The notes below the pieces were generated by a model, which was given only the letters and a program-made list of their open reading frames with translations, had not been told where the DNA came from and searched no databases. A DNA stretch of 41,475 bases from Bryobacterales bacterium (GTDB lineage: Bacteria; Acidobacteriota; Terriglobia; Bryobacterales; Bryobacteraceae), in contig PMEV01000105.1 in assembly GCA_003154855.1 (NCBI GenBank), positions 10,873-52,347 on the forward strand. Direction: 5' to 3'. Below are positions 1 through 41,475 of the stretch, one piece after another. Within the stretch, counting starts at the first letter, position 1; the number at the start of each line of letters is the position of its first letter. A program made the translations under genes and the position numbers.

Positions 1-134
1 GGATGCATGGGGTCTACGTAGTAGAGGACGTGGCGCGCGGTACCAGTGGCATGCGAGCCCGAGTGGTACCGGCCCAGTCCATAGGCGGCGGCTATCGCCG
101 CCAGAGCCACGAGCGCAATCATCATCCGCCGCAT
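1..134 (-). CDS. Partial CDS (5' end only, continues off the left edge): N-terminus of a CusB-like RND efflux periplasmic adaptor
   Basis: Not in the ORF track because there is no stop in the window. Reverse-strand ATG at 134, with GGGAGGA (143-149) 8 nt upstream. Translates MRRMMIALVALAAIAAAYGLGRYHSGSHATGTARHVLYYVDPMH. This is a signal-anchor helix followed by YYxDPMHP, which resembles the conserved N-terminal metal-binding segment of CusB-type adaptors. Only 44 codons are visible. Confidence 0.4.
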   Translation of the reverse strand, partial: MRRMMIALVALAAIAAAYGLGRYHSGSHATGTARHVLYYVDPMH

Positions 135-196
135 TTGCCGAATCCTCCCTTTCCCTCGGTTTGCCGCCGGCCCGCCGCGAAGTCCACGCAGCGCGC

Positions 197-979
197 TCAG
201 CTCTCTTCCGATAACGCCGCCAGCGACTTGACGTCGCAGATGGTCACCGCTTCCCGGCCGGGCTTTACCATCCCCCGTACGGCCCACGCCGAAAGCAGGC
301 GGCTCACGGTGAATAATGTGGTTCCGGTCATCCCCGCCAGGTCCTCGCGCGAGAGGCTGATTTCGACCGCGCCATCCACCTCCCGGCCGATCGCATGGCG
401 CAGGCGCACGAGCTGGCGGGCGAGCCGCGGACCAACCCGTTCGGTAGCCACCTCGCGAAACCGTTCTTCGAGTTCCAGCAAGTCCTGGCTGAGAACCCGA
501 ACCAGGTTATGACGCATCACCGGAAAACGCTCCATCAAAGAGCGGAACGTGGGTGCGTCCCAGATCAGCGCGCGGCCCGCCTTGGCGGCTTGCGCCGTGG
601 TACCGTGCTTGCCGGTGGAAAGCAGGCCCAGCGCACCGATGATGTCTCCGGGGACAGCCAGCCGGAGGATCACCTCCGTACCCTTGGTCCCCAACTGGGT
701 GACTTTCACAACACCCGAGGTAAGCAGCAAGACCTGTTGTACAGGGTCGCCCTCGCGGTACAGCATGTCACCGCGGGAAAAGGTCTTGGAACGCGCGGCG
801 GCGTAGATCCTGGCGTAGTCTTCGGGCGAAATGCCGCAGAACATCGCGGGCCGCTCCCCAGGCGGACAGGCGTGGCAATCCTCGCTCTTGCGGTGGACAA
901 TACTCAGATGGTCGGCTCGATCGGACCGGCTATCGAGGGATTCCCAGCCGCGGCTCAGACTCGTCCTATTTCCTGACAT
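197..979 (-). CDS. Crp/Fnr-family transcriptional regulator
   Basis: cNMP-binding-type beta-barrel (FSRGDMLYREGDPVQQVLLLTSGVVKV...GDIIGALGLL) and C-terminal HTH (SREDLAGMTGTTLFTVSRLLSAW). The ORF track starts at 985. I prefer the ATG at 979 because GGAGA then sits 6 nt upstream; it abuts the 985 ATG. Confidence 0.85.
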   Translation of the reverse strand: MSGNRTSLSRGWESLDSRSDRADHLSIVHRKSEDCHACPPGERPAMFCGISPEDYARIYAAARSKTFSRGDMLYREGDPVQQVLLLTSGVVKVTQLGTKGTEVILRLAVPGDIIGALGLLSTGKHGTTAQAAKAGRALIWDAPTFRSLMERFPVMRHNLVRVLSQDLLELEERFREVATERVGPRLARQLVRLRHAIGREVDGAVEISLSREDLAGMTGTTLFTVSRLLSAWAVRGMVKPGREAVTICDVKSLAALSEES

Positions 980-1244
980 CGTCATTCTCCTATCGCTCGC
1001 ATTCCCAATTTCAGCTTCTTCTCGGCCGATGGTTGCGTCCGGCGGGCAAGCGCGGGCGCAGGCCTTCTGGTCCAGAGTCCGAACCGCGGCGGAATGGCTA
1101 GCCAGCGTAGGGAAAGCTCTCCCCGAAAGGTGGCGGCAGCGGCCCCAAATGCGGGATCGGCGAGAGCTAAGTCATTGAAACTACAACCACGGACAGTACC
1201 TAACATGCGATGGCCTCTCGGTGCGTTAATATTTTTTAACATAT

Positions 1245-1262
1245 CTTGCGGGCCAACGCAAG
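1245..1262. promoter_or_regulatory. Inverted repeat CTTGCG-GGCCAA-CGCAAG inside an AT-rich island (hairpin, or operator with TTGCG/CGCAA half-sites)
   Basis: Perfect 6-bp arms read directly. Flanked by the direct A/T tracts AATATTTTTTA (1228-1238) and AATATTTTTAT (1273-1283). Lies in the divergent crp/fnr - secretin intergenic region. Confidence 0.3.
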
Positions 1263-1463
1263 ACCTAAATTAAAATATTTTTATCTTTCGGTCTCCCTGC
1301 GGATTCGACCCCCGTGAAAAGGGTCTCTAGCACGGATCGCGCGGGGGTTCAAGACTCAAGTTCGTAAACTCTTTTTGGGCGGCCCCAGGGGGCGTCCGGG
1401 TTCAGGCCGGAATCCGGAACAGGGGCGGCGGCGGTGACTGGCAGTTTACCAATCTGAGCCTGG

Positions 1464-1477
1464 TTGCGCTAGCGCAA
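1464..1477 (+). promoter_or_regulatory. Candidate Crp/Fnr-family box TTGCG-CTAG-CGCAA (perfect 14-bp palindrome, TTG-N8-CAA core)
   Basis: Perfect palindrome read directly, centre at 1470.5. It lies 29.5 nt upstream of the first base of a TAGAAT hexamer. That matches class II (-41.5) geometry. It is 68 nt upstream of the secretin ATG, and a Crp/Fnr gene is adjacent and divergent. Confidence 0.5.
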
Positions 1478-1499
1478 ATAGCTGCTCGCATCCTTGGGG

Positions 1500-1505
1500 T
1501 AGAAT
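1500..1505 (+). promoter_or_regulatory. -10 hexamer TAGAAT of the predicted secretin promoter
   Basis: 5/6 match to TATAAT, 40 nt upstream of the ATG at 1545. There is no good -35, as expected for an activator-dependent class II promoter. Confidence 0.4.
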
Positions 1506-1544
1506 CCTGTAGAGACCAAAACTGGGTCCCTTGAGACTAGGACT

Positions 1545-3377
1545 ATGCGCATCCATAGATGGCTGATCGTACTCGTGGCCGTCGCGGCCTGGAGCCTGCC
1601 CGCATTCGCCGACAAGGGAAGTGCGGAGTACAAGCAGGGGGCTCGGGCGGAAAGCCAGATGAACTACGATTCGGCGTGCGCGCACTACAAACAGGCGACG
1701 ACGCTTAGCCCTAACAATCCGCAGTACTTCTCCGCCTATGCGCGGGTGCGCTTCGAGGCCTCAATGCGGCATGTGCATACCGGCCAACTCCTGCTCAACA
1801 CCGGCGCTCTGACGGATGCTCTGGCCGAATTCCAGCATGCCTCCGAGTTGGATACTTCGAGCTTCATCGCGCAGCAGGAGATGAGACGCACCGCCGATAT
1901 GCTCCGCAAGCAGGAGCGGCAACGGAGCTTGCCGCCGGCCCAGGCGCCCTCCGGGAAGCTGCCCGAAGGCGTGGGCGAGTCGCTCGAATTGCACGCGCTC
2001 TCGGATGCCGCCATCAGCCTGCACATGTCGGCGACGAGCACGGACGTAGTATACAGGACCATCGGGAAACTGGCCGGGCTGAATGTGCTGATCGATCCGG
2101 AGTACCGGCCGCAGAAGTTCAGCTTCGACCTTACCGACGTGACGTTACGCGAGGCGCTGGACTTGGTCCGGCTGCAGTCCAAGACGTTTTGGAAGCCCGT
2201 ATCCGCGAACACGATCTTCGTCACGGCGGACACGTCCTCGAAGCGCAAGGAGCTGGAGCAGAACGTCATGAAGACGTTCTACTTGCGGAATATCACCACG
2301 GCGAACGAACTGCAGGAAGCGGCCAACATGGTGCGGCAGATCCTGGATGTCAGCCGGGTGCAGCTCATGCAGGCGCAAGACGCGCTCATCCTGAGGGGCA
2401 CGCCGGACCAGATGGTGCTGGCCGAGAAACTGCTGGCGGACTACGACAAACCCAAGGCCGAGGTGATCATCGACGTCACGGTGATGCAGGTTGGCCGCGA
2501 CCGGCTTCGCAACCTGGGCACCACGGTGCCGACCTCTTTCAGCATGGGTTACCTGCCGGGCATTGGTAGCGTCAACAGCGGCAGCTCCAGCGGAGGCGGA
2601 GGATACACTGTGGGGATCGGGAATTTTGCGATTAGCATTCCGGGAGGGTCGTTCACCATGCTGGCCAGCGCCTCCGACTCGAAGATCCTCCAAAACCCCG
2701 AGATTCGAGCCTTGAACGACGAGAAGGCCACGTTGCGAATCGGCGATCGCGTGCCCATCGCGACCGGTTCGTTCTCGACGGGAGTAGTCGGCGCGGGCAG
2801 CGTCAGTCCGCTGGTGAGCACTCAGTTCCAGTACCTGGATGTGGGCGTGAATATCGATATTACTCCGCACATCCATTCGGATCGCGAAGTCACGCTCAAG
2901 ATGGTGTTGGAGATTTCCTCGGTCACCGGCTCGGAGACGATCGGCGGGATCACACAGCCGATTATTGGGCAGCGCCGGATCGAACATGAGACCCGGCTGG
3001 CCGATGGCGAGGTGAACCTGCTCGCCGGGATGCTGGAGGATACAGAGACCAAATCCCTGAGCGGCTATCCTTGGGTGAACAAGATACCGATTCTCAAGTA
3101 CTTGTTTGCGCAGGAGAACAAAGACCACCAGGAAAATGAGATCGTCTTCGCCATCACGCCACACATTGTGCGAGCTAAGGAAGTGACCGAGGAAAACCAG
3201 CGGATGATTGAGATCGGCACCGGCAGCTCGATCGAACTGCGCCGCAAGCCGCATTCCAACGATACCGCCAAGGCGCTGCCGCCGGATAAGGCGTCCGCCC
3301 CCGGCGCACCCGTGACTGCGCCGGCCTCGACCGTGCCGGTGCAGACCAACCCGGCCAACCCGGATCCGGCGAAGTAG
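1545..3377 (+). CDS. Secretin (type II/III secretion system / pilus secretin family) with N-terminal TPR-like region
   Basis: Signal peptide MRIHRWLIVLVAVAAWSLPAFA. Secretin C-domain motifs are present: NPEIRALNDEKATLRIGDRVPIATGSF and SGYPWVNKIPILKYLFAQENKDHQENEIVFAITPHIV. Pro/Ala-rich C-terminal tail. No other secretion-system genes are nearby. Confidence 0.85.
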   Translation: MRIHRWLIVLVAVAAWSLPAFADKGSAEYKQGARAESQMNYDSACAHYKQATTLSPNNPQYFSAYARVRFEASMRHVHTGQLLLNTGALTDALAEFQHASELDTSSFIAQQEMRRTADMLRKQERQRSLPPAQAPSGKLPEGVGESLELHALSDAAISLHMSATSTDVVYRTIGKLAGLNVLIDPEYRPQKFSFDLTDVTLREALDLVRLQSKTFWKPVSANTIFVTADTSSKRKELEQNVMKTFYLRNITTANELQEAANMVRQILDVSRVQLMQAQDALILRGTPDQMVLAEKLLADYDKPKAEVIIDVTVMQVGRDRLRNLGTTVPTSFSMGYLPGIGSVNSGSSSGGGGYTVGIGNFAISIPGGSFTMLASASDSKILQNPEIRALNDEKATLRIGDRVPIATGSFSTGVVGAGSVSPLVSTQFQYLDVGVNIDITPHIHSDREVTLKMVLEISSVTGSETIGGITQPIIGQRRIEHETRLADGEVNLLAGMLEDTETKSLSGYPWVNKIPILKYLFAQENKDHQENEIVFAITPHIVRAKEVTEENQRMIEIGTGSSIELRRKPHSNDTAKALPPDKASAPGAPVTAPASTVPVQTNPANPDPAK

Positions 3378-3399
3378 GTCCCGGCGCCGCTCCAGACTG

Positions 3400-3418
3400 C
3401 CTCTCGGAAGCGAGGTTT
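3400..3418 (+). terminator. Weak hairpin plus TTT downstream of the secretin gene
   Basis: CCTCTCGGAAGCGAGG followed by TTT, 23 nt after the stop. The stem is imperfect (4 bp, a mismatch, then 1 bp). Confidence 0.2.
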
Positions 3419-3426
3419 GGCCTGGA

Positions 3427-3673
3427 CCACGAGGGGTGACGATCCGCTCGGTCCGGGTCCTGTTCGGGATGCCGCGCCAGAAGACCTGGATCGCGATCGG
3501 GCCAGGACTCAGCAACCGCGAGCGCCGAGCAGCCCCCTGGGAATCCTAAATAGCGCGGGCGAAGCCGGGGAGGATCTTGCGGCGGGAGGCGGGGAAAGCC
3601 CCCAGGCCGGTCCCGGAACTCCCAGGCCGCCCCGGATTCGAAGGCGGAGACGACGCTCGGTTCCCGACGGCGA
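3427..3673. repeat. Direct repeat, copy 1 (247 bp)
   Basis: Hand alignment to 3701-3947 at a constant 274-nt offset gives 10 mismatches and no indels. The spurious ORFs 2145..3515 and 3175..3789 share the identical N-terminus MLSPGPIAIQVFWRGIPNRTR because of this repeat. Confidence 0.9.
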
Positions 3674-3700
3674 AGCTTGGCCGGGGCGACTGGCGCCGCT

Positions 3701-3947
3701 CCATGATGGGTGACGATCCGCCTGGCTCGGGTCCTGTTCGGGATGCCGCGCCAGAAGACCTGGATCGCGATCGGGCCAGGACTCAGCAACCGCGAGCGCC
3801 GAGCAGCCCCCTGGGAATCCTAAATAGCGCGGGCGAAGCCGGGGAGGATCTTGCGGCGGGAGGCGGGGAAAGCCCCCGGGCCGGTCCCGGAACTCCCAGG
3901 CCGGCCCGGATTCGAAGGCAGAGACGACGCTCAGTTCCCGACGGCGA
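3701..3947. repeat. Direct repeat, copy 2 (247 bp); its last 17 nt overlap the 3' end of CDS 3931..5448
   Basis: Same alignment as copy 1. The repeat boundary (..TTCCCGACGGCGA) lies inside the final codons (AVGN-stop) of the minus-strand gene. Confidence 0.9.
3876..3909 (-). terminator. GC-rich hairpin 21 nt downstream of CDS 3931..5448 (candidate intrinsic terminator)
   Basis: CCGGGCCGG (3876-3884) and CCGGCCCGG (3901-3909) form a perfect 9-bp stem with a 16-nt loop. Only a short UUU follows on the minus strand. The equivalent stem in repeat copy 1 carries 2 mismatches. Confidence 0.35.
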
Positions 3948-5448
3948 CGTAGAGCGTTTGCGTGCCGCTGACACCATCCAGAGAGAAGGTCAGCGGTACG
4001 AGATCGCTGGCGGCGACGTTGGGCACTACGACGTTGAATTCGTACAGCCCCACGGATTGGGGCGCCAGCCCGGAGTAAGGCATGGTCGCGGGCACGCCGG
4101 CGAACGAAACCACCAAGGAGGCCACCAGCGTATTGCTCTGCTGAACGATCTGGCCCGAGGGACTGGGCGGCGTCACGGGGCCGAATCCGACCCCGTAGAG
4201 CGTCAAGACGTCGCCGGGCACGGCGCGCCGCGACGCGACGGCGGGAACCGCTCCCGGCGGAAGGGCGAAGGTCGCTCCATCGGAGAACAGCGCGCCGGCG
4301 TACTGCATTCCACCAACCACCAGCGAGGCTGGGGCCAGCAGTCCCGGCTCCTTAGCATTCACCGTAACGCTATAGGCCGGGCTCGAGCCGGCGGGAGTCG
4401 TGACGATAACATCCTGCGGCCCCGGCTGGATATCCGGCACCTGCGCGTTCACCTGGTTAGGGCTGATATAGGAGATGTACGCGGCCTGCCCGCCGATGGT
4501 GACGCTGGTGCCTTCCAGCGACGTGGGCGCATTCACGCCCTGAAAATCGGAGGCCGCCCAGGAGCGGGTGAGCATGGCCAGGTTCACTCCGTGGATCTCG
4601 ACGAAGGCACCTGGCGCGGTGGACGTGAACTGGCCGAACTCACTGGCGCTGACGACACCGCCCGTCTGGATCGAAGGAAGCGTCACGGTAGGTCCAATGA
4701 CCTGAGTCACGATTTGCGATGTGCTGGGCCCGTAGATGCTGTCGCCGGAATAAACCGCCTGTACGGCGTACGCGCCCGCGGCCAGCGAGGACGTCTGCAT
4801 GGACGCGCCCGTGACCAGGTGGACGCCACTCCCGGTGGTCTGCACGATGCCAATCCCCAGCACGTGTCCGGTGCTCGTGTCCGAGAAGGTGGCGGTTCCC
4901 GAAGGGTTAGAGCCGTTCGTCGGAACAGAAGTGACTTGCACGCTGAAGACAACGGTTTGTCCGACGTCGGTCGGGTTCGGGGAGGAACCCAGGCTCAATT
5001 GGGTCGGGGTGAATTGGCCGAGGACGGTCTCGACCAGTGTCGCGGATAAGCCGGGCGAGTAGTTGGCATCGCCGCCGTAGGACGCCACCAGCAGATTCTG
5101 TCCGGTGCAAGGGAACGAGAACAGGTCCAGGGTCCCGGCGCCCGGGGAGGCCGAGGTGGCCGAACCCAGCGTGATCGTGCCCAGAGTCGCGACCGTGGGA
5201 TCGCTCGCACCGGAACACTGTACCGTGTCGATTACCGTGATTGTACCGGTAGCCGCCGGACCCGCAGTCCAATTGACACCGGCGGTAATCGTGTCTTTCT
5301 CCCCCTGGACTGTCATGGACGCCGTCGAGAGCAGCCGAACCACACCGCTCACCTGGGCGTACGCGGGACGCCCGCCGGCGACCAAAACGAGCAGACAAGC
5401 CAAGGGCGCGAATCGGCTCGCGCGTGTGCCACAAATCTGGAAACTCAT
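3931..5448 (-). CDS. Secreted Ig-like-repeat protein with IPT-like module and TIGR03437-type (Solibacter uncharacterized C-terminal) domain
   Basis: Signal peptide ending AYAQ. Two Ig-repeat signatures (ASYGGDANYSPGLS, AVYSGDSIYGPSTS). C-terminal region PGDVLTLYGVGFGPV...VSFAGVPATMPYSGLAPQSVGLYEFNVVVP matches my memory of the TIGR03437 pattern. GGGAGGTG lies 5 nt upstream of the ATG. Confidence 0.8.
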   Translation of the reverse strand: MSFQICGTRASRFAPLACLLVLVAGGRPAYAQVSGVVRLLSTASMTVQGEKDTITAGVNWTAGPAATGTITVIDTVQCSGASDPTVATLGTITLGSATSASPGAGTLDLFSFPCTGQNLLVASYGGDANYSPGLSATLVETVLGQFTPTQLSLGSSPNPTDVGQTVVFSVQVTSVPTNGSNPSGTATFSDTSTGHVLGIGIVQTTGSGVHLVTGASMQTSSLAAGAYAVQAVYSGDSIYGPSTSQIVTQVIGPTVTLPSIQTGGVVSASEFGQFTSTAPGAFVEIHGVNLAMLTRSWAASDFQGVNAPTSLEGTSVTIGGQAAYISYISPNQVNAQVPDIQPGPQDVIVTTPAGSSPAYSVTVNAKEPGLLAPASLVVGGMQYAGALFSDGATFALPPGAVPAVASRRAVPGDVLTLYGVGFGPVTPPSPSGQIVQQSNTLVASLVVSFAGVPATMPYSGLAPQSVGLYEFNVVVPNVAASDLVPLTFSLDGVSGTQTLYVAVGN

Positions 5449-5603
5449 CCCACACCTCCCGTCTGAGTCGATACGTACTACCGGGCTTCACGGGCGTATG
5501 CATCCCAGCGCCCAGAAGCACCCTGCTGCCGCCAGCCCCTCACGTTAAGCCAATCGGTGCCGCCGTCGCCGGTTGCGACGGGCTATCACGCTCGCTGGAA
5601 TTG

Positions 5604-5631
5604 GAAGGCGGTTCCCCAGTGCCCCGCCTTC
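5604..5631 (-). terminator. Hairpin about 30 nt downstream of the PEP-CTERM gene
   Basis: GAAGGCGG (5604-5611) and CCGCCTTC (5624-5631) form a perfect 8-bp stem with a 12-nt loop. On the minus strand it is followed by CAAUUCC, a weak U tract. Confidence 0.35.
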
Positions 5632-5660
5632 TCCCAAGCGCGATTACAAACTCGTCCTAG

Positions 5661-6311
5661 CTATGACTGCCGAACTCCAAACCGCCGCTTCCTCGACAGC
5701 CACCCAAGTCCAACCAGGGCGCTGCCCAACAACGCGAGCGTGCCCGGCTCCGGAACCACGGCGGCGCCCACGTCCAGATTCCGAATCGTCGGATAACCGG
5801 TGTTGTTCGAAAAGACCTCCAGGTTGGTGAAAGCCTGACCAAAATCCACAAAGCCGACAAAAGGAATCCCCGTCGTGTCGGTGAAAGTCACGAGGGTGAA
5901 ATCGAGACCGTTATCGACCGATACGCCAACCGTGAGCGGGCCGGAGCTGTCGCTGAAGAAATTGCCTCCGACTGCATTCGGCAGGAGCAATCCCGAAAAC
6001 GTCAGCATGAGTACGTCGTTGAAGGCTTCGGTCGAGAGACCCTCGTCGCCGTACAACCCACTGGTGGGGTCGACGGTGGCGGCGCTGTAAGCGAACTGGC
6101 TCCCCGGCGAACCGCAAAACGAAACGTTATTCCCCAATGGCCCTTCAGGCAGCGTAGTGAAATCCTGCGCGCAATCGCCGGGCATCACTTGGGACGCGAA
6201 CGCTGCCGGATCGAAGTACACGGAAATTCCCGCTCGAGCCGTGGTCGGGATCGAGAAGGCGATGAAGCACGCCACCAAAAGAGCCAAAACCGCACTGCGT
6301 CTACGGGTCAT
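5661..6311 (-). CDS. PEP-CTERM sorting-domain protein
   Basis: The C-terminus VPEPGTLALLGSALVGLGWLSRKRR is a PEP motif, a TM helix and a basic cluster. I moved the start to the internal ATG at 6311 (MTRRRSAVLALLVACFIAFSIPTTARA, a signal peptide), which has GGAGG 8 nt upstream. The ORF track extends to 6482. Confidence 0.8.
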   Translation of the reverse strand: MTRRRSAVLALLVACFIAFSIPTTARAGISVYFDPAAFASQVMPGDCAQDFTTLPEGPLGNNVSFCGSPGSQFAYSAATVDPTSGLYGDEGLSTEAFNDVLMLTFSGLLLPNAVGGNFFSDSSGPLTVGVSVDNGLDFTLVTFTDTTGIPFVGFVDFGQAFTNLEVFSNNTGYPTIRNLDVGAAVVPEPGTLALLGSALVGLGWLSRKRRFGVRQS

Positions 6312-6460
6312 CTTGATATCCTCCAGTATTCCTAAGTATCTCTTAATCGGTCCTTGCCACGGCCCCACTCTGTCCTTCGCGGGAGACGCCGACCGGGCTG
6401 GCTCTCCCAACGCGCACACCTCCTCAGGCGTGCCACAATACCGCATTCGATTGTGAAGCA

Positions 6461-6489
6461 ACTTTAACACAGTCGTCGGCACCCGTCAA
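6461..6489 (-). promoter_or_regulatory. Sigma70-like promoter candidate for the PEP-CTERM gene
   Basis: Minus strand reads TTGACG (6489-6484), a 17-nt spacer, then TAAAGT (6466-6461). This implies a leader of about 140 nt. Sequence match only. Confidence 0.25.
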
Positions 6490-6493
6490 TACC

Positions 6494-7384
6494 CTATCTG
6501 GCGTTCGATGCGACCTCGGCCTGCGGCTTCGAGAACCGCGCCTCGTCCAGCTTGGGATTGACCACCACCTTGTTGATGATGGCTCTTTCCATGGGAACGG
6601 GAGGGTCCTTGAGCCCCAGAGCCGTCGTGCCGACGGAGAGAACTTTGGTCTCCAGAAGGTATGGAATTTGCAGGCCGGCTACCGTGCGGAAATCGCGGAA
6701 GTAGACTTCCACGGGATGGTCGACACCATCCAGGCGCCGAGGCTGCCCCTCGATCTTGGTCTCCAGGAAAGTCTGCGCGTCGATCCAGACGTGAATCGCC
6801 TGCCCGCTCTTCATCGTCAGTTTGAGCTTATAGGCATCGCGATCCTCGACCTTCTCCGTCCCCGCCAGCTCGATCCGTGTGCCCTTGGCTGCATAATCGA
6901 CCAGGGGGCCATCCAGGTCCGCCTGAGTGGAGGCAATCCGCAGCTCCTCCGCGGTATAGGGCTCGACGACGCGCCGATTGAGGAACGGCCTCAGCTTCCA
7001 GCCGCTCGAGCCGTCGTACACCTGAATCGCGGTCTGGCCTGCGAATTCCAGTTCCATACGCATCTTGCGAGGGCGCATCAGCTCCATCGCAAAAGGCAGT
7101 TGAACCTCCTCTGCCGGACGCGCAGGGAGCGCGAGTTGGCCAAGCTTCCGGCCACCCGGAACAGGCACCGGGAGGGCAGCCCGCTGATTCCCGCCTGCTC
7201 CCAGCTTGCCCGAAAACGACATGCTCTGGACCGCACGCCAGGCCTGCAAGCCGCCGCGGGCCTCTATGTTGCGGTTCACAATATCGGCCGCGGAGAGGCC
7301 TGGCCCGGACGAGGGGGCCTCCGCCGCGCCGAGGGAGATGGCAAATGCCAGAAGAGAGCAACTACCCAGTGACCATCGATTCAT
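6494..7384 (-). CDS. Secreted hypothetical protein, possibly LolA-like / outer-membrane lipoprotein-sorting fold
   Basis: Signal peptide MNRWSLGSCSLLAFAISLGAAEA. The N-terminal ADIVNRNIEARGGLQAWRAVQSMSFSGKL resembles LolA-like sorting-family proteins (weak call). Start set at ATG 7384, with GGAGGA 7 nt upstream. The track start at 7399 is a TTG. Confidence 0.6.
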   Translation of the reverse strand: MNRWSLGSCSLLAFAISLGAAEAPSSGPGLSAADIVNRNIEARGGLQAWRAVQSMSFSGKLGAGGNQRAALPVPVPGGRKLGQLALPARPAEEVQLPFAMELMRPRKMRMELEFAGQTAIQVYDGSSGWKLRPFLNRRVVEPYTAEELRIASTQADLDGPLVDYAAKGTRIELAGTEKVEDRDAYKLKLTMKSGQAIHVWIDAQTFLETKIEGQPRRLDGVDHPVEVYFRDFRTVAGLQIPYLLETKVLSVGTTALGLKDPPVPMERAIINKVVVNPKLDEARFSKPQAEVASNAR

Positions 7385-7430
7385 GTGTGCGTCCTCCAAG
7401 ACGGATTTTGGTGCCGGCAGAAGGCCAGCG

Positions 7431-7934
7431 TTAATCTACCGCGAGCCCTTCTGCCCGGAAATTCCCAATCACTATGTCCACGCGGTGTCCGGGTCTCACC
7501 ATCCTGCCTCTGTTCGAGAAACCCATCCAATAGGATTTGCCCGCCTCGGGCGTGGAACTCTGTCGCAACAGGCCGATCTTGTCCATCGACGGGACCACCA
7601 GCCTGACGCCGGCCTGCGGGTCAATCAGGAACGGCTCCAGTTTCTTGTCGCTCAGCGGCTTGGCCTTCTCGGGGTCCAGCACGCGATAGCTAAAACGAAC
7701 GATCTCGCCGGACTCGGTGTACTTCACGCCGAGAGAATCGATTCCCCAGACGGCTCCGTAGTACAGAGCGGCGCGCCTGGGGACCCGGTCTGCGTTGAAA
7801 CGGGGAGCGGCGGCCGGCGCCGAAGCCTGTCCCGCCGGGCTGGCGGATTGGGCTCCTACAGAGACCGGAATGCCGCTGGCGACGATCCCTGCCAGCAGCA
7901 TCAGCTTCGCGCCCGGAACCTTATGCTCGAACAT
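7431..7934 (-). CDS. Small secreted hypothetical protein
   Basis: 167 aa with an N-terminal hydrophobic signal (KLMLLAGIVASGIPVSVGAQS). Coding-like composition, same strand, 81 nt downstream of the giant gene. I recognise no family. Confidence 0.55.
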   Translation of the reverse strand: MFEHKVPGAKLMLLAGIVASGIPVSVGAQSASPAGQASAPAAAPRFNADRVPRRAALYYGAVWGIDSLGVKYTESGEIVRFSYRVLDPEKAKPLSDKKLEPFLIDPQAGVRLVVPSMDKIGLLRQSSTPEAGKSYWMGFSNRGRMVRPGHRVDIVIGNFRAEGLAVD

Positions 7935-8015
7935 TGTGAGTGTGTCCTCGCCCTGGTAACTGCCAGGAACCGGGGGCCAGCGGCTCGCGCCAACCCCCGG
8001 TCCCGTTCTGGTTGC

Positions 8016-11000
8016 CTAGTTGCCGGTACCCGTCAGAGCCACCGGCGAATTGATGACCGTCACGGGGTTCGTCCCGCTCAGGGCGCTGATGGTCACGGTG
8101 CCACGGTACGACGTAACCGCGGCCGGAGTGAACACCACGTTGATAGTACAACTGGCCCCGCCGGCCAGATCGAGACCGCAAGTGCCCGGCGAGGTGGTGG
8201 ACCGCGTGAACACCGCTGGCGTGAAGGCCAGGGCGATGCTGCTCGCCGTCGCGGTTCCCGTATTGCGAAGGGTCAGGGTGAGCGGCGCGCTGGTCGTGCC
8301 GTGCGTCACCGTTCCAAAGGCCAGTGAAGTGGGCGTCACCGTCAAGGTCACGGGCAGAGCCGTGTTGTGCTCGATCGCGCCGACGTCGATCCTGCTATCC
8401 GCATCCGGCCTCGGGTTGCCGAAGAAGTCGGTCGGCGGAGCCGCTTGGCCGGCCACGGAACTGGTCGGGATGTAATCGATGGCCGGAGAACCGGTCGCCA
8501 GGGCGTAGTTGCCTAGCACCAGGCCGGTTACCGGATGAGCCTGCGACAGCGGCCCGAAGGTGACGTTGATCCAGTTGTTGCCCTCGTCCACGGTGGCCGA
8601 CGGCAGCAGGCTGAAGATCGGATTGGGAACGGTGGCGTCCGAGATGCCCGGTGGCACGTCGTAGCCCGCGGCGCCAAAGCATCCATCCGCCGCGGTGCAT
8701 TCCGGCGGGATCCGCGCTCCGTTGCAGTACTGAGCGACAACGGTCGGGTTGGATGCCAGGTTATTCAAACCGGTGTAACCGGTGATGTCCGTGATCACCG
8801 AGTACGTCGGCGCCAGAGTGAACTTGGAAGAATGGTTGCGCGGCCCGGTATCGCCGCGCACGCCGAGGTCCCAGTAGGACGCGCCGGGAGCGCAGGCCCC
8901 CGTGCCACCGGTGATGATGGTGCCACCGCCGTTGTTAGAGATGGAGTCGGTCCGCGGCTGGCTCAGCGTCGGATACATCGTGATGATGTTCTGCTGGTAC
9001 TGGTTGCTCAGCGAGCCCACACCGACGAAGAACGAGCGGTTCTGCCAGAGCAGGTCGTTATACAGCTCCGGATAGGAGACTAGGGTGCAAGTCGGCGCCG
9101 AAGCCGAGCCCACCTTGCCCGTTTGCGGTGTGCCAGGAGCGTAATGGCCGGTCGGGCAGGTGATGGTCAGCCCCGTGAGGCTCAAAGCCAGCACCGGGCT
9201 GTTGCCGGATACCGCCAAGCCGCCAGGCTGAGGCAGCGATGTGCTGCCGGTCGGCCCAGTGGTTCCAGGGGGCGGCGGCCCACTGGCCAGAGGCGCCCCG
9301 AGGGTGGTAGTGAGAACCCCCGCGGTAGCCGTGGAGTCGTTGGAGACCACGGTGTTGTTCACGAAGTTCACCGCCAGGGCATCCTGGAAGGAGACGCCAC
9401 CGCCGTCCCAGCCGGCAACGTTGTCGACAATGACATTGTTGATCACCGCCACGCTGTACCAGCGATCGGGACGTGAGGGGAACGTGGAAATATCTGTCCC
9501 GTTCACGCCCTGGAAGCGGAGGCCGCCGCCAGCGCCGCTTTCCGCCATGTTGCCCTGAATCAGGTTGGCGTTGATTACCAGGCCGGGCCCGGTTCCGTCG
9601 CTCATTCCGGGCGGGCAATCCTGGTCGGGCTGGGTGCCGCACACAGGATCTGTGTCGGGAGTCCCCTGAATGATCATGCCGCCGCCGTTGGTCGGGATGG
9701 TCGGATTGGTGCTCTGGTTGAACAGGATGGCGTTGTGCTCGATGTCGCCGTTCCAGTTCATCCCCAGGTGAGCGAATCCGCCGCCGTCGCCGGCGCTCAG
9801 GTTTCCGCACACCCAGTTGTAGTTGAACTTATAGTAGTCGGCGCCCGTGCAGAAACTGACGCCGCCCGCTCCAGCCGGGGTAGCCGAGAACAACTCGTCG
9901 CCGATGGAGCTGTTCAGCGTGACCGAATTGTGGTGCACGTTGACGTTCAGGTCGAAGCAGTACGGCAACTCCAGGCCCGTGTACGTCTGACCGGTGTAGC
10001 AGGAAGGTGGATCGTATGCGGTGCCGCCCACGATGTTGGCGGGCGCAAACTCACCCTGGCCGACGTTGATTCCGCCCGAGAGCGTTCCGGTATTGCTGTG
10101 TATCCGGTTGTTCGCGATCTCGAGGTAATGCCCGTAGGCATGCACGAAAACTCCGCCGCCGCCCTGCGAGCTGTCGGTGACGCTCAGCCCATCGATCCGC
10201 GACGGATTGCACAGGAAGTTGCTGGGATACGGATTGGCGCCACTTGGGCCGCTGGTGCAGTCGGCTGCCGTCAGCAGCACGGTGCCGGGCGGGAAGGTGT
10301 CGCTTCCGAAAGGATTGGATCCGGTCGGGAACTTTACGCCTTTCCCGAGAACCGTGATTCCGGCTCCTTCGTAAGCGCCCATCAGCGTCGGCTCCTGCAA
10401 CTGCTCGGCCAGGTTTCCGTTGAGTGTGGCGTCCCAGCCGACCACTGCCTCCAAGGGCAGCCGGTCGACCGAGAACTGCTGCGCCGCCGGGCAAATCCAT
10501 GGTCCGCCGTTATTGCCTTTGTCGGAGGGCGGATCGTACGGATTCCCCGCGCTGATGGGCCGGCCATTGATGGCGATTCCGAACAGGCAATCCACCTGGC
10601 GCCGCCAGGGATCCAGCCTGCCCGCGGGTTGCGTGTTGGCGTTGATGATGCTGGAGGCCGCGCCGACACCTTGCAGCCGCACCGGCTTCCACATGAGCAC
10701 GAACTCGGTGTAGACGCCGGGCGGAACGATGATCAGGTCGCCCGGCTGCGCCGCGTCGATGGCCGACTGAATCGTGGCTCCAGCAGCCATCGGAATCGGA
10801 GTTTTGCCGCCTATGGTGACCGTCACCGCGTCGACCGATTGTCTGCCGTTGTCGGCCGTGATGATCAGTTCGCCGCAGCGTTCGGCCGGCACGGAGCCGC
10901 CATTCGGCCCGCCGTATAGGGCCTGTTGCTGGATCGCGCACAGCGGCACATTCGGGGGAACCGTTACCTGGATCTGAGTGCCGCTCCAACTGGTAACGGT

Positions 11001-14000
11001 CGCCTTCACGCCGCCGATGGTCACTCCGCCCACGCCCTGAGTAGCCCCAAAGCCGTAATGACGCGTGATCTTCTTCTGATTGAAAGGAGGCGCCGTGGCC
11101 GAGGGGCCGGAGTACGCATAGTTGTTCACCTGCTGGTCGGGAAGAGAATTGATCGTGAGGGTGTGGCCGGCCGCCAAGACCCAAGGCCCAGCCACGTCGC
11201 CGGTCACCGTAGAGACCGCTGGCGTCGTGTCGGGGTACTCGCAGTCGGGATGGTTGTACCCTTCCGAGAAGCCCGCGGTGGGAACCACCGGGGTGTCCAG
11301 GTAGTCGGTCTGCCCCGGCATGAACGGCAGCTCGTAGCAGAACTGGCTGTAGCCCGATTGGTACAGCGGGTCCGGAGTGGGTCCCGATCCAGGGTCGTTC
11401 ATGCACATGACCATCATGGTGGGTGAATAGCCCGTCGGATTGGGCGGGTTCACTTCCCAGGTCGAGTAATTCAGACCATTGTAGAGGCCCCACTGGTCCG
11501 CATACACCCGTGAGATTTCGTTCCCGGCCCAGTCCCTGACGGATACCGGCAAGTTGGGCGGCGAGAATTTCTCGCCGAACTGCGGCGAGAACGGATCGAA
11601 TTCGGAGGTGAAGTCGTCCGTGATCACCCCGGTGAACTTGGCGGCGATGTGGGTCGAAGTGTAGATGTAGAATTTCGCCGTCGCCGCCATCTGGTCCGTC
11701 AAGACCACTTCCTTGCGGTCGCACAGATTGCGCGTCGCTCCGGCGAAGGGCGACACCTCCTTGGACTGCGGGAAGAGGCTGATGAAGTCGGGCACCACGC
11801 GCGCCTGTCCCACGCACGCCCAGACGGGCTCGAAGGGGAATCCGGGAACCGTATCGGTATGCGGGCCGGTCCCCAGGTTGGTCGTGGGATTGTTTGGGTT
11901 ATTCGCGTTGTAGGCGCTGCCGATCGCGGCCTGGTCGGGAATGATGAAGATGGAGGCCATGGTGGCGAACTCCTGGGTCACCGGCGCGATGAAGCTGTCG
12001 CCGATCAGGATGTTCTTATCCTCTTCCTTCACCAGTTCGAAGCCCGGAGGCACCACCACTTCCACCACGTACTTGCCCGCCGGAAGCATCGGAGTGCCAA
12101 ACCTGAGGGTATCCGACGCGTCGGGATTCGTCTTGCAGACCGCGCAGTTCGTGGTGAGGGGCTTTCCCGTGGTTGTGCTTGTCGAAGTCACGCTCGGGAA
12201 CGAGTACATGCCGTCGTAAGGCGCCGGCTGGAGCTGATTCCAGTTGTGCATGCCGTCATAGCACTTGAACTGAGAGTTGTATGGCAACGCAGTCCCTGGA
12301 TTGAGCCAGTTCACCTGGTTGTACAACGTGAAGTAGAAGAGATCCCCCGTCGACTGGCCCGGGCAGTTCATGTTCGGAACGCTGTCCGAACGGAAACCCT
12401 GCGACCAATCGTCCCAACTGCTGGTCTGGGTGGTGTCCACCAGCGTGAGAGATTGGGTCCCGTCGGGCGCCGTCCCTTCCTGGTAGAGGTTGATGGTGAC
12501 GTGTGGAACCAGAGGCTCCCATTGGGTCTGAACCAGCAATATCGGGTCGTCGAAAGGACGGGTCGAGGCATAGATCACATGTCCCCTGATCCCGCCGTTT
12601 TCACCGGGAGCGAAGGGCGCCTTGCCGAATTCGATAAAGTTGTTCTGGCCGGTGAAGCCCTGCCAGCCCTCGGCCGGGGTCCAAGGCGTATCGATCCGGC
12701 CCGTCGACAGCGTGGTCGAGCAGGTAGTAATGCCCGAGGACGTCGTACAGTTGCTGGGCGGATCGCTGCTGCCGGCCCCACTCTGAATCGATTTGCCCGC
12801 GCAGTCCGCGCCCTTGCAGTACACCGCACCCGGCACCCGCAGGTTCGTGGGCGACGTGGGCAGGGAGACCAGCTCGAGCGTGTTCGCCAGGTTCTTGCCA
12901 ATGGTGGAAGTCCCGCACGGCGGGTAGCCCGGCACACCGCAGGACGCCGAGCCGTCGACAGGTCCGCCGGTGTCGTACACCGTGTGGATACCCGTGGTCT
13001 TGTAACGGGTGGTGTCCGCTTCCACGACGTACCAGTTGAACAGCGGGAACGTCTCGTTGAAATTGGCCACGCCGTTGAAATCCGTGGTGAGGTTGTTGGA
13101 CAAGCTGCCGTCCCGGTACCGAATGGTGGTCGGAATCAGCGGGATCCCCGCTTCGCCTTTATCGTAGACGCCGTTCTTGTTATCGTCGATGAAAGTCCGG
13201 GTGTAGAGATTGGCCTGCCATTGCGTGACCGGAACGTCCTTCATATTGGTCAGGGTGCCGCCCCCCAGGGTAAGGGGCACCGAAAGGCCGTCCACGATCT
13301 GATCGTTCCACTGATCGAAGAGGGTGACCCTCCAATCGCCGGCGGGAAGACCGGTCAGGGTGAAGTTCCCGTCTATGTCGCACTTGGTGAAGGCGAAATC
13401 CTCGCCGTCCGGATCTCCCAAGCTGACGTAGCACTGCGTCCAACCAAACGTATCGCGGGTGCCAGTGCTGTAGAGCCGCTCATCCGGCGTCCGGCTCAGG
13501 TGCAGGCCTGTTACCTTGCCCGTCACCGAGTTGTTGCAGGGGCCCAGCGGGCCGAGGTCGGCCCCGGAGCAGACGGCCGCCAAGCGATTATTGATGATCT
13601 TCGGGTTGGCAAATCCAATGGATACGTGGTATCCGGCCGGCCCGAACTCCTGGAAGTAGCTCGGCTCGCCGATCCGGATGAACGCATCGTGGGCCTTCTG
13701 GCCGTCCAGCGTGTTGGTTTGGAGCCACTCTTCGCCCCTCGCAATCCGGTCGGCGCCCGGCGTGGCCACCACGCTGAATCTTCCCGGCATCAGGTTGGCA
13801 ATCAGGGCCTGGCCCGCCAGCGGGGATAGAGTCGCTCCGTCGGATTCGTACTTCGGGCAGGTAACGATCTGGCCTGTGATGCCCGCTTGAGCCGTATTGC
13901 CGGTAGCCTGGGTTGAAATCGGGCACGCATCCAACCCGGTCACTGGATCGATCGTTCCCGCCAGGCTGTTCGACAGCGGCATGTTGAACATGTCGTAAGT

Positions 14001-16547
14001 CATCTGTCCGGTGAAGTCGCCAGAACCGCCCATGGCGTCGAAGATCTCGAGGTTAAAGCCCCCCAATCCGGGCTCGTTGGGCGAGAGGATGTCGACTCCG
14101 CCACCCGCATCTTGCTCGCCGTTGAGCGGGAAGTCGTCTTCGAACACGATCACGGATAGTTTCCCCGGCGGGAGCGGCGTGGGTTCCACCAGGACCGTGA
14201 TACTGGTCACCAAACGCGTCAAGGTAGTCGGATCGATGGGGATCGGAGCGCCGCCCATGGTGTGGCCTGGCCCGGCCCCATTGAACGGGTTGGCTGCGTC
14301 GCCGGGCAGGACCGAGATGTAGTAGCGCTTGGCTGGGTCCAGAGAGACCTTGCTCGGATCCACGGCCGTCTGTTGGGTGGCCGTCGTCCGGCACACACCG
14401 TTGCCCACGTCGCACACCGCGGGTACGCCCAGGACACTCTGACCCGATTCGCAGGACAGCGGTCCCGTGCATCCCTGCGCCACAAATGCTGTCGAGCTGG
14501 TGTGGAAATTGACCCCATAGGTCGGAACGATCGGGCCAGTCGGGCCGGTGTTAACCGTCTTGGTCGGATTGACGAAGAAGGTCCGATCTTCTTCGATAAC
14601 CCAGCGATAGTCCGTGAGAACGCCTCCCGTCGAGGGATCCTTGACCGTCACCGTAATCGGGCTCACCGGCGTGGGGAAGTTTATCGTCACGGTCGCCGCG
14701 GCGCTGAGCGTTCCCTGCGAGTTCTGCGCCTTGTACTGGAAGGTGTAGGTGCCCGGCCCGGGAACAGAGGCGTTGAAGCCGCCGTTGGCAGCCATGACCA
14801 CCGTCAGTCCGCCTGCCGGCGACACACTGGCCACGTTCACTGTGAGCGGATAGCCCGCGAGGTCCTTGTCCACGGCCAGGGGGCCGGGTGTCTTGATGGC
14901 CAGGGAGGTGGCCACTGTCGAATTGTAGGTGATCGGATTCACGACGATGCCGCCCGTGGCCTCCACCGGCGCCAGAGTCAGCGTCACCTTAGCGGTGGGA
15001 CCCGTGCCATTGGCCTGGTAGAAGAAGCTATCCGGGGCGGTCCAGCCGGCGTTGGGCACATACGTAAAGGTGCCGTTGGCGAAGAGAGTCAGCACGCCTT
15101 TGGTTGGCGCGGTGGCAACCTTAACGCCGTAGACGTTGATGTCGTTGGCGATCACGCCCTTGCTGGGATCCGATACGGTGAGCGTCTCGCCCGGCACCAC
15201 GGTGTAAGCATCCGGGTTGGCCTGCGCGGGCGTCAGGGCGGGGGCATTCGGGATCGCCGAGCCGTTGATGCCGACGTAGGCTAGCATTCCGGCGTCGCGT
15301 ACCACCGCGTTGCCCGACAGGCTCAACTCGCGGTCGTATATCGGAAGGGCAGTCGCCGGCGGCGCGGAGGTGGCGGGAGCGTTGACCATCACATCGTAGG
15401 TCTTGCCCGCGGCCATGAAGACTTCGTTCTGCACGCGGCCCACGCCCGGCAGCACGTTGCCGTCTTCCGCAATCAGCGACATGCCGGCAACCGCCGGTGT
15501 CCCGGTCAGCGATCCGATGATCGAGGGCACGTGCATGCGCAAGCCCGCGTTGACCAGGCGCACCAGGACCAGCCCGGTGCCAGGGGTAACGGCCCGCGAA
15601 ATCGGGAACAGAGATGCCGGGGAGTTGGTTTTGTTGAAGGCGACCCCGTTGATCATGTAATACAGCGGGATGTAGTTCACCGCGGGCGGATAGCACGTGT
15701 GATAATTGGCCGAAGCGGGATTGCCGCATTGGTTCGGCTGGCCGGACCACACCGCGGTCTCGGTGAACCCCACCGTGCCGACCGCGGTGGTGACGGCGTT
15801 GTTCTGAACCGGGTCGATTTCACTGAACAGCAGCGGGACGTCCGCATTATAGGTTACGCCGGGGTAGGCAAGGCCAACGACGCCTGCCGACGGCGCGGTG
15901 GTAACCACCAGTATCCCGTACAGGCCCATGGGGCCCTGAATGGACGGGTGCGTGCCCGACTCAAACAGGTAGGTGCCCGGCCGGAGCCCCGACCAGGTCA
16001 GCGGCTTCATCGCTCCCGGCAGCACTTCCGTGGCGAACGACTGCACGCGCGGCCCCTGCAGCGGGGGCGTGCCGGAGGGACCGGAGTTCGCGATGGGCCA
16101 CGTGGTCGCCGCCTGGGCATTGGAGTGGTCCGGCGAAGGCGTGGTGGTCCTCTGCGCCAGCACTCCCAGACCGCCTCCCAACTGGCCCACGATCACCAGC
16201 GAGGTGGGCACCCCGTTCTTCCCGGCGCCAGCCGTGAACGAAAGATTATTGGTGAGGTTGACTCGCAGGCCTCCCGCGGCCGTGGTGGGAATCGTGATCA
16301 CCACCGGGGACCAGCCCGTACCCGCGCCCGTGTTCAACTTGGCGCAAGTCGCCGACGATCCCGGGACGACCGTGCCGCAACTGTAGCCCCACATCGGCAC
16401 TTGCGAGCCGTCCGGCAGGGTGACGGTGGCCGGTGCGGCAGTCAGATTGATCTGCTGCTGGCCGTAGGCCGCAACCGCCCCGGAGAAAAGAACACCCCCT
16501 AAGCATACCGCCACCTTCAAGATGGCTTTAAAGTCGTTGATTCGCAT
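8016..16547 (-). CDS. Giant (2843 aa) secreted multidomain protein. N-terminal copper-ligand-free MCO-like module, then cadherin/Ig-like, SdrD-B/Cna-B-like and IPT/TIG modules, a right-handed beta-helix and a C-terminal choice-of-anchor-D-like domain
   Basis: Uninterrupted ORF with signal peptide ..AVAAYGQ. aa 30-430 are paralogous to the upstream MCO-B. aa ~445-625: VIANDINVYG...GTFTYVPNAGWTAPDSFFY. aa ~1040-1190: CDIDGNFTLTGLPAGDWRV and FIDDNKNGVYDKGEAGIP. aa ~1826-1915: GVTIGGVKATVTSWSGTQIQVTVP. aa ~1920-2700: AQPGDLIIVPPGVYTE, NNRIHSNTG, HHNSVTLNSS, DVGAIE. aa ~2730-2843: LTVTPTSLAFGTVTHGTTSAPLTLTLRNTG. GGAG lies 9 nt upstream of the ATG. Confidence 0.9.
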   Translation of the reverse strand: MRINDFKAILKVAVCLGGVLFSGAVAAYGQQQINLTAAPATVTLPDGSQVPMWGYSCGTVVPGSSATCAKLNTGAGTGWSPVVITIPTTAAGGLRVNLTNNLSFTAGAGKNGVPTSLVIVGQLGGGLGVLAQRTTTPSPDHSNAQAATTWPIANSGPSGTPPLQGPRVQSFATEVLPGAMKPLTWSGLRPGTYLFESGTHPSIQGPMGLYGILVVTTAPSAGVVGLAYPGVTYNADVPLLFSEIDPVQNNAVTTAVGTVGFTETAVWSGQPNQCGNPASANYHTCYPPAVNYIPLYYMINGVAFNKTNSPASLFPISRAVTPGTGLVLVRLVNAGLRMHVPSIIGSLTGTPAVAGMSLIAEDGNVLPGVGRVQNEVFMAAGKTYDVMVNAPATSAPPATALPIYDRELSLSGNAVVRDAGMLAYVGINGSAIPNAPALTPAQANPDAYTVVPGETLTVSDPSKGVIANDINVYGVKVATAPTKGVLTLFANGTFTYVPNAGWTAPDSFFYQANGTGPTAKVTLTLAPVEATGGIVVNPITYNSTVATSLAIKTPGPLAVDKDLAGYPLTVNVASVSPAGGLTVVMAANGGFNASVPGPGTYTFQYKAQNSQGTLSAAATVTINFPTPVSPITVTVKDPSTGGVLTDYRWVIEEDRTFFVNPTKTVNTGPTGPIVPTYGVNFHTSSTAFVAQGCTGPLSCESGQSVLGVPAVCDVGNGVCRTTATQQTAVDPSKVSLDPAKRYYISVLPGDAANPFNGAGPGHTMGGAPIPIDPTTLTRLVTSITVLVEPTPLPPGKLSVIVFEDDFPLNGEQDAGGGVDILSPNEPGLGGFNLEIFDAMGGSGDFTGQMTYDMFNMPLSNSLAGTIDPVTGLDACPISTQATGNTAQAGITGQIVTCPKYESDGATLSPLAGQALIANLMPGRFSVVATPGADRIARGEEWLQTNTLDGQKAHDAFIRIGEPSYFQEFGPAGYHVSIGFANPKIINNRLAAVCSGADLGPLGPCNNSVTGKVTGLHLSRTPDERLYSTGTRDTFGWTQCYVSLGDPDGEDFAFTKCDIDGNFTLTGLPAGDWRVTLFDQWNDQIVDGLSVPLTLGGGTLTNMKDVPVTQWQANLYTRTFIDDNKNGVYDKGEAGIPLIPTTIRYRDGSLSNNLTTDFNGVANFNETFPLFNWYVVEADTTRYKTTGIHTVYDTGGPVDGSASCGVPGYPPCGTSTIGKNLANTLELVSLPTSPTNLRVPGAVYCKGADCAGKSIQSGAGSSDPPSNCTTSSGITTCSTTLSTGRIDTPWTPAEGWQGFTGQNNFIEFGKAPFAPGENGGIRGHVIYASTRPFDDPILLVQTQWEPLVPHVTINLYQEGTAPDGTQSLTLVDTTQTSSWDDWSQGFRSDSVPNMNCPGQSTGDLFYFTLYNQVNWLNPGTALPYNSQFKCYDGMHNWNQLQPAPYDGMYSFPSVTSTSTTTGKPLTTNCAVCKTNPDASDTLRFGTPMLPAGKYVVEVVVPPGFELVKEEDKNILIGDSFIAPVTQEFATMASIFIIPDQAAIGSAYNANNPNNPTTNLGTGPHTDTVPGFPFEPVWACVGQARVVPDFISLFPQSKEVSPFAGATRNLCDRKEVVLTDQMAATAKFYIYTSTHIAAKFTGVITDDFTSEFDPFSPQFGEKFSPPNLPVSVRDWAGNEISRVYADQWGLYNGLNYSTWEVNPPNPTGYSPTMMVMCMNDPGSGPTPDPLYQSGYSQFCYELPFMPGQTDYLDTPVVPTAGFSEGYNHPDCEYPDTTPAVSTVTGDVAGPWVLAAGHTLTINSLPDQQVNNYAYSGPSATAPPFNQKKITRHYGFGATQGVGGVTIGGVKATVTSWSGTQIQVTVPPNVPLCAIQQQALYGGPNGGSVPAERCGELIITADNGRQSVDAVTVTIGGKTPIPMAAGATIQSAIDAAQPGDLIIVPPGVYTEFVLMWKPVRLQGVGAASSIINANTQPAGRLDPWRRQVDCLFGIAINGRPISAGNPYDPPSDKGNNGGPWICPAAQQFSVDRLPLEAVVGWDATLNGNLAEQLQEPTLMGAYEGAGITVLGKGVKFPTGSNPFGSDTFPPGTVLLTAADCTSGPSGANPYPSNFLCNPSRIDGLSVTDSSQGGGGVFVHAYGHYLEIANNRIHSNTGTLSGGINVGQGEFAPANIVGGTAYDPPSCYTGQTYTGLELPYCFDLNVNVHHNSVTLNSSIGDELFSATPAGAGGVSFCTGADYYKFNYNWVCGNLSAGDGGGFAHLGMNWNGDIEHNAILFNQSTNPTIPTNGGGMIIQGTPDTDPVCGTQPDQDCPPGMSDGTGPGLVINANLIQGNMAESGAGGGLRFQGVNGTDISTFPSRPDRWYSVAVINNVIVDNVAGWDGGGVSFQDALAVNFVNNTVVSNDSTATAGVLTTTLGAPLASGPPPPGTTGPTGSTSLPQPGGLAVSGNSPVLALSLTGLTITCPTGHYAPGTPQTGKVGSASAPTCTLVSYPELYNDLLWQNRSFFVGVGSLSNQYQQNIITMYPTLSQPRTDSISNNGGGTIITGGTGACAPGASYWDLGVRGDTGPRNHSSKFTLAPTYSVITDITGYTGLNNLASNPTVVAQYCNGARIPPECTAADGCFGAAGYDVPPGISDATVPNPIFSLLPSATVDEGNNWINVTFGPLSQAHPVTGLVLGNYALATGSPAIDYIPTSSVAGQAAPPTDFFGNPRPDADSRIDVGAIEHNTALPVTLTVTPTSLAFGTVTHGTTSAPLTLTLRNTGTATASSIALAFTPAVFTRSTTSPGTCGLDLAGGASCTINVVFTPAAVTSYRGTVTISALSGTNPVTVINSPVALTGTGN

Positions 16548-16575
16548 TGTTTTTCTCCGTTGTCAGTCGGACTCG

Positions 16576-18171
16576 TCACATGGACTCGTCGATCAGGAAT
16601 TCCCGGGAATCGACCAGCATCATCATCAGCATTCCACCGGGAAAGACGTTGTTGGTAGTGATTTCGCGCTCGTTGTGCGAGTGCCACATATACGCATAGC
16701 CCCGCTCGTTTGCGGGGTTGGCCTGCGAGTTCGAAGGTTGAAAGACGCTCAGCGGCCCTGTCGCGCGCACCGTCGCATCCGGACCCAGATAGGGACTGCC
16801 GTTGTACCAGGGGCCGTTCGTGAAAATGTTCGCATCGGGCAAAGTGATCGGGCCGCCGCTCTCGACATCCCCGAAGGGAGAGGCTTGGATCGGCTTGTTG
16901 TGGTCCTGGCACCACTCGAAATAGTTGATCGCGCTCACCGGCGCCGGCGGCGAGCTATTCACCGTGTAGTAGCCGTTGGTGTCCGGAACGCAGGCGACGT
17001 TGGCGAGCGGGTCGCTGGATGTGGGATTGTGACCGTACATATCCCAGTTCAGGCCCTTGCCGGTGACGTAGAAGAGACCGTCGAAGGCTTGGCCCGGAGT
17101 CGTGTCGGTAGTGAACATCAAAAGCCCGGCGAGAAGGGTCGGATCGCTCTGGCTGAGGAGCAGGTTCGCGTCGCGCGCCAGAATGCGCACATGGTTGGCG
17201 TGCTCGTGGAACGGATGCTGCCACCGGCCTTGGCCGATGACCCGTATCAGCGTGATTTCACCTGGATGCATGTGCGGATTGCCGTTGTAGGGCTGGTGCG
17301 GATACTCGGCCCCATAGTTGGCATCCATCAGGTCCGGCATCGCACGTCCATTAATCAGGTAGTACGCGGGATGGTACGGCTCGGTCGGGACTTCCAGACT
17401 GCAGCCCTGCGCCCCGGCCGTGCAACCTAGCGTCGCAGCGACCTGCAGCCGCGCCTGATTGTGGATGACCGGATCCATCTCGGCGAACTGGAACAGGTAT
17501 TCACGGTCGTAGCAGGTCTTGGCGTGGTCGTAAGCGGCCTGCGACAGCCGGAAGTCCTTTTCGCCATGGGCCGCCTCCACCTGCGTGTTCGCGAGAGGCA
17601 ACCCGCTGGTGCAGGCGGTGGGAACGCTGCTCGGGAGCACAATGATCGCGCCATAGAGGCCCATTTCGACCTGCAGGTCGCCTTGCGTTCCGCTGTAATA
17701 GGAGCGGGTCCCCGGCGAGGAGGCGGTGAAGGAATAGGTCACCGTCCCTCCAGGCGCAGCCTCCTGCGTCAGCAGCCCGATTACACCGCCCGTCGTGGTC
17801 ACCTTAAAGCCAGGAAACAAAATCGACGTGTTGCCGGCCGAAGTGGGGAGATTGTTGGTCAACTGCACTGTGACCGTTTGTCCCTCCGTCACGATCAGCG
17901 TGGGTCCGGGAACTTGCATGGTCGGGCAGGTCGCGGTAGTAATCGCCGAGGGGGCAAAGCCGCTCGGCGTGCCGTTGCAGCCGTAGCCCCACGAGTAGAT
18001 CGCCGACCCGTCCGGCGTGTTCAGGTAAGCGGTTTGCGCCGTCAGCTTGAAGTTCGGCCCGGTGATGCCGGGAGCCGCCGCGAAAGCCGTCGCCGCCAAC
18101 AGCATCAGTGCCGCCGCCGCCGGGATCGGCCGCCAATTCGAGATCGCTTTAGTCATGTTCGTCGCCCTCAT
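16576..18171 (-). CDS. Multicopper-oxidase-family protein B (two cupredoxin domains). HxxHxH and HSH motifs occur only in the C-terminal domain, and there is no T1 cysteine
   Basis: Signal peptide ..LLAATAFAAAPG. WQHPFHEHANH (H319/H322/H324, nt 17200-17217) and YMWHSHNERE...GGM (H497-S-H499, nt 16675-16683). The N-terminal domain has ILFPGF and SYYSGTQ where HxHG and WYHSH would be. GGAGAG lies 5 nt upstream of the ATG, which is 10 nt after the upstream stop. Confidence 0.85.
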   Translation of the reverse strand: MRATNMTKAISNWRPIPAAAALMLLAATAFAAAPGITGPNFKLTAQTAYLNTPDGSAIYSWGYGCNGTPSGFAPSAITTATCPTMQVPGPTLIVTEGQTVTVQLTNNLPTSAGNTSILFPGFKVTTTGGVIGLLTQEAAPGGTVTYSFTASSPGTRSYYSGTQGDLQVEMGLYGAIIVLPSSVPTACTSGLPLANTQVEAAHGEKDFRLSQAAYDHAKTCYDREYLFQFAEMDPVIHNQARLQVAATLGCTAGAQGCSLEVPTEPYHPAYYLINGRAMPDLMDANYGAEYPHQPYNGNPHMHPGEITLIRVIGQGRWQHPFHEHANHVRILARDANLLLSQSDPTLLAGLLMFTTDTTPGQAFDGLFYVTGKGLNWDMYGHNPTSSDPLANVACVPDTNGYYTVNSSPPAPVSAINYFEWCQDHNKPIQASPFGDVESGGPITLPDANIFTNGPWYNGSPYLGPDATVRATGPLSVFQPSNSQANPANERGYAYMWHSHNEREITTNNVFPGGMLMMMLVDSREFLIDESM

Positions 18172-18181
18172 TGCCGCTCTC

Positions 18182-19798
18182 CTAGTTGATATGCACCTCG
18201 GTCATCAACCCGCCGAAGTTCTCTGCATCGTTGGACAGGTGGTCAAGATTGGGGGTGTAGAGGTAGAACACGCTGCCCGAGGGATACAACGTTGTGTTGC
18301 TGGCATCCAAAATCACGTCCAGCGACTCGCCGCCAGCCAGCGTGATCGAGTTGGTGTTGTAAGCCATGTTGATCCCGGCTTGGTCCCGCAGCAGCTTCGC
18401 GTTGTAGCCGACGACCTTCATCGGAATCCCCAGCGAGGCCAGCGTCTGGTATTCCATCACGTCCAGGTCGGAAATGCGCAGCAGCGCTTTTCCGCCGGCC
18501 GGAATGTTGATGATCGAATCCATCGGCTGCGAGAAATGCCTGTTGGAGTCGGCCGACTCCGTCTGCATCGCGCCGGCCGTCACCGTGTCCGGGTAGCTCC
18601 GCCCGTTCAGCAGGAAGTACTTGTCCTTCATGTCCACAAAGCCTTCCGGGTTGAACGTCATGCCGACGAAGTGGAAATTGGGGTCGAAACCGTGAATCTG
18701 AAGGGGATACTCCACGTCGTAGGCCGTCGAGCCGTCGCCGTCGTTGTAGGCGTACTTGTAGGGCTGGCCCGTCCTCGGGTCGATGCTCTGGTTGACGCTG
18801 TTGGAGGGCGGAAGCGGATTGCTGCACAGCACGTCGGTTGCGGAATTGCAGGCCGTGCGCAGATCGTTCTGTTGCAGCGCCAGGGCGGCCCGGAGGCCGT
18901 TGCCGACCTTGACCCGATTCTGCCGGGGGCGTACATAGAGCTGCCCCACCATGCCCATCTGCAAGTGCTCGGGAGGCGTGATATGGCAGTGCCAGAAGTA
19001 GGTGCCGGCATCGGGCGACAAGTAATAATAAGTGAAGCTGCCCCCGATGTTGATGGCCACCGAGGCGTCCGGTACGCCGTCGTAGAAAGGCGCGGCATTG
19101 GGATAGCCGTGGAAGTGCACCGTGTGCTGTTCGAAGAGGTCCGGGCGCATGATCATGCCCACGTTGGTGAGCGTGAGGAAGAACTCGTCGTCCTCGTCGA
19201 ACGCCATCAAGGGCGCCGGGATGTTGCCGTTCATCACTCCCACGTCCATGATCGGCCGCGGATCCACGTGCCCATCCAGGGGTGCGCCAGCGGTTCCCGA
19301 CCCGTTGTTCGCATCCAGATCGGGCATCAGCCCCACCGCCCCGTTATAGGTGAACGAGCCCGCGCCGAACTTGTTGACCGTGGTGGCGGGATCGCCGGGC
19401 TGCAGCGGGATCGCACCCGGATACACGGTATTGAAGACGTTCGGGAACTCCGTGCCCGGCAAGCCCCTGGACATGTCGTAGAGCCCGGATAACGGTCCGA
19501 AGGAGAACATGAATGTCTGCGTCCCGTCGGCCATCGTCGAGTAACCGTCGCCGCCCGAGATCTGCTGGCACTTGATAGCGCCGTTGACGTTCGACGTCGG
19601 CGTCAGATATCCTTTGGCCCCTACCGTCCAGCCGGTCGGGCCCACGTAGTTGGGTTCTGAATTGTTGTTCGCCGCCACCGGGTGAGTGATGGTGCTGGTT
19701 GGACACTGCACTCTAAACGACTGAGCGGTCGCCGTCAGTGCCGCAACACAGATCAGCGCCACCAGGACCCACGAAATACCCAATCTTCTCGTTCCCAC
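18182..19798 (-). CDS. Multicopper-oxidase-family protein A (two cupredoxin domains). T1 site plus half of the trinuclear-cluster ligands in the N-terminal domain; possible Tat signal
   Basis: GTG start with GGAGGAGG 5 nt upstream. N-terminus MGTRRLGISWVLVALICVAALTATAQS contains a twin arginine. EQHTVHFHG (nt 19109-19126) and FWHCHITPPEHLQMGM (nt 18950-18991). The C-terminal domain motifs are degenerate (YPLQIHG, YLYTPNLDH). Confidence 0.85.
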   Translation of the reverse strand: MGTRRLGISWVLVALICVAALTATAQSFRVQCPTSTITHPVAANNNSEPNYVGPTGWTVGAKGYLTPTSNVNGAIKCQQISGGDGYSTMADGTQTFMFSFGPLSGLYDMSRGLPGTEFPNVFNTVYPGAIPLQPGDPATTVNKFGAGSFTYNGAVGLMPDLDANNGSGTAGAPLDGHVDPRPIMDVGVMNGNIPAPLMAFDEDDEFFLTLTNVGMIMRPDLFEQHTVHFHGYPNAAPFYDGVPDASVAINIGGSFTYYYLSPDAGTYFWHCHITPPEHLQMGMVGQLYVRPRQNRVKVGNGLRAALALQQNDLRTACNSATDVLCSNPLPPSNSVNQSIDPRTGQPYKYAYNDGDGSTAYDVEYPLQIHGFDPNFHFVGMTFNPEGFVDMKDKYFLLNGRSYPDTVTAGAMQTESADSNRHFSQPMDSIINIPAGGKALLRISDLDVMEYQTLASLGIPMKVVGYNAKLLRDQAGINMAYNTNSITLAGGESLDVILDASNTTLYPSGSVFYLYTPNLDHLSNDAENFGGLMTEVHIN

Positions 19799-20037
19799 GC
19801 TTCCTCCTCCGCCGCCGATGGCGTTCCTTTCGTCTCCATTGCCCCGGCGGCCGTTACCTCAAGACCGGGCTAGTTGCCGCCGCACCGTTCCGAATTTCAG
19901 GAAGGGATTCAGCCCCTCGATGACCGGGTACCCCTCGCTCCACGCGATCCCTCTAGCGGGATACTACGCCGGCCGACACCCAACGGTTAAGGTTTTTTCA
20001 CGCTACGGGTATCTTACCGGATTGGTAATTGATGTCT

Positions 20038-20051
20038 TTGCTCCGCAGCAA
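20038..20051 (-). promoter_or_regulatory. Second TTG-N8-CAA palindrome, TTGCT-CCGC-AGCAA (candidate Crp/Fnr-type box, or the core of a hairpin)
   Basis: Part of the perfect 8-bp-stem hairpin GTCTTTGC-TCCGCA-GCAAAGAC (20034-20055). Centre at 20044.5, which is 28.5 nt upstream (minus strand) of TAAGAT (20016-20011). It lies 240 nt upstream of the MCO-A start and 126 nt downstream of the regA stop. Confidence 0.35.
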
Positions 20052-20061
20052 AGACGTGGCG

Positions 20062-20080
20062 CCGGCGGTCTTGCCGCCGG
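20062..20080 (-). terminator. Hairpin downstream of regA (candidate terminator)
   Basis: CCGGCGG-TCTTG-CCGCCGG, a perfect 7-bp GC stem, about 97 nt after the regA stop. It is followed on the minus strand by ..GUCUUUGC. There is no strong U tract. Confidence 0.3.
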
Positions 20081-20176
20081 TGTCTTGCAGGCTTCTCGTC
20101 CGGTTCCCCGGCCCAGCGCAATGCACCAGACTTCGACGCGTTGCACTTCGCAACAGACTGCGCGCGGGAAATTTGG

Positions 20177-20725
20177 CTAGATCGCGGTGGGGTTCTTCCC
20201 AAGTTTGCGTTGCAGCGAGCGGCGGTGCAGGCCGAGCAGCCTGGCCGCCTGGGAGACGTTGCCGCCGCAGTCGGCCATCACGCGTTGGATGTGCTCCCAC
20301 TCCACTCGAGCCAGGCTGGGCACGGTGGAGGGCGGAGGCGCGCTGGCCATGGCGGGATCGCGGGCCACTTCATACGCGGCCAGAATCTGGTCCACGTCGA
20401 CCGGTTTGCTCAGGTATCGGTCCGCTCCCAGGCGCCCGGCCTCCAGGGCTGTGGCCACACTGCCATAGCCGGTGAGCATGACGATGGTCATCGTCGGATC
20501 GGACTCGCGCAAGCTGGGAATGAGACTGAGTCCGGACTCGTTGGCCAGACGCAGATCGACCACCGCCAGGTCCGGCGCCATCTCCCGGGCCATGGCCAGA
20601 GCCGAGCCGATATCCGCGGCGCCTTGCGCCTCCCATCCGCGCAGGCCGAAGGAGCGGCACAATCGTGCGCGGTACACCTCATCGTCGTCCACTACCAGCG
20701 CCGCCGGTTTCTCTTTCTCGGTCAT
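20177..20725 (-). CDS. regA: RegA/PrrA/ActR-type response regulator (REC plus Fis-type HTH)
   Basis: Start moved to the internal ATG at 20725 (MTEKEKPAALVVDDD..), which overlaps the kinase stop as ATGA. REC motifs DLAVVDLRL and YLSKP. C-terminal HTH GNVSQAARLLGLHRRSLQRKL is typical of RegA/ActR. Confidence 0.85.
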   Translation of the reverse strand: MTEKEKPAALVVDDDEVYRARLCRSFGLRGWEAQGAADIGSALAMAREMAPDLAVVDLRLANESGLSLIPSLRESDPTMTIVMLTGYGSVATALEAGRLGADRYLSKPVDVDQILAAYEVARDPAMASAPPPSTVPSLARVEWEHIQRVMADCGGNVSQAARLLGLHRRSLQRKLGKNPTAI

Positions 20726-22020
20726 GGCAGCTCCAGTGGCACCTCGAGCACCGCCAGCGTGCCCGCGCCCGCCTCGGATTCCAGTTGCAGACTGCCGTTG
20801 AGAGTGGCGGCGAAGGCGCTGGCCAGGTAGGAGCCCAGGCCCATGCCGCGCCCCGCGGACTTGGTGCTGAAGAACGGTTCTCCCACACGTTTGAGCGTCT
20901 CGGGAGGCATTCCGCTGCCGAAGTCGCGGACCGAGAAACGCAGCTTGCCGCCCGCGCATTCCGCCGAGAGCTGGACATTCTGGCCGCCGCTGGTGGCATC
21001 CAGGGCGTTTCTTACGAGTGCGGCCAGCGCCTGGCGGGTTGCTTCGGCCGGCAACACCGCCCGCGCATCGGCCGGAACGCTGGTGGCGATTTGGCGCTGT
21101 TCCGCCGGCGCAAAACTCCGCCGGACCTTTTCCAGCAACTCGGCCAGGGCGATGGGCGCGGGGGTCTCGCCGGCCGATTCCGCTCCCTGGGCGCTCATCT
21201 GGCGCAGGATTCCACTGCAGCGATCGACCTCCGCGCGGATCAGACGCGCTTCTCCGGCCACCGCCTCGTCCGGCGCCCCCAGTTCGAGATCGCGCGAGGC
21301 GATGGCGATGGTGGCCAGCGGCGTCCCCAGTTCGTGGGCCGCGCCTGCCGCCAGAGTGACGATCGAGGCCAGCCTCTCATGCCGCGCCAGTTCGTCGCGC
21401 AGCGAAAGGACCTGCTGCTCGCGGTGCCGCAGGGCCTCCGAGACCTTGCCGATGAAGATGGTAATCAGCAGGGCGGCGGCAATGAAGGCAATCCACATCC
21501 CCACCAGGTGAGCGGCGAATCCCTCCTGTGGGTGGTGGCCTTCGAAGACCGGCACGCGCACATGCATCCAGAACAAAAAGCCGAAACCAGCCACCGACAG
21601 GCAGCCCAGTCCCCACGTCCATTGCTTGTTCAGCACCACCGCGGAGAGCGCGATCTGGACCAGATACAGCAAGCTGAAAGGATTCGCCGGTCCTCCGGAG
21701 AGCGCCAGCAGCGCCGTGAGCGCGACCGTGTCGAGAGTCAGCAGCCAGCCCAGCGCGGGCCGCGCGCCGAGCCAGGCGGCAAAGCGGTAAAGCAAAAGGT
21801 TGCTGGCCGCCGTTACAGCCAGGGGGATCGCCAACCAGCCCAGCGGAAGCTGGACATGGAAGACGAAGTACGCCAGCAGGATCAGCGCGGCCTGCCCGCC
21901 CATCGCGCCGTAGCGCAGCCGCGCGATCCAGGGTAGAGCCAGGCTGGGAGCGAGTTCCCCGGCCGGTCGCAGATCGAAATCCGATGGACCGCGACGCCCT
22001 GTCACCGACACCCGCACCAT
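20722..22020 (-). CDS. regB: RegB/PrrB/ActS-type redox-sensing histidine kinase
   Basis: Polytopic N-terminus containing GGPANPF (nt 21676-21696), which fits the GGxxNPF quinone-site heptapeptide. H-box AAGAAHELGTPLATI (His229). Redox-box-like EVDRCSGILRQM (Cys268, nt 21217-21219). G-box GRGMGLG. Confidence 0.85.
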   Translation of the reverse strand: MVRVSVTGRRGPSDFDLRPAGELAPSLALPWIARLRYGAMGGQAALILLAYFVFHVQLPLGWLAIPLAVTAASNLLLYRFAAWLGARPALGWLLTLDTVALTALLALSGGPANPFSLLYLVQIALSAVVLNKQWTWGLGCLSVAGFGFLFWMHVRVPVFEGHHPQEGFAAHLVGMWIAFIAAALLITIFIGKVSEALRHREQQVLSLRDELARHERLASIVTLAAGAAHELGTPLATIAIASRDLELGAPDEAVAGEARLIRAEVDRCSGILRQMSAQGAESAGETPAPIALAELLEKVRRSFAPAEQRQIATSVPADARAVLPAEATRQALAALVRNALDATSGGQNVQLSAECAGGKLRFSVRDFGSGMPPETLKRVGEPFFSTKSAGRGMGLGSYLASAFAATLNGSLQLESEAGAGTLAVLEVPLELP

Positions 22021-22028
22021 GGTGATCC

Positions 22029-22034
22029 ATTATA
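22029..22034 (-). promoter_or_regulatory. Perfect TATAAT hexamer 8 nt upstream of the regB ATG (possible leaderless or near-leaderless promoter)
   Basis: Minus strand reads CCCGTCTATAATGGATCACC-ATG. There is no Shine-Dalgarno and no convincing -35. Confidence 0.25.
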
Positions 22035-22089
22035 GACGGGCTGTCGGAGCAGTTGCGGGTTTGGCTGGGCCGCTTGCCTGGCCCGCCAG

Positions 22090-23643
22090 TCAGGGCGCTG
22101 GCGCCGCTTGAGGTTTGAGCAGGCTGGGAAGCTGCTCGGCTGCACGGCCCAGCCCGCGCGCCAGACTCAGTTTGGCCAGATTGTGGGCGAAGACGCTGTC
22201 GATCAGGTCCAATTGCGCGCTCGAGACCGTTTGCTGCGCTTGCACGACCTCCAGCGTGTTGATCACGCCGGCTTCCATGCGGGCGCGGGTCATCTCCAGG
22301 GTCTCCTGGGCCAGCTCCAGATTCTTGCGCGCCACCTCCACCTGCCCGGCCGCGGCTTCCAGATCCAAATAGGCCTCGCGGACTTGGGCCTCGATCTGCC
22401 CGCGCGTGTCCTCCAACTCCGCCTGGCGCTGCGCCAGCACCGCTTCGGCCTGTGCGATGTCGCCCCCCACTCGCCCGCCTTGCCACAGCGGAACGCTGAG
22501 CGTGCCGACCGCGGTGAAGGCTCCGTGCGATTCCGCCGGGTTGGTGCCAATCACCTGGTAGTCGCCGCTGAACGCGAGCGACGGCAGGCGTTCGCTACGC
22601 GCGGCCGCCAGGGCCTTCGCGGCTGCCTCCACCTGGGATTGGGCGGCTTTGAGGTCGGCGCGCTGCTGTTCGGCCTGGGCCACGGCATCCTCCACACTCG
22701 GAACCGCGGCCGGGCTGAACGGAAAGCTGTCCGTGAGCCGGTAACCAGCGTTGGGCGGGAGCCCGGTGAGTCGCGCCAGGTTGATCTTCTGTTTCGCGAG
22801 GTCGTTGCGCAGCGTGCCGGCCTGCTGTTGTTGCGTCAGCGTCCGTACCTCGCTTTGGTCCACGTTCAGCTTCCCCAGCACGCCCTGCCGGTGCTGTTCG
22901 GTGGATTGATGGAAGACCGCGTTGGCGGTGTCCAGTTGGACTTGCGCGGCGTCCACGCGGGCTTGCGCCGCCAGCGCCTGCAAGTAGGCGCCGCCCACCG
23001 CCAGGGTGATGAGATCGCGCGCATCCTGCAAGCTGTACTGACTGGCCCGGGCGGTGGCCTGGGCCGAGCGGTAGTTGTGGAGCGCGGTCAGGTTCACCAC
23101 CGCCTGGGTCAGGCTGGCCTGGAGGCTGAAGTAGTTGAACGGACCCACTACCGTGGGAATGTGGAAGCCAGGCACGCTGATGCGCACTCCCATCGCGGCC
23201 AGATTGGTCTGCTCCACGGTCTCGCTCAGGCTACCGTTGAGGTTCGGCAGCAGAGCGCTGTGCGCCACTCTCACCTGTGCGCCGGTTTGACGCGCGGCCT
23301 GTGTCAGCCCGACCGCGCCCAGGTTGTAGGCCAGGCCGCGCTCGAGCGCCTCCTGCAGCGACAGCGCGCCGGAAAAGGGCCGGGCCGTGGTGCTGCGCGT
23401 GCTGCCACTGTAAGGCCCCGAGATCTGCACGCTGGGGTTTAGGGTGTTCACGCTGGTGGTGGTCCCCGCCACCGGCAGTTCGGTGGCCCCCACCGAGCCG
23501 CCCTGGTTGTTGCGCCCCGAGGCCGGCAAGACCACCGCGGACGTGCCGCCGCCGGACGAAGACTGCGCCCAGGCGCTGCCCGCGCCCGCCGCGAGCGTCA
23601 AGAGCACAATGCGGCCGAATGGTTTCATGGCAACTCTCGTCAT
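22090..23643 (-). CDS. TolC-family outer-membrane efflux protein
   Basis: Signal peptide MTRVAMKPFGRIVLLTLAAGAGSAWAQ. Two OEP-type repeats (LSLQEALERGLAYNLGA.., AQSQVEAAAKALAAARSERLPSLAFSGDYQ). I chose the start at 23643 because ATGA overlaps the marR stop; ATG 23628 is the alternative. The ORF track extends to 23892. Confidence 0.85.
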   Translation of the reverse strand: MTRVAMKPFGRIVLLTLAAGAGSAWAQSSSGGGTSAVVLPASGRNNQGGSVGATELPVAGTTTSVNTLNPSVQISGPYSGSTRSTTARPFSGALSLQEALERGLAYNLGAVGLTQAARQTGAQVRVAHSALLPNLNGSLSETVEQTNLAAMGVRISVPGFHIPTVVGPFNYFSLQASLTQAVVNLTALHNYRSAQATARASQYSLQDARDLITLAVGGAYLQALAAQARVDAAQVQLDTANAVFHQSTEQHRQGVLGKLNVDQSEVRTLTQQQQAGTLRNDLAKQKINLARLTGLPPNAGYRLTDSFPFSPAAVPSVEDAVAQAEQQRADLKAAQSQVEAAAKALAAARSERLPSLAFSGDYQVIGTNPAESHGAFTAVGTLSVPLWQGGRVGGDIAQAEAVLAQRQAELEDTRGQIEAQVREAYLDLEAAAGQVEVARKNLELAQETLEMTRARMEAGVINTLEVVQAQQTVSSAQLDLIDSVFAHNLAKLSLARGLGRAAEQLPSLLKPQAAPAP

Positions 23644-24104
23644 TTCGAATTCTTTACCAACTTGCGCATGGCGGCCACCAACTGGCGCTGATGAGCCGCG
23701 GAAAGCACCGCCAACTGCCGCGCCTCGGCGCGTTGGGCGCGTGGCAGCGCCCGGGCGAACAAGCGGTCGCCGGCCTCGGTGCGCTGCACCCATTGCATGC
23801 GGCGGTCGCTCGGGTTGCGTTGCCTGTGCAGCCAGCCGCGGCGCTCCAGGTCGTCGAGCACTGCCACCAGCGAGCTGGGATCGATGCCGCACAACCCGGC
23901 GATCTCATGCTGCGAGACGTCGCCGGCGCCCGCGATGGCCAGCAGCCAGAACTCTCTCGTGCGCAGCCCCAGCGGCGCCAGGGCGCGATCCAGACGCCGC
24001 CGCGCTTCCAGCCAGATCTCCCAGTTGCAAAACCACAGTCCGGGCGCAGCCGGCGCCCATGCGGGGCTTACTTTCGTCGAGTTCGTCTTGGCGGCGCGAG
24101 GCAT
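23640..24104 (-). CDS. MarR-family transcriptional regulator embedded in the efflux operon
   Basis: 154 aa starting at the internal ATG 24104 (MPRAAKTNST..). Winged-helix core: LGLRTREFWLLAIAGAGDVSQHEIAGLCGIDPSSLVAVLDDLERRGWLHRQRNPSDRRMQWVQRTEAG. Begins 2 nt after the permease stop. Confidence 0.8.
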   Translation of the reverse strand: MPRAAKTNSTKVSPAWAPAAPGLWFCNWEIWLEARRRLDRALAPLGLRTREFWLLAIAGAGDVSQHEIAGLCGIDPSSLVAVLDDLERRGWLHRQRNPSDRRMQWVQRTEAGDRLFARALPRAQRAEARQLAVLSAAHQRQLVAAMRKLVKNSK

Positions 24105-24106
24105 AA

Positions 24107-25219
24107 TTACAAGGTCCGCCGGAACAGCAGCGTGGATCCCGCCAGCACCACCGCCGAAGTCAGCGTCAGCGCGAAGATGTCGGTGGCCACCGCGGTAATG
24201 CCCACATCCTTGAGCAGCAGCGTGCGGAAGCCGTGGACGGCGTAGGTGAACGGGTCGCAGTTCGACATCAACCGCAGCCACCGGGGAAAGCCGGCGACCG
24301 GATAGAAGGCGCCGCTGGGAAAATACAGCAGCGTGTTGAGCACGCCGAAAATGGCGCGCGGCACCAGCGGGTCGCTGATGCGCGCCATGATGAAGAACAT
24401 CAAGCCGATCAGCGCGATCGAAGTGAGGGCGACCATCAGGGTCAGCTCCAACAGGCGCGCCGGCTGGAAGAAGTTGGGAACCCCCGCCACGATGGCCCCC
24501 AGCACCATCACCGTCTCTCCCGCCAGCACCGCCTTGATCACGCCCGACAGGTTGAAGCCCAGAATCAGCTCCCACTTGGTGATGGGGGTCACCATGTAGC
24601 CTTCGTGCAGGCCGCGCGACTTGTCGTCGATGAATAGCAGGCCGCCGCCGATCATGGCGGTCATGAAGATGGCCAGCGCTATCGAACCGGGCAGCAAGTA
24701 CTTGATGTAGTCGATGTAGGGATAGACTTCCACCACGTCCAGCGCGGCCTGCGCCGGTTCGCGGGGCGCGACCTCGGGCGCGTTGATCGAGGCCACCAGG
24801 TCCGACATCTGAGCGCCCACCGCACCCGCCACCGTGCGATCGGTGTTGTCGGTAATCAGCGCCAGACGCGGCTGGTGCCGTTCCAGCAGGTCGCGGGAAT
24901 AATGCTGTGGGATGATCAGAACCCCGCTCAGGACGCCCTTGCGCAGGTCGCCGACAGCGGCGCCCTGGTCGTCGTAATCGGTCGGCAGGAAGGTGCGCGC
25001 GTTGGCGCCCACCGCCCGGACGCGCTCCAGCACATCCACCGATTGCGGTCCCCGATCCAGGTTGACCACGCCCAAAATGACGTTCTTGATATTGCCGCCG
25101 AAGGCGTTGCCCAGAATGATCAACTGCAACAACGGCATCACCAAAGAGGCGACCAGCAGCGCCGGGCTGCGGAAAAACTTGCGCATATCGCGCTCGACCA
25201 ACGCCAAAGCTCGCTTCAT
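24107..25219 (-). CDS. ABC-2-type transporter permease
   Basis: 370 aa with one N-terminal TM helix, a large loop and then 5 C-terminal TM helices, typical of ABC-2 exporters. 4-nt ATGA overlap with the upstream ATPase gene. Confidence 0.8.
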   Translation of the reverse strand: MKRALALVERDMRKFFRSPALLVASLVMPLLQLIILGNAFGGNIKNVILGVVNLDRGPQSVDVLERVRAVGANARTFLPTDYDDQGAAVGDLRKGVLSGVLIIPQHYSRDLLERHQPRLALITDNTDRTVAGAVGAQMSDLVASINAPEVAPREPAQAALDVVEVYPYIDYIKYLLPGSIALAIFMTAMIGGGLLFIDDKSRGLHEGYMVTPITKWELILGFNLSGVIKAVLAGETVMVLGAIVAGVPNFFQPARLLELTLMVALTSIALIGLMFFIMARISDPLVPRAIFGVLNTLLYFPSGAFYPVAGFPRWLRLMSNCDPFTYAVHGFRTLLLKDVGITAVATDIFALTLTSAVVLAGSTLLFRRTL

Positions 25220-26235
25220 CGCGGACCGCCTCTCTTCCCTCCGCCGGCGGGACCGGCGGCTTCCGCCATCTCCGCCAGCCCGTGCCCGGTGTAATGCATG
25301 AATACGTCGTCCAGACTGGTGGATTCGACCGACAGGCTTTTCAGCTCCAGCTTGAGTTCGCGCGCCAGCTCGATCAGTTCCTGCGCCGAAGCCGGGCCAC
25401 GGTCGCTCGAAATGCGATAGGAGGCCGAGCCCAGCGCATGTACGCTCTTGACCGCCGGCAGCGCCTCCAGGTCCGCGGCGCCGTGGGGCAGATCGGGATC
25501 GAACTGCAACTCGATGCGGCTGGCGCCCGGTACCGACGCTTTCAACGCCACCGGCGTGTCCAGCGCTACGATGCGGCCGCTATCGACGATCGCCACCCGG
25601 TCGCAGAGGCGGTCGGCCTCGTCCATGTAGTGCGTGGTGAGAAAGAGCGTGCGTCCCTGCTGGGCGCGCAGATGCGTGATCATCTCCCACACCGAGATGC
25701 GCGAGGCCGGGTCCAGGCCGGTGGTCGGTTCGTCCAGGAACAGAATCTGCGGATCGTGCACCAGGCCGCGCGCGATCTCCAGACGCCGCCGCATGCCCCC
25801 CGACAACGTGGACGCCAGCGCGTTGGCGCGGTCGGCCAGGCCCACGGCTTCCAGCAACTCCGCCGTGCGCTCGCGGCGCCGCGCCCCGGTGATGCCGTAC
25901 AGCCGGGCGTGTATGCCCAGATTCTCCGCGCAGGTGAGTTCCGGGTCGCTGGTCATGTTCTGCGGAATCACCCCGATGCTCTGGCGCACCGCGTTGGGGT
26001 CGCGGATGATATCGTGCCCGGCCACGATCGCCGTCCCGCTCGTCGGCGGCACCAGCGTCGTCAGCATGCGGATGAGCGTGCTCTTGCCCGCGCCGTTCGG
26101 TCCCAGCAGCCCGAAGATCTCCCCGGCCTTGACCCCGAAGCTTACGTTGTCCACCGCCAGCAGCGCACCAAAGCGCTTGCTGATGCCCTGGACTTCGATC
26201 GCCACGCCGTTCGGGGATGGGCTTTGCGCTTCCAT
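25216..26235 (-). CDS. ABC transporter ATP-binding protein (DrrA/YbhF-like exporter ATPase)
   Basis: Walker A GLLGPNGAGKST, signature LSGGMRRRLEIA, Walker B ILFLDEPTTGLD, H-loop TTHYM. Confidence 0.9.
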   Translation of the reverse strand: MEAQSPSPNGVAIEVQGISKRFGALLAVDNVSFGVKAGEIFGLLGPNGAGKSTLIRMLTTLVPPTSGTAIVAGHDIIRDPNAVRQSIGVIPQNMTSDPELTCAENLGIHARLYGITGARRRERTAELLEAVGLADRANALASTLSGGMRRRLEIARGLVHDPQILFLDEPTTGLDPASRISVWEMITHLRAQQGRTLFLTTHYMDEADRLCDRVAIVDSGRIVALDTPVALKASVPGASRIELQFDPDLPHGAADLEALPAVKSVHALGSASYRISSDRGPASAQELIELARELKLELKSLSVESTSLDDVFMHYTGHGLAEMAEAAGPAGGGKRGGPR

Positions 26236-26240
26236 CGCGC

Positions 26241-27356
26241 CTAGTCCCTCGCGCCGCCGACCCGAGCGGGCGGCAGCGCCGGCACCGGCAGCATCACCCA
26301 GGCCGTCATGCCCAGCGCGAGCTTGCCCTCCGGATTCGACACGCGTACCCGTATGGCCACCGTCTTGATGTCGCGCTTGGTCCGGCTGACATCCCGCTGC
26401 GTGGCAAAATCGGCTTCCACCGCTTTATAGATCACCGGACCCGTCGTCTCGGCGCCCGAAGGCAGGCGTACCCGCAGAGTCTGTCCCATGGCGATCAGAT
26501 CGGCGTAGGTTTCCTCGACGTCGGCGTCCACCCAGGTCGAGCTCAAGTCGAAGAGCGTGACGATCGGACTGCCGGGACTCACCACCTCGCCTTGCCGCGC
26601 CGCCCGCAGCGTCACAATGCCGCTGGCCGGCGCGAAAATCTGGGTCTGGCCGAAGCGCGCCGAGGCGGCTAAGGCATTGGACCTGGCTTGCGCCTCGGCC
26701 GCGCGCAACGACTCGGTCTGCCGCCGTTGCACCCCCACCTGGCTTTCCTCCTGCTGGGTGTCCGCCAGCGCCGCCCGCGCCGCCGCCACCGATCGCTGCA
26801 TCGCCTCGGCCCCCGCTTGCGCCGCCCGCTCGTTGGCCTTGGCGGAGTCCAGATCGGTTTGGGCCGTGACCAGATCTTGCGGCGGGTTGATGTCCCTTTC
26901 CACCAGCGGCCGTATGCGGTTCAAATTGTCCTGGGCCTTGGCCACCGCCGCCTGGGTTTGCGCCACTTGTGCCTGCGCCTGCTGCAGTTGGGCTTGGGCT
27001 TGCGCCAGTTGCGCTTCCGCCTGCCGGACTTTCGTGGGCAACGTGTTTTCCAGCAGCTCCGTCTGGGCCACCGATTGCTGCGCGCTGGCGCGGGCCTGTG
27101 CGACGGCGTCTTTGGCCGCACCCTGGTCCGCGCGCAATTCGTCCTGGTCCAGAACGGCGATCAGGTCGCCGGCCTTGACCCATTGCCCGTCCTCCACCGC
27201 CAGGCTTACGATGCGCCCCGTGATCTTGCTGCCCACCACCACTTCGTTGCCGTCCACGGTGCCGGTCAGCACCAGTGTCTGCGGACGCGGACGCTGCGCC
27301 CACCAGATCGCCGCGGCGATGGCCACGGCCAGCAACACCAGAATCGCTCGTTTCAT
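26241..27356 (-). CDS. HlyD-family membrane-fusion (periplasmic adaptor) protein
   Basis: N-terminal anchor MKRAILVLLAVAIAAAIWWA. Lipoyl-like segment GRIVSLAVEDGQWVKAGDLIAVLD. Long Ala/Gln coiled coil (QAEAQLAQAQAQLQQAQAQVAQTQAAV). The stop is 5 nt before the ATPase start. Confidence 0.85.
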   Translation of the reverse strand: MKRAILVLLAVAIAAAIWWAQRPRPQTLVLTGTVDGNEVVVGSKITGRIVSLAVEDGQWVKAGDLIAVLDQDELRADQGAAKDAVAQARASAQQSVAQTELLENTLPTKVRQAEAQLAQAQAQLQQAQAQVAQTQAAVAKAQDNLNRIRPLVERDINPPQDLVTAQTDLDSAKANERAAQAGAEAMQRSVAAARAALADTQQEESQVGVQRRQTESLRAAEAQARSNALAASARFGQTQIFAPASGIVTLRAARQGEVVSPGSPIVTLFDLSSTWVDADVEETYADLIAMGQTLRVRLPSGAETTGPVIYKAVEADFATQRDVSRTKRDIKTVAIRVRVSNPEGKLALGMTAWVMLPVPALPPARVGGARD

Positions 27357-27402
27357 GCGCCAGACCTCGTTCGATCAGAACCTAAATAGATTGTAAAGCG
27401 AA

Positions 27403-28042
27403 TCATTGGGAATGTCCATTGTCTCCGGCTTCGCGTTTCCGGTGCCGACGGCATTGGGCCACCACGTCGCGGATGGCCGCGATCGCAACCTCCGGCCGGT
27501 CCAGCGCGATCATGTGGCCGCTGCCCTCGGCATAGACGTGGGAACCGCGTGAGGATAGGCGCGTCAACTCGTCCTGCATCGGGTACCAGAATGCGAGAAA
27601 CCGCTTGGCGTCGGCGGACCAAGGCGCCTGAGAAACCACGACGAGCGGAATATCGCCCAGCAAACCCGTCGCGCCGGCCTGGGCGAAACTGACGTCGGAG
27701 CCCGCCATCTCCGCCAGCGTTCCTTCGTTCTGCCGCACCGTGCAATCGTAGCTCCGCAGCGCCGCTTTCCTCCCGCCCACCGCACTCCCGTACCACCTCC
27801 GGCCTCACCTTGTACCAATCCAGCCAGGCGTCGGAGAGCCCGGATTCCAAGACCACGGTGGGAGAACCTTGGCCGCTGCACAAGAGGTGCATGCGCAGAC
27901 CCTTCACCTCCACGAATCTTCCCGGCGCGGGATTGCAGTGCCTGTCCCAGTTGCCGGCGATCCACCGATAGAGCGCGCCCGCGCCAGCCAGAAAACCCAG
28001 GAGACAGACCAGGCCTCCTCCCAGATACTCCGCCCAAAGGTC
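27403..28042 (-). pseudogene. Alpha/beta-hydrolase remnant: 5'-truncated, frameshifted and internally deleted
   Basis: One frame (from 28042, with no start codon before the GTG at 27913) gives ..GGGLVCLLGFLAGAGALYRWIAGNW..VEVKGLRMHLLCSGQGSPTVVLESGLSDAWLDWYKV. A second frame (27403-27780) gives ..RSYDCTV...LLGDIPLVVVSQ...YAEGSGHMIALDRPE, which holds the catalytic His region. About 100 aa including the GxSxG nucleophile elbow are absent. Confidence 0.5.
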
Positions 28043-28055
28043 TCAAAGTCCGCCG

Positions 28056-30497
<2,442 letters not shown>

Positions 30498-30511
30498 GGC
30501 TTACCCGCCCA

Positions 30512-31042
30512 TCACCGTTTTCCCGATTGCGCCAGGCTTAGTAACTTGGCGCTAATGCGAAGTCCCGCACGCTCCGCTGCCGCCGTGCCGATTTCTATCC
30601 GAACCTTCTCCCCGTCCAGCCTGAAATCGATCACGCCGCCATTCGCTAGAAACTCTTCTGACTCCCCCACCGTAAGTATGCTGCTGCCCTGCAGCGCTTC
30701 CAGCCACTCCCGGGAACGCTTGCGCCTGGACCCGCCGATGAAAACGATCTGGCACTCTCTCGCTTGTTGCTCGTCCGAAACCTGCCGCACGCTAACCCTC
30801 CGGTTTCCGGCGACGGTCTGCCCCGCCGCCCGATCCAGCTCCGGCCCAAACGGATTCTCCCCCAGCACGCAGATCGCGATAGGGGCGCCCGGCTTCTTGA
30901 AGGCTTGCGCCGGCCAGTCGACGAACTTCGTAAAGTTCAGCAGAAACGCGCCCTTTACCTGATACTCCTCCGCCACGGGCTCCGCCCCGCAGGCCAGGCC
31001 CGCCATGCCCAGCAGGGCAATTGCCATGGAGCGGATGAGCAT
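30512..31042 (-). CDS. YfiR-family (DUF4154) periplasmic protein
   Basis: Signal peptide ..GLACGAEP. Family hallmarks: YQVKGAFLLNFTKFVDWP, ICVLGENPFG, CQIVFIGGS, ILTVGESEEFLANGGVIDF, GLRISAKLLSLA. Confidence 0.8.
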   Translation of the reverse strand: MLIRSMAIALLGMAGLACGAEPVAEEYQVKGAFLLNFTKFVDWPAQAFKKPGAPIAICVLGENPFGPELDRAAGQTVAGNRRVSVRQVSDEQQARECQIVFIGGSRRKRSREWLEALQGSSILTVGESEEFLANGGVIDFRLDGEKVRIEIGTAAAERAGLRISAKLLSLAQSGKR

Positions 31043-31055
31043 AGCCCCACCCGCG

Positions 31056-33068
31056 CTATTCTTTTCGCCAGACTTCGACGCCGAAATAGAGCGTCCTGCC
31101 TTGAACCACCGGCATGGTGTTCGCCGAGGTCGTCCCCAAGGCCGGCAGCCATATCTGCGTGTTCGTCAGGTCGTCGCCGTGCAGAAACAGGGCAATGCCC
31201 TCGCCACTGCCTTTTAGCCAATGTTTCGTCAGATCGTAACGCGCGTGAGCGCACACGGAATGGAACGCCCCGGGCCGCTGGTTAATGGCCGCCGCGTAAC
31301 CGCCAAGGTGTCCCTGATAGGCGTCGAACACGCTGACATCGAGTCCGTTCTCCGCCATATAGCTGATGCCCGCCTTCGCTCCCAGGCTTGGGATGACGCT
31401 CAAAGCGGCAATCGCTTTATTGTGGTTCACCTGGTAAAGCAATGACTCCACCAGGAACCAGTGCCGCCCGAAGTAATACTTGCCTTCCGACTCGATTCCC
31501 TGAAAGATCGCCGGGGAGCTGAGGTTGTAGTAACGTGCCGGATGGGTGCTGCCGTTTTCGAAGATGAGTTCGGTCTCTCGGCTGTGGAAGTAGTCCACGC
31601 TCGCTTGCACACGATTGCTTTGATAACTCGCTTGCAAGTCCAGCGTCCCCACCTTCTCCGGAACCAGATTGGGGTTCCCCGTCAGACCCGGGTGAGTCAG
31701 CCCCGTTTCATCCAGGCTGGGCGCGCGGAAGGCGCCGCCGTATAGCGCCTTCAGCGTGAAGTGCTGGGCCGGATTCCACAGGATGCCGGCTCGCGGCACC
31801 ACATCCAGATCGAGCCTACCGGTCTTGTTCGCTTGCAAGCCCCCCACCAGCTTCACGTCCTCCGTCAGCTTGTGCTCGTCCTCCGCGTAGAATGAGCTTC
31901 CCCACCGTTGCCCGTTTTCCACCATCAGGGCTGGCCCCACGCCGGTGTACATTTCCGTGCCTCGAATGTGGTTGACCGCCGCGCCAAACGTCACCCGGTC
32001 TTTCGCCGACAGCGTCGCGAAGTTGGTCCACTCGAAGTCCGCTTCATTCGCGTCCCGATGTGCGTCGGGGTAATCCGGCGCGTCCAACTGGGTTCGGGCG
32101 TAGGTGAGATTGAAGCTCATCTGCCACTTGGTGGCCGCTTGGAGAGTGTACCCCAGATCGCCGAATCCCCTCCTCGATCTCACGTCTCCCACGATTCCTC
32201 TGACGAATGAGGCATCCTCAACCGCTGTGTAAGAGGACATAAAACTCAGCCCCTTGTAGTTGACGCCCAGATACAAGCCTTCGCCATCGTCTCGCAGCGT
32301 GGCGTCCTGCGAGTAAGCGAGGTTGGAAGGATTATGGGCGCTCTGGAAAACGGTATTCCACAGGGGCATCCGATGGTACTGGCCCCCCTCGACAACGTTG
32401 AGACCGCCCCGCTCGAAGAGGATCTCCTCCGACGCCGCCGCTTCGCCCGCGCCGCCGCCGGCTCCTCTGACGTGCCAGCTATTGCCCTCCGCCTTTTGAG
32501 TAATCAGATTGATCACCCCCGAGTACGCGTCCGAACCATACAGCACCGATCCCGGGCCTTTGATCACTTCGATTCTCTCCAGCAGATTCACCGGAAAAGA
32601 TTCCAGGATGTCCGAACTTACTCCGCCCTCGATGACCTCCCGCACCGGACGCCCGTTGATCAGGATGAGAATGTGCCCGGCGTCCGTCCGGGTCTGGTCT
32701 CCTCGCACCGCCACGATGCTGCGATCGGCGAAGAAGGCGCTGCTCCCGGTGAGTCCCGCTACCCGCTCCAGGATTTCCAGCAGCGTGAATCCCGCAAATC
32801 GGCGCAGCTCGTCCTTGGAGACCACCGACATCACGCTCGGCGCGTCCGAGAGCTTTTGTGCGAACTTGGACGCCGTCGTCACCTTAGTGTTGAACAGCGC
32901 GTCCAGATCCATCGAGAATGGGCTGCTCGCCGCGCTCGTTTGCTTGGAGTCGTCTTGCCCCAGGCTGCCCTGGTCGGAGCCATCTTGCGGCAGGGGTTGG
33001 CCGAGACTCGCTGTCGCTGTTAACCACAAGACCGAGATGCCTATGGACAGGAATAGACCGCGTTCCAC
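31056..33068 (-). CDS. TonB-dependent outer-membrane receptor
   Basis: GTG start with GGAGGAGC 9 nt upstream, then a signal peptide. Plug region LDALFNTKVTTASKFAQKLSDAPSVMSVVSKDELRRFAGFTLLEILERVAGL and IEVIKGPGSVLYGSDAYSGVINLIT. Long beta-barrel ending ..RTLYFGVEVWRKE. Confidence 0.9.
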   Translation of the reverse strand: MERGLFLSIGISVLWLTATASLGQPLPQDGSDQGSLGQDDSKQTSAASSPFSMDLDALFNTKVTTASKFAQKLSDAPSVMSVVSKDELRRFAGFTLLEILERVAGLTGSSAFFADRSIVAVRGDQTRTDAGHILILINGRPVREVIEGGVSSDILESFPVNLLERIEVIKGPGSVLYGSDAYSGVINLITQKAEGNSWHVRGAGGGAGEAAASEEILFERGGLNVVEGGQYHRMPLWNTVFQSAHNPSNLAYSQDATLRDDGEGLYLGVNYKGLSFMSSYTAVEDASFVRGIVGDVRSRRGFGDLGYTLQAATKWQMSFNLTYARTQLDAPDYPDAHRDANEADFEWTNFATLSAKDRVTFGAAVNHIRGTEMYTGVGPALMVENGQRWGSSFYAEDEHKLTEDVKLVGGLQANKTGRLDLDVVPRAGILWNPAQHFTLKALYGGAFRAPSLDETGLTHPGLTGNPNLVPEKVGTLDLQASYQSNRVQASVDYFHSRETELIFENGSTHPARYYNLSSPAIFQGIESEGKYYFGRHWFLVESLLYQVNHNKAIAALSVIPSLGAKAGISYMAENGLDVSVFDAYQGHLGGYAAAINQRPGAFHSVCAHARYDLTKHWLKGSGEGIALFLHGDDLTNTQIWLPALGTTSANTMPVVQGRTLYFGVEVWRKE

Positions 33069-33127
33069 GTGAGTGTCGCTCCTCCATGTCCTTATCGGAA
33101 GGGAACGCCGATGTGAGAAGGAAACTG

Positions 33128-33218
33128 CCGGGAGGCCGGCCTAAGGAGGCTGCCAGTGCCTGGCACGGATTCCTCGCCGGATCCCCTAGCCAGCCCCCCC
33201 CCCGGCCCGGCCTCCCGG
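33128..33218 (-). other. Perfect 12-bp inverted repeat (CCGGGAGGCCGG / CCGGCCTCCCGG) enclosing a 67-nt loop. Either the terminator of the upstream gene or leader structure of the TonB-receptor operon
   Basis: Arms at 33128-33139 and 33207-33218, read directly. The loop contains the small hairpin GCCAG-TGC-CTGGC (33152-33164) and a C10 tract. GGCCTAAGG (33138-33146) is also complementary to CCTTAGGCC (33241-33249), which lies outside the stem. Confidence 0.6.
33194..33203. repeat. Homopolymeric C10 (G10 on the transcribed minus strand) tract
   Basis: Ten consecutive C read directly. It lies in the 183-nt intergenic leader upstream of the TonB-receptor/YfiR/kinase operon. Confidence 0.9.
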
Positions 33219-33251
33219 TTGCTTATCGGGAGCCCGCTGCCCTTAGGCCGC

Positions 33252-34679
33252 TCAGCCCCGCGTGCCGAGCAGCTTCGCGATCACATCGGCGGCACTGTAG
33301 GAACCGTCCCCGTTGGTCAGGAAACTGGCCACGTCGATCAGGCAGTCGCCACAGGTGACCAGCCCGGTTTCGACATAGGCGCCGGCCTGAATCTGCGCCA
33401 GGCCGATGTTGGCCAGCAGCGCGTTGCACAGGCACTTGCGGCCGGTCGTTTTCTCGCCGGCCCCACCCTTCGCCAGGTAGGTGGCTACGGGTTCGGCGGC
33501 ACACCGGTAGCCGATCCCGCCGGAGGGTAACCGGTAGGCCTCCCGCAGGTAGCCAAGATCGCAGATGCGCGGCCGCTCGGCATAGACCTCCGCCTCCGCC
33601 ACCGTACCCTTGAGTGGCACGGTTTTGAACGGGAATCCGGTCGGCGAAGCCAGCGGATCGGTGAACACCTTCATCTCTCCCGCCAGCACGCTCGCCAGGA
33701 TGGCGCGTTTGTAATCCTCCCGCAGTGCGGACTCCTCGCACAGCGCGAATGGCGTACCCACCTGAACGCCCGCCGCGCCCGCCGCCAGGGCCTCTCTCAG
33801 CCCCTCCGGCGTCCCGTATCCCCCGGCCAGCCAGAAGGGCAGGCCCAATTCCTTGAGCTTCCCCAGATCGACCTCGTCGCGCTCGCCATACACCGGTTCG
33901 CCCGCTTCGCTCAGCGGAGCCTTCCCACGCGGCGGCGCGTTGTGGCCGCCGGCGGTGGGACCCTCCACCACGAATCCATCCACCCGCCCGTTGGCCTTCT
34001 TCACCATGGTCGTAGCCAGCGTGTTGGACGCGATGATGGCCAGAAAGTACGGCCGTCTCAGCGGCGGCAGGTCGCCTTCCATGAACTCCTTCGGCGTGAA
34101 AGTGACGGTTGCGTTCTCGGCCTTTTCGCCTCCCGCCACATGCATGGCATAGGCCGCCGGCTGGTGCTGCGCCAGCGCGTCCAGTGCACCGGGAATCCGC
34201 AGAGGAATTCCCGCGCCCATCAGCACGTACCCCGCGCCCGCCAGCATGGCGCCGTACAGCGACGGAAGGTGCGGAATCTGGACCTTCTCCAGATAGTTCA
34301 CTCCCACCGGGTTCTCATGACCCTCCCGCGCCAGCGCCACCTCGACGTAGTTGGCCACGATGCACAGCTCGCACCGCTCCACTGGGCCGTCCCTGTTGTG
34401 CATGGGGAGTTGCCGGTAAGGCTGGTCGGGAGCCTTGCCGCCCGGGATGAAGTACTTGTTCCATACCCGCTCGGCCATCTTCCGGAACGGGAAGCCCTCC
34501 AGTCCCCGGCGCATATTCCCGCCCTCGTCGCCGTCCTGAAGGCGCCGCGCGAATACCTGATCCATGGCCGTCCCGGAAACCACGCCCAACTGGCCCAGCC
34601 GGGCCACGGCCCGCGCCAGCTTCCAGCTCGATACGGCCACCCCCAGGCCGCCCTGAATAATCGTGGGATGAGTTTTCAC
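33252..34679 (-). CDS. Nitronate monooxygenase / NAD(P)H-dependent flavin oxidoreductase family protein (long form)
   Basis: GTG start. N-terminus KTHPTIIQGGLGVAVSSWKLARAVARLGQLGVVSG and FMN-barrel-like segments (GFVVEGPTAGGHN, PFWLAGGYGTPEGL) are typical of the 2-nitropropane-dioxygenase-like family. Confidence 0.7.
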   Translation of the reverse strand: MKTHPTIIQGGLGVAVSSWKLARAVARLGQLGVVSGTAMDQVFARRLQDGDEGGNMRRGLEGFPFRKMAERVWNKYFIPGGKAPDQPYRQLPMHNRDGPVERCELCIVANYVEVALAREGHENPVGVNYLEKVQIPHLPSLYGAMLAGAGYVLMGAGIPLRIPGALDALAQHQPAAYAMHVAGGEKAENATVTFTPKEFMEGDLPPLRRPYFLAIIASNTLATTMVKKANGRVDGFVVEGPTAGGHNAPPRGKAPLSEAGEPVYGERDEVDLGKLKELGLPFWLAGGYGTPEGLREALAAGAAGVQVGTPFALCEESALREDYKRAILASVLAGEMKVFTDPLASPTGFPFKTVPLKGTVAEAEVYAERPRICDLGYLREAYRLPSGGIGYRCAAEPVATYLAKGGAGEKTTGRKCLCNALLANIGLAQIQAGAYVETGLVTCGDCLIDVASFLTNGDGSYSAADVIAKLLGTRG

Positions 34680-34724
34680 GCCAGGTACAATTCTCGCACG
34701 CTACACACGAACAGGGTAAACGGC

Positions 34725-35636
34725 TCAGTCGTACAGCGCCGGCGCCCCCGGCGGACGAGCCTTCCAGCGGCGGTGCAGCCACAACCATTGGTCCGGATAC
34801 TCCCGCACTGCTCGCTCCACCGCCGACTGAACCAGTTGGGTATCCTCCGTCACGTCGCCGGTCAGTTCCAGCGGCGGGTAGAACTTCAGCCGGTACCGCC
34901 GTTCGGCTTCGATCCACACGGCAAACCCCGGGATTACAGTGGCGCCCGTGTGCTTGGCCACCTTGGCAAACGCGGTTCCGCAGCGGGCCGGCACTCCGAA
35001 GAAATTAACAAAGAGGCCCTGGTCGAAGTGGGAGTTCTGATCCACAAAGATCCCCACCACGCCATTGCTTTTGAGGACCTCCAGCATGGACCGTATGAAA
35101 TCCTTCTTCCCGATCATCCGGTTGCCGGCGATCTCCCGCCGATCCTGCACCAGGCGGTCGATCAGCGGATTGTCCAGCGGCCGCACCACCACGCTCATGG
35201 TTTCGCCGCACAGCAGCGCGTGGCCGACCCCGCTGAGCTCCCAGTTCCCCAGATGCCCGCTCGCGATCAGGACGCCCCGCCCGCGCCGCTTGGCCTCCTG
35301 GAAGTGCTCAAAGCCGTCGTACTCGATCCACTCCCTGACGTTCCGCTGGTTGACCGATGGCAGCCGGGAAGCCCCCACCAGCAGCCGCGCCACCGAACGG
35401 AAGACCCCGTCGGCAATGCGCTGGCGCTCCTCCGCGCCCAATTCCGGCAGCGCCAGTTCGAGGTTCCGCAGCGCCGTCCGCCGCAGACGCGGTGACAGCC
35501 GGTCAAGCAAGCCCGCGTACCCCCGGCCCAACCGCTCCGACATCCACCGCGGCGTGAACCGCAGCGTCGCCACCATCCCCACCACCCCCAGATACTCTAC
35601 CCAATTCCGAAAGGCGGTCCGCCGATGCTTGGCCAT
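34725..35636 (-). CDS. Lysophospholipid/lipid A (LpxL/HtrB-type) acyltransferase family protein
   Basis: Start set at ATG 35636 (MAKHRRTAFRNWVEYLGVVGMV.., TM anchor). Catalytic-type HLGNWE motif (LIASGHLGNWELSG) and C-terminal EYPDQWLWLHRRWK. The ORF track extends to 35714. Confidence 0.7.
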   Translation of the reverse strand: MAKHRRTAFRNWVEYLGVVGMVATLRFTPRWMSERLGRGYAGLLDRLSPRLRRTALRNLELALPELGAEERQRIADGVFRSVARLLVGASRLPSVNQRNVREWIEYDGFEHFQEAKRRGRGVLIASGHLGNWELSGVGHALLCGETMSVVVRPLDNPLIDRLVQDRREIAGNRMIGKKDFIRSMLEVLKSNGVVGIFVDQNSHFDQGLFVNFFGVPARCGTAFAKVAKHTGATVIPGFAVWIEAERRYRLKFYPPLELTGDVTEDTQLVQSAVERAVREYPDQWLWLHRRWKARPPGAPALYD

Positions 35637-35834
35637 TGCTCCCATTTTATCCCGCTGAGCCTGCAAGGCATTCTGGATTCCCCTCCCTTCCCACATCTTT
35701 TCTCCCGCCCCCACAACGCCTTAGCCTCAGCGTCCCCCCTCCTGCCGCTCGGCCCGTGTTTAGCTGGAGTTAGCAAGGTGCGCCCCATGGCTCCCATAGC
35801 GCGACACGAACGCCCAGCCAAAACCCAAAAAGAA

Positions 35835-35968
35835 CAAACGAACCCAATTCCCACCGCTGCGTCCGCAGGCCGCCCCGCTCCAGGCTCCGGACCAAACGAA
35901 CCTAATTCCATCCCCCGCACCCCCGCCCAACTCGCCGCGCGAAAAACTGCCGAACAGAGCCAATTCCC
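35835..35968. repeat. Three copies of a ~17-nt motif at an exact 58-nt period (CAAACGAACCCAATTCC / CAAACGAACCTAATTCC / GAACAGAGCCAATTCC)
   Basis: The [C/T/G]CxAATTCC cores sit at 35843-35851, 35901-35909 and 35959-35967. The sequence between copies is not conserved. Minus-strand reading is GGAATTGGGTTCGTTTG-like. Confidence 0.6.
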
Positions 35969-36017
35969 GAGCAACCGGTTGAAGGTAAACACTATCCCAT
36001 CCAGCATCCCCTCTCCG

Positions 36018-36041
36018 CCCACCACCCCGCCCCCTCATCCC
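36018..36041 (-). other. G-quadruplex-capable run on the minus strand (i-motif-capable on the plus strand)
   Basis: Plus strand CCC-ACCA-CCCC-G-CCCCC-TCAT-CCC equals minus strand GGGATGAGGGGGCGGGGTGGTGGG, which fits G3+N1-7 x4. A second such run lies at 36102-36130. Confidence 0.4.
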
Positions 36042-36072
36042 TTAACCGGATTGACCTTTAACTGGGTTAAAC
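36042..36072 (+). promoter_or_regulatory. TTAAC-repeat cluster (TTAACCGG-N8-TTAACTGG-GTTAAAC) with embedded TTGACC; candidate operator/-35 region upstream of marR-hdr
   Basis: Direct repeats at 36042-36049 and 36058-36065. Inverted arms TTAACC (36042-36047) and GGTTAA (36065-36070). TTGACC at 36051-36056. Located 110-140 nt upstream of the MarR start. Confidence 0.25.
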
Positions 36073-36180
36073 AACGCAACCCGCCGCCATTTCGCCCACT
36101 TCCCGACCCCTCCCATTCCAGCCCCTACCCTGTTATCAACTATTTACACCCGTTTCCCCCGTGGCAGCCGAAATGCTCTA

Positions 36181-36816
36181 GTGAACGCTCTGCCCGGAGC
36201 TGTACCCCGAATGACACTCACCGCCAGCGATGCCGGCCTGATCGAGGGCTTCCTCGGCAGCACCCACATCTTCGCCCTGGCGCTCACCCACGTCATGGAG
36301 GAGACCCTCCTCCTCGATGTCGCCGCGGGCCAACTCACCCCCGCCCAGATGAAGGTCCTCAAGCTCACGGCCCAGGCGCAAGCCCCCACCGTGGGCGACG
36401 TGGCCACCTTCCTGGGCGTCAGCGACGCCGCCGCCAGCAAAGCCGTCGACCGCCTGGTTCGCCGCAACTTCCTCCAGCGCGTCGAGGCCCAGGCCGACCG
36501 CCGCTCCAGCCATCTCGCCGTCACCCCCGCCGGCCGGTGCATCTTGGCCGCCTTCGAAACGGTCCGCCGCCGCCGCCTCGCCGAGGTCTTCGACCAATTC
36601 CCACCGGAGGAGCTCCACCGCACCGCCCAGTTGCTCGATCAGCTCGCGGCCAGCATCGTCTCCACCAGCGGCAAGCCCGGCGAGATCTGCCTCCAGTGCG
36701 GCGTCTACTTCAAGGAGCGCTGCTTGCTCCACGGAGCCGCCAGCCAGAATTGCCAGTATCGCCCACGGAAAATCCGGCAGGCCGCGCGCCTGTCGCAGGA
36801 AGGACAACCCGAATGA
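36181..36816 (+). CDS. MarR-family regulator with C-terminal Cys-x2-Cys-x7-Cys-x9-Cys extension
   Basis: wHTH core LTPAQMKVLKLTAQAQAPTVGDVATFLGVSDAAASKAVDRLVRRNFLQRVEAQADRRSSHLAVTPAGR. C-terminal GEICLQCGVYFKERCLLHGAASQNCQY (nt 36688-36753). GTG start at 36181, with ATG 36211 as the alternative. The stop overlaps the hdrC ATG (ATGA). Confidence 0.8.
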   Translation: MNALPGAVPRMTLTASDAGLIEGFLGSTHIFALALTHVMEETLLLDVAAGQLTPAQMKVLKLTAQAQAPTVGDVATFLGVSDAAASKAVDRLVRRNFLQRVEAQADRRSSHLAVTPAGRCILAAFETVRRRRLAEVFDQFPPEELHRTAQLLDQLAASIVSTSGKPGEICLQCGVYFKERCLLHGAASQNCQYRPRKIRQAARLSQEGQPE

Positions 36817-37400
36817 ATATGAAGTTCCCACGGACCATGAAGTTTCAGCGCGAAGCCGAGCCCCTATGGTCCGAGCAGGTTCTCAAGTTCCCGGGGTGCG
36901 AGAGGGTGTCGTCGTGCATTCAGTGCGGCACTTGCTCGGGCACTTGCCCCCTCTCTATCTACATGGATTACACGCCGCGGAAAGTGATCGGTCTCATCCG
37001 CGAGGGATTCCGGGAGGACGCCCTGAGCTGCCGCACCATCTGGCTCTGCGCCTCCTGCTACTCCTGCGCCGTCCTCTGCCCCCAGAAGATCCACATCACC
37101 GACGTGATGTACCACCTCAAGCAAGAAGCCATCAAGGACAACCTCTTTCCCCGCCGCTTCCCCATCCCCGTGCTGGCCAAGGAGTTCTTCAAGATCGTGC
37201 TGAGCCGCGGCCGTAGCGCGGAGGTCCCCCTGGTCCTGCGCATGGCGCTCAAGTCCAATCCCTTCATCCTCTTCACCATGATGCGCTCGGGTTGGAATCT
37301 GTTCCGCGCCGGCCGTATCTCGCTCAAGGGCGACCGCATCAAGGGAGTCGCCGAACTGAGGGCCGCACTTTCCGCCGTCAAGGAGGCCAACGGTGCCTGA
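36813..37400 (+). CDS. hdrC: Heterodisulfide reductase subunit C-like (2x[4Fe-4S] ferredoxin-type)
   Basis: 195 aa, the C-terminal part of track ORF 35625..37400. CIQCGTCSGTCP and CASCYSCAVLCP motifs. AGGAAGGA lies about 7 nt upstream of ATG 36813. Confidence 0.85.
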   Translation: MNMKFPRTMKFQREAEPLWSEQVLKFPGCERVSSCIQCGTCSGTCPLSIYMDYTPRKVIGLIREGFREDALSCRTIWLCASCYSCAVLCPQKIHITDVMYHLKQEAIKDNLFPRRFPIPVLAKEFFKIVLSRGRSAEVPLVLRMALKSNPFILFTMMRSGWNLFRAGRISLKGDRIKGVAELRAALSAVKEANGA

Positions 37401-38301
37401 GAAACCCGGTTACCTGTACTTCCCCGGATGCTCCCTGCGGGCCACTGGCGTGGCCTACGAGGAGAGCCTGCTCGAGCTGTTCCGCATGCTCGACATTCCA
37501 CTGCATGAGCTGAACGATTGGAACTGCTGCGGAGCCACCTCCTACATGTCCGTCGACGAAGGCTCAGCCTTCGTGCTCTCGGCGCGCAACCTTTCCATCG
37601 CCGGCGGCATGGAAGCCCCTGACCTGATGGCCCCCTGCAGCGCCTGCTACCTGGCGCTCCGCAAGACCCAGGACTACGTGAGTCACTACCCCGAGACCGC
37701 GCGCATCGTCGAGGAGGGCCTCAAGGCAGCCGGTTTGAAACCCTTGAACGGCGTGCGTGTCCGCCATCCCCTCGAGATCCTCTATAACGACATCGGCCTC
37801 GCCAAAATCAAGGCCTTGACCGTGCGCAAGTGGCAGGGCGGCAAGATCGCCTGCTACTACGGCTGCCAAGCCGTCCGGCCCTACGACGAAGTCGACCGGC
37901 CCCACGATCCCATGCGCATGGACCAGCTCATGAACGCGGTCGGCGTCGAGACCGTCGACTACTCCCTCAAGACCAAGTGCTGCGGAGGCACCCTCACCGG
38001 CACCATCCACGATGTCGGCGTGCGGCTCAACTACATCCTTCTTAAGGAAGCGGTCCGCAAGGGCGCCCAGGCCATCGTCACCATTTGCCCCCTCTGCCAG
38101 TTCAACCTGGACGCCTACCAGGCCGAGGTCGCCAAAGAAAGTGGCGAAGTCTTCGACGTCCCCATCCTCTATTTCACCCAGGTGCTCGGCTGGGCGCTGG
38201 GCGGCAATCTCAAGTCGCTGGGCCTGAAGCGCTCCATCGGTGGCCGCGGTCTGGTTCGCAAGTGGTTCACGGAAAACCGAGAGGTGCTCGCCAATGCCTG
38301 A
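37393..38301 (+). CDS. hdrB: Heterodisulfide reductase subunit B-like (two CCG domains)
   Basis: GTG start with AGGAGG 6 nt upstream; overlaps the hdrC stop by 8 nt. FPGCSL...NCCGATSYMS and YYGCQAVRP...KCCGGTL are two Cys-rich CCG domains. Confidence 0.85.
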   Translation: MPEKPGYLYFPGCSLRATGVAYEESLLELFRMLDIPLHELNDWNCCGATSYMSVDEGSAFVLSARNLSIAGGMEAPDLMAPCSACYLALRKTQDYVSHYPETARIVEEGLKAAGLKPLNGVRVRHPLEILYNDIGLAKIKALTVRKWQGGKIACYYGCQAVRPYDEVDRPHDPMRMDQLMNAVGVETVDYSLKTKCCGGTLTGTIHDVGVRLNYILLKEAVRKGAQAIVTICPLCQFNLDAYQAEVAKESGEVFDVPILYFTQVLGWALGGNLKSLGLKRSIGGRGLVRKWFTENREVLANA

Positions 38302-40288
38302 TTCCAACGGAGCGGTTCGAGTCGGCGTTTACGTCTGCCACTGCGGCTCTAACATCGCCGGGATTGTGGACTGCAAAGCCGTGGCCGAGTACGCCGCCGG
38401 CCTGGCTCACGTCGTCGTTTCCCGCGACTACAAGTACATGTGCTCCGAGCCCGGCCAGGAGCTGATCCGCACCGATATCCAGGAGCACCAGCTTAATCGG
38501 ATCGTGGTGGCCTCCTGCTCGCCGCACCTGCATGAGCACACCTTCCGCGTGGCCACGGCCAATGGCGGCCTGAACCCCTACTTCATGGCCATGGTCAACA
38601 TCCGGGAGCAGGATTCCTGGGTGCATACCGACAAAGCCGCCGCCACCCACAAGGCCAAAGACCTGGTCTCGGCCTCCGTCCGCCGCGTGGTGCTGCAACG
38701 GCCGCTCGATAAAGCGCGCGTCTCCATCGACCCGAACGTACTGGTGGTGGGCGGCGGCATCGCCGGCATCCACGCCGCGCTCACCCTGGCCAACGCCGGC
38801 AAGCACGTCTACCTGGTCGAGCGCGAAGCCACCATCGGCGGCCACATGGCCATGTTCGACAAGACCTTCCCCACGCTCGACTGCGCGGCCTGCATCCTCA
38901 CGCCCAAGATGTCCAGCGTGAAGGCCCATCCCAACATCACCCTGTGGACTTATTCCGACGTCGAGAACGTGGCCGGATACGTCGGCAACTACAAGGTGCG
39001 CGTGCGCCGCCGCACCCGCTACATCCACGAGGATCTGTGCGTCGGCTGCCAGGAATGCGTCGAAGCCTGCGTCTTTAAGGTGCCCAAGGTCAACGACGAG
39101 TTCAACCAGGGACTTGGCAAGCGCCGCCCCATTTACCTTCCCTTCCCGCAGGCCATTCCGCAGACCCCGGTCATCGACCGCGAGACCTGCATCGAGTTCA
39201 AGACCGGCAAGTGCAAGAAGACCTGCGTCGAGGCCTGCGCCGACCGCCACGCCATCGATTTCAAGCTCGAAGACAAGCTCGAGGAAATCCAGGTCGGCAC
39301 CATCATCCTGGCCACCGGCTTCCAGACCTTCGACGCCAAGCGCATTCCTTACTATGGCTACGGCCACTACCCCAACGTCTACACCGCGCTCGAAATCGAG
39401 CGGCTGGTCAACGCCAGCGGCCCCACCTCCGGCGAAGTGGTTCTGCGCGACGGCAAGACCGTACCTAAGAGCATCGGCATCATCCACTGCGTGGGTTCTC
39501 GCGACGAGAACACCAACCGCTGGTGCTCGCGCGTCTGCTGCATGTATTCCCTCAAGCTGGCCCACCTCCTCAAGGAGCACACCGGCGCCGAGATCTTCAA
39601 CTTCTACATCGACGTGCGGACGCCCGGCAAGGGCTTCGAGGAGTTCTACCAGCGCCTGCTCGTCGAGGGCGTGCATTTCATCCGCGGCAAGGTGGCCGAA
39701 GTCACCGACTGGGTCTTCGATCCCAGCGAGGAAGGCATGCTGACCCTGCGCGTCGAGGATACCCTGCTGGGTGTGGTCCGGCGCATCCCGGTGGATATGG
39801 TGGTTCTCTCGACCGGCCTCGAGGGCCGCCACGACGCCCAGGAAGTCCGCCGCCTCTTCAACATCACCTGCGCCAGCGAGGGCTTTTTTCAGGAGCGGCA
39901 TCCCAAGCTGGCACCCGTCAGCACCTTTACCGACGGCATCTTCCTGGCCGGCTGCTGCCAGGGCCCCAAGGACATTCCCGACACCGTCGCCCAGGCCGGC
40001 GCGGCCGCCGCCGAGGCGCTGGCTCTCATCTGCGCCGGTTACGTCGAGCAGGAACCCAACGCCGCCTACGTGATCGCGGAGGACTGCTCGGGTTGCAAGA
40101 CCTGCATTCCGCTATGCCCCTACTCGGCCATTACCTTTACGGTGGATAAAAGAGCGGAGGTCAACCCGGTGCTCTGCAAAGGTTGCGGCACCTGCGTGGC
40201 GGCCTGCCCATCCGGCTCGCTCCAGCAGCGGATGTTCGAGGACGACGAGCTGTTTGCGGAAATTGAAGGAGTGCTTGTTCATGCCTGA
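38294..40288 (+). CDS. hdrA: Heterodisulfide reductase subunit A-like (FAD plus multiple Fe-S)
   Basis: Start at the internal ATG 38294 (MPDSNGAVRVGVYVCHCGSNIAG). FAD fold VLVVGGGIAGIHAALTLANAGKHVYLVEREATIGGHM. Fe-S motifs CVGCQECVEAC, CSGCKTCIPLCP and CKGCGTCVAACP. Overlaps the hdrB stop by 8 nt. Confidence 0.9.
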   Translation: MPDSNGAVRVGVYVCHCGSNIAGIVDCKAVAEYAAGLAHVVVSRDYKYMCSEPGQELIRTDIQEHQLNRIVVASCSPHLHEHTFRVATANGGLNPYFMAMVNIREQDSWVHTDKAAATHKAKDLVSASVRRVVLQRPLDKARVSIDPNVLVVGGGIAGIHAALTLANAGKHVYLVEREATIGGHMAMFDKTFPTLDCAACILTPKMSSVKAHPNITLWTYSDVENVAGYVGNYKVRVRRRTRYIHEDLCVGCQECVEACVFKVPKVNDEFNQGLGKRRPIYLPFPQAIPQTPVIDRETCIEFKTGKCKKTCVEACADRHAIDFKLEDKLEEIQVGTIILATGFQTFDAKRIPYYGYGHYPNVYTALEIERLVNASGPTSGEVVLRDGKTVPKSIGIIHCVGSRDENTNRWCSRVCCMYSLKLAHLLKEHTGAEIFNFYIDVRTPGKGFEEFYQRLLVEGVHFIRGKVAEVTDWVFDPSEEGMLTLRVEDTLLGVVRRIPVDMVVLSTGLEGRHDAQEVRRLFNITCASEGFFQERHPKLAPVSTFTDGIFLAGCCQGPKDIPDTVAQAGAAAAEALALICAGYVEQEPNAAYVIAEDCSGCKTCIPLCPYSAITFTVDKRAEVNPVLCKGCGTCVAACPSGSLQQRMFEDDELFAEIEGVLVHA

Positions 40289-40718
40289 ACCCTTTGAACC
40301 GAGGATCGTCGCATTCTTCTGTAACTGGTGTACCTATCTGGCAGCCGACCTGGCCGGCACCTCGCGCATGAAGTACCCGCCCAACGCGCGCGTTATCCGC
40401 GTGATGTGCTCGGGCCGCCTGGATCCTCAATTCATCCTCAAAGCTTTTGCCGACGGCGCCGACGGCGTCCTCATCGGCGGCTGCCATCCCGGCGATTGCC
40501 ACTACCAGGAGGGCAACTACAAATGCCTCCGCCGCTTCAACTTGCTCAAGCGGGTGGTCAAGGAGATGGGCATCGAAGACGACCGTCTCCGCCTCGAGTG
40601 GATCTCCGCCTCCGAGGGCGACCGCCTGCGAACCGTCATGATCGACATGGTGGAGAAGGTGCGCGCGCTCGGGCCCCTGAATTGGAACGCGTCCCTTGAG
40701 GAGGTAGCCGTATCATGA
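40281..40718 (+). CDS. mvhD: MvhD/FlpD-type (methyl-viologen-reducing hydrogenase delta subunit) protein
   Basis: Start at the internal ATG 40281 (MPEPFEPRIVAFFCNWCTY). Family hallmarks RVMCSGRLDPQFILKAFADGADGVLIGGCHPGDCHY. Overlaps the hdrA stop by 8 nt. Confidence 0.85.
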   Translation: MPEPFEPRIVAFFCNWCTYLAADLAGTSRMKYPPNARVIRVMCSGRLDPQFILKAFADGADGVLIGGCHPGDCHYQEGNYKCLRRFNLLKRVVKEMGIEDDRLRLEWISASEGDRLRTVMIDMVEKVRALGPLNWNASLEEVAVS

Positions 40719-41475
40719 AGCCCAAAGTCGCATTCTACTGGTGCGCCGCCTGCGGCGGTTGCGAGGAAATGGTCGTCGATCTCGCCGAAGGCATTCTGGA
40801 CGTCGTGGCGGCCGTGGACATCGTGCTCTGGCCGGTGGCCATGGATTTCAAGAAGGCCGATATCGAGGCTATGGAAGACGGCTCGATCGCCGTCGCCTTC
40901 ATCAACGGCGCCGTGCGCACCACCGAGCAGGAGGAATGGGCCCACCTGCTGCGCCGCAAGTCGCAAGCCGTCATCGCCGTGGGAGCCTGCGCCCAGATGG
41001 GCGGCATTCCCGGCCTGGCGAACTTCTCGAACCGCGCCGGCGTTTTCCAGACGGTCTACCGCGATGCGCCCAGCACCCTGAACGCCGAGGGCGTCCTTCC
41101 CGAGACCACCCACCAGGACAACGGCTTCACCCTTACGCTGCCCCGCTTCTTCGATACCGTGAAAGCCCTCGATCAGGTGATCGACGTCGACTACACCATC
41201 CCCGGTTGCCCGCCCACCCCGCAGTTGCTTTCCGACGCCGTCTCGGCGCTTCTCGCGGGCAAGCTCCCCGCAAAGGGAACCGTGCTCGCGCCCGACCAGG
41301 CCCTGTGCATGGATTGCCCGCGTAAGGACACCAAGCCCGAGCGCCTGGCCATCTCCGAGTTCAAGCGTCCTCACCAGGTGCTCATCGATCAGGAGAAGTG
41401 CATTCTGGCCCAAGGCCTGCTCTGCCTCGGCCCCGCCACGCGCTCGGGCTGCGGATCGCGCTGCATCGAGGGCAA
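40715..41475 (+). CDS. mvhG: Partial CDS (3' end off the window): [NiFe]-hydrogenase small-subunit-like protein (MvhG / NuoB-fold)
   Basis: Not in the ORF track because there is no stop in the window. The ATG at 40715 overlaps the mvhD stop (ATGA), with GAGGAGG about 10 nt upstream. My translation: MKPKVAFYWCAACGGCEEMVVDL...AVGACAQMGGIPGLANF...DYTIPGCPPTP...CLGPATRSGCGSRCIEGN. These are proximal and distal Fe-S Cys motifs of hydrogenase small subunits. Confidence 0.75.
   Translation, partial: MKPKVAFYWCAACGGCEEMVVDLAEGILDVVAAVDIVLWPVAMDFKKADIEAMEDGSIAVAFINGAVRTTEQEEWAHLLRRKSQAVIAVGACAQMGGIPGLANFSNRAGVFQTVYRDAPSTLNAEGVLPETTHQDNGFTLTLPRFFDTVKALDQVIDVDYTIPGCPPTPQLLSDAVSALLAGKLPAKGTVLAPDQALCMDCPRKDTKPERLAISEFKRPHQVLIDQEKCILAQGLLCLGPATRSGCGSRCIEG

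What the first reader, a model, noticed from the sequence alone, without database searches (positions are those of the whole stretch)
8016..16547. 2843-aa secreted giant begins with a ligand-free copy of the neighbouring MCO fold, fused to adhesin-like and beta-helix modules
Seen: the first ~430 aa of the giant align by eye with MCO-B. B GPNFKLTAQTAYLNTPDGSAIYSWGYGCNG matches giant QQINLTAAPATVTLPDGSQVPMWGYSCG. VQLTNNLP matches VNLTNNLS. QVEMGLYGAIIVLP matches IQGPMGLYGILVVT. YLFQFAEMDPVIHNQA matches VPLLFSEIDPVQNNAV. YHPAYYLINGRA matches YIPLYYMINGVA. Every copper motif position is nevertheless degenerate (TSLVIVGQLGGG, LRMHVPSIIG, no HCH). The remaining ~2400 aa are cadherin/Ig-like, SdrD-B/Cna-B-like, IPT/TIG, a ~780-aa right-handed beta-helix and a choice-of-anchor-D-like end. 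Inference: the giant may be a non-catalytic scaffold that docks the A/B oxidase through its pseudo-MCO head. Its tail could tether the oxidase to the cell surface or to an insoluble substrate such as a polymer or mineral.
Basis: partly seen in the sequence, partly recalled or inferred. Interest (0 to 1): 0.65.

Follow-up and report, generated by a model that had tools for sequence, protein, structure and literature searches.

The report
Copper-free third subunit on giant oxidase scaffold

Summary
The ORF at 8016-16547 (-) encodes 2843 aa. Residues 29-435 are a paralogue of neighbour B (hhalign 99.4%, E 1.9e-21). A confident AlphaFold model (pLDDT 88) matches trimeric two-domain multicopper oxidases best (3G5W, E 1.9e-15). 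All canonical copper ligands are missing.

New findings:
- A carries the T1 site plus four trinuclear-cluster His in its domain 1. B carries the other four His in its domain 2, with HSH in place of HCH. The head ("C") carries none. This pattern holds in six divergent lineages.
- In 70 of 70 related loci, A and B sit directly upstream of the giant.
- Distant relatives reshuffle the same modules: body | A | B | C as separate genes, or a body-A fusion followed by B and C. These Rosetta-stone fusions argue for one complex.
- Full-length homologues occur in Cupriavidus metallidurans CH34, Ralstonia and Paraburkholderia.

The cassette fits the published description of Slit_1812-1818 in Sideroxydans lithotrophicus ES-1, whose proteins are more abundant on magnetite. 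I did not test sequence homology to the Slit proteins.

Best reading: A, B and C form a pseudo-threefold six-domain ring with a single active site, and C ties it covalently to a roughly 2,200-aa conserved extracellular body. Docking is indirectly supported. Tethering and substrate are untested.

The parts
18182..19798 (-). Subunit A: two-domain MCO protomer. Its domain 1 carries H225-x-x-H228-x-H230 and H270-C271-H272...H278...M283, i.e. the T1 site plus four trinuclear-cluster His. Its domain 2 has no ligands.
   Evidence: Pfam Cu-oxidase_3/_2. Ligands are 100% conserved in 50 orthologues. Best PDB matches are type-C trimeric 2dMCOs 3g5w and 2zwn. The same motif pattern is found in 6 lineages.
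16576..18171 (-). Subunit B: two-domain MCO protomer. Domain 1 has no ligands. Domain 2 carries H319-P-F-H322-E-H324 and W-H497-S-H499, i.e. four trinuclear-cluster His with Ser in place of the T1 Cys.
   Evidence: Pfam Cu-oxidase_3. Ligands are 100% conserved in 69 orthologues. PDB matches. Motif pattern in 6 lineages.
8016..16547 (-). Giant gene (2843 aa): a fusion of subunit C to the conserved body.
   Evidence: ORF. 51 intact orthologous ORFs of 2526-3655 aa stop-to-stop. Conserved along its whole length.
16464..16547 (-). Sec-type signal peptide (aa 1-28). Its n-region resembles that of B.
   Evidence: Sequence. The hhalign alignment starts at residue 1. N-termini listed.
15243..16463 (-). 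Head, or 'C' module (aa 29-435): a copper-ligand-free two-domain cupredoxin (2dMCO) fold and a paralogue of B.
16044..16166 (-). Acidobacteria-type insertion in head domain 1 (aa 128-168). It contains invariant H141, is absent from distant C proteins, and has low model confidence.
14679..15224 (-). Two Big_9/cadherin-like Ig domains (aa 442-623). This linker is less conserved than its neighbours.
   Evidence: Pfam. Conservation 0.56.
13518..14660 (-). Conserved body module 1 (aa 630-1010). No known family.
   Evidence: No Pfam or PDB hit. Mean identity 0.67, with windows up to 0.83.
13014..13427 (-). Prealbumin-like beta-sandwiches: CarboxypepD_reg-like (below cutoff) and SdrD_B (aa 1041-1178).
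   Evidence: Pfam.
11058..12980 (-). Conserved body module 2 (aa 1190-1830). No known family. Many invariant Cys, Asp, Glu and Trp.
   Evidence: No Pfam or PDB hit. Conservation. Shared with head-less relatives.
10803..11054 (-). IPT/TIG-like domain (sub-threshold).
   Evidence: Pfam TIG E 0.002, 18.4 bits against a cutoff of 20.9.
8367..10790 (-). Right-handed beta-helix region (aa about 1920-2727) ending in a choice-of-anchor-Q domain.
   Evidence: NosD N-terminal match and choice_anch_Q. Weak Beta_helix in the window, but E 1.6e-9 in relative P0211. No PDB sequence hit.
8022..8348 (-). Variable C-terminal Ig-like domain (Cep192_D4/ASH/choice-of-anchor-D-like). No membrane or cell-wall anchor follows it.
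   Evidence: Mean identity 0.32 with no invariant residue.
7431..7934 (-). Conserved small secreted protein ('d167'), the fifth cassette component. In L083 it is fused to SCO1/SenC.
   Evidence: Present in 64 of 86 loci, including all rearranged variants. Fusion shown. Conservation pattern.
6494..7399 (-). Secreted protein ('d301'), often present in the cassette. The CH34 orthologue has a weak LolA_like match.
   Evidence: 33 of 86 loci. Two copies in CH34. LolA_like E 3e-4, below cutoff.
1545..3377 (+). TPR-secretin, a possible dedicated outer-membrane exporter. The link to the cassette is tentative.
   Evidence: Pfam Secretin/Secretin_N/TPR. Orthologues at 52-69% identity lie near the cassette in 5 acidobacterial loci. 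A secretin of the same type, with pseudopilins, lies directly upstream of A in CH34, L041 and L051.

Best explanation
The giant is a fusion of two conserved parts of a multi-gene extracellular copper-oxidase cassette.

The head. Its first roughly 435 residues are 'subunit C', a two-domain cupredoxin protein of the trimeric 2dMCO/NirK type that lost all copper ligands long ago.

The oxidase. A and B are the other two protomers. A holds the blue T1 copper and half of the trinuclear-cluster histidines in its domain 1. B holds the other half in its domain 2. In 2dMCO trimers each trinuclear cluster sits between domain 1 of one protomer and domain 2 of the next. An A-B-C ring would therefore be a six-domain, ceruloplasmin-like oxidase with exactly one O2-reducing site, at the A/B interface. 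C would close the ring structurally.

The body. In this lineage C is joined through two Ig-like domains to a roughly 2,200-aa body: beta-sandwich modules, two unknown conserved modules, an IPT-like domain, a roughly 800-aa beta-helix and a variable Ig tail. The assembled oxidase is thus carried on this body. All parts are Sec-exported and are probably released across the outer membrane by a TPR-secretin system.

The function. The body then presents the oxidase to an insoluble or polymeric electron donor. A solid Fe(II) mineral is the only donor with any experimental hint.

What is shown: homology and fold of C, loss of ligands, complementary ligands in A and B, invariant synteny, and module fusions.

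What is inferred: the heterotrimer, the extracellular location, and the substrate.
For: Head fold and origin:
- The head is a paralogue of B.
- It has a 2dMCO fold: AF2 pLDDT 88 and Foldseek 3g5w E 1.9e-15, and a profile-to-PDB match at E 2.6e-14.

Ligands:
- No canonical ligands in 28 close and 88 distant C proteins.
- In six lineages A has exactly one HxxHxH plus HCH, B has exactly one HxxHxH plus HSH, and C has no HxH. The A and B ligands are 100% conserved.
- A and B match trimeric 2dMCOs best.

Synteny and fusions:
- A-B-giant in 70 of 70 loci, with gaps of about 20 nt. The gaps are 10 and 28 nt in the window.
- Rosetta-stone arrangements: body | A | B | C (L083, L087); body-A fusion | B | C (L084, L089); body-Big9-A fusion (L086); C-body fusion (window, CH34).

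Copper handling and selection:
- Copper chaperones SCO1 and NosL, and a MofC-like cytochrome, lie in variant loci. d167 is fused to SCO1 in L083.
- The head is under strong purifying selection (mean identity 0.68, 34% invariant positions).

Export and substrate:
- Secretin linkage.
- Published proteomics: Slit_1816-1818 are more abundant on magnetite than on Fe(II)-citrate and are predicted to be extracellular (PMC12016527).
Against: - No direct test of physical association or stoichiometry was possible: no multimer modelling, no model coordinates, no experiment.
- A2B, AB2 or (AB)n assemblies could also fill a ring without C.
- The conserved H200 and H339 in C suggest it may do more than fill space.
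- The giant carries no recognisable anchor, and no carbohydrate- or mineral-binding family was detected in the body.
- SCO1 and the MofC-like cytochrome are absent from this window.
- Sequence identity between the window proteins and Slit_1816-1818 themselves was not tested. The link rests on the matching published description and on homologues in the genera that paper names (Paraburkholderia and Ralstonia; an Anaeromyxobacter-labelled MAG, L007), plus C. metallidurans CH34.
- The promoter and terminator scan was uninformative.
Confidence: 0.55

Rival explanations
1. A and B alone form the oxidase (for example A2B, AB2 or a higher oligomer). The head is not a ring protomer. It is a separate non-catalytic domain on the giant that binds substrate, or acts as a maturation or export partner for A and B.
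For: The ligand complement of A plus B already suffices for one T1 site and one trinuclear cluster. C carries varied extra domains in other lineages (Big_9, TSP_3, dockerin, Ig, HpiC1-like), as expected for a targeting or adaptor protein.
Against: All solved structural relatives of this fold class are obligate trimers (my own knowledge of 2dMCO and NirK; best matches). Exactly three two-domain cupredoxin modules are kept in every arrangement seen. C keeps the full two-domain fold at 30% identity across phyla.
Confidence: 0.2
2. The head keeps a cryptic, non-canonical metal or redox site using H200, H339 and, in Acidobacteria, H141. It would then take part in substrate (Fe/Mn) binding or electron entry rather than being purely structural.
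For: H200 is conserved in 28 of 28 close and 76 of 88 distant C proteins. H339 is conserved in 28 of 28 and 48 of 88. H141 is invariant in the acidobacterial type.
Against: There is no Cys at the T1 position (Ser in 114 of 116) and no HxH pairs. H200 and H339 are replaced by N and R in L084. In a 2dMCO geometry H200 (d1) and H339 (d2) would face different interfaces (inference). H141 lies in a low-confidence loop that is absent elsewhere.
Confidence: 0.12
3. The giant is a general surface adhesin or matrix protein that merely shares an operon with an unrelated pair of copper-resistance oxidases. The MCO-like head is an evolutionary relic.
For: Ig-like, SdrD_B, beta-helix and choice-of-anchor domains are common in adhesins. 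A PEP-CTERM protein and a secretin lie nearby.
Against: The body is fused directly to the catalytic A subunit in other lineages. Association holds in 70 of 70 loci and in all variants. The body is highly conserved with 37 invariant Cys and no tandem repeat variation. The head is as conserved as the body. There is only one SdrD_B domain and no anchor.
Confidence: 0.05

Closest known systems
Trimeric two-domain multicopper oxidases, type C (Nitrosomonas europaea blue copper oxidase 3G5W; metagenomic mgLAC 2ZWN; also 3GDC, 4KNS, Nmar_1354 9CCK) and NirK
   Same: Two cupredoxin domains per protomer. These are the best sequence and structure matches for A, B and the head. A has the T1 site in domain 1, like type C. 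The trinuclear cluster is expected at a domain-1/domain-2 inter-protomer interface.
   Different: The known enzymes are homotrimers with three identical active interfaces. Here three different genes each keep only part (A, B) or none (C) of the ligands, so only one interface can be active, and one protomer is fused to a 2,400-aa extension. I found no paper describing a heterotrimeric 2dMCO.
Ceruloplasmin, hephaestin and coagulation factor V/VIII A domains (six-domain single-chain MCO fold)
   Same: A six-cupredoxin-domain pseudo-threefold ring with a single trinuclear cluster and degenerate, ligand-poor domain pairs. This is the same logic I propose for A, B and C (my own knowledge; ceruloplasmin 5n0k appears among the weak hits to A).
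   Different: These are eukaryotic single chains, whereas here the ring would be built from three bacterial polypeptides. No close sequence relationship exists.
Three-cupredoxin cluster Slit_1812-1818 of Sideroxydans lithotrophicus ES-1 (He et al. 2017, PMC5566968; Keffer et al. 2025, PMC12016527)
   Same: Two proteins with canonical MCO motifs, plus a third, much larger protein that lacks them and has adhesin- and polysaccharide-lyase-like domains, followed by small hypothetical proteins. Full-length homologues of the window giant are present in Paraburkholderia and Ralstonia, which that paper lists. The CH34 locus also has a MofC-like cytochrome and SCO1, as described for ES-1.
   Different: The window lacks the SCO1 and cytochrome genes. 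Direct sequence comparison with the Slit proteins was not possible. The papers do not describe the split ligand sets, the trimer logic or the module permutations.
FtsP (SufI) and plant SKU5-type proteins: MCO-fold proteins without copper
   Same: A cupredoxin/MCO fold that has lost the copper ligands and acts non-catalytically. JGI labels some head homologues 'FtsP/CotA-like multicopper oxidase'.
   Different: FtsP is a three-domain, Tat-exported divisome protein that acts alone (my own knowledge). The head is two-domain, Sec-exported, fused to a giant protein, and always encoded with two catalytic partners.
MofA (Leptothrix) and OmpB (Geobacter): large extracellular multicopper proteins, with MofB (PPIase), MofC (cytochrome c) and SCO1 neighbours
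   Same: Large secreted copper oxidases linked to metal-mineral redox chemistry. The accessory genes are shared: a MofC-like cytochrome, SCO1 and a PPIase follow the CH34 cassette. OmpB is exported by an atypical type II system (PMC5566968), and secretins are linked to the cassette here.
   Different: MofA and OmpB are described as single chains with all copper motifs. Homology of their non-MCO parts to the giant's body was not tested.
Mnx complex of Bacillus (MnxG with MnxE/MnxF)
   Same: A multi-subunit multicopper oxidase in which non-catalytic subunits are required (my own knowledge; cited within PMC12016527).
   Different: MnxE and MnxF are small proteins that are not cupredoxins, and MnxG carries all the ligands itself.

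Membership tests
Catalytic multicopper oxidase (Pfam Cu-oxidase, Cu-oxidase_2, Cu-oxidase_3) | Cupredoxin-domain fold | tested here: met
   AF2 pLDDT 88.2. Foldseek gives 470 PDB matches at E<=0.001, and all 50 best listed are MCOs or copper nitrite reductases.
Catalytic multicopper oxidase (Pfam Cu-oxidase, Cu-oxidase_2, Cu-oxidase_3) | Score above the Pfam gathering threshold | tested here: not met
   For the head, only PF00394 at 13.9 bits against a cutoff of 21, E 0.06.
Catalytic multicopper oxidase (Pfam Cu-oxidase, Cu-oxidase_2, Cu-oxidase_3) | Four copper motifs (HxH, HxH, HxxHxH, HCH...H...M) giving a T1 site and a trinuclear cluster | tested here: not met
   The head has T/V/V, E/S/G, H/S/I and no His at all in aa 395-440. 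The same holds in 88 distant C proteins.
Two-domain MCO / NirK structural class (obligate trimers) | Two consecutive cupredoxin domains whose closest structures are 2dMCOs | tested here: met
   3g5w, 2zwn, 4kns and 3gdc at TMt 0.67-0.71. The profile match to 2zwn spans both domains.
Two-domain MCO / NirK structural class (obligate trimers) | Assembly into a trimeric six-domain ring, with A and B in this case | not testable with these tools
   No multimer prediction or coordinates were available. The support is indirect only.
Copper-less MCO-fold pseudoenzymes (FtsP/SufI type) | MCO fold with all copper ligands lost | tested here: met
Copper-less MCO-fold pseudoenzymes (FtsP/SufI type) | Three-domain architecture, Tat signal and a stand-alone divisome protein | tested here: not met
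   The model has two domains. The signal peptide is Sec-type without a twin arginine. The module is fused to a 2,400-aa body.
Slit_1816-1818-type three-cupredoxin cassette (S. lithotrophicus ES-1) | Two MCO genes with canonical motifs, followed by a much larger third cupredoxin protein that lacks them and has adhesin- and lyase-like domains | tested here: met
   compared with the description in PMC12016527.
Slit_1816-1818-type three-cupredoxin cassette (S. lithotrophicus ES-1) | Adjacent small hypothetical proteins, SCO1/SenC and a cytochrome | tested here: inconclusive
   d167 and d301 are present in the window. SCO1 and the cytochrome are absent from the window but present in the homologous CH34 locus.
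Slit_1816-1818-type three-cupredoxin cassette (S. lithotrophicus ES-1) | Sequence homology to Slit_1816, Slit_1817 and Slit_1818 | not tested
   The ES-1 sequences could not be retrieved. Homologues at 53-56% identity over 96% of the giant exist in Paraburkholderia, Ralstonia and Cupriavidus.
MSCRAMM / SdrD-type adhesin | SdrD B-like domain | tested here: met
   PF17210 at 43.2 bits against a cutoff of 29.7, one copy at aa 1118-1176.
MSCRAMM / SdrD-type adhesin | Tandem B repeats, a ligand-binding A region and a cell-wall or other anchor | tested here: not met
   NF012181 scores 15.3 bits against a cutoff of 2500. There is a single B-like domain and no anchor at any of 52 C-termini.
NosD / right-handed beta-helix proteins | Match to the NosD family model, or Pfam Beta_helix above cutoff | tested here: not met
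   TIGR04247 scores 19.9 bits against 300 and covers only the first 45 positions. Beta_helix scores 13.9 against 25.9 in the window. The relative P0211 reaches 38.1 bits, so the fold is likely but NosD membership is not.
choice-of-anchor D/Q domain proteins (NCBIfam) | Domain models above cutoff | tested here: inconclusive
   choice_anch_Q scores 27.8 against 25 (met). choice_anch_D scores 41.9 against 45 (just below). NCBI names a paralogue in strain AB60 'choice-of-anchor D domain-containing protein'.

The most novel reading that the evidence does not exclude
A, B and the giant's head form a heterotrimeric, pseudo-threefold two-domain-MCO ring with one T1 site and one trinuclear cluster. This would be a bacterial 'ceruloplasmin in three pieces', in which one protomer is an ancient pseudoenzyme. 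That pseudo-protomer, or in other phyla the catalytic A protomer, is welded to a roughly 2,000-aa conserved extracellular body. Together with a dedicated secretin, d167 and copper chaperones, this would make a previously unrecognised and widespread machine for oxidising solid or polymeric electron donors: Fe(II) minerals, Mn(II), or humic and phenolic matter. Soil Acidobacteriota carry up to five copies per genome.
Probability: 0.45. Interest if true: 0.8.

Novelty: new variant of a known kind. Interest (0 to 1): 0.66.

Why it matters
Scale. The head alone gives 518 confirmed matches among GTDB species-representative genomes. The body gives 721 representative clusters at E<1e-30. Some soil Acidobacteriota carry 4-5 copies. 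Cultured Cupriavidus metallidurans CH34, Ralstonia solanacearum/syzygii and Paraburkholderia have full-length homologues. The cassette is nevertheless annotated only as 'hypothetical', 'Ig-like' or 'choice-of-anchor D' protein.

For enzymology. If the heterotrimer model holds, it is the first multicopper oxidase whose single active site is split between two different polypeptides and completed by a pseudo-subunit. That would be a living intermediate between homotrimeric two-domain oxidases and six-domain ceruloplasmin-type enzymes.

For biogeochemistry. It gives a concrete, genetically testable candidate for extracellular oxidation of solid Fe(II) minerals (the magnetite proteomics in ES-1), of Mn, or of organic polymers by abundant soil bacteria.

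Tried and rejected
Steps that led nowhere:
- The first AF2 run of the head, with 36 close homologues, gave pLDDT 48 and was discarded. It was repeated with 116 diverse sequences.
- A PDB profile search with the close-homologue alignment gave only E 0.05.
- PDB sequence-profile searches of body regions 630-1010, 1190-1830 and 1900-2700 found nothing. Pfam on those segments also found nothing significant.
- The promoter and terminator scan of 5400-20400 gave no more sites than shuffled sequence.
- Literature searches for Acidobacteria MCO/giant/PEP-CTERM, heterotrimeric 2dMCO, pseudo-MCO and Mn oxidation found no description of this system. The hit was an alpha-alpha-alpha' trimer of a single gene product.
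- Attempts to link the window directly to Slit_1816 failed. A homologue search with the Gallionellaceae-labelled head, cluster names and the paper's supplements gave no ES-1 sequence.

Ideas considered and rejected:
- Cell-surface tethering by PEP-CTERM or a similar anchor: none of 52 C-termini has one.
- The upstream response regulator, histidine kinase, TolC-like protein, ABC-2 transporter and HlyD genes as part of the system: they are not conserved with the cassette.
- A NosDFY-like role for the beta-helix plus ABC genes, for the same reason and because the NosD match is only 45 residues long.
- H200 as a retained trinuclear-cluster ligand: alignment places it two residues after the HCH-equivalent position.
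- A linker-fused A+B+C single-chain prediction: not attempted, because of the length limit, the sequence restrictions and the shallow paired alignment.


Full report
1. WHAT IS IN THE WINDOW

The minus strand carries three tightly spaced ORFs:
- A, 18182-19798, 538 aa.
- B, 16576-18171, 531 aa, 10 nt after A.
- The giant, 8016-16547, 2843 aa, 28 nt after B.

They are followed by two small secreted proteins, d167 (7431-7934) and d301 (6494-7399), and by a PEP-CTERM protein. All three large proteins have Sec-type signal peptides. Pfam recognises MCO domains in A and B but not in the giant.

2. CHECK OF THE OBSERVATION

Sequence level:
- BLASTP of giant aa 1-440 against B gives E 2e-11 over giant 33-339 and B 41-319.
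- I extracted A, B and head orthologues from 82 related loci. A profile-profile comparison of the head family with the B family gives 99.4% probability and E 1.9e-21. It starts at residue 1, so even the signal-peptide n-region is shared.
- The head is much closer to B than to A.
- Pfam alone would have 'refuted' the finding, since only PF00394 at E 0.06 appears. That criterion was too strict.

Structure level:
- A first AF2 run with 36 close homologues failed (pLDDT 48).
- After I found distant stand-alone homologues, a 116-sequence alignment gave pLDDT 88.2 and pTM 0.88.
- Foldseek against the PDB ranks trimeric two-domain MCOs first: 3g5w E 1.9e-15, and 2zwn, 4kns and 3gdc with TM 0.67-0.71 on the target.
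- The same alignment used as a sequence profile hits 3g5w and 2zwn at about 3e-14 across both domains.

The fold claim is therefore confirmed.

3. LIGANDS

Aligned against A and B, the head has these residues at the canonical ligand positions:
- T115, V118 and V120 in place of the first HxxHxH.
- E196, S197 and G198 in place of HCH.
- Q204 in place of the T1 His.
- S342 and I344 in place of the second HxH.
- No histidine at all in aa 395-440, where the last motif would lie.

The same holds in 28 close and 88 distant relatives. Three histidines are nevertheless conserved:
- H339 is the first His of the HxxHxH-equivalent motif. It is kept in 48 of 88 distant sequences.
- H200 lies two residues after the HCH-equivalent position. 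It is kept in 76 of 88.
- H141 is invariant but sits in a 40-residue insertion. That insertion is specific to this lineage and is poorly modelled.

4. A AND B ARE COMPLEMENTARY HALVES

- A has H225xxH228xH230 and H270-C271-H272...H278...M283, all in its first cupredoxin domain. That is a T1 site plus four cluster histidines. Its second domain has none.
- B has none in its first domain. Its second domain has H319xxH322xH324 and W-H497-S-H499, which gives four cluster histidines with Ser replacing the T1 Cys.
- All of these residues are 100% conserved in 50 A and 69 B orthologues.
- The best solved relatives of A are type-C two-domain MCOs, which carry T1 in domain 1 and are homotrimers. B behaves likewise.

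In such trimers each trinuclear cluster lies between domain 1 of one protomer and domain 2 of the next (established knowledge of 3G5W, 2ZWN, SLAC and NirK, not tested here). Eight histidines from A-d1 and B-d2 therefore make exactly one cluster, and a third two-domain protomer is needed to close the ring. The head is exactly such a module, with no ligands.

5. CONSERVATION AND DISTRIBUTION

- The head pattern finds 518 tblastn-confirmed places in GTDB species representatives. Most are Acidobacteriota (Terriglobia, Bryobacterales, Solibacter, Sulfotelmatobacter, isolate AB60). Several genomes hold 3-5 copies.
- In 70 of 70 loci with enough upstream sequence, A and B lie directly upstream on the same strand, with median gaps of about 20 nt.
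- 51 loci have an intact giant ORF of 2526-3655 aa stop-to-stop. The shorter ones are frameshifted long-read assemblies.
- The giant is conserved along its whole length:

| Region | Mean identity |
|---|---|
| Head | 0.68 |
| Body modules | 0.65-0.68 |
| Beta-helix | 0.60 |
| Big_9 linkers | 0.56 |
| C-terminal Ig tail | 0.32 |

- The giant has 37 invariant cysteines and no haem motif.
- No C-terminus carries a PEP-CTERM or other anchor.

6. THE DECISIVE CONTEXT: MODULE PERMUTATIONS

An exhaustive phmmer search with body residues 640-1830 found 1893 representative proteins, 721 of them at E<1e-30. They include relatives at 38-43% identity and 1650-2300 aa that lack the head. Their loci show the same parts in other arrangements:

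| Locus | Source | Arrangement |
|---|---|---|
| L083 | metagenome | body (1809 aa), A (407), B (467), C (748 = head homologue at E 2e-30 plus Big_9 repeats), d167-SCO1 fusion, monohaem cytochrome |
| L087/L088 | marine Planctomycetes | body, A, B, C (407), 163-aa ORF, with SCO1 and the cytochrome nearby |
| L084 | GCA_054680655.1 | body-A fusion (2311 aa), B, C, d167, SCO1, with NosL upstream |
| L089 | Desulfobacterales | body-A fusion (2267 aa), B, C (345 aa, the minimal form), 149-aa ORF, MauG-like protein |
| L086 | GCA_016294905.1 | body-Big_9-A fusion, B, C |

In all six lineages A has exactly one HxxHxH plus HCH, B has exactly one HxxHxH plus HSH, and C has no HxH.

Two conclusions follow:
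- The head is an ancient copper-free third subunit that is normally a separate protein. In the window's lineage it has become fused to the body.
- Fusion of the body to C in one lineage and to A in others is classical Rosetta-stone evidence that body, A, B and C work as one assembly.

7. CULTURED HOMOLOGUES AND LITERATURE

- tblastn of the giant against PLSDB finds full-length homologues (96% coverage, 53-56% identity). They lie on the second replicons of Paraburkholderia caribensis and P. largidicola, Cupriavidus metallidurans CH34, and Ralstonia solanacearum and R. syzygii.
- The CH34 locus reads: two small ORFs, TPR-secretin, pseudopilin-like genes, A, B, giant (2698 aa), d167, two d301 paralogues (weak LolA-like match), MofC-like monohaem cytochrome, SCO1/SenC, PPIase.
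- Two MAG loci labelled Gallionellaceae and Gammaproteobacteria share this secretin and pseudopilin block. Five acidobacterial loci carry an orthologue of the window's own TPR-secretin (1545-3377) within 7 kb of A.
- He et al. 2017 noted 'three tandem MCO-coding genes' with a mofC-like gene and a copper-chaperone gene in Sideroxydans lithotrophicus ES-1 (PMC5566968).
- Keffer et al. 2025 report the following. Slit_1817 and Slit_1818 have canonical MCO motifs. Slit_1816 lacks them and is much larger, with adhesin- and polysaccharide-lyase-like domains. The whole Slit_1812-1818 cluster is more abundant on magnetite than on Fe(II)-citrate. The proteins are predicted to be extracellular. Similar clusters occur in Paraburkholderia, Ralstonia, Anaeromyxobacter and Steroidobacteraceae (PMC12016527).

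The descriptions and the listed genera fit this family. I could not retrieve the Slit sequences, so the identity is inferred and not tested. The bare observation has therefore already been made for a proteobacterial relative. The split ligand sets, the trimer logic, the ancient stand-alone C family, the module permutations and the large acidobacterial expansion have not been described in anything I could find.

8. MECHANISM, WITH THE STATUS OF EACH STEP

Shown:
- C has a 2dMCO fold without ligands.
- A and B have complementary ligand sets.
- Synteny is invariant, and the modules occur in several fusion states.
- Copper chaperones are linked to the cassette.
- All parts carry Sec signals.

Inferred:
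- A, B and C form a 1:1:1 pseudo-threefold ring with one T1 site and one trinuclear cluster. I give this about 0.55-0.6.
- The complex is exported by a dedicated secretin system, about 0.4.
- The body and variable tail position the oxidase on an insoluble or polymeric donor, about 0.35. Fe(II) minerals are the only substrate with experimental hints.

Rivals: an A/B-only oligomer with C acting as adaptor; a cryptic metal site in C; an unrelated adhesin. Each is weighed in its own section of this report.

9. VERDICT

It is best restated as follows: the giant carries the pseudo-subunit of a three-protomer oxidase, rather than a local copy that merely docks a complete A/B enzyme. The system is an uncharacterised but previously noticed cassette. 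Its proposed architecture would be a new variant of the two-domain MCO class.

Noticed in passing
window 16576-19798 (-): A and B are not two complete oxidases. They are complementary halves. A-d1 holds the T1 site plus 4 cluster His. B-d2 holds the other 4 His, with HSH instead of HCH. The pattern is conserved in six divergent lineages.
   Followed up: yes
window 7431-7934 (-); L083 20554-21654: The small secreted protein d167 is conserved in 64 of 86 loci, including all rearranged variants. In L083 it is fused N-terminally to an SCO1/SenC copper chaperone. It has no conserved Cys or His, and no Pfam or NCBIfam family.
   Followed up: partly
window 6494-7399 (-); L091 17647-19290: d301 is a secreted protein present in about a third of loci and duplicated in C. 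metallidurans CH34. The CH34 copy has a weak LolA_like match (E 3e-4, below cutoff).
   Followed up: partly
window 1545-3377 (+); L091 1826-4030: A TPR-containing secretin lies 4.6 kb from the giant. Orthologues at 52-69% identity sit near the cassette in 5 acidobacterial loci. CH34, L041 and L051 have a secretin plus pseudopilin block directly upstream of A. This suggests a dedicated exporter.
   Followed up: partly
window 16044-16166 (-) (giant aa 128-168): A lineage-specific 40-residue insertion in head domain 1 with an invariant His (H141). It is absent from all distant C proteins and from B, and it is the only low-confidence stretch of the model.
   Followed up: partly
L003-L082 (e.g. CAWDVL01 x5, CAVPBA01 x4, CAVSTL01 x3): Several acidobacterial genomes carry 3-5 paralogous copies of the whole A-B-giant cassette. 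The C-terminal Ig tails differ most between copies.
   Followed up: partly
window 3931-5448 (-) and 3577-5049 (+): The minus-strand ORF carries the 'Solibacter uncharacterized C-terminal domain' (TIGR03437, E 2e-46). This is a taxonomic clue pointing to Bryobacterales or Solibacter. The overlapping plus-strand 490-aa ORF is Arg-rich and looks spurious.
   Followed up: no
window 20177-22020 (-): A response regulator (receiver plus Fis-type HTH, with no sigma-54 AAA domain) and a PilS-like histidine kinase lie directly upstream of A. As listed, the ORFs overlap by 238 nt, so the regulator probably starts later. The pair is not conserved with the cassette in other loci.
   Followed up: partly
window 22090-27356 (-): A TolC-like OEP, an ABC-2 permease, an ABC ATPase and a HlyD-type adaptor form a tripartite efflux cluster. 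It is not conserved next to the cassette elsewhere.
   Followed up: partly
window 28056-33068 (-): A hybrid histidine kinase with a CHASE8 sensor, a YfiR/HmsC-like DUF4154 protein and a TonB-dependent receptor sit in a row.
   Followed up: no
window 35625-40288 (+): Three genes for Fe-S / CCG-domain / FAD oxidoreductase proteins (heterodisulfide-reductase-like).
   Followed up: no
L086 7377-14267: In this relative the A module is split. The 2070-aa body fusion ends after A domain 1, and a separate 224-aa ORF encodes A domain 2. This is either a frameshift or a genuine further split.
   Followed up: no
L051 18314-18793: In the Gallionellaceae-labelled locus the giant ends before the Ig tail. 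A separate 159-aa ORF encodes a choice-of-anchor-D-like Ig domain.
   Followed up: no
L091 21705-22595; L089 11793-12965: The accessory genes differ between lineages. A PPIase (MofB-like) follows SCO1 in CH34. A MauG/cytochrome c peroxidase-like di-haem protein follows the cassette in the Desulfobacterales locus. NosL and a MacB-type ABC transporter precede it in L084.
   Followed up: no

What the first reader, a model, noticed from the sequence alone, without database searches (positions are those of the whole stretch)
16576..19798. Two tandem two-domain multicopper-oxidase paralogues each carry a complementary half of the copper-ligand set (candidate obligate heteromeric MCO)
Seen in sequence. 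Protein A (18182-19798) has H225-TV-H228-F-H230-G (nt 19109-19126) and W-H270-C271-H272-ITPPE-H278-LQMG-M283 (nt 18950-18991), both in its N-terminal cupredoxin domain. That gives a complete T1 site (His, Cys, His, Met; the HCH-x5-H spacing differs from the usual x3) plus two HxH pairs. Its C-terminal domain has only relics (YPLQIHG, YLYTPNLDH). Protein B (16576-18171) is the reverse. Its N-terminal domain has no His motifs (ILFPGF, SYYSGTQGD). Its C-terminal domain has H319-PF-H322-E-H324 (nt 17200-17217) and W-H497-S-H499 (nt 16675-16683), with Ser replacing the T1 Cys. Together, A and B supply one T1 site plus eight His in four HxH pairs. Neither protein alone has more than four of the eight. 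Established knowledge: the MCO trinuclear cluster needs 8 His from four HxH motifs contributed by two different cupredoxin domains. Two-domain MCOs are trimers with the cluster at subunit interfaces, and the type C class has T1 in the N-terminal domain. Inference: A(D1):B(D2) forms a single inter-subunit active site after duplication and complementary degeneration. With the ligand-free third paralogous module at the N-terminus of the giant protein, the three could form a pseudo-symmetric heterotrimer with one active site. I do not know of a characterised MCO split in this way. The genes are 10 and 28 nt apart with their own SD sequences, so co-expression is likely. Only A has a twin-arginine signal (TRRLGIS).
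Basis: partly seen in the sequence, partly recalled or inferred. Interest (0 to 1): 0.8.

Follow-up and report, generated by a model that had tools for sequence, protein, structure and literature searches.

The report
Copper oxidase split across three genes
Three neighbouring genes each encode a laccase-like copper module. One carries half of the oxygen-reducing copper site, the second carries the other half and the third carries none, so the enzyme can probably work only as a mixed complex, a design not yet described for this enzyme class.

Summary
Protein A (18182-19798, -) carries a complete T1 site plus two HxH pairs, all in domain 1. Protein B (16576-18171, -) carries two HxH pairs only in domain 2. 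The N-terminal 430 aa of the 2843-aa protein G is a third, ligand-free paralogous module.

Profile comparisons place these residues in the ligand columns of type C two-domain multicopper oxidases (PDB 3g5w, 2zwn). The gene order A-B-G held in every one of about 160 loci with enough flank, across several phyla. The ligand pattern is essentially invariant.

In a distant sister architecture, seen in 5 loci, the A module is fused to the C-terminus of the giant. Separate B-like and G-like genes follow it and keep the same half-site split.

The only locus with a ligand substitution in A (H230N) is also the only one with a substitution in B (H324Q).

The gene cluster itself is already noted in Sideroxydans lithotrophicus (Slit_1816-1818, more abundant on magnetite). 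I found no paper describing the split copper cluster.

Side claims that are wrong: the Tat signal, the "YPLQIHG" relic and a recent duplication. Best reading: an obligate A:B(:G) heteromeric oxidase, confidence about 0.7.

The parts
18182..19798 (-). Protein A, 538 aa, secreted two-domain cupredoxin protein. Domain 1 carries the T1 site and half of the trinuclear-cluster ligands; domain 2 carries none.
   Evidence: Pfam Cu-oxidase_3 at residues 186-293. Alignment to 3g5w domain 1. Ligands invariant in 65/66 orthologues.
19109..19126 (-). A H225-TV-H228-F-H230. H225 is the predicted T1 ligand; H228 and H230 are predicted trinuclear-cluster ligands.
   Evidence: Aligned to HTIHWH of 3g5w. Invariant except H230N in locus L006.
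18950..18991 (-). A H270-C271-H272-ITPPE-H278-LQMG-M283. C271, H278 and M283 are T1 ligands; H270 and H272 are trinuclear-cluster ligands.
   Evidence: Aligned to HCHVNVNEHVTMrGM of 3g5w, which has the same x5 spacing. Invariant in 66/66.
16576..18171 (-). Protein B, 531 aa, secreted two-domain cupredoxin protein. Domain 1 has lost all ligands (ILFPGF, YYSGTQ); domain 2 carries the other half of the trinuclear-cluster ligands.
   Evidence: Pfam Cu-oxidase_3 at residues 86-181. hhalign to the A family: probability 99.8%. Profile matches to 3g5w domains 1 and 2.
17200..17217 (-). B H319-PF-H322-E-H324. H322 and H324 are predicted trinuclear-cluster ligands; H319 sits in the vestigial T1-His column.
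   Evidence: Aligned to HAIHTH (3g5w), HAMHSH (2zwn) and HPFHLH (Fet3p). H319 and H322 are invariant in 73/73; H324 is His in 72/73, the exception being H324Q in L006.
16675..16683 (-). B H497-S498-H499, the predicted second HxH pair of domain 2.
   Evidence: Aligned to MIHDH of 3g5w and FIFHDH of 2zwn. Present in 72/73 orthologues; the remaining sequence is gapped at these columns. Also present in all five distant B-like proteins.
8016..16547 (-). Protein G, 2843 aa, a giant secreted scaffold. Order of parts: ligand-free cupredoxin module, Big_9/cadherin-like domains, SdrD_B domain, NosD-like beta-helix, choice-of-anchor Q and D domains.
   Evidence: Pfam and NCBIfam hits. Lies downstream of B in every locus that extends far enough.
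15258..16547 (-). GN: the first ~430 aa of G, a third two-domain cupredoxin module without HxH pairs or Cys ligand.
   Evidence: hhalign of the B family against the GN family: probability 100%, E 1e-39; B H322/H324 align to GN S342/I344. Free-standing homologues reach the Pfam Cu-oxidase_3 cut-off.
7431..7934 (-). Small secreted protein S (167 aa), a conserved fourth gene of the operon. Role unknown.
   Evidence: 51% identical to the ORF after G in L086, and 33-44% identical to the ORF after the GN-like gene in all five fused-type loci. No Pfam hit.
1545..3377 (+). Secretin of a type II secretion-like apparatus, a candidate export channel for the complex. The association is loose in this window.
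   Evidence: Pfam Secretin. Homologues lie within 10 kb of A in 19 of 86 loci. A full T2SS gene set lies directly upstream of A in Pandoraea terrae locus L037.

Best explanation
A, B and the N-terminal module of G are three ancient paralogues of a type C two-domain multicopper oxidase. They have divided the copper ligands between them.

- A keeps the blue T1 copper site (H225, C271, H278, M283) and the four domain-1 histidines (H228, H230, H270, H272).
- B keeps only the four domain-2 histidines (H322, H324, H497, H499).
- G keeps none.

In two-domain oxidases the trinuclear O2-reducing cluster lies between domain 1 of one subunit and domain 2 of the next. The only complete cluster possible here is therefore at an A-domain-1 : B-domain-2 interface.

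Proposed mechanism:
1. Substrate is oxidised at the T1 copper of A.
2. Electrons pass through the His270-Cys271-His272 triad to the shared cluster.
3. O2 is reduced to water at that cluster.

The G module probably closes the pseudo-threefold ring. That would give an unfused six-domain oxidase with one active site, tethered to a ~2400-aa extracellular scaffold. The proteins are Sec-exported, copper-loaded in the periplasm and, in many lineages, probably exported by a dedicated type II secretion system.

Shown: the ligand distribution, homology, conservation, synteny, the fusion pattern, and the ligand substitutions in A and B occurring in the same locus.
Inferred: physical assembly, stoichiometry, the role of G, and the substrate (possibly solid or dissolved Fe(II), Mn(II) or phenolics).
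For: 1. Ligand columns. A domain 1 aligns to 3g5w domain 1, motifs included. The B domain-2 motifs align collinearly to domain 2 of 3g5w and 2zwn and to domain 3 of Fet3p.
2. Three-way homology with mutually exclusive ligands. A family vs B family: probability 99.8%, E 5e-30, with A H228/H230 aligned to B L118/P120 and B H322/H324 aligned to A A454/L456. B family vs GN family: probability 100%, E 1e-39.
3. Conservation. A pattern HHHHCHHM in 65/66 and B pattern HHHHSH in 71/73 orthologues from Acidobacteriota, Burkholderiales, Gallionellaceae, Steroidobacteraceae and others. B motifs in 79/80 metagenome loci.
4. No A-family representative down to ~38% identity has more than the two domain-1 pairs at ligand positions.
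5. Obligate co-occurrence. Order A-B-G in 80/80 genome loci. A lies upstream of B in 74/74 and GN downstream in 67/67 metagenome loci.
6. Rosetta-stone pattern. In five distant loci the giant body is fused to an A-like module at its C-terminus. A B-like gene follows (HP[FL]H[HT]H + HSH in domain 2, none in domain 1), then a ligand-free GN-like gene.
7. The sole A ligand substitution (H230N) and the sole B substitution (H324Q) lie in the same operon, L006. By the CueO ligand assignment (recalled, not re-checked) both are T3-type positions related by the pseudo-twofold axis.
8. Literature. Two-domain MCOs are trimers with the cluster at subunit interfaces (PMC3192119, PMC11761707). What appears to be the same three-gene cluster in S. 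lithotrophicus ES-1 is co-expressed and more abundant on magnetite (bioRxiv 10.1101/2024.09.20.614158).
Against: - No structural evidence.
- No natural A-B fusion protein surfaced.
- The alignments of B domain 2 to solved structures are short and low-scoring (10.9 and 1.0 bits). They rest on collinearity and motif identity.
- The paired substitution is a single event. Chance coincidence is about 1 in 70, and assembly errors cannot be excluded.
- The stoichiometry and the participation of the G module are inferred only from the conserved triad.
- Identity of this cluster with Slit_1816-1818 is inferred from the paper's description and taxa, not from sequence.
Confidence: 0.7

Rival explanations
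1. A and B do share one trinuclear cluster, but the G module is not part of the oxidase ring. The ring would be completed by a second copy of A or B (for example A-B-B). G would be only a scaffold or adhesin that binds the oxidase elsewhere, or it would act separately.
For: Nothing computed here places GN in the ring. GN has no ligands at all. Its insert carrying H141 is lineage-specific.
Against: A ligand-free third two-domain module is kept in every locus and in both architectures, free-standing or fused. Keeping a full cupredoxin pair for over a hundred loci across several phyla is hard to explain unless it occupies a subunit position. The giant body is fused alternately to GN or to A.
Confidence: 0.12
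2. A and B act separately as homo-oligomers with non-canonical copper sites. A would be a T1-containing electron-transfer protein with a partly liganded interfacial copper. B would be a copper-binding, storage or chaperone protein. No shared cluster would exist.
For: Each protein has its own signal peptide and Shine-Dalgarno sequence. B has many further invariant His and Met residues (H237, H302, H327, H381, H424 and the Met-rich C-terminus). These could bind metal on their own.
Against: In an A homotrimer the four domain-1 His would face a domain 2 that has Q451...L456 and Y514-T-P516 in the ligand columns. In a B homotrimer the four domain-2 His would face ILFPGF/YYSGTQ. Strict invariance of both half-sets, 100% co-occurrence, and the ligand substitutions in A and B falling in the same locus, L006, are unexplained by this reading.
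Confidence: 0.1
3. The modules are catalytically dead structural cupredoxin folds decorating a giant adhesin. Alternatively, only the T1 copper of A is used, as an outer-surface electron relay that passes electrons inward rather than to O2.
For: Two of the three modules have lost T1. One has lost everything. The cluster is discussed in the literature only as cupredoxin proteins of unknown role, with a cytochrome and SCO1/SenC nearby.
Against: All eight cluster His, and the Cys-flanking HCH that wires T1 to the cluster, are invariant over several phyla. That is the signature of a working oxidase site, not of decay.
Confidence: 0.06

Closest known systems
Type C two-domain multicopper oxidases (Nitrosomonas europaea enzyme, PDB 3g5w; metagenomic mgLAC, PDB 2zwn)
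   Same: Two cupredoxin domains. T1 in domain 1 with the unusual HCH-x5-H spacing. HxxHxH + HCH in domain 1. HxxHxH + HxH with a non-Cys middle residue in domain 2. These are the best sequence matches of A and of B.
   Different: The known enzymes carry both halves in one chain and are homotrimers with three active sites (PMC3192119). Here domain-1 ligands survive only in A and domain-2 ligands only in B. A third paralogue has none, so at most one site per A:B pair can form. A and B are also about 200 aa longer because of inserts.
Six-domain multicopper oxidases (ceruloplasmin; MnxG in the Bacillus Mnx complex)
   Same: A pseudo-trimer of two-domain units with a single trinuclear cluster at one inter-unit interface (established knowledge). 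The proposed A-B-G ring would have the same logic.
   Different: Those enzymes are single polypeptides, and ceruloplasmin keeps three T1 sites. MnxE and MnxF are small non-MCO subunits. Here the six domains lie on three polypeptides, and the cluster ligands themselves are split between two gene products. Membership not tested structurally.
Slit_1816-1818 cupredoxin cluster of Sideroxydans lithotrophicus ES-1 (He et al. 2017, PMC5566968; Keffer et al., bioRxiv 10.1101/2024.09.20.614158)
   Same: Three tandem extracellular MCO/cupredoxin genes. Two have MCO motifs; the third is much larger, lacks them and has adhesin / polysaccharide-lyase-like domains. Small hypothetical proteins and SCO1/SenC lie alongside. 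Similar clusters are reported in Paraburkholderia, Ralstonia and Steroidobacteraceae, the same taxa as my loci.
   Different: The papers treat the two proteins as having canonical MCO motifs and do not note that each has only half the set. Function is unknown beyond higher abundance on magnetite. Sequence identity with the window's genes was not checked directly. The window lacks an adjacent SCO1/SenC or cytochrome gene.
Geobacter sulfurreducens OmpB/OmpC outer-surface multicopper proteins, secreted by an atypical type II system (as cited in PMC5566968)
   Same: Large extracellular multicopper proteins with adhesion-type domains, linked to a dedicated T2SS and to a SCO1/SenC gene. They are implicated in redox reactions with iron minerals.
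   Different: OmpB is described as a single-chain MCO. He et al. state that the three tandem MCOs are not homologous to OmpB/MofA. No split ligand set is reported. Homology not tested here.
Copper nitrite reductase NirK
   Same: Two-cupredoxin-domain trimer with an interfacial copper site built from two subunits. Many NirK structures appear among the sequence hits.
   Different: NirK has a mononuclear T2 site (HxxxxH and HC, not HxH and HCH). A and B together have the full eight-His MCO pattern.

Membership tests
Multicopper oxidase superfamily | Cupredoxin domains of the Cu-oxidase type | tested here: met
   Pfam Cu-oxidase_3 hits above cut-off: A 53.1 bits, B 59.7 bits. GN-like free-standing homologues score 23-33 bits. 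GN itself is linked by hhalign, E 1e-39.
Multicopper oxidase superfamily | T1 site His-Cys-His(-Met) | tested here: met
   A H225, C271, H278 and M283 align to the T1 motif of 3g5w and are invariant. B and GN lack the Cys.
Multicopper oxidase superfamily | Eight His in four HxH motifs within one polypeptide | tested here: not met
   A has only H228xH230 and H270xH272. B has only H322xH324 and H497xH499 at ligand columns. GN has none. The set is complete only for A plus B.
Multicopper oxidase superfamily | Four-electron reduction of O2 coupled to substrate oxidation | not testable with these tools
   Needs purified protein.
Type C two-domain MCO | Two-domain chain with T1 in domain 1 | tested here: met
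   Met for A: best PDB matches are 3g5w and 2zwn, and the motifs align. Not met for B or GN.
Type C two-domain MCO | Both domain 1 and domain 2 of the same chain supply cluster ligands | tested here: not met
   A domain 2 has Q451...L456 and Y514-T-P516 in the ligand columns. B domain 1 has T115...P120 and Y159-S-G161.
Type C two-domain MCO | Homotrimeric assembly | not testable with these tools
   AlphaFold2 monomer models failed (pLDDT 32-35).
Six-domain MCO (ceruloplasmin / MnxG type) | Six cupredoxin domains in one chain | tested here: not met
   The domains lie on three gene products. No A-B fusion was found in a search with the concatenated sequences.
Six-domain MCO (ceruloplasmin / MnxG type) | Single trinuclear cluster at one inter-unit interface of a pseudo-trimer | tested here: inconclusive
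   The ligand distribution allows exactly one such site, but the assembly was not modelled.
Copper nitrite reductase (NirK) | T2 ligand pattern (one His after the T1 His, an HC pair, one His from domain 2) | tested here: not met
   A has HxxHxH and HCH. NCBIfam Cu_nitrite_red scores are 29 bits (A) and 41 bits (B), against a cut-off of 296.
Tat-exported MCO | Conserved twin-arginine motif in the signal peptide | tested here: not met
   RR is present in the window's A and in one of eleven aligned homologues. The others have a single R or K.

The most novel reading that the evidence does not exclude
This is a widespread, naturally unfused six-domain multicopper oxidase. Three paralogous two-domain subunits (A, B and the head of G) would form a pseudo-symmetric heterotrimer with exactly one T1 copper and one trinuclear cluster, the cluster built from ligands of two different gene products. 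The oxidase would be carried on a ~2800-aa extracellular scaffold and, in many lineages, exported folded by a dedicated type II secretion system. It would oxidise an extracellular, possibly solid, substrate such as mineral Fe(II) with O2 as acceptor. It would be a living example of the subfunctionalised intermediate between homotrimeric two-domain oxidases and single-chain six-domain oxidases.
Probability: 0.5. Interest if true: 0.85.

Novelty: new variant of a known kind. Interest (0 to 1): 0.72.

Why it matters
Multicopper oxidases are textbook enzymes in which one polypeptide, or identical subunits, supply all copper ligands. A cluster whose eight histidines come obligatorily from two different gene products would be a new assembly principle for the family. 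It would show duplication followed by complementary loss freezing a homotrimer into a heterotrimer. It would also give an unfused counterpart to ceruloplasmin-type six-domain oxidases.

Practical consequences:
- Expressing either gene alone would give inactive protein.
- Motif-based annotation miscounts these genes as ordinary laccases.

The family is abundant. Thousands of homologues occur in soil and peat Acidobacteriota, Burkholderia and Paraburkholderia, and iron oxidisers. A published proteome found what appears to be the same cluster more abundant on magnetite. Understanding its architecture therefore bears directly on the open question of how microbes oxidise solid minerals outside the cell.

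Tried and rejected
1. AlphaFold2 of A (alignment A1) and B (alignment A2). Mean pLDDT was 34.9 and 32.2. The alignments had only 12 close sequences, so the models are unusable and no fold search was run.
3. A search for a natural A-B or B-G fusion, using the concatenated A+B+GN query, found none. It returned giant proteins with a C-terminal A module instead, which turned out to be informative.
4. NirK-type reading of A: rejected on motif pattern and NCBIfam score.
5. The idea that A domain 2 retains half-relics (H369, H520) forming a second site with G H141: rejected. These residues are not in ligand columns and are not conserved in the wider family.
6. Tat export of A: rejected, because RR is not conserved.
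7. Conservation of the upstream two-component system, efflux and ABC genes: not conserved with the operon.
8. Look-up of the Methyloprofundus giant P0414: not on record.
9. Lawton et al. 2009 (PMC2665071): not held.
10. Literature searches for heterodimeric, heterotrimeric or heteromeric MCOs with a split cluster found only Mnx, the POXA3-type small subunits and Nmar_1354.

Full report
**What is in the window.**
Three co-directional genes lie on the minus strand. A is 18182-19798 (538 aa), B is 16576-18171 (531 aa) and G is 8016-16547 (2843 aa). The intergenic gaps are 10 and 28 nt, each containing GGAG.

Pfam finds a Cu-oxidase_3 cupredoxin domain in A (residues 186-293) and in B (86-181), and only weak MCO signals elsewhere. 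G carries Big_9/cadherin-like domains, an SdrD_B domain, a NosD-like beta-helix and choice-of-anchor Q/D domains.

**Do the residues sit in ligand columns?**
A residues 188-293 align to domain 1 of the Nitrosomonas type C two-domain oxidase 3g5w. The E-value is 2.4e-13 with the single sequence and 1.9e-23 with a family profile.
- HTVHFHG lies on HTIHWHG.
- HCHITPPEHLQMGM lies on HCHVNVNEHVTMrGM.

B's domain 1 aligns to the same domain of 3gdc, 3g5w and others, but has ILFPGF and YYSGTQ where the motifs should be.

B's HPFHEH aligns to the domain-2 motifs HAIHTH (3g5w) and HAMHSH (2zwn), and to HPFHLH of Fet3p domain 3. B's MWHSH aligns to MIHDH and FIFHDH of the same domain 2. These domain-2 matches are short and weak (10.9 and 1.0 bits), but they are collinear and recur in three structures. 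Type C domain 2 has Asp in the middle of its second HxH, so B's Ser498 need not be a recently lost T1 cysteine.

**Three-way homology.**
A and B are distant: 24% identity over 173 aa. Profile-profile comparison nevertheless aligns the A family to the B family over both domains (probability 99.8%, E 5e-30).

| A residue(s) | B residue(s) |
|---|---|
| H225 / H228 / H230 | T115 / L118 / P120 |
| H270-C271-H272 | Y159-S160-G161 |
| Q451 / A454 / L456 | H319 / H322 / H324 |

The A-family C-terminus FLYTTNL aligns to WMIHDHV of 3g5w, which puts Y514-T-P516 in the last HxH column. The conclusion that A domain 2 lacks ligands stands.

The B family against the G-head family gives probability 100%, E 1e-39, with B H322/H324 opposite GN S342/I344. 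Free-standing GN-like proteins reach the Pfam Cu-oxidase_3 threshold.

**Conservation and synteny.**
Both proteins have thousands of relatives at 72-84% identity. One is annotated from Sideroxydans sp. CL21.

A scan of one genome per species returned 80 loci. They come from Acidobacteriota, Burkholderia, Paraburkholderia, Pandoraea, Collimonas, Trinickia, Ralstonia, Gallionellaceae, Steroidobacteraceae, Dongiaceae and a Verrucomicrobiae MAG. All 80 have the order A, B, G-head, G-body as far as the contig reaches.
- The eight A ligands are identical in 65 of 66 full-length orthologues.
- The six B positions are identical in 71 of 73.

An independent scan of metagenome contigs, seeded from B, gave 80 further loci.
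- An A-like gene lies directly upstream in 74/74 loci with enough flank.
- A GN-like gene lies downstream in 67/67.
- HPFHEH plus HSH is present in 79/80.

**No full-set relatives inside the family.**
A search of 1.84 billion cluster representatives with A found 369 clusters at E below 1e-30. Every representative of at least 400 aa that carries the motifs has just one HxxHxH and one HCH. In an alignment down to 37% identity, the invariant His and Cys are only the domain-1 ligands plus H376.

**A second architecture with the same split.**
Many A-family members are the C-terminal ~350 aa of 1000-2800-aa proteins. The body of these proteins is homologous to the middle and end of G. In five such loci (L081-L085) the gene order is:
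1. the giant with its C-terminal A module;
2. a B-like gene;
3. a GN-like gene;
4. a small ORF.

The A modules have only HFH + HCH. The B-like proteins (34-39% identical to B) have HP[FL]H[HT]H and HSH in domain 2 and nothing in domain 1. The GN-like proteins (28-31% identical) have no HxH in the cupredoxin part.

So the three-module set and its ligand partition predate the split of the two architectures. The giant body is fused to the G module in one and to the A module in the other. This is a Rosetta-stone argument that all of them belong to one complex.

**The two ligand substitutions lie in one locus.**
The single A orthologue with a ligand substitution (H230N) and the single B orthologue with one (H324Q) are encoded in the same operon, L006. 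Their surroundings are otherwise typical. By analogy with CueO (recalled, not re-checked) both are T3-type ligands related by the pseudo-twofold axis of the cluster. It is one event, and chance coincidence is roughly 1 in 70. It is what a shared site predicts.

**Mechanism proposed.**
Two-domain oxidases are trimers with the trinuclear cluster at the interface of two monomers (PMC3192119; PMC11761707 for 9cck). With the ligand map above, only the A-domain-1 : B-domain-2 interface can bind a T2/T3 cluster. The T1 copper of A is wired to it through H270-C271-H272.

A ring ordered B | A | G would have one active interface and two silent ones, like a ceruloplasmin-type six-domain oxidase cut into three chains. 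This assembly is inferred.

**Export and accessories.**
The RR in A's signal peptide is not conserved, so Sec export is more likely than Tat. The following accessory genes recur near the operon:
- **Type II secretion-like genes** (ATPase, platform protein, PilN-like protein, secretin, pseudopilins). They lie directly upstream of A in Pandoraea terrae and occur within the fetched flanks of 23 of 86 loci.
- **SCO1/SenC copper chaperone genes.** These occur in 9 loci.
- **The window's own secretin** at 1545-3377.
- **A 167-aa secreted protein** (7431-7934). It is conserved after G, or after the GN-like gene, in every locus that reaches that far.

The neighbouring two-component system and efflux genes are not conserved with the operon.

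**What is already known.**
He et al. 2017 noted three tandem, predicted extracellular MCO genes with a cytochrome and a copper chaperone in S. lithotrophicus ES-1. They found no homology to OmpB/MofA (PMC5566968).

Keffer et al. found that Slit_1816-1818 were more abundant on magnetite than on Fe(II)-citrate. They describe two proteins with canonical MCO motifs and a larger third protein without them. They list similar clusters in Paraburkholderia, Ralstonia, Anaeromyxobacter and Steroidobacteraceae. This is very probably the same system, judged by description, taxa and the composition of locus L086. I did not compare sequences.

Neither paper, nor any paper found in three further searches, mentions that each protein carries only half of the cluster ligands.

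**Verdict.**
The gene cluster is known but uncharacterised. The split trinuclear cluster and the implied obligate heteromer are, as far as I could find, undescribed. It is a new variant of a known kind of enzyme. Confidence in a shared A:B cluster is about 0.7, and in a three-membered ring that includes G about 0.5. The substrate remains open; mineral or dissolved Fe(II) is the best lead.

Noticed in passing
window 7431-7934 (-): A 167-aa secreted protein with no Pfam hit. It is conserved as the gene after G (51% identity in L086) and after the GN-like gene in all five fused-type loci (33-44% identity; shared motif FRYRVLDPxKA...LRQ). It is probably a fourth component or assembly factor of the system.
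   Followed up: partly
L006 (CAVPBL010000012.1), A-like 10001-11731 and B-like 11793-13457: The only A orthologue with a ligand change (HTVHFNG, H230N) and the only B orthologue with one (HPFHEQ, H324Q) are in the same operon. This could be a variant site with two amide ligands, a decaying copy, or an assembly error.
   Followed up: partly
L081-L085 and proteins P0259-P0478: A sister architecture in which a 1000-2800-aa SdrD_B / beta-helix / Big_9 protein ends in the A-type module, followed by separate B-like and GN-like genes. Source names given for these proteins include Methyloprofundus sedimenti and MAGs labelled Deferrisomatales, Thermodesulfobacteriota, Verrucomicrobia and Bathyarchaeia.
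   Followed up: partly
window 1545-3377 (+); L037 412-9750; L081 23006-26084; L086 2356-5538: Secretin, pseudopilin, T2SS ATPase and platform genes recur next to the operon (23 of 86 loci). In Pandoraea terrae they form one co-directional block with A-B-G. This suggests a dedicated export route for the folded copper complex.
   Followed up: partly
window 16576-18171 (-), protein B: B has further residues conserved in its window-type orthologues that are not cluster ligands: H237, H300, H302, H327, H381, H424, E501, E503 and a Met-rich C-terminus (GGMLMMM). Of these, H302, H424, E501, E503 and M514 are invariant, and H237 and H381 nearly so, even in the 34-39% identical B-like proteins. H319 and M514 occupy vestigial T1 columns. 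A second metal or substrate site in B domain 2 is possible.
   Followed up: no
window A H376 / B H237; GN-like genes of L081-L085: A DPxxH motif in the linker between the two cupredoxin domains is invariant in A (FDPNFH), conserved in B (MDPVIH) and present in the fused-type GN-like proteins (IDPxLH). It is Gln in the window-type G head. Its role is unknown.
   Followed up: no
window 20177-22020 (-): A response regulator (receiver + Fis-type HTH, no AAA domain) and a multi-pass histidine kinase lie directly upstream of A. The arrangement resembles a RegB/RegA-like redox two-component pair. Homologues are not consistently linked to the operon elsewhere (2 and 8 of 80 loci).
   Followed up: partly
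window 6494-7399 (-) and 5661-6482 (-): Downstream of the operon lie a 301-aa secreted protein with a sub-threshold LolA-like match and a 273-aa PEP-CTERM protein. The first has a homologue near the operon in L050 only.
   Followed up: partly
L081 19779-21650; L083 20654-23683: Subtilisin-like proteases lie just after the MCO genes in the fused-type loci. One carries a MopE-type copper-binding domain; the other carries Big_9/cadherin repeats. They may process or anchor the complex.
   Followed up: no
genome loci L009/L002, L011/L012/L024/L025, L010/L056: Several Acidobacteriota MAGs carry two to four complete A-B-G operons on different contigs. The system has therefore been repeatedly duplicated as a whole set.
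   Followed up: no
window 35625-40288 (+): Three genes with 4Fe-4S, CCG and FAD/pyridine-nucleotide-disulfide domains, in a heterodisulfide-reductase-like arrangement. They appear unrelated to the finding.
   Followed up: no
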